A stretch of 64,000 nt of DNA. Source: Vicinamibacteria bacterium. Lineage in GTDB: Bacteria; Acidobacteriota; Vicinamibacteria; Fen-336. The DNA is taken from the NCBI GenBank assembly GCA_023701125.1, contig JAMPXO010000003.1, positions 32,391 to 96,390 on the forward strand. Reading direction: 5' to 3'. Below the pieces are notes generated by a model. The model was not told where the DNA came from, made no database searches, and saw only the letters and a list, made by a program, of their open reading frames with translations. Shown piece after piece: positions 1-64,000 of the stretch. The translations under genes and the position numbers were made by a program. The first letter of the stretch is position 1; each line of letters opens with the position of its first letter.

Positions 1-1
1 G

Positions 2-1084
2 CGGCCCGCCGCCCCTGTCGACGACTCGGCGCGGCTGGACCTGGGCGGCCCGGACGACGTTTCCGGGTTCGCCCGCGCCACGGAGCCGCGACCGCTGCGG
101 CTGCCCGAGGACCACGGCCCGCACTTCGAGTACCAGACGGAGTGGTGGTACTACACGGGCAATCTGGCGGCCGGGGACGGGCGGGCGTTCGCGTATCAGT
201 TCACGGTCTTCCGGCGCGGCCTCTCACCGGGAGACCCGCCCGCCGAGCCTGGCCTGCGCACGAACCAGGTGTACTTCGCGCATCTCGCGCTGACCGACGA
301 GCAGGGGCAGCGCCACGTGTTCGCCGAGCGCTGGGGGCGCGGCGCCGCCGATCTGGCGGGTGCTGCGGCCGAGCCGTATCGGGTCCACGTCGATCACTGG
401 CAGGCGCACGGCAACGCCGGAGGGGGCGTCCGGATAGACGCCCGCCACGAGGGGTTCGGCCTCGCCCTCGAGCTCGAGCCGCGCAAGCCACCCGTGCTGC
501 ACGGCGACCGCGGCCTGTCGCCGAAGAGCGACGAGCCGGGCAATGCCTCGTACTACGTGAGCCTGACCCGGCTCGCGACCCGCGGCCGTGTCGTGCTCGG
601 CGGGCACGAGTTCGAGGTCACGGGCGAGAGCTGGTTCGACCACGAGTGGAGCACGAGCGCGCTGGGGCCCGAGGCGGAGGGCTGGGACTGGTTCAGCCTG
701 CAACTGGACGACGGCCGGGAGCTGATGTTCTTCCGCATTCGCCGCCGCGACGGCGGCTTCGAACCGGCCTCGGGCGGCACCCTCGTGGAGCGCGACGGCA
801 CCACCCGGCGACTCGGGGCCGACGAGCTGCGGATCGAAGTCGGCGACCACTGGACGAGCCCGCGGACCGGCGCACGCTACCCCGCCGCGTGGGAGCTTCA
901 CCTGCAGTCGCCCGCCCTCCGCCTGCGGCTCGAGCCGATCGTCGCGGACCAGGAGATGCGGACCTCGATCGTGTACTGGGAAGGGGCGGTGCGAGTCAGC
1001 GGCACGGCCGGGGAGAGCCCGGTGCAGGGGCGCGGCTTCGTCGAGCTGTCCGGCTACCACGCGCCGATGCAGGGGCTGTTCTGA
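2..1084 (+). CDS. AttH/CrtC-like lipocalin-fold protein (carotenoid 1,2-hydratase-like); 5' end lies outside the window
   Basis: The frame is open from nt 2 through the stop at 1082-1084, so ORF 269..1084 extends upstream. The translation contains 'PEDHGPHFEYQTEWWYYTGNL', typical of the AttH/CrtC family. Confidence 0.6.
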   Translation, partial: RPAAPVDDSARLDLGGPDDVSGFARATEPRPLRLPEDHGPHFEYQTEWWYYTGNLAAGDGRAFAYQFTVFRRGLSPGDPPAEPGLRTNQVYFAHLALTDEQGQRHVFAERWGRGAADLAGAAAEPYRVHVDHWQAHGNAGGGVRIDARHEGFGLALELEPRKPPVLHGDRGLSPKSDEPGNASYYVSLTRLATRGRVVLGGHEFEVTGESWFDHEWSTSALGPEAEGWDWFSLQLDDGRELMFFRIRRRDGGFEPASGGTLVERDGTTRRLGADELRIEVGDHWTSPRTGARYPAAWELHLQSPALRLRLEPIVADQEMRTSIVYWEGAVRVSGTAGESPVQGRGFVELSGYHAPMQGLF

Positions 1085-1106
1085 CGGGCGAAGGCAAGGG
1101 GAAGGG

Positions 1107-1556
1107 ATGAAGACCATTCACGACGAAGCGACGCGGGCGGAAGTGCTGGCCCGGGTCGCGCGCCTCAGGGCGGACGGCAAGGCGCTCTGGGGCCGCTTCG
1201 ACGCCTCGCGCATGGTGTGCCACCTGATCGACGCGCTGGAGATGGCGAACGGTCAGCGATCGGTCCGGCTGAAGCCGCTGTGGCCCATGCGGCACTTCCC
1301 GCTCAAGCACCTCGTGCTGTACGTGCTCCCCTTCCCCAAGGGCGCTCCGACGGCGCCCGAGCTGCTGTCGACGGCGCCGGCGCCGAGCTTCGACGCCGAC
1401 CGCTCGCGGCTGGTCGACCTCGTCCACCGCTTCGCAGCGATGCCGCAGACGGGCCCCGGCGCCACCCACCCGCTGTTCGGAAAGCTCGACCAGGCCGAGT
1501 GGGGTGCGCTGGTCGCGAAACACCTGGACCACCACCTGCGCCAGTTCGGCGCGTAG
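1107..1556 (+). CDS. DUF1569 (DinB_2-like) family protein
   Basis: 149-aa ORF with an ATG start. The C-terminal 'HLDHHLRQFGA' and overall size fit DUF1569. A GA-rich stretch ('ggcaaggggaaggg') sits upstream. Confidence 0.55.
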   Translation: MKTIHDEATRAEVLARVARLRADGKALWGRFDASRMVCHLIDALEMANGQRSVRLKPLWPMRHFPLKHLVLYVLPFPKGAPTAPELLSTAPAPSFDADRSRLVDLVHRFAAMPQTGPGATHPLFGKLDQAEWGALVAKHLDHHLRQFGA

Positions 1557-1597
1557 ATGATCTTGACAGAAGAGCACGAGCGTACTATTTTAAGTTC

Positions 1598-2197
1598 GTG
1601 CGCAAGGGAGAGCTGACCCGGCAGAAGGTGCTCGAGGCCTCGGTGGGCCTCGCCTCCCGGCTCGGCCTCGAGGGCCTCACCATCGGCAACCTCGCGGACG
1701 AACTGGGCCTGTCCAAGAGCGGGCTCTTCGCTCACTTCCAGTCGAAGGAGGCGCTCCAGGTCCAGACCCTGGAGGCCGCCGCCGAGCGCTTCACGGAGGC
1801 CGTGATCCGGCCGGCCCTGGCGGCGCCCCGCGGCATCCCCCGGCTGCGCGAGCTGTGCGAACGCTGGCTGACGTGGCCGCGGGTCGTGCCGCAGGAAGGC
1901 GGCTGCCTGTTCGTCGCTGCCGCCGTGGAACTGGACGATCGTCCAGGCCCCGCCCGCGACACCCTGGTCCGCGTCCAGCGCGACTGGATGGACTTCCTGG
2001 CCGGGGCGGTGCGGATCGCCGTGGCAGAGGGCCACCTGAAGCCGCGGACCGACCCCGTGCAGTTCGCCTTCGAGCTGTACGGCGTGATGCTGTCCACCCA
2101 CCACGCCCATCGCCTGCTCGGCGACCCGAAGGCCACCACCCGCGCCCGCCGTGCGCTCGAAGACCTGATCGCTCGTCACGCGGTCGAGCCGCACTGA
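1598..2197 (+). CDS. TetR/AcrR family transcriptional regulator
   Basis: The C-terminal about 200 aa of ORF 1217..2197 form a clean TetR helix-turn-helix ('GLTIGNLADELGLSKSGLFAHFQSKEAL'). The upstream part of that ORF is a GC-rich artefact. I chose the first in-frame GTG after the DUF1569 stop, about 1598; the start is uncertain by a few codons. Confidence 0.75.
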   Translation: MRKGELTRQKVLEASVGLASRLGLEGLTIGNLADELGLSKSGLFAHFQSKEALQVQTLEAAAERFTEAVIRPALAAPRGIPRLRELCERWLTWPRVVPQEGGCLFVAAAVELDDRPGPARDTLVRVQRDWMDFLAGAVRIAVAEGHLKPRTDPVQFAFELYGVMLSTHHAHRLLGDPKATTRARRALEDLIARHAVEPH

Positions 2198-2213
2198 GAC
2201 CCGGAGGTCCCGC

Positions 2214-3230
2214 TTGCCGACTCCCCCTCCCCCGTCCGTTAATAGCACGAACGTTCGCTCTAGAAAGGCGCCTCTGGCGTTGCGACTCGCTGGCGGATCG
2301 ATCCGCACGCTCGGTGCCGTCTCGCGCTCGGCGGCGGCTGTTCTTGCGGAGCACCTCTTCCTCTCGCCGCCCCGCTTCCCGGCGCCCGCCCGCGAGCGGG
2401 CCGCCTTTGCGCAGGCCCGACCCACGGCGATCGACAGCCCGGAAGGCCGGCTGCGACTGTGGCGCTTCGACGAGCGCCCCGTGGACGTGCTGCTGCTGCA
2501 CGGCTGGGGCGGCCGGTCGAGCCAGATGAGCGCTTTCGTCGCACCCCTGCGTGCGGCCGGCCTGGGGGTCGCAGCGCTCGACGGCCCGGCCCATGGGGCG
2601 TCGGCGGGGCGGCTCGCCACCGTACCCGGGTTCGCACGCGCTCTCCTCGCGGCGCATGCCGTACTCAGGTTCCGGGCGGTCGTCGCGCACTCCATGGGCG
2701 GCGCGGCCACGGGCGTCGCGGTCGGCCGCCACGGCCTCGCCCTCGACGCGGCGGTGCTGATCGGTTCGCCTGCGACGCCGAGCCGTTTCCTGCGCGACTT
2801 CGTCGACGCCGTCGCCCTGCCCGCGGGCATCGAGGCGGCCCTGCTGCGCCGGCTGGCGATCCGCACCGGGCTGACCCTGGCGGACATCGACATCACGTCG
2901 CTCGGTCCCACCCTGAGCGGCGGCGCCCTGGTCATCCACGACCGCGCCGACCGCGAGGTCCCGCACGCCGACGCCGAGGCGATCGCCCACGCCTGGCGCG
3001 GCGCGGAACTGCTGACGACGGCCGGCCTCGGCCACCGCCGCATCCTGCGCGACCCCCACGTCGTCGCCGCCGCCTGTCGCTTCGTGGCTGCGGCCCTCGG
3101 CCACCCGGTCCGCGGCTGCGTGACGCCGGGCTGCCTCGATGTCGCGACGCAACCCGGTGTGCGCTGCGAGCGCTGCGCGCTCGACGCCTTCCTGTTCGAT
3201 CCCCACGCGCGGTGGGCCCCGGCGGCCTGA
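2214..3230 (+). CDS. alpha/beta hydrolase fold protein with a Cys-rich C-terminal tail
   Basis: TTG start 16 nt after the TetR stop. Contains 'LLLHGWGG' and the 'HSMGG' nucleophile elbow. The C-terminus 'CVTPGCLDVATQPGVRCERC' looks like a zinc ribbon. Confidence 0.7.
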   Translation: MPTPPPPSVNSTNVRSRKAPLALRLAGGSIRTLGAVSRSAAAVLAEHLFLSPPRFPAPARERAAFAQARPTAIDSPEGRLRLWRFDERPVDVLLLHGWGGRSSQMSAFVAPLRAAGLGVAALDGPAHGASAGRLATVPGFARALLAAHAVLRFRAVVAHSMGGAATGVAVGRHGLALDAAVLIGSPATPSRFLRDFVDAVALPAGIEAALLRRLAIRTGLTLADIDITSLGPTLSGGALVIHDRADREVPHADAEAIAHAWRGAELLTTAGLGHRRILRDPHVVAAACRFVAAALGHPVRGCVTPGCLDVATQPGVRCERCALDAFLFDPHARWAPAA

Positions 3231-3261
3231 GGCGCCCGTCGCGGGGCTATGCTCGCGCCCT

Positions 3262-4362
3262 ATGAGGGTTGCGAGAGGCTTCCTGCCCGCCCTGGCGTTC
3301 TGTGCCGTCGTCCCCTCCATCGGCGCCGCCCAGCCCGCGAGCGGGCCCGTCTGGCTCAAGGGCAGCCTGCACACCCACACCGATCGCAGCGACGGCGACA
3401 CCGCGCCGGAAGTGGTCGTGCGCTGGTACCGGGAGCACGGCTACGGCTTCCTCGCGATCACGGATCACGACCGGATCACCGAACCGGCGCCACTCGCGGA
3501 AGCCGCGGGTCCCGACCTGCTGCTAGTCCCGGCCGAAGAAGTGACCGGCCTCGCCCTTCCTTCCGACGGGCGCAAGGTCCCGGTCCACGTCAACGCCTTC
3601 GTTCCGCGAGAGGTGATCCCACCGTTCAAGGGGGGCACGCCAGCGGAGGCGCTCGCGCAGAACGTGGCGCGGGCGCGGGCGGCGGGGGCCCTGGTCCTCG
3701 TCAATCACCCCAACTTCGGCTGGGCGCTGACGGCGGACGACCTGAAGGCCGCGGCCCCGGGCTTCCGCCTGCTCGAGATCTTCAGCGGCCATCCGCTCGT
3801 CCACTTCCTGGGCGGCGGCGGCGCGCTCTCGGCGGAGGCGCTGTGGGATGCGTTGCTCACGGCCGGCCACCGCGTCCACGGCGCCGCCGTCGACGACTCG
3901 CACCACTTCGCGGGCGAGTGCACGCCGGCCCGCGCCTGCCCGGGCCGCGGTTGGGTGGTCGTCCGGGTTGCCGAGCGCACACCCGCGGCCGTGCTGGCGG
4001 CACTCGAGCGCGGCGACTTCTACGCCTCGAACGGTGTCGCCCTGCGCGACGTGCGGGCGACCGAGGCCAGCCTCGAGCTGACGATCGAACCGCAGAAGAG
4101 CTTCCGTTATCGCACGGAGTTCGTGGGCTCCGGTGGCCGCGTGCTGGCCTCGATCGAGGGCGAGTCCGCCTCCTGGCGCTTCAGGGGCGACGAGGGCTAC
4201 GTTCGCGCCCGCGTCACCGACTCGATGGGCCGCCGGGCCTGGACCCAGCCGGTCTTTGTCCCGGACGGGGGCTTGGGGGCGGAGGAGCTGCGTTCGCGAC
4301 TGAGCCCCCATGGGACCGGCGCCGGGCTCCGCCCGGTGTCGGAAACCGACGAATCGCGCTGA
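3262..4362 (+). CDS. secreted PHP-domain (CehA/McbA-like) metallo-phosphoesterase
   Basis: ATG at 3262 inside ORF 3139..4362. A signal-peptide-like N-terminus 'MRVARGFLPALAFCAVVPSIGAAQPA' is followed by the PHP motifs 'LHTHTDRSDG' and 'ITDHD'. Confidence 0.7.
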   Translation: MRVARGFLPALAFCAVVPSIGAAQPASGPVWLKGSLHTHTDRSDGDTAPEVVVRWYREHGYGFLAITDHDRITEPAPLAEAAGPDLLLVPAEEVTGLALPSDGRKVPVHVNAFVPREVIPPFKGGTPAEALAQNVARARAAGALVLVNHPNFGWALTADDLKAAAPGFRLLEIFSGHPLVHFLGGGGALSAEALWDALLTAGHRVHGAAVDDSHHFAGECTPARACPGRGWVVVRVAERTPAAVLAALERGDFYASNGVALRDVRATEASLELTIEPQKSFRYRTEFVGSGGRVLASIEGESASWRFRGDEGYVRARVTDSMGRRAWTQPVFVPDGGLGAEELRSRLSPHGTGAGLRPVSETDESR

Positions 4363-4369
4363 ACGCCTG

Positions 4370-4948
4370 CTACAGGCCGATCTCGTCCGCGATCGGCTTG
4401 AGCGCTTCGATCAGGAAGCCGACGTGCTCGTCGAGCGGGCGGCCGAGGACCTCGGCGCCGCCGTAGACGTAGGTGCGGTCGACCGAGCGCGCGAAGGCCT
4501 TGTCCTTCAGCTTCTTCGTGACCGACTCGACCGGCAGGTCGGCGATCTTCTTCGTCGGCCGCACCTTGACCGCCGCGCCGATGAAGCCGACCAGCTCGTC
4601 GCAGGCGTAGATCGCCTTCTTGAGCGGCGTGTCGCGCGGGATCTTCATGTAGTCGGCGTGGGAGCAGATCGCCTCGACGATCTCCTCCGGGTAGCCCCGC
4701 TCGCGCAGGATGCGGGCGCCGACGTGGAGGTGGGTCTCCTCGGTCGGGTTCTGCTCGTAGTCGAAGTCGTGCAGCAGGCCGACGATCCCCCACTTCTCCA
4801 CCTCGGCGGGATCGGTGATGCCGAACCAGCCGGCGTAGGCGCGCATGGCCTGCTCGACGCCGCGGCCGTGCTTGCGCAAGGCGTCCGACTGGGTGAACTC
4901 GAACAGCAGGGCTTCGGCCTCGGCCCGGGTCGGCACAAGTTCGCTCAT
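4370..4948 (-). CDS. HD-domain phosphohydrolase
   Basis: The real start is 'MSELVPT...' inside ORF 4370..5431. An 'H...HD' metal-binding motif is present ('LLHDFDYE', 'CSHADY'). Confidence 0.7.
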   Translation of the reverse strand: MSELVPTRAEAEALLFEFTQSDALRKHGRGVEQAMRAYAGWFGITDPAEVEKWGIVGLLHDFDYEQNPTEETHLHVGARILRERGYPEEIVEAICSHADYMKIPRDTPLKKAIYACDELVGFIGAAVKVRPTKKIADLPVESVTKKLKDKAFARSVDRTYVYGGAEVLGRPLDEHVGFLIEALKPIADEIGL

Positions 4949-4968
4949 GGCGGCGAGGATACGAAAAT

Positions 4969-5850
4969 TCAGTGCTGACAGCGCGGGCAGTAGTGGGAGG
5001 AGCGACCGCCGATCACCCGCCGCGCGATGACGCCCTCGGCGCAGCGCAGGCAGCGCTCGCCCGTGCGCGCGTAAGCCTGGCGCTCGTCCTGGTAGCCGCC
5101 GTCGCTGCCGTCGGGCCGCACGTAGTCGCTGATGCTCGAGCCGCCGGTCTCGATCGAGCGCAGCAGCACGCGCCGGATCTCGACGGCGACCAGGTCGCAC
5201 TCCGCGCGAGTCAGGCGCCGCGCGCTCCGCGTCGGCCGCACGTGGGCCCCGAACAGCGCCTCGTCCGCGTAGATGTTGCCCACGCCGGCCAGTACGCCCT
5301 GGTCGAGCAGCAGCGTCTTGACCGGCGCCGTGCGCCGCCGCGAGGCCGTCCACAGCAGCGCCCCGTCGACGCCGAGGGCGTCGGGCCCGAGCTTGTCGAG
5401 CCGCGGATCGGAAGCTCCCGGCGCCAGCCACGCGACCTTGCCGAACTTGCGGGTGTCACGGAAGAGCAGGTCGCGCCCGCCGTCGTCGAAGGCCAGCCGC
5501 AGGTGCGTGTGCCGGTCCGGGCCCGGTGCGCTCTCCTGCTCCTCGGGCGACAGCGTGGCGCCCGCCGTCGACGAGAGCAGCCGCACGCTGCTCACCCCCG
5601 AGCCGTAGAGCTGCCCGGTCATGCCCAGGTGCAACAGCACCCGCGCGCCGTCGTCGAGCGCGGCGAGCAGGTACTTCCCGTGCCGCGCGACGGCGGTCGT
5701 CACCCTTCCCGTCAGTCGCCGTTTCAACGTCGCGGGCGGGGTGACGAAGAAGTAGCTCGGCCGCGTGGTGTGCACGGCGGCGATCCGCCGCCCCACCAGC
5801 AGTGGCACGACCTGCCGCCGCGTGACCTCGACCTCGGGGAGTTCAGGCAC
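4969..5850 (-). CDS. mutM: formamidopyrimidine-DNA glycosylase
   Basis: N-terminal 'MPELPEVE' with the catalytic Pro2/Glu3. A C-terminal zinc finger is present ('CLRCAEGV...CPRCQ'). It lies downstream of the HD gene on the same strand. Confidence 0.85.
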   Translation of the reverse strand: MPELPEVEVTRRQVVPLLVGRRIAAVHTTRPSYFFVTPPATLKRRLTGRVTTAVARHGKYLLAALDDGARVLLHLGMTGQLYGSGVSSVRLLSSTAGATLSPEEQESAPGPDRHTHLRLAFDDGGRDLLFRDTRKFGKVAWLAPGASDPRLDKLGPDALGVDGALLWTASRRRTAPVKTLLLDQGVLAGVGNIYADEALFGAHVRPTRSARRLTRAECDLVAVEIRRVLLRSIETGGSSISDYVRPDGSDGGYQDERQAYARTGERCLRCAEGVIARRVIGGRSSHYCPRCQH

Positions 5851-5960
5851 ATCCGGAGCCTACCGCCTTCGCGCGTCGCCGGGCAGCATGCCCTTCCCGT
5901 GCACGCCCGAAGGGCGCATCATTCGCACGCCGCGCCACCCACTGAAGACCAGGAGCCCCG

Positions 5961-7235
5961 ATGACCCTCTCGCGACGACACTGGCTGGAAGCGACCGGAC
6001 TGGCGACGCTCGGTGCGGCCCTGCCCTCCGGCGCCGAAGCCGCCGACGCGGGGCGCGAGTGGCCGGCGGCGATCGCCGCCCTGAAGCCGATGCTGGACGG
6101 GGTCTCGCCGATCACTGTCGAAGAGCGCCAGGCCCGCATCGCCCGCGCCCGGCAGCGGATGGCCGAGCACGGACTCGACGCGATCGTGATCGCCTCCGGC
6201 ACGACGCTCGACTACTTCACGGGCGCGCGCTGGGGCAACTCGGAGCGCTTCTTCGGCGTCGTGATCCCTCGCGCGGGCGACGTCGCGTGGGTCACGCCGG
6301 CGTTCGAGAAGGGCCGGGCGCTGGAGCAGGTCCAGCCCGGAGACGACGTCCGGGCATGGGAGGAGCACGAATCTCCCTACGCGCTCGTCGCCGGCATCCT
6401 GCGCGACCGCGGCGCCGCATCCGGTCGCACTGGCATCGAGGAGACCGTGGCCTTCGTGTTCGCGGACGGCATCGGCCAGGCGCTACCCGCCGCCAGGGTC
6501 GTCAGCGCCACGCCGGTGACGGCCGGCTGTCGGATGATCAAGGACGCCCACGAGCTGGCGCTGATGCAGCGCGCGGCCGAGATCACGCTGACGGCCCATC
6601 GCGCCGTGTTCGCCTCGCTGAAGGAGGGCCTGAGCCAGGCCGAGGTCGGCGAGCTGTGCGCCGAAGCCCACCGCCGGCTCGGCATGCGCGGCGGCGCGCT
6701 CGTCCTGTTCGGAGCCGACGCGGCCTTCCCGCACGGGACCACGAAGCCCCAGCCGCTGCGCGCCGGCGACGTCGTGCTGATCGACGGCGGCGGGCGCCTG
6801 CACGGCTACGCTAGCGACATCACCCGCACCGGCGTGTTCGGCGCGGCCCCGACGGACCGCCAGCGCAAGGTCTGGGACGTGGTGAAGAAGGCCCAGGAAG
6901 CGGCCTTCGCCGCCGCGCGGCCCGGGGCGGCGTGCCAGGACGTCGACCGCGCCGCCCGCAAGGTGATCGAGGAGGCCGGCTTCGGGCCGGGCTACCGCTA
7001 CTTCACCCACCGCGTCGGCCACGGCATCGGCATGGACGGCCACGAGTGGACGTACCTCGTCGAGGGCAACGCCACGCCGCTGCAGCCGGGCATGTGCTTC
7101 AGCGACGAGCCGGGGATCTACGTGCCTGGCGAGCTGGGCGTGCGCCACGAGGACGCGATCGTGATCACCGAGGGCGGGGCGCGCAACCTGTCCCCGAAGT
7201 GGACGCTCAGCCCCGAGCAGCCCGCCGTCGTCTGA
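5961..7235 (+). CDS. M24 family Xaa-Pro aminopeptidase with a Tat-type signal
   Basis: Twin-arginine N-terminus 'MTLSRRHWLEATGLATLGAA'. M24 metal ligands are present ('DGGG', 'HRVGHGIGMDGHE'). Confidence 0.8.
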   Translation: MTLSRRHWLEATGLATLGAALPSGAEAADAGREWPAAIAALKPMLDGVSPITVEERQARIARARQRMAEHGLDAIVIASGTTLDYFTGARWGNSERFFGVVIPRAGDVAWVTPAFEKGRALEQVQPGDDVRAWEEHESPYALVAGILRDRGAASGRTGIEETVAFVFADGIGQALPAARVVSATPVTAGCRMIKDAHELALMQRAAEITLTAHRAVFASLKEGLSQAEVGELCAEAHRRLGMRGGALVLFGADAAFPHGTTKPQPLRAGDVVLIDGGGRLHGYASDITRTGVFGAAPTDRQRKVWDVVKKAQEAAFAAARPGAACQDVDRAARKVIEEAGFGPGYRYFTHRVGHGIGMDGHEWTYLVEGNATPLQPGMCFSDEPGIYVPGELGVRHEDAIVITEGGARNLSPKWTLSPEQPAVV

Positions 7236-7238
7236 AGC

Positions 7239-8111
7239 TCAGGCCTTGCGCGGCGGCGCGAAGACGTTCGCGTAGTCCTGGGCGAAGGTCTCGAAGGCCA
7301 GCGGGGCTCGCCCCAGCACCTTGTGCACGTCGGCGGTGACCCGCGCGCCCGCGCCCTCGCGGAACGACGCGTACAGCTCGAGCATGCCGTCGGCCAGCCA
7401 GTCCGGCAGGCCTGCCGCCCGCATCGACGCGCCCGCAGCGTGCGGGTCCGCGGGCACGTAGCGCACGGCGCGCCCGCTGGTCGCGGAGATCTGCTCGGCC
7501 ATCTCGTCGAAGCGCAGCGCGGCCGAGCCGGTCAGCTCGTACGCCCGGTTCTCGTGGGCCGCGGGGGCCAGCAGCACCGCCGCGGCGACGGCCGCCACGT
7601 CGCGGGCGTCGATGGCAGCGACGGCCGCGGCTCCCGCGGGGATCGAGAAGGCGCCCTGGCCGACGATCGTCGACGCGAACATCAGCAGGTTCTGCATGAA
7701 GTACGACGGGCGCAGCAGCGTGAAGGCCAGCCCCGACTCCTCCAGCCGCGTGTCCGTGGCGGCGTGCCAGCGCGAGAGGCTGACGGGCGCCCCGGCGCGC
7801 GCGCCCGCGCCCGACACGCGGACCACGCGCGGGACCCCGGCGCGGCGTGCGGCGCCGATCGCCCGGCCCTGGATCTCGTCCTGCCGCGGGTCCACGGGCG
7901 AGAGCAGGAACAGGGTGTCGATACCCGCGCAGGCGACCTCGACCTGCTGCGGCTGCTCGAGGTTGCCCTCCACGACTTCCACGCCGGCGGCGCGCAGGAC
8001 CCTGGCCTTGGCGGGGTTGCGGGCGAGCACGCGGAAGGCGACTCCACGGTCGCGGAGCAGGCGCACGAGTTCTGTGCCGATCGTCCCGGTTCCACCGGTC
8101 ACGAGGATCAT
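7239..8111 (-). CDS. NmrA-like / NAD(P)-binding SDR-superfamily protein
   Basis: 'MILVTGGTGTIG' Rossmann motif. The size and pattern resemble the NmrA/HSCARG family. Confidence 0.75.
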   Translation of the reverse strand: MILVTGGTGTIGTELVRLLRDRGVAFRVLARNPAKARVLRAAGVEVVEGNLEQPQQVEVACAGIDTLFLLSPVDPRQDEIQGRAIGAARRAGVPRVVRVSGAGARAGAPVSLSRWHAATDTRLEESGLAFTLLRPSYFMQNLLMFASTIVGQGAFSIPAGAAAVAAIDARDVAAVAAAVLLAPAAHENRAYELTGSAALRFDEMAEQISATSGRAVRYVPADPHAAGASMRAAGLPDWLADGMLELYASFREGAGARVTADVHKVLGRAPLAFETFAQDYANVFAPPRKA

Positions 8112-8145
8112 CGAGGTGAGGCCTCCAGGAGGTCGAAGTTCTTCT

Positions 8146-9324
8146 TCAGAGATCGCGCAGCGCCACGGCGACCGGGACCCGTACCGCGCGTAGCGCAGGA
8201 GGCAGGCCCCCGACCAGGCCCATGGCGAGCGCGAATGCTACGCCCAGGCCGAGCAGGTCGGGGGTCACGCGGAAGGCGAACGAGACGTGGGAGAAGGTCT
8301 GGAAGTTCAGGGTCGAGGTGGTCAGGCCGTCCAGCGGCAGCGCCGCCGCGACTCCGACCAGGCCGCCGACGGCCGACAGCAGCAGCGACTCGGCCACGAT
8401 CGCGATCAGCACGGCGCCGCTGCCGAAGCCGAGTGCGCGGATCGTCGCCAGTTCGCGGGCCCGCTCGGCCACCGCCGAGTAGAGGGTGTTGAGCGCGCCG
8501 CACACGGCGCCGATGCCCATCACCGCGGCGACCAGCGCGCCCAGCGACAGGATCAGGCCGCGCATGGCCTCGGACGCCTTCGCGTAGTAGTCGGTCTCGC
8601 GGTCCACCTGGTGTCGCATCCGGGGGTCGGACGTCAGTCGTTGCCGCAGCAGGTCGAGGGTCTCACGTGAGGCGAGCCGCGCCGCCGCCGATTGATAGTA
8701 CCCCCGCGGTCGCTGGTAGGCGGGGCCGAGCACCGCGGCGTCGGCCCAGATCTCGGAGTCGAAGGCGCTGCCGCCGCCGTCGAGCACGCCCACGACCTGG
8801 AACGGCGTGCCGCCGAGGCGCACCGTGGCGCCGGGCTCGAGGCCGGCGTAGCTCTCCCGGGCGTAGCGGCCGACCACGATCTCGGCCGTGCCGGGCGTCA
8901 GCATCCGGCCCTGGGCGACCCGCACGCCCTGGTGGACGTCCAGGGCGCGGGCGCCGATCCCGCGCACCTGGACGTTGGCCTCGGCCCCTTCCGCGCGAAG
9001 GGCGCGCAGCGGGAGGGCGACGATCACGACGATCTCCGCGCTGACCAGCGGGCCGCGGGCGTCGCGCGCCACCTCGGGCGCGTCCTCGATCACCCGCAGC
9101 TCCTCCATGTCGATCACGCTGTCCATCTCCGAGGTGGCGCCGGCGCGGCGGATCATCGCGTTGTCCGGCGAGCCCGTGGACACGAGCGCCTGCTCGAAGC
9201 CGCGAGCCAGCGCCAGCATCGCGACGAAGACGGCCACGGAGCCGGCGATGCCGGCGACGGCCACCAGCGACGAGCGCCAGCGGGCGCGCAGGCTCTCGAC
9301 GGAGTAGACGAGCGGGAGCGCCAT
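8146..9324 (-). CDS. ABC transporter permease, FtsX/MacB-LolE type
   Basis: The real start is 'MALPLVYSVESLRARW' inside ORF 8146..9990. It lies 5 nt downstream of the preceding permease stop and has four predicted transmembrane segments with a large periplasmic loop. Confidence 0.75.
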   Translation of the reverse strand: MALPLVYSVESLRARWRSSLVAVAGIAGSVAVFVAMLALARGFEQALVSTGSPDNAMIRRAGATSEMDSVIDMEELRVIEDAPEVARDARGPLVSAEIVVIVALPLRALRAEGAEANVQVRGIGARALDVHQGVRVAQGRMLTPGTAEIVVGRYARESYAGLEPGATVRLGGTPFQVVGVLDGGGSAFDSEIWADAAVLGPAYQRPRGYYQSAAARLASRETLDLLRQRLTSDPRMRHQVDRETDYYAKASEAMRGLILSLGALVAAVMGIGAVCGALNTLYSAVAERARELATIRALGFGSGAVLIAIVAESLLLSAVGGLVGVAAALPLDGLTTSTLNFQTFSHVSFAFRVTPDLLGLGVAFALAMGLVGGLPPALRAVRVPVAVALRDL

Positions 9325-9329
9325 CGGGA

Positions 9330-10475
9330 CTACAGGCGCCGCAGCGCCGTCGCGACCTCGAGGCGCATCGCGGCCAGGGCCGGCGCGAAGCCGGCGAACA
9401 GCCCGACGGCGACGGACAGGCCGAGCGCGGCCAGCAGGCCGGCGTCGGGCAGGTAGAACACGGGCAACATGCCGCCGGTGGGATCGCCCGCCAGCGTGAA
9501 CGCCTTGGCCAGCCCCGCGCCCAGCGCCCCGCCCATCACGGCGATCGCCAGCGACTCGGCCAGCACCAGGCCCAGCACGAAGCGGTCGCCGTAGCCGATC
9601 GCCTTCAGCACCGCGAGCTCGGACGTGCGCTCGCGCACGGCGCCGGCCATCGTGTTGCCGGTGACCAGCAGCAATGTGAAGACCACGACCGAGCCCACCG
9701 CCAGCATCAGCGTCTCGATGTTGCCCATCTGCTTGACGAACGAGGCGGCCATCGCCTTCTCGCTCTGGGCCCGCGTCTCCCACGCCGAGTTCGCGAAGCG
9801 CTCGTCGATGCGGCGGCAGATCTCGACCATGTCGGCGCCGGCCGCCATCCGCACGGAGTACCAGCCGACGTACCCCTCGGGGTAGCCGTCCGGCAGGTTC
9901 TCGTTCAGGTAGTCCCAGCGGAACCAGAACTGGGTCAGGTCGTCGTTGGCCTTGGTGCCCTCGTAGATGCCGACCAGCAGGAAATTCCACTCGCCCGCGA
10001 AGATCGCGCCCTGGATCGGGATCCGGTCGCCGACCTTCCAGCCGAAGCGTCTCGCGAGCGCCGCGCCCGCGATCGCGGCCGTGCGGTCGGACTGGAAGGA
10101 CTGCCAGGCCGCGTCGTCGATCCGGAACTCCCTGTACATCTCGCGGTAGGTGTCCTTGTCGACCGCGAACTGCGGGAAGAAGTTCTTCGGGTCCTGGTAG
10201 ACGCCGCCGAACCAGTTCGCGTAGCTGACCGCCTGCACGCCGGGGACCTTCAGGATCTGGTCGCGGTAGGCGAGCGGCAACGGCTGGATCAGCGACGTGC
10301 GGTTGGTGACGAAGATGCGGTCGGCACCGGCGGCGTCCACGCCCTGGTTGAACGAGGCGCGGATCGTGACCAGGATGCAGAACAGGAACAGCGCGATCGC
10401 GAACGAGGCCGCCGTGAGCGCGGTGCGCGCTTTCTTGCGCAGCAGGTTGGCCAGGACCAGGGGCAGGAAGCGCAC
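9330..10475 (-). CDS. ABC transporter permease, FtsX/MacB-LolC type
   Basis: 'MRFLPLVLANLLRKKARTA...' FtsX-type N-terminus, 4 nt after the ATPase stop. Confidence 0.75.
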   Translation of the reverse strand: MRFLPLVLANLLRKKARTALTAASFAIALFLFCILVTIRASFNQGVDAAGADRIFVTNRTSLIQPLPLAYRDQILKVPGVQAVSYANWFGGVYQDPKNFFPQFAVDKDTYREMYREFRIDDAAWQSFQSDRTAAIAGAALARRFGWKVGDRIPIQGAIFAGEWNFLLVGIYEGTKANDDLTQFWFRWDYLNENLPDGYPEGYVGWYSVRMAAGADMVEICRRIDERFANSAWETRAQSEKAMAASFVKQMGNIETLMLAVGSVVVFTLLLVTGNTMAGAVRERTSELAVLKAIGYGDRFVLGLVLAESLAIAVMGGALGAGLAKAFTLAGDPTGGMLPVFYLPDAGLLAALGLSVAVGLFAGFAPALAAMRLEVATALRRL

Positions 10476-10479
10476 GGCG

Positions 10480-11217
10480 CTACGAAAGCTCCCCCTTGTC
10501 GAGGTGGAAGGTGACCTGGGCGCGGGCGGCGGCCCGTGGGTCGTGGGTCACCATCAGCACCGTCTTGCCGAAATCGCCCACCAGGTGGTGGAGCATGTCG
10601 AGGATCTCGTCCGCGCTGTGGCGGTCGAGGTCACCCGTCGGCTCGTCGCACAGCAGGAAGGTCGGGTCGCCGACGATCGCACGCGCGATGGCGACCCGCT
10701 GCTGCTGGCCGCCGGAGAGCTCGCGTGGCTTGTGGTCCATGCGGTCGTCGAGACCGACGACCCGCAGCGCGGTCGCCACCCGCTCGCGCCGCTCGGCCTT
10801 CGACAGCGGCAGCAGCAGCAGCGGCAGCTCGACGTTGCGGAAGGCCGACAGCACCGGGATCAGGTTGTACATCTGGAACACGAAGCCGACGTGGCGCGCC
10901 CGCCACGTCGTCAGCTTCGACCGCGAGAGCGACGTGATCGGGTCGCCGGCCACGCGGATGATCCCGGCCGACGGCACGTCGAGCCCGCCGATCAGGTTCA
11001 GCAGCGTGCTCTTGCCGGAGCCGGAGGGCCCCATCAGGGCGACGAACTCGCCGCGGTCGACGTCGAGGTTGACGTCCGTGAGGACGTGCAGGTCTTCGCT
11101 GCCGCGCCTGTAGTTCTTGGCGACGCCACGCAGACAGATCAGCGCTTCCGAGGGGGCCGTCGCTCCTACCCGGGCCATGATGGCGCTCATGCTACCGCCG
11201 CCCGAAAGAGCTTGCAT
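10480..11217 (-). CDS. ABC transporter ATP-binding protein (LolD/MacB-ATPase-like)
   Basis: Walker A 'GPSGSGKST', signature 'LSGGQQQRVAIARA' and Walker B 'LLCDEPTGDLD'. Alternative ATG starts at 11190 and 11178 are possible. Confidence 0.85.
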   Translation of the reverse strand: MQALSGGGSMSAIMARVGATAPSEALICLRGVAKNYRRGSEDLHVLTDVNLDVDRGEFVALMGPSGSGKSTLLNLIGGLDVPSAGIIRVAGDPITSLSRSKLTTWRARHVGFVFQMYNLIPVLSAFRNVELPLLLLPLSKAERRERVATALRVVGLDDRMDHKPRELSGGQQQRVAIARAIVGDPTFLLCDEPTGDLDRHSADEILDMLHHLVGDFGKTVLMVTHDPRAAARAQVTFHLDKGELS

Positions 11218-11444
11218 TCCAGCCGCCGCGGGCCCATCTTGAAGGTGTAGGACACGAGGGTAGATGCTCGGAGGTCAAGTGACCATGGAGGGTCCCCCCG
11301 ACCACGATGGGCCCCGCGGAGGACGGCGGGGCCGGTAAAGAGGCGTAGCAGACCGGGTTCGTTGGGTTTCGTCCTCACCCGGTGTTTCGGTCACTTCAAA
11401 ACCCCCACCACCCGGGTGGGGCGCGAGAAGGAAGCCTCGCTGGC

Positions 11445-11481
11445 CCGGCAGCTGACGTCGCTGCCGGGCCTCTTTCGTCTC
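11445..11481 (+). promoter_or_regulatory. GC hairpin plus a U-rich run in the 5' leader of the BtpA-kinase-PsuG operon (possible attenuator or terminator)
   Basis: 'ccggcagc tgacgtc gctgccgg' is a perfect 8-bp stem followed by 'cctctttcgtctc', about 30 nt before the ATG at 11508. A second palindrome 'cacccgggtg' lies just upstream. Confidence 0.25.
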
Positions 11482-11507
11482 GGGCGCTGTGCTAACTTCC
11501 GCCGCGG

Positions 11508-12317
11508 ATGGACCAGCGCGGCGTCGTTCCAGCGCTCTTCGGCGTGCCTCGCGCCCTGATCGGCATGATCCACGCGGGCGCTCTGCCCGGCTCTCCCCTC
11601 TCCGCCGATCCCGTCGACGCCCTCTGCGCCCACGCCGTGGCCGAGGCGCGGGTGCTGGCCGCGGCCGGCTTCCACGGCCTGCTGCTCGAAAACATGCACG
11701 ACCGACCCTACGTGCGTGGCCAGGCCGCGGCCGAGACGGTCGCCGCGATGGCCGTGATCGCGCGCGAGGTCCGGCGCGAGGTGGCGCTGCCGCTGGGCCT
11801 GCAGGTGCTGGCCGGCGCCAACCGTGAGGCGATCGCGATCGCCCACGCGAGCGGGGCCTGTTTCGTGCGCGTCGAGGGCTTCGTCTTCGCCCACGTCGGC
11901 GACGAGGGCGTGCACGAGTCGGATGCGGCCGCCCTGTTGCGCCACAGGCGGGCGATCGGCGCCGGCGAGGTCCGCGTCTTCGCGGACATCAAGAAGAAGC
12001 ACTCCGCACACGCCATCACCGCGGACGTGTCGCTGGTCGAGACCGCCCGCGCCGCGGAGTTCTTCCTCGCCGACGGCGTGATCGTGACCGGCAGCGCCAC
12101 CGGCGACCCGGCCGACGCCCGCGCGGTGGCCGAGGTCGCCGCCGCCACCGGCCTGCCCACGCTGGTCGGCTCCGGCGTGGACCCTCACAACGTCGCCAGT
12201 TACCGGGCGGCGGACGCGCTGATCGTCGGCTCCTCCCTGAAGAAGGGCGGCCACTGGACCGGGTCGCTGGACGAGGCGCGCTGTGTCGCCGTCTCCCGCG
12301 CCTTCCGGGCCAGCTAG
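11508..12317 (+). CDS. BtpA/SgcQ family TIM-barrel protein
   Basis: 269-aa ORF. The glycine-rich loop and overall pattern ('GLLLENMHDRPY', 'VIVTGSATG') are typical of BtpA/SgcQ. Confidence 0.65.
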   Translation: MDQRGVVPALFGVPRALIGMIHAGALPGSPLSADPVDALCAHAVAEARVLAAAGFHGLLLENMHDRPYVRGQAAAETVAAMAVIAREVRREVALPLGLQVLAGANREAIAIAHASGACFVRVEGFVFAHVGDEGVHESDAAALLRHRRAIGAGEVRVFADIKKKHSAHAITADVSLVETARAAEFFLADGVIVTGSATGDPADARAVAEVAAATGLPTLVGSGVDPHNVASYRAADALIVGSSLKKGGHWTGSLDEARCVAVSRAFRAS

Positions 12318-12326
12318 GAACTCCCC

Positions 12327-13253
12327 GTGACCGCTCCGGACCTCGTCCTGCTCGGCAACCTGCTGGTCGACGACGTCGTGCTGCCGGACGGTCGCACGCG
12401 GATGGCCGAAGCCGGCGGCTCCGTCCTCTACGGTGCGCTCGCCGCTCGCCTGTGGCAGACCCCGGTCGGCCTCGCGACCGTGCGCGGCAGCGACTACCCG
12501 CAGCCCGTGCTGGACGCGCTGCGCTCGCGCGGCGTGGATTTCGAAGGCGTGCGCGAGCTCGGCCGCGAGGGCCTCCGCACCTGGCTGCTCTACGAGGGCA
12601 AGCGCCGCCAGGTGCTGCACCGCCTCGACCGCCCCACCCACGCCGAGGTCTCGCCCACCCCGGGCTCGCTGCCCGAGCGCTACCAACACTCGCGCGCCTT
12701 CCACCTCGGGCCGATGCCGTTCGAGGTCCAGCGCGAGCTGGTGCTCGAGCTGTCCACGCTGCCGGGGGCGATGCTCTCGCTCGACCCGTTCCGGCCGCTG
12801 CGGCCGGATACGCTCGACGCCTGGCAGCCGATCTTCGCCCGCATCGACATGCTGTTCCTCAGCGAGGACGAGATGCAGTTGCCGGGGGCGGTCCAGCGGC
12901 CCGAGGACGTGCTGCGCTCGCTGCGCGGCGGTCGCCTGCGCCACGTGTTCTACAAGCGTGGCGCGCAGGGCGGCCTGGCCTACGACGTGGCGCGCGACCG
13001 GATCGACGCGTGGGGGGGCCGCGCGCCGGAGTACGCGGACGCCACCGGTGCCGGCGACGCCTTCGCCTCGGGTGTGATCAGCGGCCTGCTCCGCGGCGAA
13101 CCGACCGCGCGGGCCGTGGCCCGCGGCATCGTGGGCGCGAGCTTCGCGATCTCGAGCTGGGGCATCGACGGCCTGCTGGAGACTGGCGCAGAGGAGGCCG
13201 AAGGCCGGCTCGCGAACTGGTTCGCGCAGGGCGGAGCGTGGGCGGAGGCGTGA
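12327..13253 (+). CDS. PfkB-family carbohydrate/nucleoside kinase, probably pseudouridine kinase
   Basis: Ribokinase-family motifs 'GGSVLYGA' and 'DATGAGDAFASG'. It is immediately followed by, and overlaps, psuG. Confidence 0.7.
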   Translation: MTAPDLVLLGNLLVDDVVLPDGRTRMAEAGGSVLYGALAARLWQTPVGLATVRGSDYPQPVLDALRSRGVDFEGVRELGREGLRTWLLYEGKRRQVLHRLDRPTHAEVSPTPGSLPERYQHSRAFHLGPMPFEVQRELVLELSTLPGAMLSLDPFRPLRPDTLDAWQPIFARIDMLFLSEDEMQLPGAVQRPEDVLRSLRGGRLRHVFYKRGAQGGLAYDVARDRIDAWGGRAPEYADATGAGDAFASGVISGLLRGEPTARAVARGIVGASFAISSWGIDGLLETGAEEAEGRLANWFAQGGAWAEA

Positions 13254-14167
13254 TTCGCGGCCGCCTCCGGATCGCGCCCGCGATCGCGGCGGCCCTGCGC
13301 GCCGACCGTCCCGTGGTCGCGCTGGAGACCACCCTCGTCACCCACGGGCTGCCCGCTCCGGAGGGGGTCGCCACGGCCCGGCAGATGGAGGCCGAGGTCC
13401 GCGACGCGGGCGCCGTGCCCGCGACCATCGGCGTCCTGGACGGCGCGATCGTGGTCGGCCTCGAGGACGTGCAGCTCGATGCGCTCTCCGCCCCGGGGGC
13501 CGTCAAGCTCAACCTCTCGAACCTGGCGGCGGCCCTCGCCCGCGGTCAGCGCGGGTCCACGACCGTGGCGGCCACGGCGTGGTGCGCGTCGCTCGCCGGC
13601 ATCCGGGTCTTCGCGACCGGCGGCATCGGCGGCGTTCATCGTGGATTCGCCGATCGCGGAGACGTCTCTGCGGACCTCGAGGCGCTGGCCCGCTTCGCCG
13701 TGGTCGTGGTCTCGGCCGGGGCCAAGGCCGTGCTCGACCTCCCCCGCACCCGCGAGCTGCTGGAGACGCTCGGCGTGCCCGTCTACGGCTTCGGCACCGA
13801 CACCTGGCCCGCGTTCTACCGCCGTGGCAGCGCGCTGGCCGTCGACGCCCGCTTCGACGACCCCACGGCCCTCGCGGCCGCGGCCGCCGCCCACTTCGAA
13901 CTCGGCGGCGGTGGCGTGCTGGTCGGCAACCCGATCCCGATGGAGCACGAGCTCCCCGCCGAGGTCGAGCGCGAGGCGATCGCCGCAGCGCTGGCCGACG
14001 CGGAAGCCTCGGCCGTGGCCGGGCGCGACCTCACCCCGTTCCTGCTCGATCGCTTGCGCGTGGCGACCGCGGGGCGCAGCGTCGTCAGCAACGTGGCGCT
14101 GCTGCGGAACAACGCGCGCCTCGCCGGGCGAATCGCTGCCGCGCTACCTCCGCGACCGCGCGAATAA
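13250..14167 (+). CDS. psuG: pseudouridine-5'-phosphate glycosidase
   Basis: GTG start at 13250 gives a GTGA overlap with the kinase stop. 'ALETTLVTHGLP' and 'VFATGGIGGVHRG' are characteristic of the IndA/PsuG family. It corresponds to the in-frame C-terminal part of ORF 12452..14167. Confidence 0.8.
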   Translation: MIRGRLRIAPAIAAALRADRPVVALETTLVTHGLPAPEGVATARQMEAEVRDAGAVPATIGVLDGAIVVGLEDVQLDALSAPGAVKLNLSNLAAALARGQRGSTTVAATAWCASLAGIRVFATGGIGGVHRGFADRGDVSADLEALARFAVVVVSAGAKAVLDLPRTRELLETLGVPVYGFGTDTWPAFYRRGSALAVDARFDDPTALAAAAAAHFELGGGGVLVGNPIPMEHELPAEVEREAIAAALADAEASAVAGRDLTPFLLDRLRVATAGRSVVSNVALLRNNARLAGRIAAALPPRPRE

Positions 14168-14659
14168 CGAGCGCAGGGGCACGCGGGCCAGCGGCCCGTC
14201 GAAGGCCTCCTGCAGGGCGCGCAGTCGCTCCTCCCACGGGCCGAGGGTCCAGCAGCGATCCGGCGGCAACTCCGTCAACGGGGGCCCGGTCTCGTCGTTG
14301 AGCGGGCAGATGTCCCGCTGCTCGACCACGGTGCCGGGGTCCGCCTCGTCTTCCTCGACCCAGCGCAGCGGCAGCCCCTGGGTGCGGCAGACGTAGGGGC
14401 GCAGCGCGTAGACGCGGCAGGCGCCGTCGGCGTCGAGGAAAGCACAGGTGCCCTCGGGCCCCGGCTCGCCTTCCGCCAGCAGCTCCGGCGCGCCGGCGCG
14501 GATGCGCTCGGCCTCGACGGCGAAGACCGTGATGCCGTCGACGCAACACGACGAACAGCCGCGACCGCAGCGCAGCCGCGATCCGTGCGCGGCAGCGACC
14601 CGATTCGCGGCGGCGTCCACCGCGGCGTGGAAGGCCTCGACGTCAGCCGTGCGGTTCAC
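14144..14659 (-). CDS. YkgJ/UPF0153 family Fe-S/zinc-cluster protein
   Basis: GTG start at 14659, GTGA-overlapped with the upstream gene's stop. CxxCxxCC motif 'CGRGCSSCC' and 'GACRVYALRPYVCRTQG'. The N-terminal part of ORF 14144..14884 is an artefact. Confidence 0.55.
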   Translation of the reverse strand: MNRTADVEAFHAAVDAAANRVAAAHGSRLRCGRGCSSCCVDGITVFAVEAERIRAGAPELLAEGEPGPEGTCAFLDADGACRVYALRPYVCRTQGLPLRWVEEDEADPGTVVEQRDICPLNDETGPPLTELPPDRCWTLGPWEERLRALQEAFDGPLARVPLRSLFARSRR

Positions 14660-15615
14660 GCTCCGCCCGGGCGGCCCTCGGGCGCGTAGATCAGGCCGAT
14701 GTGGTACGTCCCGTCCGGCACGTCCAGCACGGCCCCGCCGAGCGCATCGAGCCGGAGATCGAAGAGGGTCGTCGACGATTCCTGCGGGACCAGCCGCAAC
14801 ACGACGTCGCGCAGGTGGGTCAGGCCCGGGATGTGAACCTGGATGATCCAGCTCTCGTCGCCCAGCATCTGCTCGCGCAGGCAACGCAACGGACCGTAGT
14901 CGCCCAGGTGCGGCAGGTCGCCCGGCACGCGCAGCCGCGGCGTCGAGTAGCCGAGCTTGTCCTTCAGGTAGTTCTGGACGCTGACCTCGACCTCCATCAG
15001 CCGGTACAGGGCGCGCGCGATCTTGTTGCGCTGGATGATCGAGAGCAGTTGTGTCGAGATGATGCCCGCGGCCATCGCGTAGTCGCCGACCACGATGAAG
15101 CCCGCCATCTGGTCGATGCTGCGGAACACGAGGTCGCTCTCCGACGGGGCGAGCTTGACGTCGGAGATCTCGATCAGCACCTTCTCCATCTCGCGCAGCG
15201 CCATCCGACCGTCGGCGCGCTGGGTGTCGCTCGCGCCGAAGTCGTTCCAGGCCACGTGCAACAGGGTCGGCGCCAGGCGGAAGAAGAAGCGCTTGATCAG
15301 GCCGGCGCCTTCGACGGAGAGGGCCGGGACCAGGGTCTGGACGAAGACGACGAAGGCTTCGACGGCCTGGGCGGCGCCGCTGCCCCGGGCCTCGCGGCAG
15401 ATCTCGATCAGCAGGTTGGTGCGCTCGGCGAAGCTCGTCGCGGGCAGCGCGACGAACGCCTCCTCGTCGAGCGGCGTCTCGCCCGGGCCGCCGAGAAAGG
15501 CCTGCCAGCGAACCTGCAGCCCGCTGGTCTCGGCCCCGAAGCCGCCCGGCCCCTGGCCCTCGGCCAGTTCCTCGAGTTCGGTGAGGAACTGGTCGTCGAA
15601 GAACTCGTCGCTCAC
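14656..15615 (-). CDS. hypothetical protein, no recognised domain
   Basis: 319-aa ORF of normal, non-repetitive composition with an acidic N-terminus. It sits in an operon with the flanking genes. Confidence 0.5.
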   Translation of the reverse strand: MSDEFFDDQFLTELEELAEGQGPGGFGAETSGLQVRWQAFLGGPGETPLDEEAFVALPATSFAERTNLLIEICREARGSGAAQAVEAFVVFVQTLVPALSVEGAGLIKRFFFRLAPTLLHVAWNDFGASDTQRADGRMALREMEKVLIEISDVKLAPSESDLVFRSIDQMAGFIVVGDYAMAAGIISTQLLSIIQRNKIARALYRLMEVEVSVQNYLKDKLGYSTPRLRVPGDLPHLGDYGPLRCLREQMLGDESWIIQVHIPGLTHLRDVVLRLVPQESSTTLFDLRLDALGGAVLDVPDGTYHIGLIYAPEGRPGGA

Positions 15616-15642
15616 GCGGCTATAGGTTACGGCCTTTCCACG

Positions 15643-16257
15643 TCAGGAGCCGAGCACGTGGCGGACCGCCTGCACGAGCCAGACCACGCCGACGACGCGG
15701 AACAGCCAGACCACCGTGAGGCTGCCGACCAGGGCCTGGATGTGGAGCGGGAGCGGCGAGCGGGCGTGGGTCGGCGCCGGACAGCCCGGGCCGAAGAGCG
15801 AGAGCGGGAGCACGCTGAGCGCGACACTGCCCTGGAACAGGGCGACGGCGTCGGAGTAGCGCTCCGACGGGAGAGCGCCCGCAACGACGGCCACGCCCAC
15901 GGCCAGCAGGACGAGCAGCGAGCCGAGGATTCCGGCCTTCAGCAAGGCAGCCCGGCGCTCCGCCCAGCCGACGAAGGCCAGCAGCGGCGTGGCGTGAAGC
16001 GGGCATGCGCTCCAGGCCGCCGCGCCGAGGGGGTCGGAGACCGCGACCCGCTCGACGGCGGAGTTGGCGCCGCACCACAGGCAGCGCTTCGCCGCCCGCG
16101 CGATGACCCAGGGCCGAGCGTACGAACGGTGGCTCGCCATCACCGCGACGCCCAGGCCGAGCGAAAGGCCGAGGCCCAGCGAGGCCCGCACGAACAACAC
16201 GAGGACCAGCGGGACCGGCAGGAACAGCAACGCCCCGATCCAGCGCTCCGCGTTCAT
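15643..16257 (-). CDS. integral membrane protein with a cytoplasmic zinc-ribbon-like motif
   Basis: Start 'MNAERWIGALLFLPV' makes an ATGA overlap with the esterase stop. About 5 hydrophobic helices plus 'CLWCG...CPLH'. It is the in-frame C-terminal part of ORF 15643..18165. Confidence 0.5.
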   Translation of the reverse strand: MNAERWIGALLFLPVPLVLVLFVRASLGLGLSLGLGVAVMASHRSYARPWVIARAAKRCLWCGANSAVERVAVSDPLGAAAWSACPLHATPLLAFVGWAERRAALLKAGILGSLLVLLAVGVAVVAGALPSERYSDAVALFQGSVALSVLPLSLFGPGCPAPTHARSPLPLHIQALVGSLTVVWLFRVVGVVWLVQAVRHVLGS

Positions 16258-17726
16258 GCGCCCGGTGCTGCCGCGCGCTTTCGCAGCTCCTCGAGGATCG
16301 CCTCGAACTCCGCGTCGCCGCGCAGCGACGCGAGCTCGGGGTCCTCGGCCAGGGGTACCATCGGACGCGGGACGCCCTTCTCCAGCGCCTTGCGCAGCGC
16401 CGCGATCGCCTCGGCCTTGCGGCCGGCGAGAGCGTGAGCTCGAGCCTGGTTGACCAGCGGCCCGGGCGACTCCGGGTCGATCACCGCGGCCAGCTCCGCC
16501 GACACCATGGCGTTGACCAGCAGGCCGCGCTCGCGCAGGGTGCGCGGGACGTAGGAGTTCGCCTGGGCCATGATCGCGCTCAGGCGCCGGGTCGCGGACA
16601 GCGCCGTGATGCGATCGGCCGCCTCCAGTTGCTGCCGGAGCTGGACGACGTCGAGCTGCTGCACGAGCTGGGCGAGCGGGGGCGGCGGGGTCTGGCCCAG
16701 GCTGGCGATCGTGCGCATCGCCTTCTCGGTCCACTCCTGGTCGCGCTTCACCTGCGCCCGCTCGCGCTCCAGCTCCTTGCGCGCCGCGGTCCCGAGCCGC
16801 TCGGCCTCCTTGACGGCCGCGGTCGAGCCGCCGAAGCCGGCCAGGTCGTCGGCCAGCGCTTCCCACGTCCGCAGCGCCTCGCCGACCCGCCCCTCCTGCT
16901 CGTATCGCGCAGCCCGCGCCGACACGGACGCCCGGTAGCGATCGGCCACCTTCGGATCGGTCGGCGTGCGGTCCTCGGCCATCGCCTGGAGGGCCATCCA
17001 GTCGAGCGCCTCCAGGGCCAGCCCGGAAGGCAGCCATTGGTGACCACCTTCGAACGAGACGATCCGGGACGGCGTGTGCGAAGCCCGGAGCTGCTGCTCC
17101 AGTTGTCGCATCTCGGTGTAGTTGAAGTCCGTCTCCCCCATCGCCCCGTACAACGCGAAGGGCTGCTTGAGCCGGGCGTCGGCCTCGGGCGGCAGGCCCG
17201 CGCCGACCGCGATCACCCCGGCCAGGCCGCCCTTGAGCACTGCGCCGACGCGGGCCGAGAGCCGAGCGCCGCCGGAGAAGCCGCCGGCGTAGAGCCGGCG
17301 CGGGTCCAGGCTGAGCCGCGAGTAGGCGTCCGCCCAGGTCGCCATCACCGCCTCGTTGTTGGGCGCCCTGGGGTCGTCGCTGCGGGTGTCGTTGGAAGAC
17401 ACGAGGATCATGCCGTGCAGCGCAGCGGCTTCCTTGAAGAGTGCCGCGGCCAGCGGGCCGCGCTCGCGCGGGTCGAACAGGAACAGCGCCGGCCACTTCC
17501 TGGCCGGGTCGTAGTCGGCAGGCAGGTACAGCGCGTAGCTGAAGCGCGGCTCCGCGGCGCACTCGACCTTCGGCGTGATCGCGCCGCGCACGACCGAAAG
17601 CGGCGCGGCCGTCGGGCTCGCGGCGGCGGTCGGCGGAGGGGGTGGCGGCGGGGTCTGCGCTGCGGTGGACACGGCGAGCAGGAAGCCGAAGAGCGACGTC
17701 GAACGATGTCTCACGCCTGGCACCAA
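16254..17726 (-). CDS. secreted esterase/depolymerase-like alpha/beta hydrolase with a C-terminal TPR-like helical domain
   Basis: Signal peptide, then a poly-Pro linker 'TPPPPPPPT'. The N-terminal esterase-like region reads 'LFLFDP...GGFSGGARLS'. The C-terminus is helical and repeat-like. Start is TTG at 17726 or a nearby GTG. Confidence 0.6.
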   Translation of the reverse strand: MVPGVRHRSTSLFGFLLAVSTAAQTPPPPPPPTAAASPTAAPLSVVRGAITPKVECAAEPRFSYALYLPADYDPARKWPALFLFDPRERGPLAAALFKEAAALHGMILVSSNDTRSDDPRAPNNEAVMATWADAYSRLSLDPRRLYAGGFSGGARLSARVGAVLKGGLAGVIAVGAGLPPEADARLKQPFALYGAMGETDFNYTEMRQLEQQLRASHTPSRIVSFEGGHQWLPSGLALEALDWMALQAMAEDRTPTDPKVADRYRASVSARAARYEQEGRVGEALRTWEALADDLAGFGGSTAAVKEAERLGTAARKELERERAQVKRDQEWTEKAMRTIASLGQTPPPPLAQLVQQLDVVQLRQQLEAADRITALSATRRLSAIMAQANSYVPRTLRERGLLVNAMVSAELAAVIDPESPGPLVNQARAHALAGRKAEAIAALRKALEKGVPRPMVPLAEDPELASLRGDAEFEAILEELRKRAAAPGA

Positions 17727-17735
17727 GACCCGCGC

Positions 17736-18281
17736 CTAGCGCCCCCGGACTCCTCCCCGCCGGCGCGACGGGTCGCGCGGCGCGGTCGCCCGCGCGCGGG
17801 ACGCGGACGCTGCCCATTGTGGCAGTTCCGGCTTCGAAATCCTCTCGAACAGCAGGTGGGTCTCGAGGTGGGCGACCTCGCGCCGGGTGGTGAAGCCCTC
17901 GAGCGCAATGTCCCGCAGATGGTCGGCGTCTCGCACGGCCAGGTGGACGAGGAAGTCGTGGCGCCCGCCCACGTGGTAGAGCGCGACGGTCTCGGGCAGC
18001 GACAGGGCGTGGGCGCGGAAGGCCTCCACCTGCTTGCGCGAGTGGCGCGCCAGCCGCACGAACAGCAACGCTTGCAGGCCGATGCCGAGGGCCCGCGGAT
18101 CGGCCTCCGCGTGGAAGCCGCGCAGCACGCGGTCGTCGGTCAGCCGCCGCACGCGGCCGAGGCACGTGGACGGCGCGAGCCCGACCCGGGCCGCGACCTC
18201 CTTGTTCGACAATCGAGCATCGTTCTGAAGAAGGCGCACGATTTCGAAGTCGATTCGATCCAGTGACGTGTTTTCCGCCAT
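17736..18281 (-). CDS. Lrp/AsnC family transcriptional regulator (MdeR-like)
   Basis: Real start 'MAENTSLDRIDFEIVRLLQNDARLSNKEVAARVGL', a helix-turn-helix, inside ORF 17736..20108. It is divergent from the PLP enzyme gene. Confidence 0.8.
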   Translation of the reverse strand: MAENTSLDRIDFEIVRLLQNDARLSNKEVAARVGLAPSTCLGRVRRLTDDRVLRGFHAEADPRALGIGLQALLFVRLARHSRKQVEAFRAHALSLPETVALYHVGGRHDFLVHLAVRDADHLRDIALEGFTTRREVAHLETHLLFERISKPELPQWAASASRARATAPRDPSRRRGGVRGR

Positions 18282-18335
18282 GAATCGAAGTGTATTCGAT
18301 TGCGGGGCCTCGCCGCCGAACGTCATCATTCGGTC

Positions 18336-19565
18336 ATGAAGCCTGACACCCGCCGCCCACTCGCCGACACGACCCGCGCCGTCCACGCCGGGCGCCACGA
18401 CCTCGCCGAGTTGGGCCTGCACGCGCCGCCGATCGACCTCTCCAGCACCTACCCGACTCCCGACCTCGAGGCCGCGGGGCTCAGCATGGGTTCGCTGGGC
18501 GCTGGCGGCCGGCCGAAGGGCAGCTTCATCTACTCGCGCATGCACAACCCCACGGTTGCCCGCTTCGAGGACGGCATCGCGGAGCTGGAAGGCGCCGAGG
18601 CCGCGGTCGCGTTCGGCTCGGGCATGGCGGCGATCACGGCCGCGCTGCTGGCCGCGGCCGACAACGGCAAGCGGCGCCACGTGCTGGCGGTGCGCCCGCT
18701 GTACGGCGGCACCGACCATCTGCTCGAGGCCGGCACGCTCGGCCTCGACGTGACCTTCACGGACGCAGCGCATGCTGCCGAGCACATCCGGCCGGACACG
18801 GGGCTCGCCATCGCCGAGACGCCGGGCAACCCGACCCTCGACCTGGTCGACATCCGCGCGCTGGCGACCCGCCTGGGCGACGTGCCGCTGATGCTCGACA
18901 ACACGTTCTCGACGCCGATCCTGCAGAACCCGCTGGCATTCGGCGCTGCGCTCGCTCTCCACTCCGCCACCAAGGCGATCGGCGGCCACGGCGACGTGCT
19001 GGCCGGCGTGATCGCCTGCTCGGAGGCGTGGGCCGAGCGGCTGCGCAAGGTGCGGGTGCTGACCGGAGCGGTGCTGCACCCGCTGGCGGCCTACCTGCTC
19101 CACCGCGGCCTGCCGACGCTGCCGCTGCGCGTGCGCGCGATGCAGGCGACGGCCCAGGTGCTGGCCGAGCGCCTCGCGGCCCACCCGGGGATCTCCCGCG
19201 TGCTGTTCCCCGGCCTGCGTGGCGCGGACCCGAACGGGTTGCTCGGTCGCCAGATGCGCGGCCCCGGCTCGATCATGGCCTTCGAGGTCGAAGGCGGGAT
19301 CGAAGCGGCCGCGCGGATGATGAAGACGCTGCAGATCGTCACCCCCGCGGTCAGCCTCGGCTCGACCGACACGCTGATCCAGCACCCGGCGGCGCTCACC
19401 CACCGCTCGGTGTCCGAGGCGGCGCGGCGCGCCGAGGGCATCACCGGTGGCCTGCTCCGCCTCTCGGTCGGCCTCGAGGACGTCGAGGACCTGTGGCACG
19501 ACCTGGAGACCGGCCTGGCCGCCGCGGCCGAGGTCGCGCATCCGGCGGAGATGGCGAAGGCCTGA
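18336..19565 (+). CDS. Cys/Met-metabolism PLP enzyme (methionine gamma-lyase / cystathionine gamma-synthase family)
   Basis: ATG at 18336 ('MKPDTRRPLADTTRAVHAG'). PLP-lysine region 'HSATKAIGGHGDVLAGV'. Confidence 0.8.
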   Translation: MKPDTRRPLADTTRAVHAGRHDLAELGLHAPPIDLSSTYPTPDLEAAGLSMGSLGAGGRPKGSFIYSRMHNPTVARFEDGIAELEGAEAAVAFGSGMAAITAALLAAADNGKRRHVLAVRPLYGGTDHLLEAGTLGLDVTFTDAAHAAEHIRPDTGLAIAETPGNPTLDLVDIRALATRLGDVPLMLDNTFSTPILQNPLAFGAALALHSATKAIGGHGDVLAGVIACSEAWAERLRKVRVLTGAVLHPLAAYLLHRGLPTLPLRVRAMQATAQVLAERLAAHPGISRVLFPGLRGADPNGLLGRQMRGPGSIMAFEVEGGIEAAARMMKTLQIVTPAVSLGSTDTLIQHPAALTHRSVSEAARRAEGITGGLLRLSVGLEDVEDLWHDLETGLAAAAEVAHPAEMAKA

Positions 19566-19568
19566 CGA

Positions 19569-19590
19569 GCGGCAGGCTCTGCCTGCCGCG
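19569..19590 (+). terminator. GC hairpin directly after the PLP-enzyme stop (possible terminator; no U-tract)
   Basis: 'cggcagg ctct cctgccg' is a 7-bp stem immediately after the TGA at 19563-19565. Confidence 0.25.
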
Positions 19591-19637
19591 AGCCGCCCGA
19601 CTGCCCGCGGGGCGGGGTTCGCGTAAGATCCGGCCCC

Positions 19638-19970
19638 GTGGCAGCAGCCAAGCGACTCTACAAGGTCACCTTCCTGAACCAGGGCCAGGTCTACGAGATC
19701 TACGCCCGCAACGTGAGCCAGGCGAACCTGATGGGGTTCGTGCAGGTCGAGCACCTGGTGTTCGGCCAGCGGACCACGGTCGTGGTCGACCCCGCCGAAG
19801 AACGGCTGCAGCGCGAATTCGAGGGCGTCAAGCGCTGCTTCCTGCCGATGCAGGCGATCGTCCGCATCGACGAGGTCGAGAAGCAGGGCCCGTCGCGGAT
19901 CTCCGAGGCCGGCAAGGGCGACAACGTGGCCTCCTTCCCGATCCCGCTCTTCAAGCCCAAGGGAGAATGA
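19638..19970 (+). CDS. small conserved protein, DUF1820-like
   Basis: 110-aa ORF ending 1 nt before the FTCD start. The assignment is from memory of the DUF1820 pattern ('YKVTFLNQGQVYEIYA'). Confidence 0.45.
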   Translation: MAAAKRLYKVTFLNQGQVYEIYARNVSQANLMGFVQVEHLVFGQRTTVVVDPAEERLQREFEGVKRCFLPMQAIVRIDEVEKQGPSRISEAGKGDNVASFPIPLFKPKGE

Positions 19971-19971
19971 G

Positions 19972-21582
19972 ATGAAGCTCGTCGAGTGCGTCCCCAACTT
20001 CTCCGAGGGCCGCGACCGGGCGGTGATCGACGCGATCGCCGAGGCCGTGCGCCAGACTCCGGGCTGCGCGCTGCTCGACGTCGACCCGGGCGCCTCCACG
20101 AACCGCACCGTCTACACTTTCGTCGGCGAGCCCGAGGCGGTGGTCGAAGGCGCGCTGGCCGCGGCCCGCGTCGCCCGCCAGAAGATCGACATGCGCCGCC
20201 ACCAGGGCGAGCACCCGCGGATGGGCGCGCTCGACGTGTGCCCTTTCGTGCCGATCTCGGGTGTCACGATGGAGGACTGCGTCGCTCTCTCGAAGCAGTT
20301 CGGCCAGCGCCTCGGCGAGGAGTTGGGCGTGCCGGTGTTCCTGTACGAGGCTGCTGCCACGCAAGCCCACCGCAAGGCGCTCTCGCAGATTCGCGCCGGC
20401 GAGTACGAGGGGCTCGCGGCCCGACTGCCGAAGCCCGAGTGGAAGCCGGACTTCGGGCCGCAGGCCTTCGTGGCCGAGTGGGGCGCGACCGCGACTGGCG
20501 CCCGCTTCTTCCTGATCGCCTACAACGTCAACATCCTCGGCACCAAGGAGCAGGCCCACCGCATCGCGCTCGACGTGCGCGAGCAGGGCCGCGGGCCAGG
20601 CGAGCCGGGCGCACTCAAGGCGGTCAAGGCGATCGGCTGGTTCGTCGACGAGTACCAGATGGCTCAGGTCTCGATGAACCTCGACGACTTCACGACCACC
20701 CCGCCCCACGTCGCGTTCGAGGCCTGCGCCGAGCGGGCGCGGGCGCTCAACCTCGGCGTGGTGGGCTCGGAAATGGTGGGCCTCGTCCCGAAGCAGGCGC
20801 TCCTGATGGCGGCCGACCACTACATCGCCCGCGAGAACCTTTTCGTCCTCGACGAGCGGCAGAAGATCCGCCTCGCCGTCGAGCGCCTCGGCCTCTCCTC
20901 CTGCCAGCCCTTCGTGCCCGAGAAGCGGGTCATCGAGTACATGATCCCGGCCGCCACGACACCCACGCTCACGGGCCTCACGCTGCGCGGCTTCATCGAG
21001 CAGGTCGGCGCTCGCACACCCGCGCCGGGCGGCGGCTCCGTGTCCGCCGCGGTCGCCGCGATGGGCGCCGGGCTGGGCGCGATGATGGGCTGGATGACCT
21101 ACGGCAAGCGCAAGTTCGAGGCGCACGACGCGCGCATGCGGCAACTGATCCCGCCCATGCACGAGGCGATGACCGCCCTGATTCCGCTGGTCGACGCGGA
21201 CACGGCGGCGTTCGACGCCTACATGGGGGCGATGGGGTTGCCGAAGGACACGCCCGAAAAGGCCGCGGCGCGCACGGCCGCGATGCAGGCGGGCCTGCGC
21301 CGGGCGATCGAGGTGCCGCTGTCCGTGATGCGGATCGCCGACCGTTGCTGGGAGCCGATGATCGAACTCGCCCGGTACGGCAACCCGGCCTCGCGCTCCG
21401 ACCTCGACGTCGGCGCCAAGGCGCTGGAGGCCGGCATCTGGGGCTGCGGTCAGAACGTGCTGATCAACCTCGCGGACGTGAAGGACGACGGCTTCCGCAC
21501 GGCCGCGCGCACGGAAGCGGAGGCGCTCGCGGCCCGCGCGAAGGCCCAGCTCGAGGCCGTCCTGGCGACGAAGTCGTCGTAG
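19972..21582 (+). CDS. ftcD: bifunctional glutamate formiminotransferase / formimidoyltetrahydrofolate cyclodeaminase
   Basis: N-terminal 'MKLVECVPNFSEGRD' is the FTCD_N hallmark. The C-terminal half is the cyclodeaminase domain. Confidence 0.8.
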   Translation: MKLVECVPNFSEGRDRAVIDAIAEAVRQTPGCALLDVDPGASTNRTVYTFVGEPEAVVEGALAAARVARQKIDMRRHQGEHPRMGALDVCPFVPISGVTMEDCVALSKQFGQRLGEELGVPVFLYEAAATQAHRKALSQIRAGEYEGLAARLPKPEWKPDFGPQAFVAEWGATATGARFFLIAYNVNILGTKEQAHRIALDVREQGRGPGEPGALKAVKAIGWFVDEYQMAQVSMNLDDFTTTPPHVAFEACAERARALNLGVVGSEMVGLVPKQALLMAADHYIARENLFVLDERQKIRLAVERLGLSSCQPFVPEKRVIEYMIPAATTPTLTGLTLRGFIEQVGARTPAPGGGSVSAAVAAMGAGLGAMMGWMTYGKRKFEAHDARMRQLIPPMHEAMTALIPLVDADTAAFDAYMGAMGLPKDTPEKAAARTAAMQAGLRRAIEVPLSVMRIADRCWEPMIELARYGNPASRSDLDVGAKALEAGIWGCGQNVLINLADVKDDGFRTAARTEAEALAARAKAQLEAVLATKSS

Positions 21583-21591
21583 GCCGTCCGA

Positions 21592-22905
21592 CTAGAACAG
21601 CACCGTGAAGCGGGTCGGCCCTCCGGGCGCGGCCTCCAGCGAGAACGCGCAGCGGTGCTGGGCCAGGATTTCCTGGACGAGCGTGAGCCCGATGCCCTGG
21701 CCGCCCTCCTTCGTGCTGAAGAAGGGGGTGAACAGGTTCGCGCGGACCTCTTCGCTCAACCCGGGTCCCGTGTCGCGGACCTCGATCAGGCCGCGACCCT
21801 CGCGCCGCCCGGTCACCAGCGTGACGGTGCCGCCGCGGCCCGCCGCTTCGATGGCGTTCTTGATCACGTTGGCGAGTGCCTGCTCCAGCAGCGCCCGGTC
21901 CGCGTCCACGATGACCGGCGCCGGCGCCAGCTCCCAGGCGATGGCGACGCCTCGGGCCCGGGCGTGGGCCGCCAGCAGGCGGGCGAGATCGCCCAGCAAC
22001 TCCCCCACGTCCAGGCGCTCCCGGCGCGGAGGTGGCAACCGGAACAGCGCGGCGAAGCGGCCCAGGAAGTCGGCCAGCGCGCGGGTGCGTTCGATCACGA
22101 CGCCCAGCGCGTTTTCGTAGTCGCCACGGTCCTCGTCGCGCAACTGCGGCGCGTAGGCGAGGCAGGACTGCAGCAGCGAGCCCGAGGCGGCGACGGTGGT
22201 GTTGACCTCGTGCGACATCGTGCGGATCAGCTTCTCGTAGGCCGCGCGCTCGGAGCGCCGCAGTTCTTCGGTCAGCTCGTCGAGCACGAAGAAGCGCCTT
22301 CGGAATCCGCGATCGAGGAAGTGCCCACATTGCGCGCGGACGCGCCGCCCCGCGCTGAGGGTCGCGACCCGGGCCTCGCCATCCGCGAGGCCCGCCACCG
22401 CCTCGCCGAGCGGGCCCGGTAGCGACAGGAGGGCGACCCCGCGCAGCGCCGCAGGCTCGCTGTCGAGCAGGCGGGCGGCCGCCGGGTTGGCGACGTCGAC
22501 CCGCTCGTCGAAGTCCAGGACCAGGACGCCCGTGGCCGAGACCTCCAGGATGCGGCTCAGGAAGTGGTGCCGCTCCTCCGCGTGGACCCGTTCCGAGCGC
22601 AACTGGTCGGCCATCCGGTTGTAGACGTGGACCAGTTCGTCGACCTGCGGCTGGCCCGTGGCCACGAAGCGGGTCGTGAAGTCGCCCTCCTCCAGCAGCC
22701 GCGCGCTGTCGCGCGCCAGCTCCAGCGGCTCGAACAGCGCGGCCGTCAGACGGAAGCCGAGCAGCAGGCTGGCCACGAACAGCGTCTCGACCACGATCAG
22801 CGCCGAGCGGTTCTCGACGAGCAGCACGAAGGCCAGGGCGGCGAACACGCCGTGGATGGCGGCCAGGTACACGAGCACCCGCCCTCGTGGGCTCAGCAGC
22901 TTCAC
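21592..22905 (-). CDS. sensor histidine kinase
   Basis: Two N-terminal transmembrane segments, H-box 'MSHEVNT', then the N, G1 and G2 boxes ('NAIEA', 'DTGPGL', 'GGQGIGL'). Confidence 0.75.
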   Translation of the reverse strand: MKLLSPRGRVLVYLAAIHGVFAALAFVLLVENRSALIVVETLFVASLLLGFRLTAALFEPLELARDSARLLEEGDFTTRFVATGQPQVDELVHVYNRMADQLRSERVHAEERHHFLSRILEVSATGVLVLDFDERVDVANPAAARLLDSEPAALRGVALLSLPGPLGEAVAGLADGEARVATLSAGRRVRAQCGHFLDRGFRRRFFVLDELTEELRRSERAAYEKLIRTMSHEVNTTVAASGSLLQSCLAYAPQLRDEDRGDYENALGVVIERTRALADFLGRFAALFRLPPPRRERLDVGELLGDLARLLAAHARARGVAIAWELAPAPVIVDADRALLEQALANVIKNAIEAAGRGGTVTLVTGRREGRGLIEVRDTGPGLSEEVRANLFTPFFSTKEGGQGIGLTLVQEILAQHRCAFSLEAAPGGPTRFTVLF

Positions 22906-24128
22906 GTCGCCAGTCCTCCCGCGGTGTCACAATCCGGCATGCGTCCTGACGGGTCCTGGCACCCGGTCCTGCTGTGGATCACCGCCATTCTCCTGGCCCT
23001 CGGGTTCCACGTTCTGGCCCCGGTACTCGAAGTGCCTGACAGCGCGTCGTACCTCGCGCCGGCCCGTTCATGGGCGCGTGGCGACGGGCTGCTGGAGGCG
23101 GACGGATCGCCGATGTCCTACCGGATGCCGGCCTTCCCGCTGGTCGTCGGCATCGGGATCCGGCTCTCCGGCGATCCCGGGAACCTGGCCTCCGTCAGCC
23201 TGACGAACTTCGTCTGCCTGCTGCTCACCGCGCTGCTGACCCGACGCGCGATCCGGAGTCTCGGGGCGCCCGACCTCGCCGATCTCGGCGGGGCCGTGTG
23301 CCTCCTGTACCCGCCGCTGCTGACCTCCACGGCCCTCGTGCTGCAGGAGACCCTGCTCACGTTGTTCGTGACGCTGCTCTTCTCCTGCCTGGTGACGGCG
23401 ACGAAGGAGGACAGCTGGGGGCCAGCGGGCCTCGCCGGAGCCGCGCTCGGCCTCACGCTGCTGACCAAGCCCGTGATCGCTCCGACGGCGCCGCTGCTGC
23501 TGCTGCTGCTGGCTGCGACGCAGCGCAATGTTCGCAAGCGGGTCGCCGCGTTCTGCCTGCTGGCCGCCCTCGTGGTCGCGCCCTGGGCCATCCGCAACGC
23601 GGTGGTGCTGGGCCGCATCGAGCTGGCGCCGGGCAACACCGGGCACACGCTCCTGGGAGGCACCGTCTCCAACCAGATCGACGACTGGTACGGCTTCGAC
23701 GAGTACGAGAGCGCCGCTCGCGACTGGGCCGCGAGTGCTGCGGGCGCCGACACCCTCGACCGTCACCTGACCCGGGTCGCGCTCCACCGGATCGCGCAGG
23801 ACCCGGCCCGCTGGGCCCGGCTCTGCCTCGAGCGCGTGGGCCGCTTCATGCTTCCCTCGCGGGTCTTCTTCGTGCAGGCGGGGCTCTCGCGGACCGGCAG
23901 CTTCGGCCCCCTGTACGTGGTCGCCAGCCTGGTCAGCGTGGCGCTCTTCGCGCTCACGCTGTTCGTCGGCGGGCTGGCCTGGCGAAGGCGCGACCCCGCG
24001 CTGGCCGTCGGTCCGGTGCTCGTGTTGGGCCACGTGCTGGTCTACGCCGCCACCTACGTGAGCCCCCGCTACGCCCTGCCGATCACCCCGGCGCTGATCG
24101 CCTGCGCCGCCTGGGCCGCGCAAGTCGC

Positions 24129-25502
<1,374 letters not shown>

Positions 25503-25529
25503 GCGCGCTCCGGGGGCCAGGCCTGCGGG

Positions 25530-26741
25530 CTACTCGTAGCGCAGGGCCTCGGCCGGTTCCAGCGAGGCCGCAAGGCGCGCCGGGTAGGCGGCAGCGGCGA
25601 GAGCCAGACCATAGAGGCCGAGGACCGAGAGCGCAAGAGAGCGGGCGAAGACCTCCGGACGGATGCCGCTGACGATGTCCATCAGCGGTACCTGGACCAC
25701 GAGCGCGACGCCAGCCAGCACCGCGATCGTGACCAGCAGCGCCACCTCGGCCAGCACCTGGCGGAACACATCGGCCGCCGCGGCGCCGTGGGCGCGACGC
25801 AGACCGATCTCGCGGGTACGCTGGGTGACGTTCTGCCACAGCACGCCCGACAGGCCGAGCGCCACCATGACCAGCAGGAACAACCCGATCACCCCGCCCG
25901 TCGCCAGCGGCACCAGGCTGATCGAGTTACGCGTGGACCGCATCTGGGACAGCGGCTCGATCTGAAACGTGTAGCCCGGGCGCTCCCGCTCGAGCCGCCG
26001 GAGCAGGCGCTCCTCGAGCGCCACCCCGCTGTCCGGCGCCACCCGGACCAGCATCACCCGCGGCAGCCGCCGGATCGCGCCGCTCGCGGGCTCCGCTCGC
26101 CGGAAGACGTAGTGCTCCGGCCCCATCAGTTCGCCGTCCTGGCGGTAGTCGGCGAGCACGCCGACGATGCGCCGGGCCGGGGGCGGCGCCGAGTCGCGCC
26201 CCTCCTGCTCCGCGGTCGCATCGCGCCCGACCACGTCCGCGGTGTCGAACACGTGGCGGGCGAACGACTCCGTGACGACGATCGGCTCGGCCGCGGCGCC
26301 GTCGTCTTCGCGGGAGAACCAGCGGCCGGCAAGCAGTTTGATCCCCAGCGCTTCGGGCAGCCCGTCGTCCGCGCTCGCGATCCGGAACCTGACCCGCCGG
26401 CCGGCGATGCGTCCGGCGTCCATCCACTGCGACTGCTGGAACGGGGCGGGGTCGATGAATGCCGCGGCCTGCACCTCGGGAAACTCGCGCACGGCAGCGC
26501 GCAGGGCGATCAGGTCTGCGCTCGCCATCACCTCGTCGCGGCGTTCGCCGGTGGACGGGCGGATCTGCACGAACCAGGCGTTCTCCCACTCGAAGCCCAG
26601 CGGCCGTCGCCAGTTGTCCGCTGCGACGACGGAGCCGAGCGTGACGCCGAACAGGACCAGGAACGAGGCGAACAGCTCGGCCAGCAACAGCGCCGACTGG
26701 CGCTTGCGGTGCCACACGAGACGCAGCAGGTGGAGGATCAT
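25530..26741 (-). CDS. ABC transporter permease, FtsX/MacB type
   Basis: Real start 'MILHLLRLVWHRKRQS' makes an ATGA overlap with the upstream permease stop at 26738. Confidence 0.75.
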   Translation of the reverse strand: MILHLLRLVWHRKRQSALLLAELFASFLVLFGVTLGSVVAADNWRRPLGFEWENAWFVQIRPSTGERRDEVMASADLIALRAAVREFPEVQAAAFIDPAPFQQSQWMDAGRIAGRRVRFRIASADDGLPEALGIKLLAGRWFSREDDGAAAEPIVVTESFARHVFDTADVVGRDATAEQEGRDSAPPPARRIVGVLADYRQDGELMGPEHYVFRRAEPASGAIRRLPRVMLVRVAPDSGVALEERLLRRLERERPGYTFQIEPLSQMRSTRNSISLVPLATGGVIGLFLLVMVALGLSGVLWQNVTQRTREIGLRRAHGAAAADVFRQVLAEVALLVTIAVLAGVALVVQVPLMDIVSGIRPEVFARSLALSVLGLYGLALAAAAYPARLAASLEPAEALRYE

Positions 26742-27975
26742 CGCGCGGCTCCCTTCAGCGCCTGCACGGGATGGAGGCGGGCCAGGCGCCACGCCGGGTA
26801 GGCCCCCGACAGCACGCCGAAGAAGACGGCCAGGCCGAGGCCGAGGCCGAACGTGCGCAGGTTGAGGCCCAGTTGCGCGTAGGGGATCAGGCCGCTGTGA
26901 TTGATCGCGGCCAGCACCAGCGGCGCGGCCAGCAGGGCGAGAGCGCCACCCAGCAGCGTGAGCACGACGTTCTCCAGTACGAACTGGCCGACCAGGCTCA
27001 ACGCCGACGCGCCGAACGCCTTGCGTACGCCGATCTCCGGGGCTCGCTCCAGGATGCGGCTGACCGAGAGGTTGACCAGGTTGATCGTCGGCAGTCCCAG
27101 GAACAGCAGGGTCAGCAGGCCCAGAACGCCGACCAGCCGCTCGGGCCGGCTCTCCGCTTCGTCATGGGTGTCGAAGAGCATCCGCGAGGTGCTGGCGAAC
27201 AGGGTCTCGGGCAGCGCCAGGATGCGCTCGAACCCGGGCTCCGCCGACAGGTCGATCCGCTGCAGGCGCGATCGGAACTCGGCCTGGATCTGCGGGAAGG
27301 CCGCCGCGTCGCGGGCCAGCAGGAGCCCCCAGAAATCGCCGCCGAGTTCCTTGCGGTAGGCCTGGTCCTTGGCCGCGGAGTGCGGGACCCAGACGTCGGA
27401 GAACGGCAGGGCCCGCAGCATCGAGACGTCCGCGACGACGCCCATCACGCGGTAGTTCACCCCGTCCACCTCGACGTCGCGGCCCAGCGCTGGAGCGTCG
27501 CCGAAGATCCGCTCGCGTGTGGAACGGTTCAGCACCGCCACCCGCGAGCCCGCCTCGACCTCGGCCTCGGCGAACGGAGCGCCCTCCAGGAACTCGAACT
27601 GGAGGACCCGCCAGTACTCGGCGTCGGTGCGCTTCATGTAGAGCCGGTGCTTCTGGCCGCCCTGGTAGGAAAACGCCTCGCGCATCGTCGAGGTGATCGC
27701 CATCCGCTCGACCCCGGGCAGGTCGCGCGCGTAGCGGTCGAGCAGGCCGAAGCCGGCCGGCGAAGTCGACTGCGCGTTCTTGCCCTCCATCCGGACGTTG
27801 AAGATCAGCAGCGTGCGATCGTGGTGGACCTCCGGCGGGAACGCCCCGAACACGTTGTCGAGCAGCGCCCCGGCCACGATCAGGACGAGCAGGGTCAGCG
27901 CGATGCCGAACAGGCTGATGGCCGTGAACACCTTGCGGCGCTGGAGCACGGCCAGGGCCAGGCGCAGGTGGCTCT

Positions 27976-27982
<7 letters not shown>
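26738..27982 (-). CDS. ABC transporter permease, FtsX/MacB type
   Basis: 'MLKSHLRLALAVLQRRKVF'. Large periplasmic domain plus a C-terminal FtsX transmembrane bundle. Confidence 0.75.
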
Positions 27983-28644
<662 letters not shown>

Positions 28645-28657
28645 CCCTGCTCCTCCG

Positions 28658-29902
28658 TCAGCGCAGCCGCAACCGGCGCGCGGTCCCGAAGGCGCTCGTG
28701 TCGGAGACGAGCACCTCCTCCCCCTCCTGCAGTCCTTCGAGCACCTCGATGTGCTCGTAGCTCGCGACGCCCAGCCGCACGCTGCGGCGGCGGGCTTCCC
28801 CGCCTTCGACCACGAACACGTCCTGCACGCCGAGCCCGGTCAGGCCCGGACCGCGCGCGACCCGCAGCACGCCGGCTCGCTGCTCGGTGAGCACCTCGAC
28901 GTCGACCCGCAGATTCGGCCGCAGCGCCGCGTCGCTGGCGTCCTCCAGGGCCACCCGGAAGCTGACCGCCCCGCCCTGCACCGAGGGCTCGACCGCGGCC
29001 ACCGTGCCGGGCAGCGCCCGCTCGCCGAGCCGCACGCGGACGGGCATCCCGGGCCGGAGGACGTTCGCGTGCACGTCCGACAACGTGGCCTGCACGCGGA
29101 ACCGGGTCAGGTCGGCGACCCGGGCCAGCACGTCGCCCGGCCGCACCGTGGAGCCCTCGTCGGTGATCACGAACGTCAGCACCCCCGCCCGCTCGGCGCG
29201 GGCGGTCGCCCGCTGCAGCGTCCGCCACGCCTCGGCCCGCTCCTGGCGCAGGGTGCCGCCCTCGAGCGCGATCTGGCGCAGCCGGGCCGCGGTGCTGGCC
29301 GCCGCGTTCTTCTGCTCGAACTCGAGCTGCGCCACCTCGATCCGGGCCTGGGCGGTCGCCAGCTCGCTCTGCTGCAGCACTTCTTCCGCGATCAGGCCCT
29401 CGGCGTGCAGCTTGCGGTTGCGGGAGAGCTGGGATTCCAGGCTGGCGAGCTGCAGGCCGCGCACGTTGCGCCGGGCCTCGAGGTCGGACTGGGTGCGCTC
29501 GAGGGCCAGTCGCTCGCGCTCCTCGTCGGTCTCGCGCAGCGAAATCTGCTGGTCGAGCCGCTCCACCGCCAGCCGCGCCGGGGCCACGTCCAGTTCCAGG
29601 ATCGGCTCGCCCGCCGCGAGGGTCGCGCCCGGGCGCTTCAGGACGCGGAGCACACGCGCCTCGACAGGGCTGGTCAGGGCCTGCTCCGACTCGGGCAGCA
29701 CCGTCCCGCTGGCGGAGAGCGAGGCCGCGAGATCGCCACGCTCCACCCGCGCGAGCCGGACGCGGTCGCGGGCGATACTCGGTCCGAACCAGTACGGAAA
29801 CGCGAACCAGGCGGTCAGGCTGGCCACGACCACAGCCGCTGCGAGGCGGATGCGGCGGCGGCGCTGGTCAGCGACGAATTCGGCGTCGAGGGGGCGGTCC
29901 AT
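28658..29902 (-). CDS. HlyD/MacA-family periplasmic adaptor (membrane fusion protein)
   Basis: ATG at 29902 ('MDRPLDAEF') within ORF 28658..29965. Transmembrane anchor, long coiled-coil, beta-barrel and lipoyl-like domains. Confidence 0.75.
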   Translation of the reverse strand: MDRPLDAEFVADQRRRRIRLAAAVVVASLTAWFAFPYWFGPSIARDRVRLARVERGDLAASLSASGTVLPESEQALTSPVEARVLRVLKRPGATLAAGEPILELDVAPARLAVERLDQQISLRETDEERERLALERTQSDLEARRNVRGLQLASLESQLSRNRKLHAEGLIAEEVLQQSELATAQARIEVAQLEFEQKNAAASTAARLRQIALEGGTLRQERAEAWRTLQRATARAERAGVLTFVITDEGSTVRPGDVLARVADLTRFRVQATLSDVHANVLRPGMPVRVRLGERALPGTVAAVEPSVQGGAVSFRVALEDASDAALRPNLRVDVEVLTEQRAGVLRVARGPGLTGLGVQDVFVVEGGEARRRSVRLGVASYEHIEVLEGLQEGEEVLVSDTSAFGTARRLRLR

Positions 29903-29923
29903 GTCGGTTCCGAGCCGACGTAG

Positions 29924-29941
29924 AGCAACCGCGATGCCAGC
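29924..29941 (-). promoter_or_regulatory. candidate sigma-54 (-24/-12) promoter for the adaptor-ABC-FtsX-FtsX(-EBP) operon
   Basis: The minus strand reads 'TGGCATCGCGGTTGCT', which matches TGGCAC-N5-TTGCW with exact GG-N10-GC spacing. It lies about 25 nt upstream of the adaptor ATG. Confidence 0.45.
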
Positions 29942-29962
29942 CAGAAACCCCTGTTTCAGGGG
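29941..29962 (-). terminator. candidate rho-independent terminator of the lipid operon
   Basis: The minus strand reads 'CCCCTG aaa CAGGGG TTTCTGG', about 70 nt downstream of the stop at 30030. Confidence 0.35.
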
Positions 29963-30029
29963 CACTTGTGGCTGATTCCGTGCGCCTTCGGACGAACGGC
30001 CGTCCGGAACCGGACGGCCCGGCCCGAGG

Positions 30030-30773
30030 CTAGCGGGAGCGCTCGATCAAGCGCCTCGAGATCCAGATCGTGCGATGGGTCGCGGTCCAGAAGGTGCCGA
30101 CCGCGATCGCGCCGAGCACGAACAGCGACGGCGTCCCGCTCTGCCAGCCGAAGCGCTCGCACAGCGCCGTGTCGGACAGGCAGACGAGACAGGTGAGCAC
30201 GAGTCGCTCCGCGCGCTGCATCAGGCCCTCCTTGCACAGCACGCCGAGCGACTCGCCGCGGGCCCGCGCGTAGCTGACCAGCAGCGAGCCGGACAGCGCC
30301 GCGGCGGCCACCAGCGCACCGTGCTCGCGGTCGCGCAGGAAGTAGACGAAGCCGAGCAGGCAGAACACCTCGACGAAGCGGTCCAGCGTGCTGTCGATGA
30401 ACTTGCCGTAGTCCGAGTCGAGCTTGCGCGCGCGCGCGATGCGGCCGTCGAGGATGTCGCAAACGCCGCCGGCCGCGATCGCCCAGCCGCCGGCCTCGAG
30501 GTGACCGAGCCCGATGCAGACGCCCGACACCGCGCCGAAGAACAGGCCGGCGAAGTTGAACACGTCGGGCGTCGCCCCCATCGCGAGGAAGAGCCGCTCG
30601 ACCGGCCCGATCACCCACATGAACCAGTGAACCAGGAAGTTGCCCGCGCCGCCCGCGAACTGGGTGTTCTTCTTCGTGGCGTCGGCGTCGCGACCTGCGC
30701 CGGTCAGGGCGAACACGGCCATCGAGGCGAACGCGGTGCCGAAGATGGCGAGAAGGATCTGCAAGCTGCTCAT
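30030..30773 (-). CDS. CDP-alcohol phosphatidyltransferase family protein
   Basis: Canonical D-G-x2-A-R-x8-G-x3-D-x3-D motif ('DILDGRIARARKLDSDYGKFIDSTLDRF') in a polytopic membrane protein. Its ATG directly follows the upstream TAG. Confidence 0.75.
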   Translation of the reverse strand: MSSLQILLAIFGTAFASMAVFALTGAGRDADATKKNTQFAGGAGNFLVHWFMWVIGPVERLFLAMGATPDVFNFAGLFFGAVSGVCIGLGHLEAGGWAIAAGGVCDILDGRIARARKLDSDYGKFIDSTLDRFVEVFCLLGFVYFLRDREHGALVAAAALSGSLLVSYARARGESLGVLCKEGLMQRAERLVLTCLVCLSDTALCERFGWQSGTPSLFVLGAIAVGTFWTATHRTIWISRRLIERSR

Positions 30774-31709
30774 CTACCGTTTCCCCCTGGAGTCCTTGGT
30801 GGCGAAGTAGCGCACGACCCGCGGCCACAGGAACACGAGCGGCCAGCGGCGCTCGCGCGGGGTCAGCTCGATCCGCTGCCCCGTGTGGCGCTCCGCCTTG
30901 CGCACGATGTAATCGAGCCAGTCGTCGAAGGTGACGACGTACTTGGCCCAGCGCAGCGTCGCGCGCAGGCGCGAGCGCTGGAAGAAGATCCACAGCCGGG
31001 CCCGCTCGGCCGAGCCGACCCGCCGCACGAGCGCGAAGCGGCCCGGCGCGACCTCGCGCAGTGCCCCCCGCGCCGCCGCCTCGGCCAGCACCGGGGCGAA
31101 CGCGGGCACCTGCTGCACCCGCTGCGCGTTCCACAGTGCCTCGGCGCGCCCGGCGGGCTCGGGCCGGATCTCGTGCCGCATCGAGACCTGCAGCGCACGA
31201 TGGCAGAACTGCTCGGCGTCGAAGCTCTCCGGCAGCCACGGCCGCGCCCAGTCCAGGGTCACCCGCCGTGCCTCGGCCAGCGCCGTGTCCGCCGCGGTCC
31301 GGGCCTGCTCGTCGGCGGCATAGACGATCGACGCGGGCTGGAACAGCCGCCCCGCGCAGAAGTGGTCGTGGCGGCGTGGCCCGGTCTCGCGCACGAGCGT
31401 CGCCAACTGGATCACCGCGCACTTCGCCGTGCGCTCGCCCGCGCGGACCCGGACCTGGTTGGGCGCCAGTACCGCGTTGATCGAAGCCGCCAGCCCGGGC
31501 GAGCGCCGGTAGGCCCCGGCTCGAACCAGCGCCTCGTAGAACGGGGCGTAGTCGGAGACCGCGACGAAGAAGTCGTAGCCGCTGTGGGGATCCGTCGGCG
31601 TGCCCGTGCGACGCGAGCCGAAGAACACGATCGCCCGCACGGCCTCCCCGCCGACCCGGGCGACCGCCGCGGCGAGGTCGCGCGCGTCCGGGGCCACCTC
31701 GCCCACCAT
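30774..31709 (-). CDS. Tam41/Mmp37-like nucleotidyltransferase (putative CTP:lipid-phosphate cytidylyltransferase)
   Basis: Real start 'MVGEVAPDARD' in the second half of ORF 30774..32582. NTase-fold motif 'FFGSRRTGTPTDPHSGYDFFVAV' and a later 'AKCAVIQLATLVRE' resemble eukaryotic Tam41 ('FGYGSGVF...DIIL', 'VKYGVVSMETLLKD'). The family call is by eye. Confidence 0.5.
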   Translation of the reverse strand: MVGEVAPDARDLAAAVARVGGEAVRAIVFFGSRRTGTPTDPHSGYDFFVAVSDYAPFYEALVRAGAYRRSPGLAASINAVLAPNQVRVRAGERTAKCAVIQLATLVRETGPRRHDHFCAGRLFQPASIVYAADEQARTAADTALAEARRVTLDWARPWLPESFDAEQFCHRALQVSMRHEIRPEPAGRAEALWNAQRVQQVPAFAPVLAEAAARGALREVAPGRFALVRRVGSAERARLWIFFQRSRLRATLRWAKYVVTFDDWLDYIVRKAERHTGQRIELTPRERRWPLVFLWPRVVRYFATKDSRGKR

Positions 31710-31714
31710 CGCGC

Positions 31715-32548
31715 TCAGGCCGGAAGCGCGGGCTGACCCGCCGCCGCGCCGCCCTCGGGCTCGCGGCCGCGCATCTGCGCCAGGTGCGCCCGCATGCGGG
31801 CCTCGATCTGCTCCACGAACGCCGGCAGCACCGCGGGGTCCGTCGGCGCCTCGAGCACCGCCGCGACCTCGGTCCGGCCGCGCAGGTGGTGGACGTTGGT
31901 GACGAAGTCGACGAAGGTGCGCGCCTTCCAGAAGCCGTCGGTGACGACCAGCGTGACCGGGGCGCCGGGCTGCTCGCGCAGGATCGCCAGCAACCCGCCC
32001 GTGCGGAAGCCGCCGAGCTCGCCGTTCTTCGTCCGGTGCCCCTCGGGGAACAGCGCGAAGGTGCGGGCCTGGGTCGCGGCCAGCCGCGTCAGCAGGTCGA
32101 CCGCGCCGCGCGCGTCGCGCTTCGGGTCGATCCTGGGCCCGTCGATCAGCCAGATGCCGCCGCCGACCAGCGGGACGTACCAGTGCCCGTAGCGCTGGCG
32201 GGCGATGAAAGCCGGGATCGCCGGGCTCGCCATCAGGCTCAGCGCGGGGATGTCGAGCAGCGACTGGTGGTTCATCACGACCAACCCGCGGCCGCGGGTG
32301 TCGACCTGGCCGACGCGGACGAAGCGGGCGCCGCCCAGCTTGAAGAAGAAGAAGATCCCGGTGCACGTCATGCGGAAGTACCAGAGCGCGATCCGCGACC
32401 GCCAGCCGGGCAGCAGCGCGCAGAGCGGGATCGCGAGCAGGTACATGATCGGCCCGCACGGGAACGCCATCCAGCTCAGCACGAGCAGGAACGAGACCGC
32501 GCTGCGGACCTGACGCAGGCGTTCGACGAACGACACGCCAGCCGTCAC
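31715..32548 (-). CDS. PlsC/LPLAT-family acyltransferase
   Basis: GTG at 32548 (GTGA overlap with the kinase stop). Acyltransferase motifs 'NHQSLLD' and 'FPEGHRT'. The upstream 120 codons of ORF 31715..32905 are an artefact. Confidence 0.75.
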   Translation of the reverse strand: MTAGVSFVERLRQVRSAVSFLLVLSWMAFPCGPIMYLLAIPLCALLPGWRSRIALWYFRMTCTGIFFFFKLGGARFVRVGQVDTRGRGLVVMNHQSLLDIPALSLMASPAIPAFIARQRYGHWYVPLVGGGIWLIDGPRIDPKRDARGAVDLLTRLAATQARTFALFPEGHRTKNGELGGFRTGGLLAILREQPGAPVTLVVTDGFWKARTFVDFVTNVHHLRGRTEVAAVLEAPTDPAVLPAFVEQIEARMRAHLAQMRGREPEGGAAAGQPALPA

Positions 32549-33438
32549 GGGACCAGCACCTCCAGCGCGGCCGGCTCGACATGCACGTCGAGGGTGTCTG
32601 CGTGGGCGCGGTTCCACTCGCCGTCCGTCTCGTAGGTCGGCGCCGTCTCGAAGCGCAGCCTGAGCCGCGCGGGCTGGCCCATCTTCACGTCGGGCGCCTG
32701 CTCGTGGGTCCCGCGCAGCAGCTTGCCCATCAGCGAGAGCCGACGACCGAGGCCCATGTTGGCGAAGGCGACCGAGTCCAGCCGGCCGTCGCCGAGGTCG
32801 GCCCCGGGCGCAATCTTGAAGGCGCCGCCGAACACCCGCGCGTTGGCGACGATCAGCATCAGCAGGTCGTGGGCCTGCTCGGGCTGGTCGTCCGCGGTGA
32901 TCCACACCCGGAAGCCCGGGAAGTTCCGCAACTGGCGCAGCGCGCAGTACAGGTAGAGCAGGTCACCCTGCAGCCGGGTCACCGTCCACGAGTCCTCGAG
33001 CACGGCGACATCGAAGCCGAACCCGAGCACGTTCAGGAAGCGCTTGCCTTCGACGACGCCGACGTCCACGCGTCGCGTGCGTCCCGCGGCCAGGATGTGC
33101 AGGCACTGCCGCAGGTCCTTGCCCGGGATGCCCAGCGTCTTGACGAAATCGCAGCCCGTGCCGCCGGCGATGAAACCGAGCCGGGTCGGCTTGCCCGCCT
33201 CGAGCACGCCGTTCGCCGCATTGCCCCAGGTGCCGTCGCCGCCGACCGCGACGATCGTCCCGAAGCCCCGCGACGCCGCTTCGCGCGCCAGGCGACGCTC
33301 GTCGCCCGGCGCCTCGGTCAGGCCGTGGTCGACCTCGAAGCCCTGCGCGCGCAGCCACGAGGTGACCGGCTCGATGAGCGTGGCGCCGCGCCCCTTGCCG
33401 GAGCGCGGGTTGAACACGACGTAGTAGGACGCGGCCAC
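32545..33438 (-). CDS. DAGK_cat/LCB5-family lipid kinase (YegS / sphingosine-ceramide kinase-like)
   Basis: Glycine-rich loop 'VAVGGDGTWGNAANG' plus the C-terminal YegS-like domain. Confidence 0.75.
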   Translation of the reverse strand: MAASYYVVFNPRSGKGRGATLIEPVTSWLRAQGFEVDHGLTEAPGDERRLAREAASRGFGTIVAVGGDGTWGNAANGVLEAGKPTRLGFIAGGTGCDFVKTLGIPGKDLRQCLHILAAGRTRRVDVGVVEGKRFLNVLGFGFDVAVLEDSWTVTRLQGDLLYLYCALRQLRNFPGFRVWITADDQPEQAHDLLMLIVANARVFGGAFKIAPGADLGDGRLDSVAFANMGLGRRLSLMGKLLRGTHEQAPDVKMGQPARLRLRFETAPTYETDGEWNRAHADTLDVHVEPAALEVLVP

Positions 33439-33466
33439 GCGAACGTCCGTCGACGCGCCCGCCCGC

Positions 33467-34135
33467 TCAGGCCGTCTGCAGCGTGAGCAGCGGGTCGAAG
33501 GTCTGCTTCCCGTTCCGCATCCAGATCTCGCGGAACGGCATCGTCGCGACCTCGCCGATCGACAGCGCCCGGTTGAAGGGATGGTCGTGCAGGACCAGCG
33601 CCCCGGTCTCTTCTTCGTGCTCGCTCTGCTCGCCCTGCATCACGATGTTGGCCTGGTAGGCCCCGGAGTCGTCCTTCATGAAGGACTGGTAGAGCTGGTC
33701 CACGGGCTGCCAGGAGTGCTCGCCGATCGACAGGTCCGCGAGCGGCGTGCCGTCGAGGGTGACCTTCGCCGCGAGCGCGCGCTCGGCGCGCACCCACTCG
33801 ATGCCGACGTCCTCCATCCAGTGCGGCAGGTGCCAGCGCTCGATCGCGTGCTCGCGCGCGGCCCGGGTCGTCGTGCCGACCATGTAGGGGTACAGCGCGA
33901 ACTTGGGCAGCCGCTCGCCGGCCTTGACGATCGGCGCGACCATCACCGACATCACGACCTCGCCGTAGGGACCCACCGAGCTCTGGTCGAAATCGAAGCA
34001 GGTCATCGCGAAGATCGACGTGCCGTGGTGCAACTCGGCCAGTTGCAGGTGATCGGGCACGATGCGCCGCGCGTTCTCGGTCGGAAACTCGAAGAAACCG
34101 GCGATGACGTCGGCGTAGCCGTAGACGGTCTTCAA
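33467..34135 (-). CDS. hypothetical protein (possibly acetoacetate-decarboxylase-like fold)
   Basis: In-frame C-terminal 222 codons of ORF 33467..35296, whose N-terminal half overlaps the SPT-like gene out of frame. TTG start at 34135 makes a TTGA overlap with the SPT-like stop. The family guess is weak. Confidence 0.4.
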   Translation of the reverse strand: MKTVYGYADVIAGFFEFPTENARRIVPDHLQLAELHHGTSIFAMTCFDFDQSSVGPYGEVVMSVMVAPIVKAGERLPKFALYPYMVGTTTRAAREHAIERWHLPHWMEDVGIEWVRAERALAAKVTLDGTPLADLSIGEHSWQPVDQLYQSFMKDDSGAYQANIVMQGEQSEHEEETGALVLHDHPFNRALSIGEVATMPFREIWMRNGKQTFDPLLTLQTA

Positions 34136-35415
34136 CGGATGATGCCCTCCTCGCGGAGCACGCCCGCGATGACGTGAACGGCCGTCTCGAGATCCTCCTC
34201 GCTGTGCGCCGCCGAGACCGAGACGCGAAGCCGCGACTTGTGCTTCGGCACGGCCGGGTAGGTCACGGGCTGCAGGAACAGGCCACGGTCCTGGACCTTC
34301 TCGGCGACCGCGAACACGCGAGCGTCGTTGTTGACCATCACCGGCATCACCTGCGAGGTCGACTTGCCGATGTCGACGCCTTCCTCCGCGAAGCGGCGGC
34401 GCAGGTAGGCGACGTTCGACCACAGCTTGGTGCGGAGCTGCGGCTCGGACTGGGCGATGCGCAGGCCGGCCAGCAGCCCGGCCGCGACGGGCGGCGCCAG
34501 GTTGCAGGAGAAGAAGCGCGAGCGGCCGAAGGCGTTGACGTAGTCGATCAGGTCGCGGCTGCCGCACACGAAGCCGCCCTGCCCGCCCAGGCTCTTGGAG
34601 AACGTGCCGAGGTGGAAGTCGATCTCGTTGTCGAGCCCGAAGTGCTCCGCCACGCCGCGGCCGTTGGGGCCGAACAGGAACGTGGAGTGCGCCTCGTCGA
34701 TCAGGATGCGAGCGCCGTGGCGCTTGGCCACCTCGACGATCTCGGGCAGCACGCAGACGTCGCCGTCCATCGAGTAGACGCCCTCGACCACGACCAGCTT
34801 CTTGCCCTTGGCCTTCTGCAGCTTGCGCTCGAGGTCGAGCGGGTTGTTGTGGCGGAACCAGAGCGTGTTCGACTTGGCCAGGATCGCGCCGTCGACGATC
34901 GACGCGTGCGAGTACTGGTCGAGGATGATGTAGTCGCCCGAGCGCATCAGCGCGGCGATGAAGCCCACGTTCGCCGAGTAGCCGGTCGGGAACAGGATCG
35001 CGGCTTCCTTGTCCTTGAACTCGGCCATCTCGCGGGCCAGGTCGAGGTGGACCTGCAGGGTCCCGGACAGCATCGGGGAGCCCGAGGCGCCCAGGCCGTA
35101 GAGGTTGGTGGCATCGATCGCCGCCTGCTTGACCTCGGGCCGGTAGGAGATGCCCAGGTAGTTGTAGGAGGCGAGGTTGATCAGGTCCTGGATGCGGCCG
35201 GTCTTGCGGTTGCGGACCCTGACCCGGGACTCCGGGGCGGTCTGCAGCGGCTCGGAGTAGAGGTAGTAGCCGTTCGGCAACGCCTCGCGATACCACTCGT
35301 TGAACGGACCGAGCAGGTTCAGCGGGTCGTCGCCCGCGCCGTAATAGAAATTGCTGTAGTCGTACTCGGCGAACGTCGACGACTTCCCGGGGTCCTTGCC
35401 GTGGACCGGATCCAT
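34132..35415 (-). CDS. alpha-oxoamine synthase, serine palmitoyltransferase-like
   Basis: ATG at 35415 ('MDPVHGKDPG'). 'FGPNGRGV', 'EGVYSM' and the PLP-lysine motif 'GTFSKSLGGQGGFV' match Sphingomonas SPT ('GTFSKSVGTVGGFV') better than KBL/BioF ('GTLGKALGGASGGY'). Confidence 0.75.
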   Translation of the reverse strand: MDPVHGKDPGKSSTFAEYDYSNFYYGAGDDPLNLLGPFNEWYREALPNGYYLYSEPLQTAPESRVRVRNRKTGRIQDLINLASYNYLGISYRPEVKQAAIDATNLYGLGASGSPMLSGTLQVHLDLAREMAEFKDKEAAILFPTGYSANVGFIAALMRSGDYIILDQYSHASIVDGAILAKSNTLWFRHNNPLDLERKLQKAKGKKLVVVEGVYSMDGDVCVLPEIVEVAKRHGARILIDEAHSTFLFGPNGRGVAEHFGLDNEIDFHLGTFSKSLGGQGGFVCGSRDLIDYVNAFGRSRFFSCNLAPPVAAGLLAGLRIAQSEPQLRTKLWSNVAYLRRRFAEEGVDIGKSTSQVMPVMVNNDARVFAVAEKVQDRGLFLQPVTYPAVPKHKSRLRVSVSAAHSEEDLETAVHVIAGVLREEGIIR

Positions 35416-35545
35416 AGGGCGGTCTCCTTGTGCGCCACGCACCACCGGCACGCGGCAGCGGGATTCTACCAGCCCCGGCCAGCGGCCGGAAGCGCCCACT
35501 GCGGCAAATCGCCGGACGGCTTGGACTTGCGGCGCAGGGAATGCG

Positions 35546-36343
35546 TCAGCGCGGTCGGAACAACTCCCCCGCCAGGCGCCGGGTCAGGCTGCGTGGCACC
35601 AGCGACTGGGCCGCCACGGTGAGCCGGTTCTGCAGGCCGGGGATCACGACCAGGGTCCCCCGCTCCAGGCCGGCGAGCGAGGCGGCCACCACGTCCTCGG
35701 GAGGACTGGCCGGGGTCTTGTCGAACAGCACCTTGTCGGTGCCGGCGACCTGCTGGAACTCCGTCTTGATGTTCCCGGGACAGAGCGCCTGGACGCGGAC
35801 GCCGGTCCCCTCCAGCTCCACTGCCAGCGACTCGGTGAACGAGAGCAGAAACGACTTGGAGGCGGCGTAGACGGCGAAGAACGGCACCGGCTGGAACGCG
35901 GACATCGACACCACGTTGACCACCCGGCCGCGACCGCGGGCGGCCATCGCCGGCACCAGCCGCGCGCACAACTCCACGGTGGTCCGCACGTTCAGGTCGA
36001 TCACCTCCAGCGACGCTTCGACGGGACGTTCGACGAAACGGCCCGTGTCGCCGCGCCCCGCGTTGTTGACGAGCAGGTCGATCTCCCGACCCCGCTTGCC
36101 CAACTCGGCCTCCAGCCGCGCGGGGCCTTCGGGTCGGGCGAGGTCCAGGGTGATGACGTCCACCTGGTCTGCCCCGCCGAGTTCCTCCTGCAGAGCCCTC
36201 AGCCGTTCGACCCGCCGGGCCACCACCACGACCCGCTCGCCGCGGCTGACCAGGGCGCGCGCGAAGGCGGCGCCGATCCCGCTCGACGCGCCCGTGACCA
36301 GCGCCCAAGGCCCGTCCGCCGACTTGTTTCGCCCTCGCGCCAT
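35546..36343 (-). CDS. classical SDR oxidoreductase (3-ketodihydrosphingosine reductase-like)
   Basis: 'MARGRNKSADGPWALVTGASSGIG', 'NNAG' and 'YAASK'. It is the in-frame part of ORF 35546..37183. ORF 35466..36371 is the wrong frame. Confidence 0.75.
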   Translation of the reverse strand: MARGRNKSADGPWALVTGASSGIGAAFARALVSRGERVVVVARRVERLRALQEELGGADQVDVITLDLARPEGPARLEAELGKRGREIDLLVNNAGRGDTGRFVERPVEASLEVIDLNVRTTVELCARLVPAMAARGRGRVVNVVSMSAFQPVPFFAVYAASKSFLLSFTESLAVELEGTGVRVQALCPGNIKTEFQQVAGTDKVLFDKTPASPPEDVVAASLAGLERGTLVVIPGLQNRLTVAAQSLVPRSLTRRLAGELFRPR

Positions 36344-36517
36344 GCCGCGTCCCTCTTCGGCGAGCGCCCACCCGGAACCGCGGGTCCGTCGCGCTCGTCG
36401 CGGGGCGACAATAGCAGACGGTCCCGCGGGCTTTAGGCTATGCTCCGCCTTCCGCCGCGGGCCGTCGGCCCGGGTACCAAGGGCGCCCCGAAACCGAAGA
36501 GACCTCGAAGACCCGCA

Positions 36518-37624
36518 ATGGCCAACCTCGCCGCCGCCAACGTGATGCACCGCAAGACCCGGACCCTCGTCTCGGTGCTGGCGGTGGCGATGGAAGTCGC
36601 GATGGTGATGGTGCTGGTCGGGCTGGCCAGCGGCACCCTGGGCGAGATCGCCGACCGCCTCCAGAACGTGGGGGCCGACGTGCTGTTCCAGCCGCCGGAC
36701 GCCTCGCTGCTGCTGGGCGCCACGGCCGCCGTGATGCCGGTGAAGTACATCGACATCATGAAGACCGTCCCGGGCGTGGTCGAGGCCACCCCCGTGCTCA
36801 ACTGGCACGTCTCCAAGGTCAAGGGCGAGACCCGGGCGATCAACCTGTGGGCGATCGACTACCCCTCCTTCACCCGCATCTCGGGCGGCTTCGACCTGCT
36901 CGAGGGCCGCGGCCTTGAGCAGCCCCACGACCTCGTGATCGACACCGTGCTGGCCAACGCCAGCGGCCTGCAGGTCGGCGAGGCGATGCCGATGATGAAC
37001 CGCGAGTTCCGCGTCGCCGGCATCTGCCGCGCGGGCGCGGGCGGCCGGCTGTACGCCCGCATCGAGGACGTGCAGGAGGCGATCGGGGAGCCGGGCAAGG
37101 CCTCGTTCTTCCTGGTCAAGGGCACCGACTCGAAGCAGGCCGACGCGCTGGCGCAGGCGCTCCAGGAGAAGTTCAAGGGCCACAAGATCACGCCCGTCGC
37201 CCAGGTTTCGAGGGCGATGCAGGAGAACGCGATCGGCCTCCAGCAGTTCAAGGAAGCGCTGACCGGGATGGCCGTCATCATCTCGTTCATGGTGGTACTG
37301 CTGGCCATGTACACCACGATCATCGAGCGCACCCGCGAGATCGGCATCCTGCGCGCGATCGGCGCGACCCAGGGCAAGGTCGTGCAGTACGTCGTGGCCG
37401 AGAGTTTCCTGATCTGCCTGGCCGGCGTGCTGCTCGGCAACGCACTGGCGGTCAGTGCGCAGTGGCTGCTACCGAAGATTTTCCCGATGCTGAACATCGC
37501 CTTGAGCCGCGAGTGGGCGCTGATCGCCGCCGCTCTCGGCCTCGTCGGCGGGCTGCTCGGCGCGATCTACCCTGCGATCAAGGCCGCCCGCCTCGACCCC
37601 GTGCAAGCACTCAATTTCGAGTAA
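36518..37624 (+). CDS. FtsX-type ABC permease (LolE/MacB-like) with no cognate ATPase nearby
   Basis: ATG at 36518 ('MANLAAANVMHRKTRTL'). Four transmembrane segments plus a periplasmic domain. Confidence 0.7.
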   Translation: MANLAAANVMHRKTRTLVSVLAVAMEVAMVMVLVGLASGTLGEIADRLQNVGADVLFQPPDASLLLGATAAVMPVKYIDIMKTVPGVVEATPVLNWHVSKVKGETRAINLWAIDYPSFTRISGGFDLLEGRGLEQPHDLVIDTVLANASGLQVGEAMPMMNREFRVAGICRAGAGGRLYARIEDVQEAIGEPGKASFFLVKGTDSKQADALAQALQEKFKGHKITPVAQVSRAMQENAIGLQQFKEALTGMAVIISFMVVLLAMYTTIIERTREIGILRAIGATQGKVVQYVVAESFLICLAGVLLGNALAVSAQWLLPKIFPMLNIALSREWALIAAALGLVGGLLGAIYPAIKAARLDPVQALNFE

Positions 37625-37654
37625 CTCCGAAAAGGACTTGGCCCCTTTCAGCTC

Positions 37655-38269
37655 ATGAAACTTCTCAATACCCTGATCGAGAAGGTCTCCGACCACCCGG
37701 TGCTGTTCATCTTCTTCCGGGCGATCCTGGAGAACGATTTCAAGGCGATCCGTGCGGTGATCCGGCGCGAGTTGAACCTCGGCCCCGGCCAGCGGACCCT
37801 GGACCTCGGCTGCGGGCCCGGCGCCTTCTCGGACCTGTTCGAGAAGCACGACTACGTCGGCGCCGACCTCAACAAGCGCTACATCGACTACGCCCGCGAG
37901 CACCGCCGCGGCACGTTCATCGCCTCTGACGCGCGCAAGGTGGACCTGCCGGACGCCCGCTTCGACCAGGTGCTGATCTTCGGCCTGCTCCACCACCTCT
38001 CGGACGAGGACACGCGGGCCGTGTTGTCGGAGGCGCGGCGCATGGTCGTCCCCGGCGGCGTGATCCTGGCGATCGAGGACATCCCGGCCCAGCATCGGCT
38101 CAACCTGATCGGCCACCTGCTGCACGCGATCGAGAACGGCGAGCACATCCGCCCGACCGCGGACTACAAGGGGCTGTACGCCGAGGCCGGCACGATCGAA
38201 CTCGAAGAAGAACTGCGCAGTGGCGTCTGCGACTACTACGTCGCGCGGATTCGCACGCCCAGGGTGTGA
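37655..38269 (+). CDS. class I SAM-dependent methyltransferase
   Basis: Motif I 'TLDLGCGPGAF' and motif II 'DQVLIFGLLHHL'. Confidence 0.7.
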   Translation: MKLLNTLIEKVSDHPVLFIFFRAILENDFKAIRAVIRRELNLGPGQRTLDLGCGPGAFSDLFEKHDYVGADLNKRYIDYAREHRRGTFIASDARKVDLPDARFDQVLIFGLLHHLSDEDTRAVLSEARRMVVPGGVILAIEDIPAQHRLNLIGHLLHAIENGEHIRPTADYKGLYAEAGTIELEEELRSGVCDYYVARIRTPRV

Positions 38270-40266
38270 GCGGCCGGCGCCTCGCCGGCACGCTGGCCTG
38301 GGCGCTCGCCGCCGCCGTGCTGGCGGTCGCCGGCCTCGCTGCGGGGTTGCGGCAGGCGCGCCCGCTGGTGCTCGACCTGGGGCCCAACGACGCGGCGCAA
38401 CTTGCCGGCTTCCGCGAGGACTGGGAGCGCGAGGGATCGGTCGCGTTCCGCTGGACGACGCTGCGCTCGGAGGTGCGCTTCCCCTTCGCGCTCGCCGAGC
38501 CCGGGGGCCGCGTCGTACTCCGCTATCGGCGCCACTTCGACGACCCCGCTCGGGTGCGCATCGTCTCCGCGGGCGCCACGGTCGTTCAGTTCGAGGCCAG
38601 GGCCGATCGCAAGAGCCCCTACCTCGAGCTCGAGGCTCCGCTCGGCGCGACGCGCGGGCCGCTCACGCTGGTGTTCGAGTCCCACGTCACCAACGAGCGC
38701 CCGCTGGGCATCGCTCTCGACTGGGTGCGGGTCGAAGGCCGAGGCGGCTACCAGACGACGGGAAGCCTGTCCGTCGCGGTCGCCCTGCTGGCGGCAGGCA
38801 CCGTGTTGCTCGTCGCGGCCGCCGGGGCTCCGGCCCTCCCGGCCGCGGCGGCCGGATTGCTGGTTGCGGCGGCGATCGGACTGGGCGGCTGGTGGGACCC
38901 GATGGCACTGGACCGGATCGTCCAGGGCGGCCTGGCGCCGTGGCTGCTCACGGGTGCGGCTGCGGTCCTGCTGCTCCGGGCGCGGCCGTCCTCGGCCTGG
39001 CTGCGTGTCGAAGTCGCGCACCGGCCCGCGCTGCTCGCGCTGGCCCTCGTGGCGCTGGCTGTGCGGCTCGTGCTGGTGCTCCACCCCCGCTTCTACTACC
39101 CGGACGTGCGCACCCATGCGCTCTTCGCGGGACAACTCGCCCGCCACGGGCTCGAGCGCTTCTTGCAGGGCTTCACCGAGAACCAGTTCCGCTACTCGCT
39201 GGGCATCCAGCTCGAGGGCGATCACTGGTACGCGTTCCCCTACCCGCCGCTGTTCTACGTCTTCGCCCAGCCCCTGATCGGATTGTTCCGCCTCGCGCCC
39301 GAGCTCGCCGTCTCGGCGCTGCCGGCGATGGTCAACGCGCTCGAGGTGCTGCTCGTCTACGCGCTCGCCCGTCGCCTGGCGGCCGTCGCGCCGCTGCGCG
39401 CCGCGGCGCTCGTGGTGGTGCTACCGATCTTCCTGGCCCGGGCGTCGCTGGCGCTCTTCCCCGCCCTGGTCGGCCATGCCCTCGATACGTTGCTGCTGGT
39501 CTGCCTGCTCGACCTGTTCCAGGCCGCGCGCCCTCGCGTCCGCAGCGGGGTCGTGTCGGGCCTGCTGCTGGCGACGGCCTTGCTGGCGTACACACAGGGC
39601 GTCCTGAACTTCGGCCTGCTGCTGCCGCTGGTGCTGGCCTGGGATTTTTTCGCGGACCGCACGCCGACGGGCCGCGATCGGCAACGGGCTCTGCTGACCG
39701 CGGGCGTCCTCGGTGTGACGCTGGCAGCCGGGCTCTTCTACGCGCGCTACGTGCCGGTGTTCGTGGACATGCAGCGGGGCATCCCCCAGCCCGAGGAGCG
39801 CATCTGGCTGGAGTTGCAGGAGCGGCGGGCGCTGCAGGGGGACGACGATCAGCCCGAGGAGCCCAACGACCCCTACGCCGCCCCGACGTTCGAGGCCACC
39901 CGGGGGCTGGCCAAGGCGGGCTCGCGCTTGTGGATTTTCTGGGGCCCGTTCGCGCTCCTGCTACCGGTCGGGGTGGGACTACTGGCCGCGGGCGAAGCCG
40001 CGGCCAGCCGGCGCTTCCTGATCGCGTGGGCCAGCCTCTACATCGTGCTGAACTTCGCATCCGGCAGCCTGCCCGGCCCGAACCTCTTCCGCCACAGCAA
40101 GGACGTCGAGGTCGTCGCGCCGCTCTGCGCGCTCTCTCTCTCTCTCGCCGGCTCCGGGCCCCGCTCGCGCCTGGCGTGGCGCGCGGTATGGATGGCCTTC
40201 GTCGTCTACGCAGCCTGGCGAGTCGTCGAGATCTACGGGCGCATCACACCCGCTCCGTTGCCCTAG
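38266..40266 (+). CDS. large polytopic membrane protein (putative GT-C glycosyltransferase / DUF2723-like)
   Basis: GTG at 38266 (GTGA overlap). An N-terminal extracytoplasmic domain of about 180 aa is followed by at least 12 hydrophobic helices ('FPYPPLFYVF'). Confidence 0.5.
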   Translation: MSGRRLAGTLAWALAAAVLAVAGLAAGLRQARPLVLDLGPNDAAQLAGFREDWEREGSVAFRWTTLRSEVRFPFALAEPGGRVVLRYRRHFDDPARVRIVSAGATVVQFEARADRKSPYLELEAPLGATRGPLTLVFESHVTNERPLGIALDWVRVEGRGGYQTTGSLSVAVALLAAGTVLLVAAAGAPALPAAAAGLLVAAAIGLGGWWDPMALDRIVQGGLAPWLLTGAAAVLLLRARPSSAWLRVEVAHRPALLALALVALAVRLVLVLHPRFYYPDVRTHALFAGQLARHGLERFLQGFTENQFRYSLGIQLEGDHWYAFPYPPLFYVFAQPLIGLFRLAPELAVSALPAMVNALEVLLVYALARRLAAVAPLRAAALVVVLPIFLARASLALFPALVGHALDTLLLVCLLDLFQAARPRVRSGVVSGLLLATALLAYTQGVLNFGLLLPLVLAWDFFADRTPTGRDRQRALLTAGVLGVTLAAGLFYARYVPVFVDMQRGIPQPEERIWLELQERRALQGDDDQPEEPNDPYAAPTFEATRGLAKAGSRLWIFWGPFALLLPVGVGLLAAGEAAASRRFLIAWASLYIVLNFASGSLPGPNLFRHSKDVEVVAPLCALSLSLAGSGPRSRLAWRAVWMAFVVYAAWRVVEIYGRITPAPLP

Positions 40267-41105
40267 TCGGCCGCCTTCTCCAGGTCCTCGAGGATGCGGC
40301 GCAGGGCCGCGATGACCTCGTCGCGGGAGACCTCGGTCTTGCGGAACTTCAGGTCGAGAGCGAAGGTCTTCTCGGCTGGCTGAAACTGGAACACGTAGTT
40401 CCGGGGCCGTCCCGGCTTCTTCGAGACCTCCTTCGCGGCCCGGCGTGCGACCTCGCGAGTGCCGCCGCCCTCCTGGATTTTTTTGATGAGGGACAGCATC
40501 TTACCCGGGTCTCCCTGCCGAACTACTTGAAGCAGGAGGGACTTCGACTGGATGTCCGCCAGGCGACACAGCTCCCGGATATCGGCCGGCATCGAGGTCA
40601 GCGACAGCATCTCGGTGACGGAGGTCCGGCTCTTGCCCAGCCGCTCGGCCATCAGCTCGTGCGTGTAGCCGTAGCTCTCGGCCAGTTGCTTGAGACCGTC
40701 TGCCTCCTCGAAGGCGCTCAGGTCCTTGCGCTGGAGGTTCTCGATCAGCGCGATCTCGGTGACCTCGGCGTCCGAGCACTCCCGGATCACACAGGGCACC
40801 TCGTCGAGTTCGGCCTCGCGAGCCGCGCGAAAGCGCCGCTCACCCGCGATGATCTGGTAGCGCCCGCCTTGGGGCCGAACCAGGATCGGCTCCAGCACGC
40901 CCTTCTCGCGGACCGAAGCGACCAGTTCAGCCAGGTCTCCGATCTCGCGCCGGGGCTGATCCGGGTTCGGGTCGATCTGGTCGAGCGCGATCAGGCGGCC
41001 GATCGGCTCGCCCGGAGTCCGTCCGAGTTGCTCGACGAAGTGCGTGTCGTGGCGCATGCGGAGCGAACCCGGCAGCCCGAAACGGCGCGCGGCGGTGTTA
41101 GACAC
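40263..41105 (-). CDS. parB: chromosome partitioning protein ParB (Spo0J)
   Basis: The GTG start overlaps the parA end by about 8 nt. 'RRFGLPGSL' N-terminus, ParB box 'GERRFRAA' and a helix-turn-helix. The N-terminal 52 codons of ORF 40263..41261 are an artefact. Confidence 0.8.
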   Translation of the reverse strand: MSNTAARRFGLPGSLRMRHDTHFVEQLGRTPGEPIGRLIALDQIDPNPDQPRREIGDLAELVASVREKGVLEPILVRPQGGRYQIIAGERRFRAAREAELDEVPCVIRECSDAEVTEIALIENLQRKDLSAFEEADGLKQLAESYGYTHELMAERLGKSRTSVTEMLSLTSMPADIRELCRLADIQSKSLLLQVVRQGDPGKMLSLIKKIQEGGGTREVARRAAKEVSKKPGRPRNYVFQFQPAEKTFALDLKFRKTEVSRDEVIAALRRILEDLEKAAD

Positions 41106-41859
41106 GTTCGATGACCTCCTCGCAGAGCCGGTAGTACTCGAAGGCGCCGCTGGACTGGGGTGCGAAGGTGAAGATGGACTCCTTGTGCGCCGGGCTCTCC
41201 TCGAGGCGAATGCTCTTGGAGATCGTCGTCTGGAACACACGGTCGCCGAACACGTCGGCAACCGCCTTCTGGACGTCCCGAGCCAGCGTCGTACGCTTGT
41301 CGTAGAGCGTGATCACCGCTCCCAGCAGCTTGAGCTGCGGGTTGGGCCGCGAGCGGATCTTCTCCACCGTCTCGAGCAGGTCGTCGGTGCCTTCGAGCGC
41401 GAAGTAGGACGACTGCACGGGAACCAGCAGATGAGTCGCGGCCACGAGCGCGTTGACCGTGATCAGGCCCAGGGCCGGCGGGGTGTCGATCACAGCGAAG
41501 TCGAACTCGTCCGCCACCGCCGCCATCCGGTCCTTCAGGCGGAAGTGACCGTCGATCTCCCCGACCAGCTTGGCCTCGACCTTGGCAAGCGCGATGCGCG
41601 AAGGCGCGACGAACAGGTTGTCCACCGATGTCGGCCGGATGATGTCCTTGAGTTCGCTGTCCCCGGACAACACGTCGTACATCGATCGCTCCAGGGACCG
41701 GACATCCAGATAAGAGATCGACGAATTGGCCTGGGGATCGAGGTCGATCAGCAGGGTCCGTTTGCCCCTCATCGCCAGGGCTGCCGCGAGGTTGATCGCG
41801 GTCGTGGTTTTGCCGACGCCGCCCTTCTGATTCGCGATCGCAATGATCGTCAAAGACAC
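41098..41859 (-). CDS. parA: chromosome partitioning ATPase ParA (Soj)
   Basis: Deviant Walker A 'IANQKGGVGKTTT'. Start taken as GTG at 41859 ('VSLTIIAIAN') with GAGG just upstream. The ORF-table TTG at 41919 coincides with a -35-like hexamer. Confidence 0.8.
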   Translation of the reverse strand: MSLTIIAIANQKGGVGKTTTAINLAAALAMRGKRTLLIDLDPQANSSISYLDVRSLERSMYDVLSGDSELKDIIRPTSVDNLFVAPSRIALAKVEAKLVGEIDGHFRLKDRMAAVADEFDFAVIDTPPALGLITVNALVAATHLLVPVQSSYFALEGTDDLLETVEKIRSRPNPQLKLLGAVITLYDKRTTLARDVQKAVADVFGDRVFQTTISKSIRLEESPAHKESIFTFAPQSSGAFEYYRLCEEVIERV

Positions 41860-41888
41860 CTCGTCAAGGCTGGAGAACGTGCAGGAGC

Positions 41889-41919
41889 GGATCGTAGGGG
41901 ACTCGATCCGTGGGGTCAA
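41889..41919 (-). promoter_or_regulatory. sigma-70-like promoter for parAB
   Basis: The minus strand reads 'TTGACC', a 17-nt spacer, then 'TACGAT'. Confidence 0.35.
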
Positions 41920-41934
41920 GGGGAGAAGGCACCC

Positions 41935-42426
41935 TTACATCTTGTATTTTCCGAGATCCTCGTCCGAGAGGCCCTCAAGCCACCTCTGGAGCCGCTCGAC
42001 GTCCGCCGAACGAGGTGAGGACTCCTCGGTCGGCACCTCGGGAGCCTCGATCACGTGGTCCTCGACGAAGATCGGCGCCCCGGCTCGGAGGGCCAGGGCG
42101 ATCGCGTCCGACGGGCGGGAGTCGACGAGAACCCGCCCTGCCGGGGTGTCGAGGTGGATCGAGGCGTAAAAGGTGTTCTCACGCAGGTCGCAGACGACCA
42201 CTCGCGCCACTGCACCCCGCAGGTTCTCGATCACGCTCCGCAGGAGGTCGTGGGTCATCGGACGAGGCGTCTGCACGTTTTCGATCTGGAGCGCGATGGC
42301 GTTGGCCTCGAAGACGCCAACCCAAATCGGGAGCATCCGGTCCCCGCCCGGCTCACGGAGGACCACGATCGGCATGCTCGTGATCGGGTCGATCATCAGC
42401 CCCCGGATCGTCATCTCGACCAACAA
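41935..42426 (-). CDS. bifunctional nuclease (BFN/DUF151) family protein
   Basis: 163-aa ORF. Pattern 'GVFEANAIALQIE...RPMTHDLL' as in DUF151. Confidence 0.65.
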   Translation of the reverse strand: MLVEMTIRGLMIDPITSMPIVVLREPGGDRMLPIWVGVFEANAIALQIENVQTPRPMTHDLLRSVIENLRGAVARVVVCDLRENTFYASIHLDTPAGRVLVDSRPSDAIALALRAGAPIFVEDHVIEAPEVPTEESSPRSADVERLQRWLEGLSDEDLGKYKM

Positions 42427-42488
42427 GCAGTCCTCCGCTCGGCAATATAGGCGGGCCGGAAGTGAGCGTCAATGAAGTGTTTGCGGGT

Positions 42489-42510
42489 CATTGTCGGCCG
42501 GCCGACAATG
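42489..42510. repeat. perfect 22-bp palindrome 'CATTGTCGGCCGGCCGACAATG' (candidate operator)
   Basis: Read directly from the sequence. It lies in the BFN/parA upstream region. Confidence 0.6.
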
Positions 42511-42572
42511 ACGGGAATATCGAGGCAGGACAAGGCTTAAGCCAAATACCCATGAGGTGTTACGTGAGAGGA

Positions 42573-42590
42573 ATGTCGGCCGGCCGACAT
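42573..42590. repeat. second palindrome 'ATGTCGGCCGGCCGACAT', sharing the core 'TGTCGGCCGGCCGACA'
   Basis: Read directly from the sequence. It lies 13 nt downstream of the miaB stop and about 80 bp from the first copy. Confidence 0.6.
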
Positions 42591-42603
42591 CGGGCCGAAG
42601 CCC

Positions 42604-43932
42604 TCAGGCGCTTGTTTCGAGCGCAGAGTCCTCAACACGACTGCCACGGAAGGCGTTTGGGCCCGCCGAGTCGATCCGGACCGCGACCTCACGGCCAAGC
42701 AGTTCGGCCTCGCCGTCGACATGGACCAACCGGAAGTGCATGGTCCGCCCCGACACCCGGCCCGGGCCATCGATGGTATCGACCAGGATCGTCTCCTGCT
42801 CGCCGACGCGGCCCCGATTTCGCTCCTCCTGGAATCGCTGCTGCATGCGCTGGAGGGTGTGCAGCCGATGGCGCTTTTCTTCCTCGGGCACGTCGTCCAC
42901 CTGCCGGAACGCGGTCGTGCCCGGCCGAGGTGAGTACATGAACGAGAAGATGGACTCGAAGCCCACTTGTCCGACCAGGCGGAGGGTGTCCTCGAACTCC
43001 TCTTCGGTCTCTCCGGGATAGCCCACGATCACGTCGGTCGAGAGCGCCAGGTCGGGCCGGTGGGCGCGCAGGAGCGCGACTTTCTCGAGGTACTCCGCGG
43101 GCGTGTAGCCCCGTCGCATGTCCGCCAGCACCCGAGGCGCTCCCGACTGCACCGGCAGATGGAGATAGCCGCCCAGCTTGGGCAACTCGCGGAACGCCCG
43201 AGCGAGGTCCTTGTTCACGTGCTCGGGATGTGACGTCGTGAACCGCAGGCGCCGCAGTCCGGACACCTCGTGGACCCGGTGGAGCAACTCCGCGAAATCG
43301 ATCCCGTCGCTGGCATAGGCGTTGACGGTCTGTCCCAGCAGCATGACCTCTGCAAAGCCCTGCTCGACGACGTGCCGCACCTCGCGGAGGATCTCGCCGG
43401 GCGTCCGGTTGACCTCGGGTCCGCGGGTCCGCGGCACGACACAGAAGCTGCACACGTGGTTGCAGCCTTCCATCACCGTCACGAAGGCGCGAACGCGATT
43501 CGAGTGCACGACGTCGACGGCCTCGACGGCGAAGGCGTCCGCCTTGCGGTCGAGTTCGAGCAACGGCTCCGAAGAGTCCCGAGAGCGCTCCAGGAGTTCC
43601 GGCAGCGACGACAGATTGTGGGTGCCGATCACCACGTCGACGCCAGGCGCGCGATCGAGAATCTCCTTGCCCTGGAGCTGGGCGACACAGCCGCCGACCG
43701 ACACGCGGAGTTCCGGGCGCTGCTTCTTGATCCGGCGGAAGCGTCCGAGCGAGTGGTAGAGCTTCTCGGACGCCTTTTCTCGGACCGCGCAGGTGTTCAC
43801 GAAGACCACGTCGGCCTGGTCGACCGAGGTCGCCTCTTCGTAGCCCTCGCGGCGGAGCAGGCCAGCCACCTTTTCGGAGTCGTTGACGTTCATCTGACAG
43901 CCGAACGTCTCGATGAAATAGCGCTGGGTCAT
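42604..43932 (-). CDS. miaB: tRNA-i6A37 methylthiotransferase
   Basis: 'FIETFGCQMNVNDSE' (MTTase N-terminus), radical-SAM 'CNHVCSFCVVP' and a TRAM domain. Confidence 0.9.
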   Translation of the reverse strand: MTQRYFIETFGCQMNVNDSEKVAGLLRREGYEEATSVDQADVVFVNTCAVREKASEKLYHSLGRFRRIKKQRPELRVSVGGCVAQLQGKEILDRAPGVDVVIGTHNLSSLPELLERSRDSSEPLLELDRKADAFAVEAVDVVHSNRVRAFVTVMEGCNHVCSFCVVPRTRGPEVNRTPGEILREVRHVVEQGFAEVMLLGQTVNAYASDGIDFAELLHRVHEVSGLRRLRFTTSHPEHVNKDLARAFRELPKLGGYLHLPVQSGAPRVLADMRRGYTPAEYLEKVALLRAHRPDLALSTDVIVGYPGETEEEFEDTLRLVGQVGFESIFSFMYSPRPGTTAFRQVDDVPEEEKRHRLHTLQRMQQRFQEERNRGRVGEQETILVDTIDGPGRVSGRTMHFRLVHVDGEAELLGREVAVRIDSAGPNAFRGSRVEDSALETSA

Positions 43933-43977
43933 CCGGCCCGCTCCCGAAAAAATGCTGAATTGATCAAAAGGTAGGCG

Positions 43978-45645
43978 TCACTCGCCGGCGGCTTCGACGA
44001 GCTCGCGGGCGTGCTTGCGAGCGGCGTCCGTGACCCGTTCGCCGGCCAGCATCCGGGCCAGCTCGTCGACTCGCTCCCCGGGTTCGAGGCGGTGGACGCG
44101 CGTGAACGTGCGACCGCTTCGGATCTCCTTGGAGACCCGCCAATGGGTGTTCGCCTGGGCTGCGATCGGGGCCAGGTGAGTCACGCAGAGCACCTGATGC
44201 CGCTCCGCCATCGCCCGGAGCCGCCGCCCGACGACTTCGGCAACGCGACCGCCAATGCCGGCGTCGATCTCGTCGAAGACCAGGGTGTGCCCCTGTTCCC
44301 GGATGGCGGCCGACTTGAGAGCGAGAAGCAGGCGCGACAACTCACCGCCCGAGGCGATCCGCGCCAGTGGCCGGAGGTCTTCGCCGAGGTTCGGGGCGAT
44401 GAAGAACTCGCCCCGCTCGAGCCCATGCTCGCCCGCGGCCGACAGGTCTTCCACCGCCGGCGTGAAACGCACCTCGAAGCGGGTGCCCTCGAGCGCCAGC
44501 TCGCGCAGCCCCTTCTGCATCCGCCGCTCGAGATCCCGCGCCGCCGACCGGCGTCGACCCGATAGGGTGCGGCCCGTGTCCAGATAGCGGGCACGGGCCT
44601 CGGTGGCCGCAGTAGACAGCTGTTCGCGACGAGCCTCCGGGGCCTCGAGGGTGGCGAGCTGCCGCCGTGCGTCCTCCGCGAACGTCAGGACCTCGTCGGC
44701 GGTCGCGCCGTACTTTCGGCGAAGGCGGTCGATGGCGGCGAGCCGGGACTCGATCTCGTCGAGCCGGCCCGGGGCGACCTGCAGGTCGTCCGAGAAGTCG
44801 CGAAGCGTGTAGGCCAGGTCCTCGAGCGCCGAGTTGACGGCCGCCCTTGCTTCGAGCGCCGCCGTGAAGCGAGGTTCGAGCGCCGCCAGGTCGTCCACCT
44901 TGCGGTAGACCTGGCGAAGCCGGGAGAGGATCGCGGCGTCTTCATCATAAAGGGAGGCATAAGCCTCAGCGCACAGGGCGGCGAGGCGGTCGGCGTTGGC
45001 GACGACGGCCTTCTCCCGAAGCAGCGCCGTGTCCTCGCCAGGCTGCAAGTGGGCTCGCTCGATCTCCGCGACCTGTTGCTCGAGGGCCTCGCGGTGTCGC
45101 TCGAGCTCGCGGCGATCGCGCTCGAAGCCCGCCAGTTCCGACTCGGCGCGCTGCCAGCGCTGCCAGGCGGCGGCAACCTCGACTGCCAGTTCCTCGAGTT
45201 CGCCGTGCTGATCGACGAGCGGCGTATGGCTGTCCGGGTCGAGCAGGCCCTGGGGCTCGTGCTGTCCATGGACTGCCGCGACCCGGGGAGCCAGTTCGCG
45301 AAGGAGCGCGACCGGGACCAGGACGCCATTGACGGTCGCCCGGCCCTTGGCGCCGGACTGGATCTCGCGGCGCAGGATCACTTCTTCGCCGTCCGCGTCG
45401 ATCGCGTGCTCCTGCAGCCAGCCGCCGATCGCCGGCAGGTCGACGATCGCCTCGACGGCGGCCTTCGTCTCTCCCGTGCGGATCAGATCGGCTCCGGCCC
45501 GGCCACCCAGGACGAGGCCGAGCGCGTCGAGCAGGATCGACTTGCCCGCGCCCGTCTCGCCCGTCAGCACCGTCAGCCCGGGGCCCAGTTCGAGCTCGAC
45601 GCCGGAGGCCAGGGCGATGTTGCTGATACGCAGGAACTTGATCAC
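43978..45645 (-). CDS. recN: DNA repair protein RecN
   Basis: GTG start ('VIKFLRISNIAL'), Walker A 'GETGAGKS', long coiled-coil and C-terminal 'LVFDEIDAGIGG'. Confidence 0.85.
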   Translation of the reverse strand: MIKFLRISNIALASGVELELGPGLTVLTGETGAGKSILLDALGLVLGGRAGADLIRTGETKAAVEAIVDLPAIGGWLQEHAIDADGEEVILRREIQSGAKGRATVNGVLVPVALLRELAPRVAAVHGQHEPQGLLDPDSHTPLVDQHGELEELAVEVAAAWQRWQRAESELAGFERDRRELERHREALEQQVAEIERAHLQPGEDTALLREKAVVANADRLAALCAEAYASLYDEDAAILSRLRQVYRKVDDLAALEPRFTAALEARAAVNSALEDLAYTLRDFSDDLQVAPGRLDEIESRLAAIDRLRRKYGATADEVLTFAEDARRQLATLEAPEARREQLSTAATEARARYLDTGRTLSGRRRSAARDLERRMQKGLRELALEGTRFEVRFTPAVEDLSAAGEHGLERGEFFIAPNLGEDLRPLARIASGGELSRLLLALKSAAIREQGHTLVFDEIDAGIGGRVAEVVGRRLRAMAERHQVLCVTHLAPIAAQANTHWRVSKEIRSGRTFTRVHRLEPGERVDELARMLAGERVTDAARKHARELVEAAGE

Positions 45646-45795
45646 GCCCGCCCCCTGGTTCCGAACTCCCGGCAACTCTCGTAAGTCAATGATTCCAAAC
45701 AGCTTATATAGCCAGCAGAGGCGCGGGATCGCGCCGCGAAATCGTTGACACCCCCTAGGGATTGTGGCATCCTCTGACGGCAGCGCAATTTAGAG

Positions 45796-46530
45796 GTGAT
45801 CACCCTGCTTTTTTCCACGCTGTTGGCCCAGGCGGGCGGGACCGCATTTTCCGGAGGCGTGTTCGGACTGATCCGCGACAGCGGCCCGGTCGCGATCGCC
45901 GTCCTGTTCACGCTCCTCGTGTTCTCCTTCGTCTCGTGGGCGATCATCGTCTACAAGGGCCTCGCGTTGCGTCAAGCGTACCAGCACTCCGAGACGTTCC
46001 TGGAGATCTTCCGGAAGAGCTCCAAGTTCTCCGAGGTGCACTCCGTCTGCGTCCAGCTCAAGGCGAGCCCGCTGGTCGGTGTCTTCCAGGCCGGCTACCA
46101 GGAGGTCAACCAGCAGGTGCGCGCCGGCCAGCAACCGGCCGCAGCCGCTGCCGCGCGCCCGGTCGTGAAGAGCCTGGAGTCCCTCACCCGTGCGCTGGTC
46201 CGCGCCGCCACCGCCGAGTCCACCCGCCTCGAGCGACGGCTGAGTTTCCTCGCGACCACTGCCGCCGTGTGTCCGTTCGTCGGCCTTTTCGGCACCACGT
46301 GGGGCATCATGAACGCCTTCCAGGAGATCGGCTCGCAGGGATCGGCCAACCTGGCCGTCGTCGCGCCGGGCATCTCCGAGGCGCTGATCACGACGGCGAC
46401 CGGCCTGGCCGCGGCGATCCCCGCGGCCGTCTTCTACAACTACTTCGCCAGCCGCGTGCGGGTGCTGACCGCGATGGTCGACGACTTCGCGCTCGAGTTC
46501 CTCAACATCGTCGAGCGGAACTTCACTTAA
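45796..46530 (+). CDS. tolQ: Tol-Pal system protein TolQ (MotA/ExbB family)
   Basis: GTG start, three transmembrane segments, 'GLFGTTWGIMNAF'. Confidence 0.8.
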   Translation: MITLLFSTLLAQAGGTAFSGGVFGLIRDSGPVAIAVLFTLLVFSFVSWAIIVYKGLALRQAYQHSETFLEIFRKSSKFSEVHSVCVQLKASPLVGVFQAGYQEVNQQVRAGQQPAAAAAARPVVKSLESLTRALVRAATAESTRLERRLSFLATTAAVCPFVGLFGTTWGIMNAFQEIGSQGSANLAVVAPGISEALITTATGLAAAIPAAVFYNYFASRVRVLTAMVDDFALEFLNIVERNFT

Positions 46531-46531
46531 G

Positions 46532-47002
46532 GTGGCGATCGGGACGGGCGGCGGAGGCGGCGGACGCGCGAGCGCGCTGTACTCCGGGTTCCGCTCCAAG
46601 CGCGGCCTGCAGCAGATGGGCGAGATCAACATCACACCGCTGGTCGACGTGGTGCTGGTGCTGCTGCTCGTCTTCATGGTGACAGCGCCGATGATGAGCC
46701 GCGGCATCGACGTGTCGCTGCCGGTGGCGGGCCTCAAGGACCCGCAACCCGAGGACCGGCTGACGGTCTCGGTCAATGCCGAGGGCCGCGTCTACCTCGG
46801 CGACCGGCCGATCGCTCTCGAACTGCTCGAGGACGAGTTGCGGGGCCGCCTGCAGGGCGTCGGCCAGCGCATTGCCTACCTGCGGGCCGACGAGCGCATC
46901 GCCTACGGCCGGGTGATCGCGGTCGTCGACCGAATGAAGAGGGCAGGCGTCGAAAACATCGGGTTCGTCTACGAGCTTCCCGAGGAGAAGGCCGCGCGTT
47001 GA
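46532..47002 (+). CDS. tolR: Tol-Pal system protein TolR (ExbD family)
   Basis: 'EINITPLVDVVLVLLLVFM'. An alternative ATG start lies at 46613. Confidence 0.8.
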   Translation: MAIGTGGGGGGRASALYSGFRSKRGLQQMGEINITPLVDVVLVLLLVFMVTAPMMSRGIDVSLPVAGLKDPQPEDRLTVSVNAEGRVYLGDRPIALELLEDELRGRLQGVGQRIAYLRADERIAYGRVIAVVDRMKRAGVENIGFVYELPEEKAAR

Positions 47003-47805
47003 AGGATGCCGTCGATAGCGTGATCGCCGAGCGCGAACGGCTCGACCGGGGCTTCCCGGCCGGGCTCGTGATGTCGCTGGCCGGTCACCTGCTGATCGCG
47101 GGGGCCGCGTTCGCGCTGCCGATCCTGATGCCGGCCAAGCCGAAGCTGCAGGTCTCGATCGGCATCGCCATCCCGATCCCGCGTGGGGGCGGCGGCAGCC
47201 CGACGGCCGGCTCGCCCGACGGCGGCGCCGCACAGCAGCCCCCGGTCACCCAGGCCCCGGAGCCGGAACCGCCCAAGCCCGAGCCTGTCAAGGTCGTGAA
47301 GCCCCCGAAGGAAGCCGAGCGCAAGGGCCTGCCCGACCCGAAGGCGGACAAGAAGAAGGCGAAGGCGAAGAAGCCCGAGCCCGCGCGGCCGTCCAGCACC
47401 ACGTCCGCGAAGTCCACCGCGAGCAAGAAACCGGCCGGCACCGGGGCGCAGAGCACGACCGCCTCCAGCGCGACCCCGGGGGTGGGACTCGGTCCGGTCG
47501 GACCCGGGCTGCCTGGCGGCACGACCTCGACCGGCGACTGGTACCTTGCGGCCGTCCAGCAGAAGATCTGGATGATCTGGAATCAGCAGCTCCGGACCGG
47601 CACGTATCCGCCGGTGACTGTTCGCTTCACCATCCTCGGCGACGGCCAGGTCACCGACGTCGCCATCGTCCAGTCGAGCGGGCAATACCTGCTCGACCAG
47701 GCGGCCCAGCGGGCCGTGCTCACCGCCGGGCCATTCTCGCCGCTGCCCAGGAGCTATGACACCAAGGCCTTCACACTCCAGGCCGTCTTCCAGCCGGTCG
47801 GTTAG
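46999..47805 (+). CDS. tolA: TolA-like / TonB-C-terminal-domain energy-transducer protein
   Basis: TTG start (TTGA overlap). Transmembrane anchor, Pro/Lys-rich spacer 'PEPEPPKPEP', and a C-terminal TonB-like domain. Confidence 0.65.
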   Translation: MKDAVDSVIAERERLDRGFPAGLVMSLAGHLLIAGAAFALPILMPAKPKLQVSIGIAIPIPRGGGGSPTAGSPDGGAAQQPPVTQAPEPEPPKPEPVKVVKPPKEAERKGLPDPKADKKKAKAKKPEPARPSSTTSAKSTASKKPAGTGAQSTTASSATPGVGLGPVGPGLPGGTTSTGDWYLAAVQQKIWMIWNQQLRTGTYPPVTVRFTILGDGQVTDVAIVQSSGQYLLDQAAQRAVLTAGPFSPLPRSYDTKAFTLQAVFQPVG

Positions 47806-49141
47806 CCTCGGCGCCGCCGTCGCGGCGCTGGTGCTCGTACTGACGGGCCGAGAGGCGACGCCTGTCCTTGCGGCGCCCCAGGCCCCGCCTCCCGACACCC
47901 AGATCGTGATCACGAGCGGGACCCAGGGTCCGCGGCTGGCGATCGCCGACTGCGCGCCGCGGCGCGAGGACCCCGCCCTGCGCGCGGCGTGCGGCACCAT
48001 CTCCCAGGTGCTCCGCGCCGACCTGCGCTTCGAGGGACTGTTCCAGTTCGTGCCCGACAGCCTGCTGCGCGCGATCCCGCCGCTCAACCCCGAGTCCCCC
48101 AACATGGAGGACTGGAAGTCGATCGGCGCCGGGGTGCTGGTCGTGACCCGCGTCGACGGCACCGCAGCCGAGCTCGGCGTCGACCTGCGCGTCTACTTCG
48201 TGGAGAACGGCCAGGTGATGCTGGCCAAGCGCTACGCCGGCCCGGCCAGGAACCCGCGCGTGTTCGCCCACCAGGCCTCGGACGACATCGTGCTGCTGAC
48301 CCAGAACCGGGGGGTCGCCCGCACCAAGATCGCCTTTTCCTCCGACCGCGACGCGACCAAGGAGCGCCGCGCGAAGGAGATCTACATCATGGATTACGAC
48401 GGGTTCAACCCGCGCCGGGTCACGGTCAACAACTCGCTGAACATCCTGCCGAACTGGACGCCGGACGCCACCGGGCTCGCCTACGTCTCCTACCGCCAGG
48501 GCCGGCCGCTGGTCTTCCTGTCGCGGATCTACGCGGGGACCAACACCCCGAACCTGACCGGCGAGAAAGAGTCGAGCCAGGCCTTCGCCCCGTCCTTCAG
48601 CCCGGACGGATCGCGCATCGCCTGGGCCAGCAACCGCAGCGGCAACATGGAGGTGTGGGTTGCCAACGCCGACGGCTCCGGGGCCCACGCGGTGACCCAG
48701 AGCGCGGCCTCGGACACGGCCCCGACCTGGAGCCCCACCGGCCGCGAGATCGCCTTCACCTCGAACCGCGGCGGCACGCCCCAGATCTACGTGATGGACG
48801 CCGAGGGCCTGAACGTGCGCCGGCTCTCGACGGTCGGCAATTACAACGACGCCCCGTCGTGGAACCCGAACAAGCAGTTCCTCGAGGTCGCCTACACCTC
48901 TCGGCTGGAGGGCCAGTTCCAGATCGCGATCGTCGACATCGCCAGCGGCCAGGTCCGTCAGATCACCGAGAACCGCGGCTCGTGCGAGTACCCGACCTGG
49001 GCGCCCTCGGGTCGGCACCTCGCGTTCTCGTGCCAGCGCGGCGCGACGTGGCAGATCCACGTCGCGGACCGCGAGGGGCGCATCGTGCAACCGCTCCAGG
49101 CCGGGCCGGGCAGCAACGTCCAGCCCGACTGGAGCAATTGA
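47756..49141 (+). CDS. tolB: Tol-Pal system beta-propeller protein TolB
   Basis: Signal peptide, TolB N-terminal domain, and repeated 'SPDG...IAF/YVS' propeller blades. The ORF-table start overlaps tolA by 50 nt. Confidence 0.85.
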   Translation: MTPRPSHSRPSSSRSVSLGAAVAALVLVLTGREATPVLAAPQAPPPDTQIVITSGTQGPRLAIADCAPRREDPALRAACGTISQVLRADLRFEGLFQFVPDSLLRAIPPLNPESPNMEDWKSIGAGVLVVTRVDGTAAELGVDLRVYFVENGQVMLAKRYAGPARNPRVFAHQASDDIVLLTQNRGVARTKIAFSSDRDATKERRAKEIYIMDYDGFNPRRVTVNNSLNILPNWTPDATGLAYVSYRQGRPLVFLSRIYAGTNTPNLTGEKESSQAFAPSFSPDGSRIAWASNRSGNMEVWVANADGSGAHAVTQSAASDTAPTWSPTGREIAFTSNRGGTPQIYVMDAEGLNVRRLSTVGNYNDAPSWNPNKQFLEVAYTSRLEGQFQIAIVDIASGQVRQITENRGSCEYPTWAPSGRHLAFSCQRGATWQIHVADREGRIVQPLQAGPGSNVQPDWSN

Positions 49142-49155
49142 GGAGCGAACCCGAG

Positions 49156-49731
49156 ATGCACGCCCGACGTCTGAACCTGCTCGCGGCCGTGGTGCTGGCC
49201 GTCTTCGCCCTGGCCTGCGGCGGCGGCAAGCGCCCGTCCGCGCTCACCCAGCCCCCGCCCCCGCCCCCGCCCGGCACCGGCTCCACGTACGGCGGCCCGC
49301 GGCCGCAGCCCGTCGATGCCGGTCCCGACGTGGTGCCGCTCGACGGCGAGGGCGTGGCCGCTTCCGATTTCGAGGAGTCGCGCGCCGACGGCGAAGGCGG
49401 GCCGCTGGCCGACGTGCTGTTCGGCTACGACCAGGCCAACCTGTCGGACGAGGGCCGCGCGCTCGTGGAGCGTCACGCGGTCTGGCTCCAGGCCCGTCGC
49501 GAGGCCAAGATCATCATCGAGGGCCACTGCGACGAGCGCGGCACCGTGGAGTACAACCTCGCCCTCGGCGAGTTGCGGGCCAGGGCCGTCCGCGACCTGC
49601 TGGTCAGCCTCGGCGTCGACGGGGCGCGGCTGAACGTCGTCTCCTACGGCAAGGAGCGGCCCCTCGACGGCGGCTCGGGCGAGGCGTCCTGGGCCCGGAA
49701 CCGGCGCGCGCACTTCGTCGTCCGCCGCTGA
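49156..49731 (+). CDS. pal: peptidoglycan-associated lipoprotein Pal (OmpA family)
   Basis: Lipobox 'FALAC', poly-Pro linker, and the OmpA-like 'FGYDQANLSDEGRALV...NRRAHFVV'. AGGAG lies 10 nt upstream of the ATG. Confidence 0.85.
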   Translation: MHARRLNLLAAVVLAVFALACGGGKRPSALTQPPPPPPPGTGSTYGGPRPQPVDAGPDVVPLDGEGVAASDFEESRADGEGGPLADVLFGYDQANLSDEGRALVERHAVWLQARREAKIIIEGHCDERGTVEYNLALGELRARAVRDLLVSLGVDGARLNVVSYGKERPLDGGSGEASWARNRRAHFVVRR

Positions 49732-49834
49732 CGGTCACCACGACTTTCGCGCCGGGCGCGGTCCTCCCGCGGTCTGGCGATTGTCTACCATGCGCCGCAT
49801 GACGGTTGCGGCGCGCTCGATCGAGGAGGTCCCC

Positions 49835-50632
49835 GTGATCCGCCGCACTCTCGCGTTCGCCCTGCTCGTCGCCCTCGTGGCCGTGCCCGCGCGAGCGGAC
49901 GACAAGCAGGAGATCCAGCGCCTCCAGGTCCAGGTGGCGACGCTGCAGGTCCAGGTCTCAGACCTGCTTCGCCTGGGCCAGGACAACCAGCGCGAGATCA
50001 AGCGCCTCAACGAAGCTCTCGCGGAACAGACGCAGCTCGTCCGCAAGCTCGTGCAGGACCAGCGCCTGCAGCTCGAGTCGTTGCAGACCGCGATGCGCGA
50101 GAACGGTGAGCGCCTCGCCGAGATGGGCGAACGCCTCCAGGGCCTGCAGGGTTCGGCCCTGCCCCCGGCCGGCTATGCCCCGGCGCCGACGGCTGCGCCG
50201 GGTGCGGCAACCGACCCCGCGGCTCCCGGCGCCACGCCGCCCGCGGGCGCCGCGGCCCCGCCCCCGCGCGAGCTCTACACCCAGGCCTACGCCGACTTCG
50301 CGCGCGGCAACTACGATCTCGCCATCCAGGGCTTCCAGGAGTACCTGCGCAACTACTCCGGCACCGACTTCGCCGACAACGCGCAGTACTGGATCGGCGA
50401 GTGCCTCTACGGGAAGCTCAAGTACGAGGAGGCGATCGAGGCGTGGAACGGGCTGCTGCGCGACTACGCCGCCAGCGACAAGCTGCCCGACGCGCGGGTC
50501 AAGAAGGGCATGGCGCTCGAGAAGCTCGGCCGCCGCTCCCAGGCCCAGCTCGAGTACCGCTTCGTCGTCGAGCGCTTCCCCAACACCCAGGCCGCGCGCA
50601 TCGCGCGCGAGAAGCTCAACCCCCAGCAGTAA
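49835..50632 (+). CDS. cpoB: Tol-Pal system protein CpoB/YbgF
   Basis: GTG at 49835 preceded by GAGGAGG. Signal peptide, coiled-coil and C-terminal TPR region. Confidence 0.75.
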   Translation: MIRRTLAFALLVALVAVPARADDKQEIQRLQVQVATLQVQVSDLLRLGQDNQREIKRLNEALAEQTQLVRKLVQDQRLQLESLQTAMRENGERLAEMGERLQGLQGSALPPAGYAPAPTAAPGAATDPAAPGATPPAGAAAPPPRELYTQAYADFARGNYDLAIQGFQEYLRNYSGTDFADNAQYWIGECLYGKLKYEEAIEAWNGLLRDYAASDKLPDARVKKGMALEKLGRRSQAQLEYRFVVERFPNTQAARIAREKLNPQQ

Positions 50633-50653
50633 GGCTTTCGCGAAGGAGATCGC

Positions 50654-51097
50654 ATGGCCAGCGTCAACAAGGTGATCCTGATCGGCAACCTCGGGCGAGA
50701 CCCCGAGATCCGGTACACGCAGGGCGGCGAGCCGATCGCCAACTTCTCGGTCGCCACCAGCGAGCGCTGGACCGACAAGTCCGGCCAGAAGCAGGAGCGC
50801 ACGGCCTGGCACCGGGTCGAGGTGTTCGGCAAGACCGCGCAGATCGCCAAGGACTACCTGTCCAAGGGCCGCCCGGTCTACCTCGAGGGCAGCATCTACT
50901 ACGACGAGTGGACCGACAAGGACGGCAACAAGCGCAACAGCACCAAGATCCGGATCTCGGGCCCCAACTCGAAGCTGGTTCTGCTCGGCTCGCGCGGGGA
51001 AGGCGGCGCAGGCGGTGGCGGCTCGCGTGGCGGCTCGCCCGACGAGGGCCCGGCCGGGGAGGACTTCGTTCCCGGCGACGAGGACGTCCCGTTCTAG
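50654..51097 (+). CDS. ssb: single-stranded DNA-binding protein
   Basis: 'VNKVILIGNLGRDPEIRYT' OB-fold, Gly-rich tail and an acidic 'DEDVPF' C-terminus. Confidence 0.9.
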   Translation: MASVNKVILIGNLGRDPEIRYTQGGEPIANFSVATSERWTDKSGQKQERTAWHRVEVFGKTAQIAKDYLSKGRPVYLEGSIYYDEWTDKDGNKRNSTKIRISGPNSKLVLLGSRGEGGAGGGGSRGGSPDEGPAGEDFVPGDEDVPF

Positions 51098-51114
51098 CCC
51101 ACGGGCGCGCTCCG

Positions 51115-52191
51115 GTGACAGCGGTCGCCGGCCTCCTGCCGATCGCTCGCTGGGCGACGCCGTACGTCTGCTCCCAGGCCCAAGTGGCCGAGCGCGTGCG
51201 CGCTTGGCTCGGCGAACCGGGTACCCCGCCCTCGCTGCAGCGGTTGATGGCGGTGTACGCGGTGGCCGGCGTCGAGGCGCGCTCGTCGGCGCTGCCGATC
51301 GACGAGATCTTCGCGGGCAGCGACTTCGAGTCCCGGAACGACCGCTACGCTGCGGTGATGATCGAGGCCGCCACCGCCGCCTCCCGCGAAGCGCTGGCGC
51401 TCGCCGGCGTGGATGGGACGTCGATCGGCCTCGTCACCAGCGTCTCGTGCACGGGCTTCATGATCCCGGCCGTCGATGCTCACGTCGCCAACGCGCTCCG
51501 GCTCGGGCCGCGCCTGGCCCGGCTGCCGATCACGCAGAGCGGCTGCGCGGGTGGCGCCGTCGGCCTCGCGCGCACCGTCGACTTCCTGGCGGCGCATCCC
51601 GCGCAGGCGGCACTGCTGATCGCGGCGGAGTTCCCGTCGCTGACGTTCCAGCGCTGGGATCGGTCGGCCACCAACGTGATCTCCACCGCGCTGTTCGGCG
51701 ACGGGGCCGCCGCGTGCGTGCTGGTCGGCCGCGACCACCCCCGCTTCGCCTCGGCACCGGTGCACTGGGAGCACGCGGCCAGCCGCTTCTTCGCGGACTC
51801 GCTGCCGATGATGGGCTTCCGGCTCCGCAATCCCGGCCTGCAGATCATCCTCGACAAGGGCCTGGCCCCGTTCGTGCGCCGCCACGCGGGCGAGGCGCTG
51901 GCCACATTTCTCGATGAAGCGCAGGTCTCCCGCGACGAGCTGACGCGCTTCGCGCTCCACCCCGGGGGGCGCAAGGTGATCGAGGGCCTCGCCTCCGCCT
52001 GGGGCCTCACCGCAGCGGACCTCGAGGCCACCCGCCGAGTGCTGCGCGAGCGCGGCAACATGAGCTCGGTGACCGTTCTCCACGTGCTCGCCGAGGTGCT
52101 CGCGGAGCGGCCTGCGGCAGGCGAGCGCGGCCTGCTGGTCGCGTTCGGGCCGGGTTTCGGAGCCGAACTGGCGCTACTGCGCTTCACGTGA
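51115..52191 (+). CDS. type III polyketide synthase (chalcone/stilbene synthase family; SrsA/ArsB/FtpA-like)
   Basis: GTG at 51115, in frame with ORF 50401..52191. Active-site Cys region 'SVSCTGFMIPAVD' and the C-terminal 'FGPGF'. Confidence 0.8.
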   Translation: MTAVAGLLPIARWATPYVCSQAQVAERVRAWLGEPGTPPSLQRLMAVYAVAGVEARSSALPIDEIFAGSDFESRNDRYAAVMIEAATAASREALALAGVDGTSIGLVTSVSCTGFMIPAVDAHVANALRLGPRLARLPITQSGCAGGAVGLARTVDFLAAHPAQAALLIAAEFPSLTFQRWDRSATNVISTALFGDGAAACVLVGRDHPRFASAPVHWEHAASRFFADSLPMMGFRLRNPGLQIILDKGLAPFVRRHAGEALATFLDEAQVSRDELTRFALHPGGRKVIEGLASAWGLTAADLEATRRVLRERGNMSSVTVLHVLAEVLAERPAAGERGLLVAFGPGFGAELALLRFT

Positions 52192-52889
52192 GCCGGCTGC
52201 CCGACCTCCGCGAGCGGTCGCGCGAGCCGGAGTTGCTGGACCTCGGCGGGGTGCCCGACCACGAAGTCGCGGCCTCGCTCGCCGACATCCGCTTCGTGAA
52301 CACCTGGCTCGGCGGCCACCGGACGTTCGCGATGGTGCTGCGGCCCTTCCTCGCCGAGGCCCGAAAACGCGGCGGGCCGCTGACGCTGCTCGACGTCGGC
52401 TGCGGTTCGGCCGACCTGCCCTCCCACCTGCAGGCGCGCGAGCCGAGGCTGGTCCGCGCGTTCGGCGTCGACCTCAAGCCCGGGCACCTGCGCCAGGCCC
52501 CCGCCTCGATTCACCGCGTGGCCGGCGACGTGTTCGCGCCTCCTTTTGCGGAGCGCTCCTTCGACGTCGTGGCCTGCTCGTTGTTTCTCCATCACCTCGA
52601 CGGCGACGACGTTCCACGGGTGCTCTCGTCCCTCTGGCGCCTGGCCCGCCGGGCGCTGGTCGTCAACGACCTGCGCCGTGCCCAGGTCCCGCACGCGTTC
52701 GCGCGGCTGGTCTTCCCCCACCTCTTCCGCTCCCCGGTCAGCGTGCATGACGGCCTGGTGTCGATCCGCCGCTCCTTCACGCCCGGCGAGTTGCGCGAGG
52801 CCTTCGCCGCCGCGGGCTTGCCCGCCCCGACCGTGACCCGCGTCTTCCCCTACCGCCTCGCCGCCGTCGTGCGACGCGAGTCGCCGTGA
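52188..52889 (+). CDS. SAM-dependent methyltransferase (SrsB-like)
   Basis: GTGA overlap with the PKS stop. '[11 protein letters not shown]'. Confidence 0.7.
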
Positions 52890-54094
52890 GCCAGGCGGAG
52901 CGCGAGGTCGTGATCGTGGGTGGCGGCCCGGCCGGTGCCGCCGCGGCGCTGTTCCTGCGGCAGCAGGGCGTCGACGTGCTGCTGCTCGAAGCCGCCCGTT
53001 TTCCCCGCGACAAGATCTGCGGCGAGGGCGTGTCGCCCGAGGCCTGGCGGCTGTTGCGAGCGATGGGGGCCGCAGAGGACGTCGCCCGACTCGCGCCGCG
53101 GCCGCTGCGCGGCATGCGCGTGATCGCGCCCGACGGAACGGTCTTCGAGGGCGTCTACCGGCGCGGCGGCGAGACGCTGACCGGGTTCGCGGTGCGCCGG
53201 ACGCGCCTCGACGCCACCCTGCTCGACGCCGCCCGCCGCGCGGGAGCGGAAGTCCGCGAGGGCGCCCGGGTTGCCGAGGCCGTTCGGTCCGCTGGCGGCG
53301 TCACCGGCGTCCGGATGCAGGACGGCGAATCGATCCGGGCCCGCTTCGTGCTCGGCTGCGACGGCCGCTGGGGGGCCTGCGCGCGGGCCGTGGGCGGCCT
53401 GCGCGGATCCCGCTTCTTCCGGCGCTTCGCGTTGCGCCTTCACCTCGAAGGCGTGGCGGGCCTTGGCTCCGTCGGCGAAATGCACGTGGGCCGCGGCGGG
53501 TACTGCGGCATCGCCCCGCTCTCGGACACGTCGGCCAACGTGGCCTTCGTGCTGGACGCTTCCGCCTTCGCCGCCGCGGCCGGCCGGCTCGAGGACTTCG
53601 CCCGCGAGACGCTCGCGCAGCGCTTCCCCGCGGTCGCGGCCCGCTGTCGCGACGCCAAGTGGCTGGGACCGCCGCGCGCCATCGGGCCGCTCGCGGTCTC
53701 GGTCCCCCGCCGCGCCCTGCCCGGCCTCCTGCTCCTGGGGGACGCCGCAGGCTTCTACGATCCCTTCACCGGCGAAGGCGTGACCCTCGCCCTGCGCAGC
53801 GCCGAACTCGCCGTCGGGCCCGTGGTCGACGCCCTGCACGGCCGCGTGTCGTCTGCGGCTGCCGCCGCGCGCTACGAGCGCGAGTATGCTGGCGCCACTC
53901 GCGACAAGTTCCGCCTCAACCGCCTGCTGCAGTGGGTCGTGGCCTGGCCGGCGGTCGCCAACGCGGTCGCCCGCCGCTTGCGCGCGCGCCCGCGCACGTG
54001 CGACGAACTGGTCGGCATCGCCGGCGATTTCGTGCCGGCGCGGCGCGCCCTGGGCCCCCGCTTCCTGCTCCAGTTGCTCCAGCCCGGCGCCTGA
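52886..54094 (+). CDS. FAD-dependent oxidoreductase (geranylgeranyl-reductase / SrsC-like flavoprotein)
   Basis: GTGA overlap with the methyltransferase stop. '[14 protein letters not shown]' and '[14 protein letters not shown]'. Confidence 0.75.
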
Positions 54095-54183
54095 CGGCGG
54101 GCCCGAAACCGGGGGGCGGCTCCGCGGGGGGTGCAGTAGAATTCCTTTTTCTCGGCAGCCTGCCGTTCCCGGAGGTAATTCGC

Positions 54184-56298
54184 GTGGCCACGACCGCCCT
54201 CAGCCAGGAGACCGGACTCGACCGCCAGACTCTGGTGGGGATCTACCGGACGATGTACCAGTCGCGCCGGGTCGACGACAAGGAGATCCAGCTCAAGCGC
54301 CAGAACAAGATCTTCTTCCAGATCAGCGGCGCGGGCCACGAAGCGGTGCTGGCGGCGGCGGGCCTCGTGCTCAAGCCCAACCACGACTGGTTCTACGCGT
54401 ACTACCGCGACCGCGCGCTGATGCTGGCGCTGGGCATGACGCCGCTGGAGATGCTGCTCTCCGCGACCGGCGCCGCGGACGACCCGAACTCCGGCGGCCG
54501 CCAGATGCCCTCGCACTGGGGTCACGCGGGCCTCAACATCGTCACCAAGTCTTCGCCCACCGGCACCCAGTTCCTGCAGGCGGTCGGCTGCGCGGAGGCC
54601 GGCATCTACGCTGCCGCCCAGGAGGGAGCCGGCACGAAGCTCGGGCTGCCCTTCCGCTCGGACGAAATCGTGTACGTCTCGACCGGCGACGGCACGACGT
54701 CCGAGGGCGAGTTCTGGGAGAGCCTCAACACCGCCTGCAATCGCAAGCTGCCCGTCCTCTACCTGGTCGAAGACAACGGCTACGCGATCTCGGTCCCGGT
54801 CGAGGTCCAGACGGCCGGTGGCAGCATCTCGAAGCTGGTCTCTTCCTTCCCCAACCTGCTGGTGCGCGAGGTGGACGGTTGCGACCCGCTGGCGAGCCTC
54901 GGCACCCTGCGCGAGGCGGCGACCTGGTGTCGCGAGCGACGCGGGCCTGCGCTCGTCCACGCCAAGGTGATCCGGCCGTACTCGCACTCGTTGTCCGATG
55001 ACGAGGCCCTGTACCGCCCCGGCCACGAGCGCGAGGCCGACGCGGCGCGCGACCCGCTGGTCTCCTGGCCGGCCTTCCTGCTACGCGAGGGACACGCGAC
55101 CGAGGCCGAACTGGAGGCGCTGCGCGCCGAGGTCGACCGCGAGGTGGCCGAGGCCGGCGATCTCGCCTGTGCCGCGCCCCAGCCCGAGCCGGCTTCAGCC
55201 CTGCTCCACGTCTACTCGCCCGAGGTCGACCCGACCTCGAAGGCGTTCGACACCGAGCCGGCCTTCGCGGGCGATCCCAAGACCGTCGTCGACCTGCTCA
55301 ACGCCTGCCTGCACGAGGAGATGGCTCGCGACCCGCGGGTCGTCGTCTTCGGCCAGGACGTCGCCGACTGCAGCCGCGAGGACAACCTGCCCCACGTCAA
55401 GGGCAAGGGCGGCGTGTTCAAGGTCACCCACAACCTGCAGCGGCGCTTCGGCGGTGAGCGCGTGTTCAACTCGCCGCTGGCCGAGGCCAACATCGTCGGC
55501 CGCGCGATCGGCATGGCCACCCGCGGGCTGAAGCCGGTGGTCGAGATCCAGTTCTTCGACTACATCTGGCCCGCGTACATGCAGATGCGCAACGAGCTGG
55601 CGCTGATCCGCTGGCGCTCGAACGGGGCGTTCAAGTGTCCCGCCGTCGTGCGCGTGACCTACGGCGGCTACCTCCAGGGCGGCGCCGTCTATCACTCCCA
55701 GTGCGGTGAGGTGCTGTTCACCCACATCCCCGGCCTGCGGGTCGTGCTGCCGTCGAACGCCGAGGATGCGAACGGCTTGCTGCGCACCGCGATCCGCTGC
55801 GACGACCCCGTGCTCTTCCTCGAGCACAAGCACCTGTACCGTCAGACCTACAACAAGGGCCGCAACCCCGGCCCCGACTACTGCATCCCGTTCGCCAAGG
55901 CGCGCACGGCGCGGCCCGGCAAGGACCTGACGATCGTCACCTTCGGCGCGCTCGTGCAGCGCAGCCTGGTGGCCGCCAAGCAGGTGGCCGAGAGCGACGG
56001 CATCGAGGCCGAGGTGATCGACCTGCGCACGCTGTCGCCCTACGACTGGGACGCGATCGCGGAGAGCGTGAAGCGCACTGGCAAGGTGATCGTGGCCCAG
56101 GAGGACCAGATCTCCTGGGGCTACACCGCGGAGATCGCGGCCCGCATCTCGGACGAGCTGTTCGAGTGGCTGGACGCCCCGGTCAAGCGCATCGGCGCCA
56201 CCGACACCTTCGTCGGCTACGCGCCGTCGCTCGAGGACTTCATCCTGCCCCAGATCCCGGGCATCGCCGCGGAGATCCGCAAGCTCGCCCGCTATTAG
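54184..56298 (+). CDS. fused alpha/beta E1 component of a 2-oxoacid dehydrogenase (thiamine-diphosphate dependent)
   Basis: GTG at 54184 with GGAGG 8 nt upstream. ThDP motif '[10 protein letters not shown]...NN' in the alpha half and a transketolase-like beta half. No E2 or E3 gene is adjacent. Confidence 0.8.
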
Positions 56299-56305
56299 GA
56301 CTAGG

Positions 56306-56559
56306 TGGGGGTGCGGGGGCGGAGGAGCGTCCGTTCGCGCCGTAGCCCCCGCGGGACCGGCGACGGGTTCACCCCGGCGCTGGAACCCTATGGGGGTGCG
56401 GGGGCGGAGGAGCGTCCGTTCGCGACGTAGCCCCCGCGGGACCGGCGACGGGTTCACCCCGGCGGTGGAACCCTATGGGGGTGCGGGGGCGGAGAGCGTC
56501 CGTTCGCGCCGTAGCCCCCGCGGGACCGGCGACGGGTTCACCCCGGCGCCGGAACCCTA
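56306..56559 (+). repeat. three tandem copies of a structured GC-rich repeat of about 85 bp
   Basis: Units at 56306-56390, 56391-56475 and 56476-56559 are nearly identical. Each has inverted repeats 'gcgggggc...gcccccgc' and 'gggttc...gaaccc'. They fill the gap between the convergent E1 and cupin genes. Confidence 0.8.
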
Positions 56560-56928
56560 TGGCTTGCTCGTGCCGGCTCGGCCGTAGCGGTCTTCGAGGC
56601 GGACGACGTCGTCCACCTCGGGCGTCGAGACCTCGAGGATGTCCGTGTCCTCGAGTCCGGTCATGCGGTGCAGGGTGCCGGGCGTGATGTGGTAGCTCTC
56701 GCCCGGGGCCATCTCGACCCGGCGCAGCTCGCCCGGCTCGTCCTTGCCCTTGACCTCGAACAGCAGCTTTCCGCTCTGGATCAGGATCGTCTCGTCCTTG
56801 ACCTCGTGGTACTGGAGGGACAGGCTCTCGCCCTTCTTCACGTGCAGCAGCTTGCCCACGTAGCGCTCGGTGCGCGCCCACCAGACCTCGTGCCCCCAGG
56901 GCTTTTCGACCCGCTTGTGCTCGGTCAC
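56557..56928 (-). CDS. cupin-domain protein
   Basis: 'GESLSLQYHEVKDETILIQSG' cupin_2 motif. Its stop codon lies inside the last repeat unit. Confidence 0.65.
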   Translation of the reverse strand: MTEHKRVEKPWGHEVWWARTERYVGKLLHVKKGESLSLQYHEVKDETILIQSGKLLFEVKGKDEPGELRRVEMAPGESYHITPGTLHRMTGLEDTDILEVSTPEVDDVVRLEDRYGRAGTSKP

Positions 56929-56931
56929 GTC

Positions 56932-58671
56932 TCAGGACTCCCCGGCGTCGGCCGCGGCCAACGCCTCGTGCAGTTCCGTTCTCAGGTGCGATTCGACCGC
57001 AGCCGCGGACGACAGCCGCAGGGCGCGCAGCGTGGCCTCTCGCACGTGCGCCAGGTCCGCGGCCCGCAGGACCTGCTTGACGCGCGGGATCGCCGTCGGG
57101 CTCATCGACAGCTCGCGCGCGCCAAGGCCGGCCAGCACCAGCGATTGTAGCGGGTCGCCCGCCATCTCCCCGCAGACGCCGACCGGGCGGCCGGCGGCCC
57201 GCGCCTGGTCGAAGGCCGTGACGAGCAGCGCCAGCACCGCGGGGTGCAGTGGCTCGTAGAGGCTCGCCACCCGCGGGTCGGCGCGGTCCACGGCGAGCAG
57301 GTACTGGATCAGGTCGTTGGTGCCGATGCTGAAGAAATCCGCCGCCGGGGCGAGCTGGCCGAGCGTCAGCGCGGCGCTCGGGATCTCGATCATCACGCCG
57401 ACCGGCAGCTCGGCCGCGTACACCCGGCCCTCGGACTCCAGCTCCTGCGCCGTCTCCGCCAGGAACGCCCGCACCTCCGCGAGGTCGGACGCCCCGCGCA
57501 GGAACGGGAACAGGATGCGCAGCGGCCCGTGCACGGCAGCCCGCAGCAGCGCCCGCAGTTGCGGCCGGAAGGCGCCGGGGGCGCGGCTGAGCATGCGCAG
57601 TGCGCGCGGCCCGAGCGCCGGGTTGGGGCTCGAAGGTCCGCCCGGTGCGATGTCCTCGGGCCCCAGGTCCCAGACCCGGACCGTGACCGGGTGCGGGTGC
57701 ATCTGGTCCAGCAGGCGCCGGTACAACTCGTACTGACGCTCCTCGTCGAGGCTGCCGCGCCCGAGCAGGTACTCGCTGCGGAACAGGCCGATGCCCTCCG
57801 CGCCGTACTGCATTGCGGTCGCCGCTTCTTCGGCGAACTCCGCGTTGGCGAGCAGCGCGACGCGCACGCCGTCGCGCGAGGCCGCGGGCTCGCCGCGGGT
57901 CGACTGCAGGCTGATCTCGCGCCGCTGCTGGCGCTCGCGCAGCGCGCGAAAGCCCGCCACCACCGGTTCGGACGGCTCCACGACGAGGCGGCCCTGGGTG
58001 CCGTCGAGCACGACCAGCGCCCCGGGCGGAACCCGCTGGGTCGCGTCGCGCAGCCCGGCGACGGCCGGGATGCCACGCGAGCGGGCGAGGATCGCCGTGT
58101 GGTAGGTGCGCGAGCCGCCATCGAGGGCGATCCCCATCACCTTCGCCCAGTCCAGCTCGGCGGCCTCGGACGGGGTCAGGTCCTGGGCCACCAGCACCAC
58201 CGGCCCCGGCAGCCGCGCCAGCGACGGCCCGTCGGCGGCCCCGGCCAGGTTGAGCAGCACGCGCCCGAGCACGTCGTCGAGGTCGCTGCTGCGCTCCTTC
58301 AGGTACTCGTCTGTGAAGCCGTCGAACAACGCGTGCAACTGCTCGGAGACCTGGCGCAGGGCCCACTCGGCGTTGACGTGGTCCTGGCGCACGATGCCCG
58401 CGGCGCGATCGCGCAGCAGCGGATCCTCGAGCATCAGCAACTGGGCGTCGAAGATGTAGGCGTGGAGCGCGCCGACTTCGCGCGACAGCCGGGCCTTGAT
58501 CGCCTCGAGCTGCTTGCGCGACGCGGCGACGGCCCGCAGCAGCCGCTGCACCTCGCGCTCGACGGCATCCGGCGCGAGCAGCAGCCGGAACACCGGCACC
58601 CGCTCGCGCTCCATGACCAGCGCCTGGCCGACGGCGATTCCCGGCGAGACGCCGTTGCCGGTCAGCTCCAC
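56932..58671 (-). CDS. ptsI: phosphoenolpyruvate-protein phosphotransferase (PTS enzyme I)
   Basis: 'GGSRTYHTAILARSRGIP' (active-site His) and the PEP-utilizing 'IGTNDLIQY'. Confidence 0.9.
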   Translation of the reverse strand: MELTGNGVSPGIAVGQALVMERERVPVFRLLLAPDAVEREVQRLLRAVAASRKQLEAIKARLSREVGALHAYIFDAQLLMLEDPLLRDRAAGIVRQDHVNAEWALRQVSEQLHALFDGFTDEYLKERSSDLDDVLGRVLLNLAGAADGPSLARLPGPVVLVAQDLTPSEAAELDWAKVMGIALDGGSRTYHTAILARSRGIPAVAGLRDATQRVPPGALVVLDGTQGRLVVEPSEPVVAGFRALRERQQRREISLQSTRGEPAASRDGVRVALLANAEFAEEAATAMQYGAEGIGLFRSEYLLGRGSLDEERQYELYRRLLDQMHPHPVTVRVWDLGPEDIAPGGPSSPNPALGPRALRMLSRAPGAFRPQLRALLRAAVHGPLRILFPFLRGASDLAEVRAFLAETAQELESEGRVYAAELPVGVMIEIPSAALTLGQLAPAADFFSIGTNDLIQYLLAVDRADPRVASLYEPLHPAVLALLVTAFDQARAAGRPVGVCGEMAGDPLQSLVLAGLGARELSMSPTAIPRVKQVLRAADLAHVREATLRALRLSSAAAVESHLRTELHEALAAADAGES

Positions 58672-58714
58672 GCGTCCATCCTGTCCCGTTGTGCGGCAGC
58701 CTGCACGAGTGCGC

Positions 58715-58984
58715 TCAGGCGCCCTCCCCGAAGCCGCTCTCGACCAGCGCGGCCAGCGCGTCGGAGGCGGCCTGCTCGTCGTCGCCGTCGGTCTCGATCC
58801 GCAGCGTGGTGCCGCGCGACGCCGCCAGCAGCAGGATGCCGAGGATCGACTTGCCGTCCATCATGTGCCCGTCGCGACTGACCCGCACCTTGCTCCGGAA
58901 GGTCGACGCGCGGTGGACGAAGCGGGCGGCGGCCCGCGCGTGCAGGCCCAGCCGGTTGGGGATCTTGACCTCGCGCGAGATCAC
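58715..58984 (-). CDS. ptsH: phosphocarrier protein HPr
   Basis: 'NRLGLHARAAA' (His15 region) and 'GKSILGIL' (Ser46 region). Confidence 0.85.
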   Translation of the reverse strand: MISREVKIPNRLGLHARAAARFVHRASTFRSKVRVSRDGHMMDGKSILGILLLAASRGTTLRIETDGDDEQAASDALAALVESGFGEGA

Positions 58985-59379
58985 GCCTTGCGCGGCTCCA
59001 GCAGTTCCGACGCCACGTGGATGGCCGCCTGGCCGTACTCGCGGATCGCCCGCGCGACGACCTTGAGCTCGCCGTCGCGCAGGCTGGAGAGCTTGATCAG
59101 CATCGGCAGGTTGACGCCGGTGACGATCTCGACGGTCGGCCCCATCGAGGGCAGCGCCAGGTTGGTGGGCGTGCCGCCGAACATGTCCGTCAGCACCAGC
59201 GCGCCCTCGGCGCCGACATCTGCGATCGCCTTCTCCACGGCCTCGCGGGCCGCCACGGGGTCGTCGCTCCAGCCGATCGAGACCGCGGCCGAGAGCGGAA
59301 GCTCGCCCACGATCTGGGTGGCCGCCGCCACCAGCTCGGAGGCCAGCCCGCCGTGGGTCACGACCACGATCCCGATCAC
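58981..59379 (-). CDS. PTS EIIA component, mannose/fructose family
   Basis: GTG at 59379 (GAGG upstream; GTGA overlap with the rapZ stop). 'IGIVVVTHGGLASEL'. Confidence 0.7.
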   Translation of the reverse strand: MIGIVVVTHGGLASELVAAATQIVGELPLSAAVSIGWSDDPVAAREAVEKAIADVGAEGALVLTDMFGGTPTNLALPSMGPTVEIVTGVNLPMLIKLSSLRDGELKVVARAIREYGQAAIHVASELLEPRKA

Positions 59380-60248
59380 GACAGCCTCGCGTCGCGATGG
59401 CGGACCTGGACGCCGTAGCGGCCCTTGCGAAGGGCCTCGCCGATGCGGGTCGCCAGCATCACCGAGCGGTGGCGGCCGCCGGTGCAACCGACTGCGATCG
59501 TCACGTAGCTCCTCCCTTCCTTGCGGTGCCGAGGCAGCACGAACGCCAGCAGCCCCATCACCTTGCGCAGGAACCGCGCCGTGTCCGGCTGGGCGTCGAG
59601 GAAGCGCTGCACGGGGGCCTGCTCGCCTGTCAGCCGCCGCAGCCGCGGCACGAAGTTGGGGTTGGGCAGGAAGCGGGCGTCGAACACCAGGTCCGCCTCG
59701 GCCGGCACCCCGTACTTGTAGCCGAACGAGGTGACGGTGACCATCATCGGCGCGTCCGCCGTGCGGGCGCCGAAGCGCTCCCGCACCCAGGCCCGCAACT
59801 CGTGGACCGTGAATGCCGAGGTGTCGACGATGCGGTCGGCGGTCTTGCGGATCGGCCGCAGCGCCTCGCGCTCCTGGCGCAGTCCCTCGACCACCGGCTC
59901 GTCCACCGCCAGCGGGTGCGGCCGCCGGGTTTCGCTGAAGCGGCGAACGAGGGTGCGCTCGTCGGCCTCCAGGAACAGCAGCTCGACCGGCAGCCCGCGC
60001 TGGCGCAGGCTGCGCAGCGCCGTCGGGAACTGGCGGGTGAAGGCGGGCTCGCGCAGGTCCACCACCAGCGCCGCCCTGCGCAGGCTGGGCGTGTCGCGGA
60101 TCAGCTCCGCGAAACGGGGGATCAGGGCGGTCGGCAGGTTGTCGACGCAGAAGAAGCCGAGGTCCTCCAGTGCGCGCAGGACGTGCGTCTTGCCGGAGCC
60201 CGAGAGCCCGGTCACGATCACCAGCTTGTCGGTCTGCTCGGCCTTCAT
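59376..60248 (-). CDS. rapZ: RNase adapter protein RapZ (YhbJ)
   Basis: 'MKAEQTDKLVIVTGLSGSGKT' P-loop. The C-terminal 'VTIAVGCTGGRHRS' is the RapZ hallmark. It is the in-frame C-terminal part of ORF 59376..62363. Confidence 0.85.
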   Translation of the reverse strand: MKAEQTDKLVIVTGLSGSGKTHVLRALEDLGFFCVDNLPTALIPRFAELIRDTPSLRRAALVVDLREPAFTRQFPTALRSLRQRGLPVELLFLEADERTLVRRFSETRRPHPLAVDEPVVEGLRQEREALRPIRKTADRIVDTSAFTVHELRAWVRERFGARTADAPMMVTVTSFGYKYGVPAEADLVFDARFLPNPNFVPRLRRLTGEQAPVQRFLDAQPDTARFLRKVMGLLAFVLPRHRKEGRSYVTIAVGCTGGRHRSVMLATRIGEALRKGRYGVQVRHRDARLS

Positions 60249-61315
60249 GCCCGCCCCCGCGCCGCCTTCCGCCGTGTGGGGGCTTGGGGGCGGAGGAGCT
60301 CCGTTCGCGACGTAGCCCCCATGGGACCGGCGACGGGCTCCGCCCGGCGTCGGAACCCGTCGGCCGCTGGCCCGGCGATGATCGCCTCCAGTCGGTGGGC
60401 GAAGCGCTGCGCGCCGTCGAGGCCCCGCTCCTTGAGCAGGTGGTTGCGAGCCGCCACCTCGATCAGGATCGCCAGACTGCGGCCGGGCGCCACCGGCATC
60501 CGCAGCCGCGGCACGTCGACGCCCAGCACGTCGACGCTCTCCTGCTGGAGCCCGAGACGGTCGTACTCCTTGCCCGGCTCCCAGCGCTCGAGGTCCACCA
60601 CCAGCTCCACGCGCTGGCTGACCCGCAGCGACGAGACGCCGTACAGGTCGCGGATGTTGATCACGCCGAGGCCGCGCAGCTCCATGTGGTCGCGCAGCAG
60701 CAGCGGCGAGGTGCCGACCAGGGTGTCGCCGATGCGCTTGACCTCCACGACGTCGTCCGCGACCAGCCCGTGGCCGCGGTCGACGAGGTCGAGCGCGCAC
60801 TCCGACTTGCCGATGCCGCTCTCGCCGCTGATCAGCACGCCGAGGCCGAAGACGTCGACCAGCACGCCGTGCAACTGCGCCCGGCGCGCGAGCTGCTCGT
60901 CGAGGTACGCCGTCAGCCGCTTGATGAACGGCGTCGACTCCAGCGGCGTCACCAGCAGCGGCACGCCGCGGCTGTCGGCCGCCTGGACCAGCTCGCGTGG
61001 CGGCGGCAGGCCCTTGGTGACGACGAAGCAGGTCACGTCGCAGGCCGCCAGCCGGGCCAGCAGTCGCCGGCGGGCCACGGCCGACAGCTTCTGGAGGTAG
61101 GTCGACTCGCTGACGCCGAGGATCTGGACGCGACCGTAACGCAGGTACTCGAAGTAGCCGGACAGCGCCAGCCCGGGCCGCTGTACGCGCGACTGCAGGA
61201 TGGCGCGGGCGAGGCCGGTGCGGCCGGCCACCAGCCGCAGCTTCAGCTCCGCTCGCCGCTCCCGCAGCAGGCGGCGGACGCTGACGGCGGGCTCCGGTGC
61301 CGCCTTCCCCGCCAC
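60245..61315 (-). CDS. hprK: HPr kinase/phosphorylase, with a C-terminal extension of about 35 aa contributed by the repeat
   Basis: GTG start directly after the rpoN TAG. P-loop 'GESGIGKSE'. The ORF runs through the repeat and ends with 'GRA*', overlapping the rapZ ATG (ATGA). Confidence 0.85.
   Translation of the reverse strand: MAGKAAPEPAVSVRRLLRERRAELKLRLVAGRTGLARAILQSRVQRPGLALSGYFEYLRYGRVQILGVSESTYLQKLSAVARRRLLARLAACDVTCFVVTKGLPPPRELVQAADSRGVPLLVTPLESTPFIKRLTAYLDEQLARRAQLHGVLVDVFGLGVLISGESGIGKSECALDLVDRGHGLVADDVVEVKRIGDTLVGTSPLLLRDHMELRGLGVINIRDLYGVSSLRVSQRVELVVDLERWEPGKEYDRLGLQQESVDVLGVDVPRLRMPVAPGRSLAILIEVAARNHLLKERGLDGAQRFAHRLEAIIAGPAADGFRRRAEPVAGPMGATSRTELLRPQAPTRRKAARGRA
60277..60358 (+). 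repeat. fourth, diverged copy of the same 85-bp repeat, embedded in the 3' end of hprK
   Basis: 'tgggggcttgggggcggaggagctccgttcgcgacgtagcccccatgggaccggcgacgggctccgcccggcgtcggaaccc' aligns with the 56306 units. A c:g to t:a change in the first stem is compensatory. Confidence 0.7.
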
Positions 61316-62743
61316 CTAGTGCGCCGACTTGCGAAGGTTGGACGGCGGGATGCGCAGCTCCTCGCGGTACTTGGCGACCGTGCGCCGCGCCAGCGGCACG
61401 CCCTCCGCCTGCAACAGCTCGGCGATCCGCGAGTCGGACAGCGGGTGCTGCGAGTCCTCGGCCTCGATCATCTTGCGGATGCGGTCCTTGATCGTGACCG
61501 AGCTGACCGACTCGCCCATCGAGGAGGTGATGCCGCTGTGGAAGAAGAAGCGCATCTCGTACACCCCGCGCGGGGTGTGCATGTACTTGTTGGCGACCAC
61601 GCGCGACACCGTCGACTCGTGCATGCCGATGTCGTTCGCCACGTCGCGCAGCACCAGCGGCCGCAGGTGCTCGATGCCGCGGTCGAGGAAGGCGCGCTGG
61701 TGGCGCACGATCGACTCGGCGACGCGGAAGATCGTGCGCTGGCGCTGGTCGACGCTCTTCAACAGCCACAGCGCGCTGCGCAGCTTGTCCTTGACGTAGG
61801 CCCGGGTCTGCTCCGAGCCCGGCTCCTTGTCGTCGAGCATGCGCCGGTAGGTCGGGCTGATCCGCAGCCGCGGCAGTCCCTCGTTGTTGAGCTCGATCCG
61901 GTACTCCTCGGCGTCCTTGATCACGAACACGTCGGGCGTGACGTAGGCGGCGTCCTGCGGCGAGTACCGCATCCCGGGCTTGGGGTCGAGGCGCTGGATG
62001 ATCTCCAGGTGGTGGGCGACCTCGTCCTGGGTCAGGTTCATCGCCCGCGCGATCTCGGAGTACTGGTGGGTCTGCAGTTGCTTCAGGTGGTCGCGGACGA
62101 TCAGGTCGGTGACCGAGCCGTCGAGGTGGAGCGCGCGGAGCTGCAGCCGCAGGCACTCGCCGATGTCGCGGGCCGCCACCCCGGCCGGGTCGAGCTGCTG
62201 GACGATGGCGAGTGCCCGCGTCACCTCGTCGGCCGGGTACGGCCCCATGTTGGCGATGTCGTCGAGCGACACCCGCAGCATGCCGTCCTCGTCGAGGCTG
62301 TCGATGATCTTCTCCGCGATCTCGACCAGCAGGTCGTCGGAGACCGACAGCACCAGCTGCCACTTGAGGTGGTCGTAGAGGTTGGTCGCCGCGGTCAGCG
62401 TGTTCTCGATCGGCGGCGCCTCGGGGATCTCGGTGCCGCGCGTGCGGCGCTGCTCGCGGTCGGCCTCGGCGTACTCCTCGAAGAACTTCTCGATGTCGAT
62501 CTGCTCCAGCGGGTCGTCCGCTTTCGCCTTTTCGGCCGCGGCTTCTTCCTGCGTCTCCTCGGCCGTCTGCGCCTCCTGCGGCGCCTCCTCCAGCAGGGGG
62601 TTCTCCATCACCTCCTGCTCCAGGACCTCGGCCAGCTCCAGGGTGGTGAGGGGCAACAGCTTGATCGCCTGCTGCAGCGACGGCGTGAGGACGAGCCGCT
62701 GCGAGAGGCGTGCCTGCAGTCCCAGCTTCTGTTGAATCGCCAA
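61316..62743 (-). CDS. rpoN: RNA polymerase sigma-54 factor
   Basis: N-terminal 'LTPSLQQAIKLLPLTTLEL' and the C-terminal RpoN box 'ARRTVAKYRE'. Confidence 0.9.
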   Translation of the reverse strand: MAIQQKLGLQARLSQRLVLTPSLQQAIKLLPLTTLELAEVLEQEVMENPLLEEAPQEAQTAEETQEEAAAEKAKADDPLEQIDIEKFFEEYAEADREQRRTRGTEIPEAPPIENTLTAATNLYDHLKWQLVLSVSDDLLVEIAEKIIDSLDEDGMLRVSLDDIANMGPYPADEVTRALAIVQQLDPAGVAARDIGECLRLQLRALHLDGSVTDLIVRDHLKQLQTHQYSEIARAMNLTQDEVAHHLEIIQRLDPKPGMRYSPQDAAYVTPDVFVIKDAEEYRIELNNEGLPRLRISPTYRRMLDDKEPGSEQTRAYVKDKLRSALWLLKSVDQRQRTIFRVAESIVRHQRAFLDRGIEHLRPLVLRDVANDIGMHESTVSRVVANKYMHTPRGVYEMRFFFHSGITSSMGESVSSVTIKDRIRKMIEAEDSQHPLSDSRIAELLQAEGVPLARRTVAKYREELRIPPSNLRKSAH

Positions 62744-62752
62744 GATCGGTCC

Positions 62753-63505
62753 CTACGCTCCCGCCGGTCGGGGCGCCTCGGCGTCGAGCCGGAAACCCTC
62801 GCCGAGATAGACCCGTCGGACTTCTTCGTCGCCAGCGAGCGCCTCGGGCGTGCCCGCGCGGAACACCTCGCCGTCGCGAAGAATATAGGCGCGGTCGGTG
62901 ATCTTCAACGTCTCGCGCACGTTGTGGTCGGTGATCAGCACGCCGATCCCACGGTCCTTCAGGTGACTGATGATCTTCTGGATGTCGATCACGGCGATCG
63001 GGTCGATGCCCGCGAACGGCTCGTCCAGCAGGATGAAGGACGGCTCGGTCGCCAGCGCCCGAGCGATCTCCAGCCGGCGCCGTTCGCCACCCGACAGGGT
63101 GTCGGCCCGCTGCCGGGCGAGGCCGTGGATGCCCAGTTCCTCGAGCAGTTCGCGGGTGCGCTGGCGGCTCTCGCCCTGCGGCTCGCCGAGCGCCTCGAGG
63201 ATGGCCAGCACGTTGTCCTGCACGGACATCTTGCGGAAGACGCTGGCCTCCTGCGGCAGGTAGCCGATGCCCGCCCGCGCCCGCTCGTACATCGGCAGGT
63301 CCGTGATGTCGTCCTCGCCCAGCATCACGGTGCCGCCGTCCGGCCGGGCCAGGCCGACGACCATGTAGAAGGTCGTGGTCTTGCCGGCCCCGTTGGGCCC
63401 GAGCAGGCCGACCACCTCGCCCTCCTGGACGTGGAGGTCCACGCCGCGCACGACCGTGCGTCGGCCGTAGCTCTTGGTCAGTCCGCGGGCGTCGAGGGTT
63501 TTCAT
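62753..63505 (-). CDS. lptB: LPS export ABC transporter ATP-binding protein
   Basis: Start '[14 protein letters not shown]'. 'GPNGAGKTT' and '[15 protein letters not shown]'. It lies immediately upstream of rpoN. Confidence 0.85.
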
Positions 63506-63546
63506 CGGCGTCCCGATGGTAGCCCGAGCGGCCGCGTCGGCGTCGG

Positions 63547-64000
63547 TCATGGCGTCTTCGTCGGCGCCGGGCTGGCGGCCGGCGGCCGGCCCTGGAAGAT
63601 GGTCTCCGTCCGCGTCTCCTCGCGGCCGTCGATCAGGATCAGGTCGTCGCCCAGGTGGAAGGTCACGCTGCGTCCGCGGGCCGTGCGGTCCGGGTCCTTG
63701 AGCACGACCTCGGGACCGGTCAGCAGCACCTTGCCGTCGGCCGGGGTATAGACGACGCGGGCGCCGTCCGCGACCCGGGCGCCCTGTCGCACCCGTACCG
63801 GCTCGCCTGCCACCAGCCGCTCGAAGCCGCCGCCGGCCGGCTCGAGATGGAGCGTGGCCTGCTCGCTGTCGACCTGGATCTCGCCCTGGGTCAGCGCCAC
63901 GTGGCCCGTGTAGACGACCTCGCGCTTCTTCTCGTCGTAGACCATCGCGTCGGAGCGGCTCTCGACCTGCGGCGGGCCGGCCTTGGCCTTGTCGGCGCCC
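63547..64000 (-). CDS. lptA: LPS transport periplasmic protein LptA (OstA-like); start lies outside the window
   Basis: OstA-like beta-jellyroll repeats and a C-terminal Pro-rich tail. The frame is open to the window edge. Confidence 0.6.

Follow-up and report, generated by a model that had tools for sequence, protein, structure and literature searches.

Within the window, a stretch of 64,000 nucleotides from a Vicinamibacteria MAG of an uncultured soil acidobacterium, seven genes form an operon on the minus strand between positions 30030 and 36343 (Table 1). A preliminary description of this DNA had placed seven same-strand genes in this span, and this is borne out by the coordinates, by an independent gene caller that returned the same seven genes on the public contig (identical sequence) and by a strong coding signal, with a GC3 of 0.91–0.97 in the called frame of all seven genes at a genome GC of 72%. 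Successive genes, from the SDR to the CDP-alcohol transferase, are separated by 130, -4, 28, -4, 5 and 0 nt, and they are translationally coupled. Two of the three 4-nt overlaps described earlier are present, TTGA at 34132–34135 between the genes for the alpha-oxoamine synthase (AOS) and the ADC-like protein and GTGA at 32545–32548 between those for the kinase and PlsC, whereas the third, TAG/ATG at 30771–30776 between the Tam41-like and CDP-alcohol transferase genes, is an abutment with zero overlap. Downstream of the last gene lies a hairpin whose surrounding region (29975–30035) has a fold energy of -36.2 kcal/mol (z = -3.0 versus shuffles); it possibly marks the 3' end of the operon or stabilises the mRNA, although a U-tract is absent and a simple terminator scan makes no call there.

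Table 1. Genes of the operon, in order of transcription, and the hairpin behind it.
Feature	Position	Strand	Properties
SDR	35546-36343	minus	265 aa, ATG start, first gene of the operon
AOS (alpha-oxoamine synthase)	34132-35415	minus	427 aa, ATG start, AAGGAG upstream
ADC-like protein	33467-34135	minus	222 aa, TTG start
Lipid kinase	32545-33438	minus	297 aa, GTG start
PlsC	31715-32548	minus	277 aa, GTG start
Tam41-like	30774-31709	minus	311 aa, ATG start
CDP-alcohol transferase	30030-30773	minus	247 aa, ATG start
Hairpin	29998..30019	minus	9 bp, G+C-rich, begins 11 nt past the last stop codon

Family assignment of the encoded proteins

The seven family assignments made earlier were all correct or could be improved. 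Pfam searches recovered adh_short, Aminotran_1_2, DAGK_cat with YegS_C, Acyltransferase and CDP-OH_P_transf, while Mmp37 gave no hit and ADC stayed under its gathering score. The AOS matches PF00155 (Aminotran_1_2, 4.5e-55) and contains all PLP motifs quoted for it before, namely GTFSKS (270–275, with the PLP lysine K274), FGPNGRGV (248–255) and EGVYSM (211–216), as well as DEAHS (240–244) and the motif SYNYLG (83–88), which is invariant in 54 orthologues and presumably resembles motifs of S. paucimobilis SPT and LCB2/SPTLC2. Its orthologues within Vicinamibacteria are ~80% identical. Among all solved structures, the AOS is, judged by sequence scores, nearest to bacterial serine palmitoyltransferases (SPTs), those of S. 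multivorum (300 bits) and S. paucimobilis (254 bits), followed by ThAOS (246), ALAS (230), KBL (216), CFAT (208), BioF (190) and CqsA (120 bits). The claim that it is SPT-like rather than BioF- or KBL-like holds to this extent, but it passes no cut-off of the curated NCBIfam SPT models: its best match, SerpalmtaseCFB, reaches 362.7 bits, under the cut-off of 640, and the KBL and bioF models give 329 and 354 bits, both under their curated cut-offs as well.

The SDR, a classical short-chain dehydrogenase/reductase (PF00106 adh_short, 1.3e-49; TGASSGIG at 17–24, NNAG at 93–96, YAASK at 159–163), has its best NCBIfam match in mycolate reductase, at 158 bits well under the cut-off of that model, and is a candidate 3-keto (3-ketosphinganine-type) reductase. 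In 24 Acidobacteriota-type loci an SDR gene directly precedes that of the AOS. Its place is taken in 10 loci of other phyla by a Zn-dependent dehydrogenase (Zn-ADH) whose gene is coupled behind that of the kinase; this Zn-ADH is nearest to the 2-amino-3-hydroxy/3-keto enzyme L-threonine 3-dehydrogenase (best NCBIfam match, 112 bits, under cut-off). This non-orthologous replacement of the reductase argues that a keto-reduction step is needed.

The kinase is assigned by its sequence matches to the soluble lipid kinases of the DAGK_cat / YegS-BmrU-DgkB family (PF00781 DAGK_cat, 1e-29; PF19279 YegS_C, 5e-23; TIGR00147, 155 bits, above the cut-off of 118.65); it carries GGDGT at 66–70, and among solved structures it comes closest to DgkB and BmrU (about 80 bits), then to YegS (about 60 bits). 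PlsC, an acyltransferase of the LPLAT type, matches PF01553 (Acyltransferase, 7.8e-14), contains the HX4D motif as NHQSLLD (93–99) and FPEG (167–170), and is closest to the solved T. maritima PlsC 5KYM (2e-8).

The Tam41-like protein of the window has no Pfam match and no NCBIfam match. The lack of an Mmp37 hit had been named before as a result that would refute the proposed pathway; we retain the Tam41 assignment because of a Tam41 fold match and because relatives of the protein lie above the Pfam Tam41_Mmp37 threshold. A Foldseek search with its AF2 model (pLDDT 87.7) returned the Tam41 structures 6ig4, 6ig2 and 7ecd on top (E about 1e-7, TM 0.52–0.68, about 275 columns), the next matches being at E about 1e-3 and TM 0.28. 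The family member P0421, with which the window protein shares 31% identity (E 9e-40), reaches 34.9 bits on PF09139, where the gathering score is 24, and the PF09139 threshold is passed by 7 of 10 distant family members tested as well as by P0366; the family comprises 1055 representative clusters at E<=1e-3. The protein is thus a remote Tam41/Mmp37 homologue by fold and transitive homology, with a conserved amphipathic C-terminal region, and a candidate CTP:lipid-phosphate cytidylyltransferase.

The CDP-alcohol transferase (PF01066 CDP-OH_P_transf, 4.8e-13) has the motif D106xxDGxxAR...GxxxDxxxD131 intact. Its highest NCBIfam scores are those for archaetidylinositol-phosphate synthase (120 bits), BT1523-type PIPS (110) and PIPSynth (96), IPCT/DIPPS is matched weakly (46.8 bits; 4MND 8.5e-6), and the PgsA and PssA models give about 20 bits; the PIPS-type and PgsA/PssA scores are all under their cut-offs. 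The closest solved structures are the PIP synthases of R. salmoninarum and M. tuberculosis, and S132, R155 and R195 of MtPIPS correspond to S167, R190 and R234, which do not vary among 39 orthologues, so that both arginines binding inositol phosphate are conserved. On these comparisons the enzyme is of the inositol-phosphate-using (PIP / archaetidylinositol-phosphate synthase) type, and the head group, for which glycerol, inositol, serine or ethanolamine had been proposed, can be narrowed to an inositol-phosphate-type acceptor. Since this clade takes both CDP-DAG and CDP-archaeol, a third lipid moiety is plausible.

The 222-aa protein had been described as having an unknown fold, which is not borne out. 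It reaches 23 bits on PF06314 (ADC; gathering score 29.8), and Foldseek with its AF2 model (pLDDT 76.7) returned exclusively structures of the ADC superfamily (3cmb, 3bgt, 4zbt, 3c8w; E 1e-9 to 1e-7, TM about 0.6) before a next match at E above 0.02, by which the predicted structure has an acetoacetate-decarboxylase (ADC) fold. Across phyla the protein has no conserved lysine, and the catalytic one is absent: the expected Schiff-base site reads W101-H-L-P-H105-W, and a His/Glu cluster is conserved.

Conservation of the gene neighbourhood

Conservation was assessed in 61 analysable loci with enough flanking DNA, which were fetched through the Tam41-like gene and of which every carrier is a MAG. 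The check for a conserved neighbourhood in related genomes was strongly positive: the core is syntenic across Acidobacteriota, Gemmatimonadota, Latescibacterota, Krumholzibacteriota and Eisenbacteria, phyla that are mostly uncultured, and the arrangement is far beyond chance. The Tam41-like gene, by which the loci were fetched, and the ADC-like gene occur in all 61 loci, the kinase and the CDP-alcohol transferase in 60 each, the AOS in 55 and PlsC in 52. The kinase gene always adjoins that of the ADC-like protein, and the AOS is linked to the module of kinase, Tam41-like protein and CDP-alcohol transferase in one operon or in two divergent operons. Across phyla, two different gene orders both keep it in translational coupling with the genes for the ADC-like protein and the kinase. 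A fatty-acid/sphingolipid-type hydroxylase (PF04116) lies beside the cluster in two loci.

PlsC is fused to the Tam41-like protein in five separate 50%-identity clusters, once in full operon context (L085), and the Tam41-like protein to the CDP-alcohol transferase in one cluster. These fusions argue that the module enzymes catalyse consecutive steps and support the "phosphorylate, CMP-activate, transfer" module proposed earlier. In a distant clade a DAGK_cat kinase and a Tam41_Mmp37 protein are paired without AOS or CDP-alcohol transferase, from which it follows that this couple predates its association with the AOS.

A proposed route and its alternatives

We give an about even chance to the reading that the operon specifies a non-canonical inositol phospholipid by a self-contained route, in which the hydrophobic backbone too would be made by enzymes of the operon itself. 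The most likely product would be inositol phosphoceramide, formed via a CDP-ceramide-like intermediate, with the steps following the order of the genes. The SPT-like synthase would condense an acyl thioester with serine to a 3-keto long-chain base, which would be reduced by the SDR or, in other phyla, by the Zn-dependent dehydrogenase. The YegS/DgkB-type kinase would phosphorylate the C1 hydroxyl of the long-chain base or of its N-acyl form, the PlsC-type enzyme would acylate a lysophosphatidate-like intermediate to a ceramide-1-phosphate-like phosphatidate analogue, and the Tam41-like enzyme would transfer CMP from CTP to yield a CDP-ceramide-like liponucleotide. From this and myo-inositol-1-phosphate the PIP-synthase-like transferase would form ceramide-phosphoinositol phosphate, to be trimmed by an unlinked phosphatase to inositol phosphoceramide. 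The ADC-fold protein would be an obligatory partner that may present the lipid to the soluble kinase or may supply the missing N-acylation step. A donor other than the bulk CDP-DAG of CdsA is suggested because it would otherwise make little sense for the operon to have its own kinase, PlsC and CDP-lipid synthase. What we infer here are all the substrates, whether phosphorylation precedes acylation, whether the acyl chain goes onto N or O, and inositol as the head group; the earlier sphingolipid interpretation as a whole is partly supported. Several observations count against its strict form: PF01553 enzymes are known as O-acyltransferases and not as N-acyltransferases, and we know of no precedent in which a long-chain-base phosphate is N-acylated; a local AOS is missing from six Gemmatimonadales loci and PlsC from nine Acidobacteriota loci; and no gene for an inositol-phosphate synthase was found within the window.

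The strongest competing reading, quite possible if not our preferred view, is a dedicated glycerolipid branch made up of the kinase, PlsC, the Tam41-like protein and the PIP-synthase-like enzyme, which would lead from DAG or MAG via PA, CDP-DAG and PIP to PI. In this branch the kinase would be a DAG or monoacyl/alkyl-glycerol kinase and the Tam41-like protein a true CDP-DAG synthase, and a long-chain base would be produced apart from it by AOS and reductase. As is the case in Bacteroides and yeast, ceramide would then receive the phosphoinositol of PI through an unlinked enzyme of IPC-synthase type, with the DAG so released being recycled by the kinase. The characterised relatives of all four module enzymes act on glycerolipids, with Tam41 using PA, a membrane lipid phosphate (PMC7018664), PIPS using CDP-DAG, DgkB/YegS being the nearest kinases and PlsC O-acylating, and in Bacteroides PI-dihydroceramide arises from PI-DAG via BT_1522; the six loci without local AOS and the distant kinase–Tam41 pair also fit. 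However, the conserved neighbours include neither an Aur1/BT_1522-like (PAP2) gene nor one for a ceramide synthase or a PIP phosphatase, there would be no explanation for another PlsC and another CDP-DAG synthase if bulk PA and CDP-DAG are at hand, the ADC-fold protein and the tight AOS–ADC–kinase coupling are left without a role, and in 55 of 61 loci, across phyla, the module is accompanied by the AOS.

An improbable alternative is of Kennedy type, in which the Tam41-like protein would cytidylylate a soluble phospho-alcohol, for instance inositol-1-phosphate to CDP-inositol, and the CDP-alcohol transferase would place the phospho-head group on ceramide or DAG, in likeness to Caulobacter CpgD (CDP-glycerate) or the proposed Prevotella-type CDP-inositol route. 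Besides these precedents, the weak IPCT/DIPPS match and the fusion of one distant Tam41-like protein to an NTP_transf_3 domain speak for it. Against it stand the Tam41 fold with its membrane-lipid-phosphate substrate and the amphipathic C-terminal region, the different fold of the soluble-substrate cytidylyltransferases known so far, the kinase, PlsC and PlsC–Tam41-like fusions that would be left roleless, and the two conserved phosphate-binding arginines, which fit Ins-1-P as acceptor and not as donor. Very improbable is that AOS and reductase are a catabolic pair of KBL/threonine-dehydrogenase type, or makers of another oxoamine such as capnine or a CAI-1-like signal, fortuitously beside a phospholipid operon: the resemblance of the Zn-ADH to L-threonine 3-dehydrogenase and the KBL and bioF scores of the AOS would agree with this, but these AOS scores all lie under curated cut-offs, CFAT, KBL and CqsA are clearly worse solved relatives than the SPTs, in both gene orders the AOS stays coupled to the genes of the ADC-like protein and the kinase, and the window reductase is an SDR and not a Tdh.

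The preferred route to an inositol phosphoceramide had been thought undescribed, in agreement with which no description of a CDP-activated sphingolipid was found in the searchable literature. Among known systems, the head group of bacterial sphingolipids comes from a soluble CDP-activated donor in the case of CpgD, and a CDP-inositol route has been proposed in Bacteroidetes (Heaver et al.); the operon described here combines an enzyme of the kind that starts sphingolipid synthesis with a predicted module for phosphorylation, CMP activation and attachment of inositol phosphate.

Organization of the operon and its surroundings

Gene calling in the window places seven co-directional genes between positions 30030 and 36343 on the minus strand, encoding in order a reductase of the SDR type, an alpha-oxoamine synthase (AOS), an acetoacetate-decarboxylase-like (ADC-like) protein, a lipid kinase, a PlsC-type acyltransferase, a Tam41-like protein and a CDP-alcohol transferase. 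The same seven products result when genes are called independently on a public contig of identical sequence. Over this region the window is identical to a MAG assigned to Vicinamibacteria (Acidobacteriota), and its Tam41-like protein shows 100% identity to NDJ94_01320 (Vicinamibacteria bacterium) at NCBI. The G+C content of the window is 72%, and GC3 in the called frame amounts to 0.91-0.97 for each of the seven genes. The spacings in gene order are 130, -4, 28, -4, 5 and 0 nt; of the three 4-nt overlaps listed in the preliminary description, TTGA and GTGA are present, while at TAG/ATG the two genes abut with zero overlap. Behind the last stop codon of the operon lies a strong G+C-rich hairpin (z = -3.0). 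Scans for promoters and terminators found neither a sigma-70-like promoter nor an intrinsic terminator in or around the operon, and no Rfam element was detected there. Pfam searches of most remaining ORFs of the window returned no MIPS, CdsA, bCerS-like GNAT, PAP2/Aur1-like enzyme or PIP phosphatase.

The features of the window are listed in the table. In about 11-14 loci of the Vicinamibacteria type, the divergently transcribed trio of permease, methyltransferase and 666-aa membrane protein (36440-40266) adjoins the operon, and the trio may act in modification or export of the lipid; the MacAB-like arrangement downstream is common only to the two closest relatives (loci L002 and L003). The housekeeping blocks contain parB, parA, a DUF151-like nuclease gene, miaB and recN, a Tol-Pal cluster with TolQ/R/A-like proteins, TolB and a YbgF-like TPR protein, and rpoN together with lptB- and lptA-like genes; most of the names are given by eye, Pfam having been applied to the TolB- and YbgF-like genes. 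With these blocks the organism appears to be diderm with an LPS transport machinery.

Features of the window; for the operon genes, the number of loci carrying each is given out of the 61 related loci with sufficient flanks
Feature	Position	Strand	Loci (of 61)	Remark
CrtC-like lipocalin protein	269-1084	+		PF07143, PF17186; at the window start
Second FtsX-permease/ABC-ATPase pair	9330-11217	-		assigned by eye
BtpA-family gene, then PfkB-family sugar kinase	11508-13253	+		BtpA: PF03437, 2e-61
Histidine kinase	21592-22905			beyond the MacAB-like set
Sigma-54 response regulator	24129-25502			beyond the MacAB-like set
MacB_PCD/FtsX permease	25530-26792	-		MacAB-like set
MacB_PCD/FtsX permease	26738-27982	-		MacAB-like set
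ABC ATPase	27976-28644	-		MacAB-like set
HlyD/RND-adaptor protein	28658-29902	-		MacAB-like set, directly downstream of the operon
G+C-rich hairpin	29998-30019
CDP-alcohol transferase	30030-30773	-	60
Tam41-like protein	30774-31709	-	61	gene used to fetch the loci
PlsC-type acyltransferase		-	52
Lipid kinase		-	60
ADC-like protein	33467-34135	-	61	222 aa
Alpha-oxoamine synthase	34132-35415	-	55	427 aa
SDR		-
MacB/FtsX-type permease	36440-37624	+		divergent from the operon
Class I SAM methyltransferase	37655-38269	+		divergent from the operon
666-aa polytopic membrane protein	38266-40266	+		divergent from the operon; no Pfam/NCBIfam match
Housekeeping block	40263-50632
Housekeeping block	61316-63945

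Predicted functions of the encoded proteins

The first gene encodes an SDR (PF00106, 1e-49) with the TGxxxGxG, NNAG and YxxxK motifs. The AOS matches PF00155 (4.5e-55) and contains the PLP lysine K274 within GTFSKS, D240 and H243 within DEAHS, and SHAS at 169-172; these PLP residues align to K244, D210, H213 and H138 of the SPT from Sphingobacterium multivorum, and 54 orthologues share SYNYLG (83-88) without variation. In phmmer comparisons with PDB sequences the SPTs of S. multivorum, S. paucimobilis and S. wittichii reach 300, 254 and 243 bits, as against ThAOS (246), ALAS (230), KBL (216), CFAT (cysteate-C-fatty acyltransferase, 208), BioF (190) and CqsA (120), so that by this ranking of pairwise scores, which is not a phylogeny, the AOS is nearer to characterised SPTs than to KBL, BioF, ALAS, CqsA or CFAT. 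The curated SPT models are not passed (score/cut-off 362.7/640 for NF047600, 335/500 for NF047599 and 272/670 for NF047603), and the bioF (354.5) and Kbl-like (350.7) models score almost as high as the best SPT model. These results point to a separate SPT-like clade with a predicted specificity for serine and long-chain acyl donors.

The kinase matches both PF00781 and PF19279 (DAGK_cat and YegS_C), contains GGDGT at 66-70 and scores above the family cut-off of TIGR00147 (155.1 vs 118.65), which identifies it as a bona fide YegS/BmrU/DgkB-family lipid kinase with a predicted lipid substrate. The PlsC-type protein exceeds the PF01553 cut-off (52.1 vs 23 bits) and has the HX4D motif as NHQSLLD (93-99) and FPEGHR (167-172); equivalog models are not passed (AGP_acyltrn 36.6 vs 103).

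The 222-aa protein, previously described as of unknown fold, belongs structurally to the ADC superfamily: its AF2 model (pLDDT 76.7) retrieves only ADC-superfamily structures in Foldseek (E 1e-9 to 1e-7). The Pfam ADC model remains sub-threshold (23.1 vs 29.8), and a sequence-profile search of the PDB with the family gave no matches. At the position expected for the Schiff-base lysine (K115 of the clostridial enzyme) the protein reads R94...R100-W-H102-L-P-H105-W, and no lysine is conserved across phyla (at >=95% of 30 orthologues); a conserved His/Glu cluster is present. The loss of the catalytic lysine is provisional, since the mapping is based on a weak 42-column hhalign alignment to a sequence which we take to be that of the clostridial enzyme.

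The Tam41-like protein of the window has no Pfam or NCBIfam match of its own, and a PDB sequence-profile search gave none either. The top five Foldseek matches of its AF2 model (pLDDT 87.7) in the PDB are all Tam41 (E 1e-7 to 3e-6), with a TM-score of up to 0.68 over about 275 columns, which cover almost the whole protein, vs 0.28 for the next match and with just 12-13% identity to the solved Tam41 structures. The modelled architecture is that of Tam41, with an NTase and winged-helix core and a C-terminal membrane-binding region (PMC7018664). One of 28 close homologues matches PF09139 (E 1.6e-4). The family profile retrieves 1055 representative clusters, and relatives passing PF09139 are reached by the profile of the window protein at E 1e-35 to 1e-97. 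The Tam41_Mmp37 gathering score of 24 bits is passed by seven of ten sampled family members at greater distance, and also by P0366 (P0421 34.9, P0476 33.1, P0366 29, P0467 27.1, P0457 26.4, P0494 26.1, P0452 26.0 and P0504 25.3 bits); the window protein is 31% identical to P0421 (BLASTP E 9e-40). The fold match and these relatives together indicate a remote member of the Tam41/Mmp37 superfamily with predicted cytidylyltransferase activity. The assignment of the preliminary description thus holds through the fold and the Pfam-positive distant relatives, and not through a direct Mmp37 match.

The last gene product matches PF01066 (4.8e-13) and has an intact D1xxD2GxxAR...GxxxD3xxxD4 motif (DILDGRIARARKLDSDYGKFIDSTLD at 106-131). 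The NCBIfam models for archaetidylinositol-phosphate and PIP synthases score 120, 110 and 96 bits vs about 20 for PgsA/PssA, all three below their curated cut-offs (119.8/180 for NF040950, 109.8/350 for NF052561 and 96.1/170 for NF045883), and the best solved sequence matches are actinobacterial PIP synthases. Residues S132, R155 and R195 of MtPIPS, which bind the phosphate of inositol-1-phosphate (PMC4634129), correspond to S167, R190 and R234 in the alignment to 6H53 and are invariant in 39 orthologues; the equivalent of K135 is R170, and Q in nine sequences. By these matches the transferase groups with the archaetidylinositol-phosphate and phosphatidylinositol-phosphate synthases.

Conservation of the cluster and the proposed pathway

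Scanning GTDB species genomes with the Tam41-like profile yielded 143 loci. Among the best 80 of these 143, all carriers are MAGs, from Vicinamibacteria and other Acidobacteriota, Gemmatimonadota (Gemmatimonadaceae, Gemmatimonadales, Longimicrobiales), Latescibacterota, Krumholzibacteriota and Eisenbacteria, besides three bins labelled Gammaproteobacteria. A homologue search starting from a Gemmatimonadaceae copy retrieved nothing but proteins from MAGs and metagenomes, with no named cultured strain among them. The gene neighbourhood, whose comparison in related genomes the preliminary description had suggested, is conserved in several phyla (61 loci). Acidobacteriota have a single operon, SDR-AOS-ADC-kinase-(PlsC)-Tam41-like-transferase, and the other phyla have two divergent operons, [AOS-ADC-kinase(-Zn-ADH)] and [PlsC-Tam41-like-transferase], likewise with overlapping stop and start codons. 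An SDR adjoins the AOS in 24 loci and is replaced non-orthologously in ten by an MDR Zn-dehydrogenase, whose best NCBIfam match, sub-threshold, is L-threonine 3-dehydrogenase.

The Tam41-like domain also occurs in fusion proteins (P0361, P0362, P0366, P0367, P0372, P0416, P0378, P0387, P0500, P0404). PlsC-Tam41-like fusions were found in five separate 50%-identity clusters, one of them in full operon context (locus L085), a Tam41-like-CDP-OH fusion once, and Tam41-like-P450 fusions, followed by a CDP-OH gene, in two clusters; further partners are NTP_transf_3 (L087, in an unrelated ketosynthase/cyclase context) and a YegS_C fragment. Six Gemmatimonadales loci have no AOS within 10 kb (L061, L066, L067, L071, L073, L075) and retain the ADC-like protein, kinase, PlsC, Tam41-like protein and transferase, and in nine Acidobacteriota loci no PlsC lies between kinase and Tam41-like gene (L016, L019, L021, L023, L030, L033, L034, L037, L041). 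In a distant clade (L091, 5788-7703) a DAGK_cat gene overlaps a Tam41_Mmp37 gene that is Pfam-positive, and the vicinity of the pair contains neither an AOS nor PlsC or a CDP-alcohol transferase; the couple of kinase and cytidylyltransferase is therefore older than its linkage to the AOS.

In many Vicinamibacteria the operon starts with a further gene ahead of the SDR, which encodes a radical-SAM protein (e.g., L004 4368-5423, L010 4257-5318, L021 4997-6025); the family occurs in 16 loci, is absent from the window and has weak matches far under the cut-offs to PqqE, MoaA, Tes and HpnH. In L085 (2731-3456) and L007 (about 5446-6063) the SDR is missing and a fatty-acid-hydroxylase-superfamily gene (PF04116), from the family of sphingolipid C4- and alpha-hydroxylases, lies beside the AOS.

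The cluster is read most economically as one pathway that follows the order of the genes and whose substrates are all predicted. An SPT-like condensation by the AOS would be followed by keto reduction and by phosphorylation of the C1 hydroxyl by the kinase; the lysophosphatidate-like intermediate would then be acylated, activated with CMP by the Tam41-like enzyme to a CDP-ceramide-like liponucleotide, and transferred to inositol-1-phosphate to give ceramide-phosphoinositol phosphate, so that the whole route would exactly parallel the series LPA, PA, CDP-DAG and PIP. This reading is favoured because the AOS stays linked to the module across phyla and gene orders, because the fusions order acyltransferase, cytidylyltransferase and transferase, because, with ordinary CDP-DAG as the donor, the operon would not need a kinase, a PlsC and a CDP-lipid synthase of its own, and because the PIPS/AIPS clade already tolerates differing lipid moieties; moreover, the replacement of the SDR by a Zn-ADH argues that the keto-reduction step is needed. 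We tentatively propose, at somewhat less than an even chance, that Vicinamibacteria, Gemmatimonadota, Latescibacterota and relatives produce inositol phosphosphingolipids in steps that mirror those of glycerophospholipid synthesis: phosphorylation of a long-chain base, its acylation by the PlsC-type enzyme to a ceramide-1-phosphate-like lipid, conversion of this lipid to CDP-ceramide by the Tam41 homologue, and coupling to inositol-1-phosphate by the PIP-synthase-like enzyme.

Since every characterised relative of the module enzymes works on glycerolipids, PF01553 enzymes are to our knowledge O-acyltransferases, and loci lacking PlsC or a local AOS as well as the distant kinase-Tam41_Mmp37 pair exist, the main rival is a dedicated glycerolipid branch that leads from DAG/MAG through PA and CDP-DAG to PIP, with PI feeding an unlinked IPC synthase as in Bacteroides. 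We consider it less likely than not. The conserved neighbours include no Aur1-like gene, ceramide synthase or PIP phosphatase, and this scheme leaves the ADC-like protein without a role. Such a branch would be the first case known to us of a bacterial Tam41-type CDP-DAG synthase working with a PIP synthase independently of CdsA. The Tam41 fold, the kinase and the fusions agree poorly with a Kennedy-type route in which CDP-inositol is the donor, as with CpgD or in the route proposed for Prevotella. A catabolic KBL/Tdh-type pair for amino acids is unlikely and was rejected as the primary explanation, the score ranking and the translational coupling standing against it. Also rejected as primary were a biotin BioF, a CqsA-type autoinducer, and capnine/sulfonolipid synthesis, in view of the lower CFAT score and because such a pathway would not need the kinase.

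Bacterial sphingolipid synthesis has been worked out recently in few cultured lineages, Caulobacter, Bacteroides and Porphyromonas, and the attachment of head groups is still largely open. A full-text literature search found no mention of a CDP-activated sphingolipid (CDP-ceramide, CDP-sphingosine), and literature searches gave nothing relevant on Tam41 in bacterial sphingolipid synthesis or on sphingolipids in Gemmatimonas, Vicinamibacter, Luteitalea or Longimicrobium. Should the inositol phosphosphingolipid pathway be true, major soil phyla would join the sphingolipid producers, CDP-ceramide would be a liponucleotide absent from the searched literature, and inositol phosphoceramide would be reached in a second, convergent way by reusing the PA to CDP-DAG to PIP logic on a different backbone. 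A bacterial Tam41 clade would obtain its first assigned role and an ADC-fold protein, provisionally without its catalytic lysine, a new one, so that two unannotated protein families would gain a function, the Tam41-like one with roughly a thousand representatives when clustered at 50% identity. The gene cluster is widespread, being kept in several abundant, mostly uncultured phyla that dominate in soil or live in sediment.

Relation to known systems

The operon merges elements of all four closest systems in an arrangement described for none of them and thereby sets familiar enzyme chemistries into a pathway of new architecture, whose substrate class may be new as well. In Bacteroides thetaiotaomicron inositol sphingolipids are made by the SPT BT_0870 and the cluster BT_1522-BT_1526, which encodes IPC synthase, PIP synthase, PIP phosphatase and MIPS, and phosphoinositol is moved from PI-DAG to ceramide by an Aur1-like enzyme (Heaver et al. 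2022, PMC9246714). Common to both are an SPT-type synthase and a PIP-synthase-type CDP-alcohol transferase using inositol phosphate, as is predicted here (110 bits on the BT1523 model, under the family cut-off of 350), and likely also the end-product class, inositol phosphoceramide. Unlike the Bacteroides system, the window operon has no linked Aur1/PAP2-like gene, MIPS or PgpA-like phosphatase, but contains a lipid kinase, PlsC, a Tam41-like cytidylyltransferase and an ADC-fold protein.

The anionic sphingolipids of Caulobacter crescentus depend on the ceramide kinase CpgB, CpgC, CpgA and CpgD, a CTP:phosphoglycerate cytidylyltransferase (PMC10331486, PMC12275187). Both systems have a soluble DAGK_cat-family kinase, acting on sphingolipids in Caulobacter, and a CTP-dependent cytidylyltransferase, a predicted one in the window operon, in one head-group pathway. 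However, CpgD has an IMPCT/NTP-transferase fold and activates the soluble head group (CDP-glycerate), whereas the window enzyme has the Tam41 fold, and the Caulobacter pathway has no counterpart of the CDP-alcohol phosphotransferase and PlsC of the window operon. Ceramide is made in Caulobacter by Spt-bCerS-CerR, and bCerS- or CerR-type genes are not linked to the window operon; that a GNAT-type ceramide synthase is missing, as initially noted, is borne out among the Pfam-annotated window genes and the conserved neighbours of related loci. A kinase for the step proposed here before acylation exists in Porphyromonas gingivalis, where the DAGK_cat-family dihydrosphingosine kinase dhSphK1 phosphorylates the free long-chain base, according to the passage on it in PMC10331486; the reactions are likened by description, and the nearest solved relatives of the window kinase are DgkB, BmrU and YegS.

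With the Tam41/Mmp37 CDP-diacylglycerol synthases of yeast mitochondria and Firmicutes (7ECD) the window protein shares the NTase, winged-helix and C-terminal helices, and the same chemistry, transfer of CMP from CTP onto a lipid phosphate, is predicted for it. Unlike known Tam41, its genomic partners are an AOS, an ADC-fold protein, a kinase and a PIPS-like enzyme, and its substrate may be other than phosphatidate. Finally, the transferase shares the CAPT motif and the S/R/R residues with M. tuberculosis PgsA1, R. salmoninarum PIPS and archaeal archaetidylinositol-phosphate synthase, whereas it has an extra N-terminal segment of roughly 50 residues, and its donor is predicted to come from the Tam41-like enzyme rather than from bacterial CdsA or from CarS.

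Follow-up and report, generated by a model that had tools for sequence, protein, structure and literature searches.

A translationally coupled type III polyketide synthase operon of the phenolic-lipid kind, and a probably separate 2-oxoacid dehydrogenase E1 gene, in a Vicinamibacteria genome

The window analyzed here—i.e. the whole 64-kb stretch of DNA, from the MAG of a soil acidobacterium of the Vicinamibacteria (Acidobacteriota)—carries on its forward strand a translationally coupled three-gene operon of the phenolic-lipid tailoring kind. Its genes encode a type III polyketide synthase (PKS; 358 aa, 51115–52191, Pfam Chal_sti_synt_N/C), a class-I SAM-dependent methyltransferase (233 aa, 52188–52889, Methyltransf_11/25/23/12), and a FAD-dependent oxidoreductase/monooxygenase that falls in the geranylgeranyl-reductase-like group (402 aa, 52886–54094, FAD_binding_3). 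The Pfam assignments of all three proteins lie above curated cut-offs, for the methyltransferase with Methyltransf_11/25. GC3 frame analysis, an independent call of the same three genes on an identical 4.7-kb metagenome contig (Logan), and direct reading of the two junctions, both of which are GTGA, agree with a preliminary description of this locus that the genes are joined by 4-nt start/stop overlaps; the extent it gave to the region, 51115–56298, is likewise exact. After a gap of 89 nt, the FAD gene is followed on the same strand by a gene for a fused alpha/beta 2-oxoacid dehydrogenase E1 (704 aa, 54184–56298; Pfam E1_dh, Transket_pyr, and Transketolase_C), which is 100% identical to an NCBI protein of 704 aa. 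The GTG start of this gene at 54184 has a GGAGG ribosome-binding site 8 nt upstream (54171–54175), and a TAGAAT hexamer (54137–54142), located 47 nt 5' of the start, is its likely -10 box.

Upstream, the gene for the single-strand DNA-binding protein, ssb (50654–51097, forward strand; Pfam SSB, E 5e-35), ends 17 nt before the PKS start. Most Vicinamibacteria loci keep these two genes side by side, usually 17–46 nt apart, and the PKS–methyltransferase–FAD genes are kept 3' of ssb in most of the loci. As such, ssb is a conserved upstream neighbor, and its cotranscription with the PKS operon is possible. The core order of the neighborhood is tol-pal-cpoB-ssb, then PKS–methyltransferase–FAD, then E1, then pts-rpoN, and this synteny is class-wide in the Vicinamibacteria.

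Gene structure and domain families are direct observations, and so is the catalytic triad of the PKS, which consists of Cys144, His282, and Asn315 and is invariant in 125–126 of 126 relatives. The best relative of known structure is M. tuberculosis Pks11 (PDB 4JAO; E 7e-56, 33% identity over 339 residues, triad aligned), with a bit score of 193 compared with 132 for THNS/RppA and 101 for PKS18. In a neighbor-joining tree, too, the PKS clade lies next to Pks11 and the SrsA-like enzymes of Streptomyces, whereas THNS falls outside, and relatives at 55–60% identity carry the JGI name "alkylresorcinol/alkylpyrone synthase." The tree and the structure matches thus uphold a grouping apart from RppA/THNS and, together with the intact triad and the JGI names, they bear out the preliminary assignment of the locus to the type III PKS tailoring operons of the phenolic-lipid kind.

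The two tailoring enzymes differ in how they relate to known phenolic-lipid proteins. The methyltransferase is PRK06202-like at 130 bits, under the cut-off for that model, and is ~35% identical to Mtr of Gimesia maris over two collinear segments, with the Mtr text taken from an OCR-damaged supplement. SrsB-type methyltransferases are membrane proteins of the ICMT family (PMC6669644), and the ICMT type is present in the Streptomyces, Rhizobium, Stenotrophomonas, and Sphingomonas loci examined. By contrast, the enzyme here is a class-I Rossmann protein and no homologue of the SrsB type, and direct comparison with an SrsB-type ICMT protein detects no similarity. The flavoprotein matches FAD_binding_3 with an E-value of 4.5e-25. 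Over 281 aa it is 30% identical (E 2e-14) to the FAD monooxygenase encoded in a Streptomyces srs-type (PKS-ICMT-monooxygenase) operon, with which it shares the motifs DK-x-CGEG and GDAAG-x-D-x-x-TGEG. Judged by this alignment, it is a distant homologue of the SrsC-like monooxygenases, while its nearest solved structures are halogenases and geranylgeranyl reductases (GGR).

We consider it likely, with a probability of roughly 0.7, that the locus combines an operon for a methylated, oxidized phenolic lipid with a separate E1 gene downstream. The operon is of an already known, ordinary kind, and we infer the substrate, cyclization mode, regiochemistry, and physiological role of its pathway as follows. 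Cys144 of the PKS would take up a long-chain fatty acyl thioester, and extension by three or so malonyl units followed by cyclization would give a 5-alkylresorcinol or an alkylpyrone. The class-I methyltransferase would then methylate the ring, on O or C, and the GGR-like, SrsC-related flavoprotein would hydroxylate it. The predicted end product is a membrane lipid of the methoxy-alkylhydroquinone/quinone type, like those made by the srs/pkq and hid pathways.

Ring closure could also take the other course, with the PKS acting as an alkylpyrone synthase that lactonizes its product, a mode of closure seen in vitro with Pks11 and BpsA, so that the operon would yield methylated alkylpyrones and not resorcinol-derived quinones. 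We regard this outcome as possible, if on the whole unlikely. Phe235 sits at the position of ArsB Trp281, located via Pks18 Leu266 (PMC7064976), and 123 of 126 relatives have Phe there, whereas Trp occupies it in the characterized enzymes of the SrsA-like, Pks11, and planctomycetal kinds. Because the Phe of this clade replaces a Trp that in ArsB favors aldol closure, and with it resorcinols, the two ring types are left as alternatives. The nearest solved relative, Pks11, is also named an alpha-pyrone synthase, and DquA makes pyrones as its sole product even though it bears the Trp (PMC9827899). Phe is, however, likewise bulky and aromatic, and a review explains the formation of resorcinols by an aromatic "steric wall" (PMC6274091), which counts against the pyrone. 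Furthermore, a flavoprotein and a methyltransferase are the tailoring pair of resorcinol-to-quinone pathways.

Within the proposed route to a methylated, oxidized phenolic lipid, the flavoprotein may be a reductase and not a hydroxylase, because a geranylgeranyl-reductase family model scores best. Specifically, GG-red-SF tops the NCBIfam matches with 143 bits, and the MenJ, BchP/ChlP, and DGGGPL reductase models come after it. The flavoprotein has a GGR-style K-x-C-G-E-G motif, and the GGR structure 3OZ2 is among its solved relatives. Nevertheless, a genuine reductase of the geranylgeranyl type, saturating the double bonds of an alkenyl or prenyl side chain and not hydroxylating the ring, seems improbable to us: the 143 bits fall below the family cut-off of 158.8, the second match (127 bits) is the monooxygenase QhpG of the same fold group, srs-type operons encode a homologue with the same motif whose annotation is FAD monooxygenase, and the operon here has no prenyltransferase gene.

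The E1 protein is, by its matches, most likely of the branched-chain 2-oxoacid dehydrogenase type. Its best solved relatives are the two subunits of the Thermus thermophilus branched-chain 2-oxo acid dehydrogenase E1 (1UM9; beta 2e-77, alpha 1e-42), which here are fused in one 704-aa chain. JGI gives its relatives the name "2-oxoisovalerate dehydrogenase E1 component," and the fused form that bears this name in KEGG and JGI has the same alpha/beta domains and C-terminal Transketolase_C. The observation in the preliminary description that E1 has no partner nearby holds, i.e. a scan that took in all ORFs of 350 aa or more in the window turned up no lipoyl/2-oxoacid_dh (E2) or E3-type protein.

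A further proposal of that description, that E1 supplies an unusual or branched starter, fares differently. In that case, E1 would be a dedicated part of the pathway, decarboxylating a branched or unusual 2-oxoacid to provide the PKS starter, and its branched-chain type would suit such a role. Its position does as well: E1 lies on the same strand, 65–140 nt 3' of the FAD gene, in the window and about ten relatives, and it is at most 6 kb away in the majority of Vicinamibacteria loci for which enough sequence is available, being downstream of the operon in ~22 of 26. In addition, no terminator-like hairpin is detected between the FAD gene and E1. Yet E1 is preceded by a conserved -10-like box and a ribosome-binding site of its own. 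TAGAAT has 2 occurrences in the window, both intergenic and just 5' of a gene, and TA[GA][AG]AT is kept 5' of E1 in 19 of 19 aligned loci, whatever the upstream neighbor, with TAGAAT in most. At least 8 relatives have an opposite-strand YceI gene, with or without a type III glutamine synthetase gene, splitting the pair. E1 is also absent from ~8 kb downstream of the operon in two relatives (L005 and L017), and none is found next to those related PKS–FAD loci of Planctomycetota whose sequence extends several kb downstream. Across relatives, E1 is 72–92% identical compared with 54–77% for the three operon genes; this better conservation is as expected of a core branched-chain E1, and slow evolution is common to E1 and to ssb, ptsI, and rpoN of the same syntenic block. 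Lastly, an E1 without E2 makes no acyl-CoA and is therefore unable to deliver one, and alkylresorcinol-type PKSs take long-chain acyl starters, not C4–C5 units.

Given the promoter-like box with its ribosome-binding site, the opposite-strand splits, the absence of E1 beside related PKS–FAD pairs in other phyla, and the inability of E1 alone to form acyl-CoA, we find the starter proposal very doubtful. Most likely, E1 is instead an independent, separately promoted housekeeping gene whose transcription unit lies outside the polyketide module, and it partners with E2 and E3 encoded elsewhere as the cell's branched-chain 2-oxoacid dehydrogenase. Read-through cotranscription from the FAD gene, and hence some functional coupling, is possible because E1 is downstream in most loci and no terminator was detected. 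Any influence of E1 on the alkyl chain would be at most indirect, via the branched fatty acid pool.

It is highly improbable that the flavoprotein of the phenolic-lipid operon is a flavin-dependent halogenase: its top PDB matches are CndH (3E1T, 1.6e-22), 8ZOP, CmlS, PltA, and Bmp2 and it matches Pfam Trp_halogenase at 8e-15, but FAD_binding_3 is better by ten orders of magnitude, the W-x-W-x-I-P that we take to be the halogenase motif is missing (the region reads G-G-Y-C-G-I-A-P-L), and the N-terminal motif has what is presumably the GGR-group Cys, not the presumed halogenase form I-G-E-S.

Among known systems, the preliminary description likened the locus to srsABC, ars, and ftp. For ars and ftp, the likeness does not hold. 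The Azotobacter ars locus (arsABCD) pairs two type I FAS-like genes with two PKS genes and is not known to include a methyltransferase or flavoprotein, and Myxococcus ftp requires an ACP together with a fatty acyl-AMP ligase; their sole common feature with this locus is a type III PKS for phenolic lipids. No type I FAS, fatty acyl-AMP ligase, or ACP gene of these kinds is found among the scanned proteins of the window, and ArsC (3VS8) is outside the 60 best solved relatives of the PKS. M. tuberculosis Pks11, a long-chain alkylpyrone/resorcinol type III PKS, matches the window PKS in triad and overall length, but it has Trp at the ArsB-281 position and its genomic context is unlike that of the window.

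The likeness to srsABC of Streptomyces griseus is partial. The order PKS–methyltransferase–flavoprotein is common, at the level of enzyme class, to the window, srsABC, and the mycobacterial/Streptomyces pkqABC polyketide-quinone operons. Streptomyces SrsA-like enzymes are 35–38% identical to the window PKS and form its sister clade, although they have Trp where it has Phe, and the srs-type flavoprotein (SrsC-like FAD monooxygenase) is homologous to the one found here. The content is not the same, however, as the srs-type methyltransferase is a ~170-aa membrane enzyme of the ICMT/PEMT family (PMC6669644), unrelated to the class-I enzyme of the window.

The closest known analogues, which the preliminary description had not named, are the planctomycetal (hid-like) operon and the cyanobacterial hid clusters, both from phyla other than the Acidobacteriota of the window. 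The mtr-fdo-t3pks operon of Gimesia maris and Rhodopirellula baltica has the same three enzyme classes, including a soluble methyltransferase, and in G. maris it yields alkylresorcinols that are methylated with Mtr and Fdo co-expressed, the role of Fdo itself not being settled experimentally (PMC10896814). Mtr and Fdo of G. maris, read from an OCR-damaged text, are collinear with the window methyltransferase and flavoprotein, while the one planctomycetal PKS compared is ~30% identical to that of the window, falls in a separate clade, and has Trp, not Phe. The hierridin cluster, described as hidABC or hidC>hidA>hidB and compared by description, likewise agrees with the locus in its three enzyme classes. 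The PKS>methyltransferase>oxidoreductase order of hid-like clusters (PMC8086630, PMC6836626), one of two hid arrangements, is also the order found here.

The gene block at 51115–56298 lies on the plus strand, downstream of a tol-pal string, and because the G+C content of the window is high (~72%), its genes were called from third-position GC (GC3) rather than from raw ORFs. The string consists of tolQ (45796–46530), tolR (46532–47002), a TonB/TolA-like gene (46999–47805), tolB (47756–49141), pal (49138–49731), cpoB (49781–50632), and ssb (50654–51097), all on the plus strand. These are followed by genes for a type III polyketide synthase (PKS; 51115–52191; Pfam Chal_sti_synt N and C domains), a methyltransferase (52188–52889; Methyltransf_11/25), an FAD protein (52886–54094; FAD_binding_3), and a fused alpha/beta E1 component of a 2-oxoacid dehydrogenase (54184–56298; E1_dh, Transket_pyr, and Transketolase_C). 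A cupin gene, ptsI, three small genes, hprK, and rpoN come next on the minus strand, and beyond rpoN, also on the minus strand, Pfam identifies ABC-ATPase (LptB-like) and LptA-family genes. The three small genes between ptsI and hprK are HPr-, EIIA-, and RapZ-like from position and size only.

The preliminary description had the block and its boundaries right, and we find the same genes by independent routes. Specifically, the PKS/methyltransferase and methyltransferase/FAD junctions, read directly, are both GTGA, i.e. the 4-nt start/stop overlaps that had been reported, and genes called independently on a Logan metagenome contig (4.7 kb, identical) give the same three proteins. The E1 gene starts with GTG at 54184, 89 nt after the FAD stop and preceded by GGAGG at 54171–54175; a 100% identical NCBI protein, labelled Vicinamibacteria bacterium, has exactly the same 704 aa. 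The PKS–methyltransferase–FAD operon is real and intact, and it adds a member to a family already known, the type III PKS phenolic-lipid clusters.

The PKS has its closest genomic relatives in Vicinamibacteria MAGs (73–74% identity), with a second tier at 54–59% identity likewise from Vicinamibacteria/Acidobacteriota; the DNA comes from an acidobacterium and from neither an actinomycete nor a myxobacterium. Its Chal_sti_synt N and C domains score 51.1 and 60.1 bits (Pfam gathering cut-off 27), and among solved relatives M. tuberculosis Pks11 is the best (E 7e-56), followed by CylI, THNS/RppA (3e-37), and PKS18. Two tests had been set beforehand, namely the position of the enzyme relative to RppA and the state of its Cys-His-Asn triad, and neither refutes the phenolic-lipid assignment. 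In a small neighbor-joining tree, built with few references and without support values, the Vicinamibacteria PKSs group with those of Planctomycetota and Polyangiaceae MAGs; sister to this group are Pks11 and two Streptomyces SrsA-like enzymes, and THNS/RppA falls outside. The triad is intact, with Cys144, His282, and Asn315 aligning with those of Pks11, THNS, and PKS18, and it is invariant in 125–126 of 126 relatives.

Relatives with 55–60% identity carry the JGI label "alkylresorcinol/alkylpyrone synthase," and the choice between these products has been linked to Trp281 of ArsB, which favors resorcinol over pyrone formation (PMC7064976; PMC6274091) and corresponds to Leu266 of Pks18 (PMC7064976). 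Located through this Pks18 residue, as in PMC7064976, the position is Phe235 in the PKS and Phe in 123 of the 126 clade members, so that the Trp favoring aldol cyclization is absent. Trp is found there in Pks11, the Streptomyces SrsA-like enzymes, and one planctomycetal enzyme. The rule is not absolute, as DquA has the Trp yet makes pyrones (PMC9827899), and the product may therefore be either a resorcinol or a pyrone.

The same Phe-type PKS is encoded in Planctomycetota/Polyangiaceae MAGs, with a homologous FAD gene directly 3′ (loci L033, 10001–12273; L034, 756–3061; and L039, 10001–12093). Where the Planctomycetota PKS–FAD pair was checked for a neighboring methyltransferase (L033 and L036), none was recognized; as such, the conserved core appears to be the PKS–flavoprotein pair, with the methyltransferase variable. 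A 199-aa ORF between PKS and FAD in L036, considered as a methyltransferase, is a Leu/Phe-tRNA protein transferase.

The flavoprotein has as its best NCBIfam match a geranylgeranyl-reductase family model (143 bits, cut-off 158.8), followed by the monooxygenase QhpG. Over 281 aa it shares 30% identity (E 2e-14) with the FAD monooxygenase of a Streptomyces srs-type operon, our SrsC-type reference, which is a plasmid locus with srs architecture and not S. griseus SrsC itself; the two proteins have the motifs DK-x-CGEG and GDAAG...TGEG in common. Similarity to fdo of Gimesia maris takes the form of four short collinear segments (26–45% identity, from an OCR-damaged source) that span the GxGxxG region and the FPR-x-K-x-CG, GY-x-G, and LGDAAG motifs. 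The closest solved structures are flavin-dependent halogenases, which we take to be marked by W-x-W-x-I-P besides GxGxxG. Despite these matches a halogenase role was rejected, because GGYCGIAPL stands where W-x-W-x-I-P would be expected.

The methyltransferase belongs to the class-I Rossmann enzymes; it is PRK06202-like with a score below the cut-off and has no solved relative found by sequence. BLASTP detects no similarity to the ICMT protein of the Streptomyces srs-type locus. Against G. maris mtr, tblastn gives two collinear segments with 35% identity (E 1e-9 and 1e-6, from a tiny database of OCR-damaged supplementary DNA), which is no more than suggestive of a kinship with G. maris Mtr (PMC10896814 supplement).

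The order ssb–PKS–methyltransferase–FAD is kept in the majority of Vicinamibacteria loci recovered by a search limited to close relatives, which suggests that the operon is a class-wide trait and not a sporadic cluster. The spacer between ssb and the PKS gene is 17 nt here and 17–46 nt in most relatives, and the operon may therefore be co-transcribed with cpoB–ssb. Scanning 50500–56700 for consensus promoters and terminators returned nothing, and an Rfam search gave no match. Perfect or near-perfect sigma-54 motifs (TGGCAC-N5-TTGC) occur 5′ of the PKS gene in L015 (−78 relative to the PKS start), L022 (−19), and L010 (−77), but with good sites in only 3 of 29 relatives and none in the window, a sigma-54 promoter was not adopted.

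What makes the operon distinctive, and mildly interesting, is its Phe-type PKS clade together with its class-wide conservation beside tol-pal/ssb. We tentatively propose, with a probability of roughly one in five, that it is a core trait across Vicinamibacteria, placed at the end of the tol-pal-cpoB string, usually 17–46 nt after ssb and possibly co-transcribed with it, and that a previously uncharacterized "Phe-type" type III PKS clade makes either a phenolic lipid that is constitutively present in the envelope or an alternative polyketide quinone (cf. mycobacterial PkQ). Vicinamibacteria abound in soil, most of them are uncultured, and little is known of their lipids and quinones. If such an operon for an alkylresorcinol- or quinone-type lipid is conserved, it would point to a membrane component, possibly a biomarker or an alternative electron carrier, and, if the proposal is true, such an envelope lipid or quinone would exist in a bacterial class that ranks among the most abundant in soil.

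The fused E1, of the heterotetramer type, has E1_dh (alpha, TPP-binding), Transket_pyr, and Transketolase_C (beta) domains scoring 175.9, 126.3, and 109.3 bits, respectively, and a translation that shows the GDG...N TPP/Mg motif and an H-S-x-S-D-D loop. Among solved proteins, it is matched best by both subunits of the Thermus thermophilus 2-oxo acid dehydrogenase E1 (1UM9), with pyruvate dehydrogenase alpha subunits behind them, and the JGI label for its relatives is "2-oxoisovalerate dehydrogenase E1 component." As noted previously, it has no E2 or E3 partner nearby: none was found among the proteins scanned, including every ORF ≥350 aa in the 64-kb window. Our literature search on fused branched-chain E1 enzymes and on Vicinamibacter fatty acids found nothing usable.

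The preliminary description also proposed that this E1 may supply an unusual acyl starter. E1 does lie downstream of the operon in ~22 of 26 loci with enough sequence, with no terminator detected between FAD and E1 in the scan. However, this adjacency carries little weight, because synteny across the class extends over the entire stretch from tolB to rpoN, and the remaining evidence points away from such a role. E1 is preceded, 47 nt 5′ of its start, by TAGAAT (54137–54142, plus strand), a hexamer with just 2 copies in the 64-kb window, both intergenic and just 5′ of a gene; the second (35468–35463, minus strand) is 17 nt 5′ of the Spt-like aminotransferase gene. The hexamer resembles a −10 element of Vicinamibacteria promoters, and a TA[GA][AG]AT hexamer is kept 5′ of E1 in 19 of 19 aligned relatives, with either the FAD gene or a divergent gene as the upstream neighbor. 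FAD and E1 lie between 65 nt and 5.7 kb apart across relatives, and in at least eight of them the two genes are split by an opposite-strand YceI-like gene, accompanied in four by a type III glutamine synthetase gene. In two relatives, the operon is followed by 8 kb of sequence without an E1, nor is E1 found in several kb downstream of Planctomycetota PKS–FAD loci or at the Polyangiaceae and Streptomyces loci (within just 1–3 kb of downstream sequence). Identity across relatives is 72–92% for E1 vs. 54–77% for the three operon genes, i.e. E1 diverges more slowly and its conservation resembles that of its block neighbors ptsI and rpoN. An E1 without partners cannot form an acyl-CoA. We thus consider a dedicated starter supply by E1 very improbable; its association with the operon is best explained by a conserved neighborhood, and annotation should keep the fused E1 out of the biosynthetic cluster.

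YceI-like genes are found in many Vicinamibacteria FAD–E1 gaps, though not in the window; examples, all on the minus strand, are L004 6130–6744, L015 13154–13783, L022 12996–13595, and L029 10682–11290. The family is lipid/polyisoprenoid-binding. The type III PKS operon of "Saltatorellus ferox" also encodes a lipid/isoprenoid-binding protein (PMC10896814). The YceI-like protein may carry the phenolic lipid.

Downstream of E1, the convergent gap between the E1 and cupin stops is filled by an 85-bp unit repeated three times in tandem (56306–56562, 96% match). The fold of a single unit has an energy of −55.5 kcal/mol (z −2.8), and there is no Rfam match. The array is genome-specific, given that E1 and the cupin gene are 2 nt apart in the closest relatives (L002 and L003). 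Elsewhere in the window, the minus-strand genes at 30030–36343, previously described as a sphingolipid-type operon, encode an SDR, an alpha-oxoamine synthase (best match serine palmitoyltransferase, 362 bits, below the 640 cut-off), an unknown protein, a YegS-type lipid kinase, an acyltransferase, a second unknown protein, and an inositol-phosphate-synthase-like CDP-alcohol transferase; a sphingolipid or inositol-lipid cluster is plausible. Four further well-supported coding regions of 366–666 aa with high GC3 (1256–3043, minus; 3262–4359, plus; 16257–17726, minus; 38266–40263, plus) are without a Pfam family at E ≤ 1e-5.

The operon had been likened to the srsABC, ars, and ftp loci. In Myxococcus ftp, a fatty acyl-AMP ligase and an ACP adjoin the PKS, whereas the PKS operon here is flanked by ssb (5′) and E1 (3′) and no AMP-binding protein was found among the scanned ORFs of the window. 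In Azotobacter ars, the type I FAS-like ArsA/ArsD pass the starter straight on to the PKS (PMC6274091); neither an ArsA/ArsD counterpart nor any multidomain FAS or PKS gene is found among window ORFs ≥350 aa. The PKS alone is thus shared with either system, and both likenesses were mistaken. With the srs/pkq systems the operon has the PKS and the flavoprotein family in common, and an SrsC-type FAD monooxygenase directly follows the methyltransferase in srs-type loci as it does here. By contrast, SrsB-type methyltransferases are ICMT-family membrane proteins (PMC6669644), and the ICMT/PEMT enzymes of srs/pkq are non-homologous to the class-I enzyme here. On plasmid records, a PKS followed by an ICMT occurs in Streptomyces, Rhizobium, Stenotrophomonas, and Sphingomonas, with the Streptomyces locus adding the FAD monooxygenase. 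Because of the unrelated methyltransferase, "srsABC-like" is a fair functional analogy and not membership. The same three enzyme classes as in the operon are found in the cyanobacterial hierridin cluster, in the orders hidA>B>C and hidC>A>B (PMC8086630, PMC6836626), and in 58 planctomycetal genomes (PMC10896814). Planctomycetal PKSs have been shown to make alkylresorcinols, to which the co-expressed G. maris Mtr and Fdo genes add one methyl (PMC10896814). The hid and planctomycetal clusters are the closest known system and the right comparison, rather than ars or ftp.

Follow-up and report, generated by a model that had tools for sequence, protein, structure and literature searches.

MIRUs are units of 40-100 bp that are interspersed in the genome and form variable-number head-to-tail arrays at gene junctions. 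Their reading frames run through the repeat and overlap the start or stop codons of the neighbouring genes, a situation comparable to that of one copy described below (copy 4 in hprK, at the ATGA overlap with rapZ). To our knowledge, MIRUs are restricted to Mycobacterium, their sequences are unrelated to the Acidobacteria element presented here, and they are not noted for a conserved two-hairpin structure or for insertion in enzyme domains. PATEs, which are derived from IS200/IS605, have sub-terminal hairpins, no terminal inverted repeats (TIR) or target site duplications (TSD), a strand asymmetry and a bias in the 5' flank; the Acidobacteria element is alike in its hairpins, the lack of TIR, its strand asymmetry and the bias of its 5' flank, and most of its copies show no exact target duplication.

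REPs have been surveyed across bacteria by Di Nocera et al. (2013), who report no REP family for the Acidobacteria, only TIR-flanked tyrosine transposases (PMC3733652). The REP superfamilies (GTAG- or CGTC-tagged) comprise sub-families related by compensatory changes and containing G·T pairs, copies can be sited within 20 bp of both convergent ORFs, and the REP ends can supply TAG stop codons (PMC3733652). Intragenic copies of REP type are found in Opitutus terrae, Thauera and Rickettsia conorii, and REPs and BIMEs have been proposed as 3'-end elements, i.e., terminators or stabilisers (PMC3733652). A review of MITEs singles out the Rickettsia palindromic elements (RPEs) for their frequent in-frame fusions (PMC10969869).

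The locus described here belongs to a window of 64,000 nt (the whole stretch of DNA that was analysed), with a GC content of 71.4%. By far the strongest tandem repeat of the window, as identified with TRF, is an array at 56306-56562 with a period of 85, 3.0 copies, 96% matches and a score of 486. It lies between two convergent genes:

53998-56298, plus strand: fused alpha/beta E1 dehydrogenase (Pfam E1_dh, Transket_pyr and Transketolase_C; synteny with contig L112)
56306-56390, plus strand: tandem unit 1, 85 nt (TRF, nhmmer, fold; cmsearch 80 bits)
56313-56320 and 56345-56352: hairpin 1 of unit 1, GCGGGGGC paired with GCCCCCGC
56357-56383: hairpin 2 of unit 1
56391-56475, plus strand: tandem unit 2, 85 nt (TRF, nhmmer; cmsearch 90.9 bits)
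56476-56559, plus strand: tandem unit 3, 84 nt with a 1-nt deletion (TRF; cmsearch 72.2 bits)
56557-56928, minus strand: cupin / mannose-6-phosphate-isomerase-like gene (Pfam), convergent with E1

The preliminary description of this DNA, made from the letters of the sequence, had recognised three nearly identical head-to-tail units, and TRF and nhmmer agree with it (85, 85 and 84 nt); four substitutions and one 1-nt deletion are found among them. E1, for which the position of the start codon is uncertain in a frame open from 53659, has a TAG stop codon that ends at 56298, leaving a gap of 7 nt to the array. At the other end, unit 3 closes with CTA, which provides the stop codon of the cupin gene on the minus strand (ORF 56557-56928), just as had been read from the sequence. 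Spacers are absent, the units abut and the period equals the unit length; a CRISPR array, already dismissed earlier, is therefore rejected. The 17-base core motif of the element has five matches in the window, where 0.19 would be expected by chance.

The window contains five copies in total, scoring 72-91 bits, with the next best hit at 16.7 (nhmmer, and the covariance model with filters off). The two copies outside the array are located in or at the end of other genes:

3262-4362, plus strand: PHP-type (CehA/McbA family) metallohydrolase gene, whose 3' end passes through copy 5
4267-4350, plus strand: copy 5, 84 nt (nhmmer E 4e-15, cmsearch 83.9 bits)
59376-60248, minus strand: rapZ, its ATG overlapped by the TGA stop codon of hprK
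60245-61315, minus strand: hprK (HPr kinase/phosphorylase), 356 aa (ACD2 orthologue, 329 aa)
60278-60361, plus strand: copy 4, 84 nt, variant A, subfamily 'CTT' (cmsearch 91.5 bits)

Copy 4 is the diverged fourth copy that had been proposed before; it is real (nhmmer E 1e-20, cmsearch 91.5 bits), and its change from C:G to T:A in stem 1 is confirmed (alignment columns 13-52). It is not intergenic: the copy lies within the 3' end of hprK, where it is translated on the minus strand as an in-frame insert of 28 codons, DGFRRRAEPVAGPMGATSRTELLRPQAP, in the C-terminal tail. This tail reads AGPAA[DGFRRRAEPVAGPMGATSRTELLRPQAP]TRRKAARGRA-stop in the window versus AAGAGKARATSARGRR-stop in the related genome ACD2; in other words, the window tail is the ACD2 tail (15 residues on each side) plus exactly 28 codons. 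The ATGA overlap between hprK and rapZ is preserved despite the insert. The fifth copy, on the plus strand at 4267-4350, was absent from the preliminary description. It is located at the junction with a convergent HD-domain gene and lengthens the metallohydrolase ORF by about 30 aa (GGLGAEELRSRLSPHGTGAGLRPVSE...). All PHP homologues in alignment A3 stop 2-5 residues past AWTQPVFV, while about 30 residues encoded by the element follow in the window protein, whose natural end is replaced by copy 5, and in a JGI protein 99% identical to it.

Far from being limited to the four copies counted at first, the repeat family comprises at least 41 distinct copies (52 hits, 35 arrays), the window included. 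Besides the window, the 52 hits stem from the MAGs 'Acidobacteria bacterium ACD2' (WYBL01) and 'Vicinamibacteria bacterium ACD1' (JAMQGV01) and from the JAANM-prefixed metagenomes. All data derive from MAGs and metagenome contigs, which represent in essence two lineages, the window MAG and the ACD1/ACD2 group. Tandem copy numbers from short-read assemblies may be wrong. One ACD2 locus bears a four-unit array with a period of 87. A loose 17-base pattern, searched in one-genome-per-species contigs, gave at least 81 loci, mostly chance matches; among the matches listed, only the ACD1 and ACD2 contigs are real. With a stricter pattern, 28 loci were identified in the metagenome collection, nearly all in the JAANMT-JAANMY assemblies. 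The element has a GC content of 77%, and true copies occur only in assemblies of the Vicinamibacteria group, which are soil-type Acidobacteria. They are seen in independent assemblies (NCBI MAGs, JAANM-prefixed metagenomes, Logan contigs) with distinct flanks, and no flanking DNA is common to the window and the copy-bearing loci of the ACD1/ACD2/JAANM-prefixed set. The HprK of the window is 100% identical to a protein from a MAG annotated as 'Vicinamibacteria bacterium'; the window, therefore, stems from a further, related organism.

Searches of viral contigs and plasmids revealed no copies, Rfam returned 0 matches at gathering thresholds (the best permissive match being Pxr, 14.5 bits vs. a threshold of 80 bits), and according to a tRNA/tmRNA scan, the element is neither of these. 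Lacking any match, a tRNA-like, phage, plasmid or Rfam-family origin is rejected. The earlier view that the element is not a known REP holds at the sequence level, given this absence from Rfam and the 2013 survey, which contains no REP family of Acidobacteria (PMC3733652).

Alignment A1, containing 37 copies, reveals two different GC-rich hairpins in each unit. The unit extends from 5'-GGGGG(Y)TTGGGGGC to CGGAACCCGWC-3', and the hprK comparison gives GGGGG(Y)TT and AACCCGWC as its ends. Hairpin 1 is built of (Y)TTGGGGGC and GCCCCCA(W), and its tip exists in two unrelated versions: GCGTCCGTTCGCGAC in variant A and CCGGAGTCGTCCG in variant B, the latter being a mini-hairpin itself, with a 4-bp stem and a tetraloop. 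Hairpin 2 has the form (GGGA)CCGGCGNCGGG-loop-CCCGNCGYCGG(AACCC). The second hairpin had originally been drawn as gggttc with gaaccc, which is not the conserved one; the covariation backs CCGGCGNCGGG with CCCGNCGYCGG, with GGGTTCACCCC at the tip.

Selection on the secondary structure had been proposed on account of the single change in copy 4, and the evidence is now far stronger. The cells of the predicted pairs are paired in 90.4% of cases, compared to 39-50% when the 3' partners are slid (37 copies). Compensatory changes are present at seven base pairs (29 cells), five of them in hairpin 2; 0 of 500 shuffles reached these values, although shuffle statistics overstate independence, as the copies are related by descent. 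Several pairs occur in more than one state: UA and CG at columns 13-52; GC, GU and AU at 62-82; CG and GC at 65-79; GC, AU, CG and UA at 67-77; and GC and AU at 69-75. RNAalifold recovers the same helices. Mismatches in the two helices are strand-specific (18 G·T vs. 0 A·C), and the plus strand is the more stable one in 37/37 copies, with means of -53.4 vs. -46.9 kcal/mol. Given the slid controls and the multi-state pairs, and despite the shared ancestry of the copies, it is safe to conclude that the fold of one particular strand is conserved.

The window is syntenic with contig WYBL01000082 of ACD2 (L112), on which rpoN, hprK, rapZ, EIIA-Man, HPr, ptsI and cupin follow one another in this order, the cupin gene being convergent on E1. 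In ACD2, cupin and E1 overlap by 4 nt at CTAG and the repeat is absent; likewise, hprK (329 aa) and rapZ share 4 nt. No copy was found at this locus with the covariance model, and the E1/cupin and hprK/rapZ sites are both empty. In the window, about 260 nt (the array and GACTAGG) are present exactly at the junction of the convergent stops. The PHP/HD junction is empty as well in L115, a syntenic Logan contig of 88% identity, with a spacer of 14 nt. A reciprocal case is provided by pal/ompA of ACD2, which has a copy 8 nt past the stop codon, whereas the pal of the window has none. P0123, the PHP orthologue on L114, contains a degenerate in-frame copy (15.9 bits) at a different site, in an internal loop, and, at its 3' end, a second copy on the opposite strand (42 bits). 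At the site of this internal insertion, P0122 has the six residues 'GLGAEP', possibly a deletion remnant. Reciprocally filled and empty, these sites demonstrate gains or losses of copies at different positions after the divergence of related Vicinamibacteria lineages. AF2 predicts P0123 with confidence (mean pLDDT 88), and the insert, located between two confident strands and with a pLDDT of 46-69, as a low-confidence loop in an intact fold.

About 9-10 of the ~31 distinct loci (~30%) are intragenic, in frame and in both orientations. The coding signal (GC3) runs on in the same frame at both sides of many copies; for L109 and L027_7285, the reading frame was chosen by this signal. For L093, an AMP-binding acyl-CoA synthetase, query residues 3-98 correspond to residues 247-341 of the chain of PDB 8weu and residues 119-273 to 333-486, and this alignment on both sides places the 28-codon (84-nt) unit within the PGExGE turn. 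The D-2-hydroxyacid dehydrogenase L109 can be aligned with 6bii on both sides of the insert, which is situated within the NAD domain. Intragenic copies are also present in the BNR/sortilin propeller protein L100 and the U5-methyltransferase L053, where the PDB alignments end short of the insertion and the assignment is based on Pfam and on the coding signal on both sides. The remaining examples lie between domains or motifs: between the DEAD and Helicase_C domains in L086, between the haem-binding CxxCH motifs of the multihaem cytochrome L101, and in the HIT-PLD linker of L027, a locus with three copies in mixed orientation within 1.2 kb. The linker of a PUFA/PKS-type synthase contains 4 x 87 nt (4 x 29 aa) in L029 vs. 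1 x 87 nt in its orthologue L098.

Intragenic copies use four reading frames, in both orientations, and the insert is a loop of 28-29 residues rich in Gly, Pro, Arg and Asp. The most common encoded peptides are GGLGAEELRSRRSPHGTGDGLRPASEPV (plus) and DGFRRR.EP.AGPMGA.S...LLRPQ.P (minus). Of 11 intragenic copies, 8 are in two of the six frames, a preference that is no longer significant when frames containing stop codons are left out. The length of the unit depends on its variant. Variant B measures 87 nt in 22/22 copies; variant A is canonically 84 nt, with a range of 83-85 nt and one truncated copy of 76 nt. Inside genes, variant A is 84 nt in 4/4 cases, while 8 of the 11 other variant A copies, among them the two 85-nt units of the window, are not multiples of three (seven of 83 or 85 nt, one of 76 nt). 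For intragenic units, only lengths divisible by three were seen, which fits a selection filter on in-frame length.

Copies outside genes are found a few nt from stops, and their neighbours are convergent or co-directional genes, or divergent ones at three loci. For many copies, the start is 6-40 nt past a stop codon, or the copy overlaps or supplies one. At unidirectional intergenic loci, eight copies are sense and two antisense, a bias that hints at some RNA-level filtering but is not significant (two-sided binomial ~0.11). No terminator-like site was identified in 55800-57100 and no T-tract follows the hairpins; an intrinsic terminator, for which both a T/U run and a terminator-like site were sought, is rejected. 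No promoter-like sites were found around the array.

The ends GGGGGYTT and AACCCGWC are not mutual inverts, i.e., terminal inverted repeats are absent, and a short CCGWCGG-like palindrome is the sole recurrent one at the junctions. An exact target duplication is lacking in most copies; GAC/GAC matches are present in 4/4 cases. Immediately 5' of the element, six bases show a bias to CCCG[G/T][C/T], and -1 is never G. This flank resembles the element's own 3' end, CCCGWC followed by GG. The bias may stem from a target preference, from copying mediated by microhomology or from what is left of tandem partners.

Several traits are shared with REPs and BIMEs: GC-rich stem-loops, sub-families related by compensatory changes, G·T pairs, a concentration at gene 3' ends (within 20 bp, at convergent or unidirectional ORFs), supply of stop codons, occasional intragenic copies and tandem clusters. 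REPs have a high copy number and lie mainly just downstream of convergent or unidirectional ORFs; the element agrees with this, with at least 41 distinct copies, many of them starting 6-40 nt past a stop codon or overlapping one. The architecture is different. A REP is a single palindrome of 20-40 bp, whereas the Acidobacteria unit has 84-87 nt and two hairpins; REPs are usually paired as inverted dimers and rarely head to tail, whereas the Acidobacteria units are always head to tail. The unpaired terminal GTAG or CGTC tag of REPs has counterparts in the element, but elsewhere: G[T/G/C]AG is directly adjacent to the 3' arm of hairpin 1, with its last G paired, and CG[T/A]C forms the end of the unit, 5 nt beyond hairpin 2.

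RPEs (Ogata et al. 2000), as treated in the MITE review and the REP survey, are short, multi-copy, hairpin-forming and non-autonomous, and are found both between genes and in frame in unrelated housekeeping genes; they add a short hydrophilic peptide while the fold is kept, and have no classical TIR or TSD (PMC10969869, PMC3733652). The Acidobacteria element resembles them in these points (it lacks TIR, and most of its copies show no exact target duplication): a palindromic repeat stands in frame in functional genes and its peptide, a loop as predicted by AF2, is tolerated. The hosts of RPEs are AT-rich obligate intracellular alpha-proteobacteria, in contrast with the free-living Acidobacteriota of 71% GC considered here, and RPEs measure ~100-150 nt vs. 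84/87 nt. Unlike RPEs, the Acidobacteria element forms head-to-tail arrays, some of them in frame. Its host, its 77% GC and its distribution set it apart from RPE-1 to RPE-10.

With three units in the window array, and four units vs. one at an orthologous site, the element also forms variable-number tandem repeats of the MIRU type. Like MITEs, it is small, non-coding, multi-copy and presumably mobilised in trans; the TIR that defines MITEs is absent and a clean TSD was not seen. The data examined show no TnpA/Y1 gene linked to the element, in which it differs from MITEs and PATEs. In its behaviour, the element resembles REPs and RPEs, and its arrays are MIRU-like; it is unrelated to all of them by sequence and host.

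The element is, with good probability, a lineage-specific, non-autonomous, mobile (selfish) palindromic DNA repeat. The compensatory changes and the wobble pairs confined to one strand suggest that the hairpins are kept because a trans-acting enzyme would recognise the folded single strand during mobilisation. A Y1/HUH-type transposase, e.g., a RAYT or the TnpA of IS200/IS605, would be the most plausible enzyme; no transposase, integrase or reverse transcriptase is present among the ~55 Pfam-annotated ORFs of the window. Gene ends would tolerate the element, and so would gene interiors if the unit length is divisible by three. Tandem arrays may arise by slippage or unequal recombination between units. 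We infer both the recognition by a transposase and the formation of the arrays. Any effect on mRNA 3' ends, such as their stabilisation or the insulation of convergent transcripts, would be secondary and would not account for the existence of the family. A hitherto undescribed mechanism is conceivable but rather improbable: a single-stranded plus-strand intermediate (ssDNA or RNA) would be read via the two covarying hairpins and integrate adjacent to CCCG without TIR or TSD, its 84/87-nt length being tuned for in-frame spread and arrays. If this were true, the element would supply the proteins of a free-living, high-GC phylum with new disordered loops and linkers.

The preliminary description had looked to a function, with an RNA element, a terminator or stabiliser and a cruciform site as the options. 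This reading is not supported, in view of the ~30% of in-frame intragenic loci, the missing T-tract and the empty sites. Its most serious form is a host-selected RNA element of gene 3' ends, i.e., a U-tract-independent terminator, a barrier to 3' exonucleases or an insulator of convergent genes, and equal roles have been proposed in the REP literature (PMC3733652). The many copies 6-40 nt past a stop or supplying it, the very stable folds (~-53 kcal/mol per unit), the wobble pairs on the plus strand only and the eight sense vs. two antisense copies in unidirectional contexts would all be explained. However, such an element is unlikely. The orientation bias is not significant (~0.11), no T/U tract or terminator-like site accompanies the hairpins, three loci separate divergent genes, and in the relatives the same junctions work without the repeat, with stops that overlap by 4 nt. 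In particular, an RNA or terminator function fails to explain the family because ~30% of the loci are inside ORFs, in frame and in both orientations.

A family of small regulatory RNA genes, with each unit or array an independent transcript, would account for the covarying conserved structure and its strand-specific asymmetry. We consider it highly improbable: promoter-like sites around the array and a match in Rfam (best, Pxr, 14.5 vs. 80 bits) are both wanting, copies are in frame within coding sequences, and a conserved single-stranded 'seed' is not found, the unpaired parts being variable or replaced. Little more probable, and still very unlikely, is a DNA site, cruciform or otherwise, that a nucleoid or topology protein would bind (gyrase or IHF, as in BIMEs) and that the host would keep for chromosome organisation. 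The element is indeed a GC-rich inverted repeat, and the five window copies have one orientation in a context of uniform GC-skew sign; against this, the asymmetry of G·T mismatches favours a single-stranded form over a duplex or cruciform, the three copies of L027 have mixed orientations within 1.2 kb, and a fixed host function is hard to reconcile with orthologous sites that are filled in one lineage and empty in another. Finally, tandem repeats are prone to assembly error in short-read MAGs, and low-complexity similarity may arise by chance in a genome of 71% GC. The probability of such an artefact is negligible, as the family is present in independent assemblies with distinct flanks, the units differ by point changes and the core motif is observed five times vs. 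0.19 expected.

Rickettsia and a few other genomes provide the best-known cases of selfish palindromic repeats that dwell in protein-coding genes. The Vicinamibacteria family displays the same behaviour in a free-living, very GC-rich lineage of the Acidobacteriota. The comparative evidence is unusually clean, comprising filled and empty sites, an in-frame array of one vs. four units and independent insertions in one protein family. The family is a tractable system for the movement of such elements, the reasons for hairpin conservation and the rate at which new protein loops appear. For annotators, it implies that gene 3' ends and C-terminal 'extensions' in these MAGs, like that of the 356-aa HprK, are partly repeat-derived, and for RNA work, that structured, covarying intergenic repeats are not sRNA genes by default.

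A minor observation concerns the orientation of the copies. No conclusion on a replication-strand bias is drawn from the three loci of the window, the orientations in L027 being mixed. Within the window, all five copies are on the plus strand (5/5, n = 3 loci), and the GC skew is uniformly slightly negative.

The small PHP-hydrolase gene, which carries window copy 5 at its 3' end, has been struck more than once. Two further copies are found on the Logan contig L114, in the orthologue P0123:

L114 1965-2055 (-), element copy at the 3' junction of the PHP-hydrolase orthologue
L114 1185-1273 (+), degenerate in-frame element copy in an internal loop of the same orthologue

The junction copy occupies the site used by window copy 5, on the opposite strand. 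Because this copy and the internal degenerate one come in addition to window copy 5, the gene has received at least three independent element hits across lineages. At the exact internal position where P0123 holds a full element, a second orthologue (P0122, L115 about 6006-6091) has a six-residue insertion, 'GLGAEP', which may be the in-frame deletion footprint of an old element copy; the covariance-model score there is only 10.7 bits.

A reciprocal filled/empty site is provided by the pal/ompA-type gene:

window 45796-49141, tolQ-tolR-tolA-tolB cluster, upstream of the pal/ompA-type gene
window about 49150-49733 (+), pal/ompA-type lipoprotein gene, 3' of that cluster
L057 1186-1826, pal/ompA orthologue and element copy of ACD2, a related Acidobacteria MAG

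In ACD2, a reverse-oriented copy lies 8 nt past the stop codon, whereas the window gene has none.

Insertion at gene ends also affects annotation:

window 60245-61315 (-), hprK, 356 aa in the public MAG annotation (P0001)

The repeat encodes 28 of these 356 residues; C-terminal extensions derived from it enter databases as normal protein sequence. Elsewhere, at L027 6190-7365, three copies (orientations minus, plus, minus) are clustered within 1.2 kb, inside or adjoining a single HIT-PLD-helicase-like ORF. Its reading frame decays past the second copy, possibly reflecting a pseudogene or an assembly error.

Other regions of the window also stand out:

window 40263-42426 (-), parB, parA and a bifunctional-nuclease-domain gene
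window 14656-17672 (-) and 38266-40266 (+), four ORFs without Pfam match

The par region has a GC content of 65%, versus 71-73% elsewhere. The chromosomal origin may be close to the window. Across the whole window, the GC skew stays slightly negative, with no switch. The four sizeable ORFs (319, 204, 472 and 666 aa) gave zero Pfam matches at E <= 1e-5, and the coding signal is strong in all of them.
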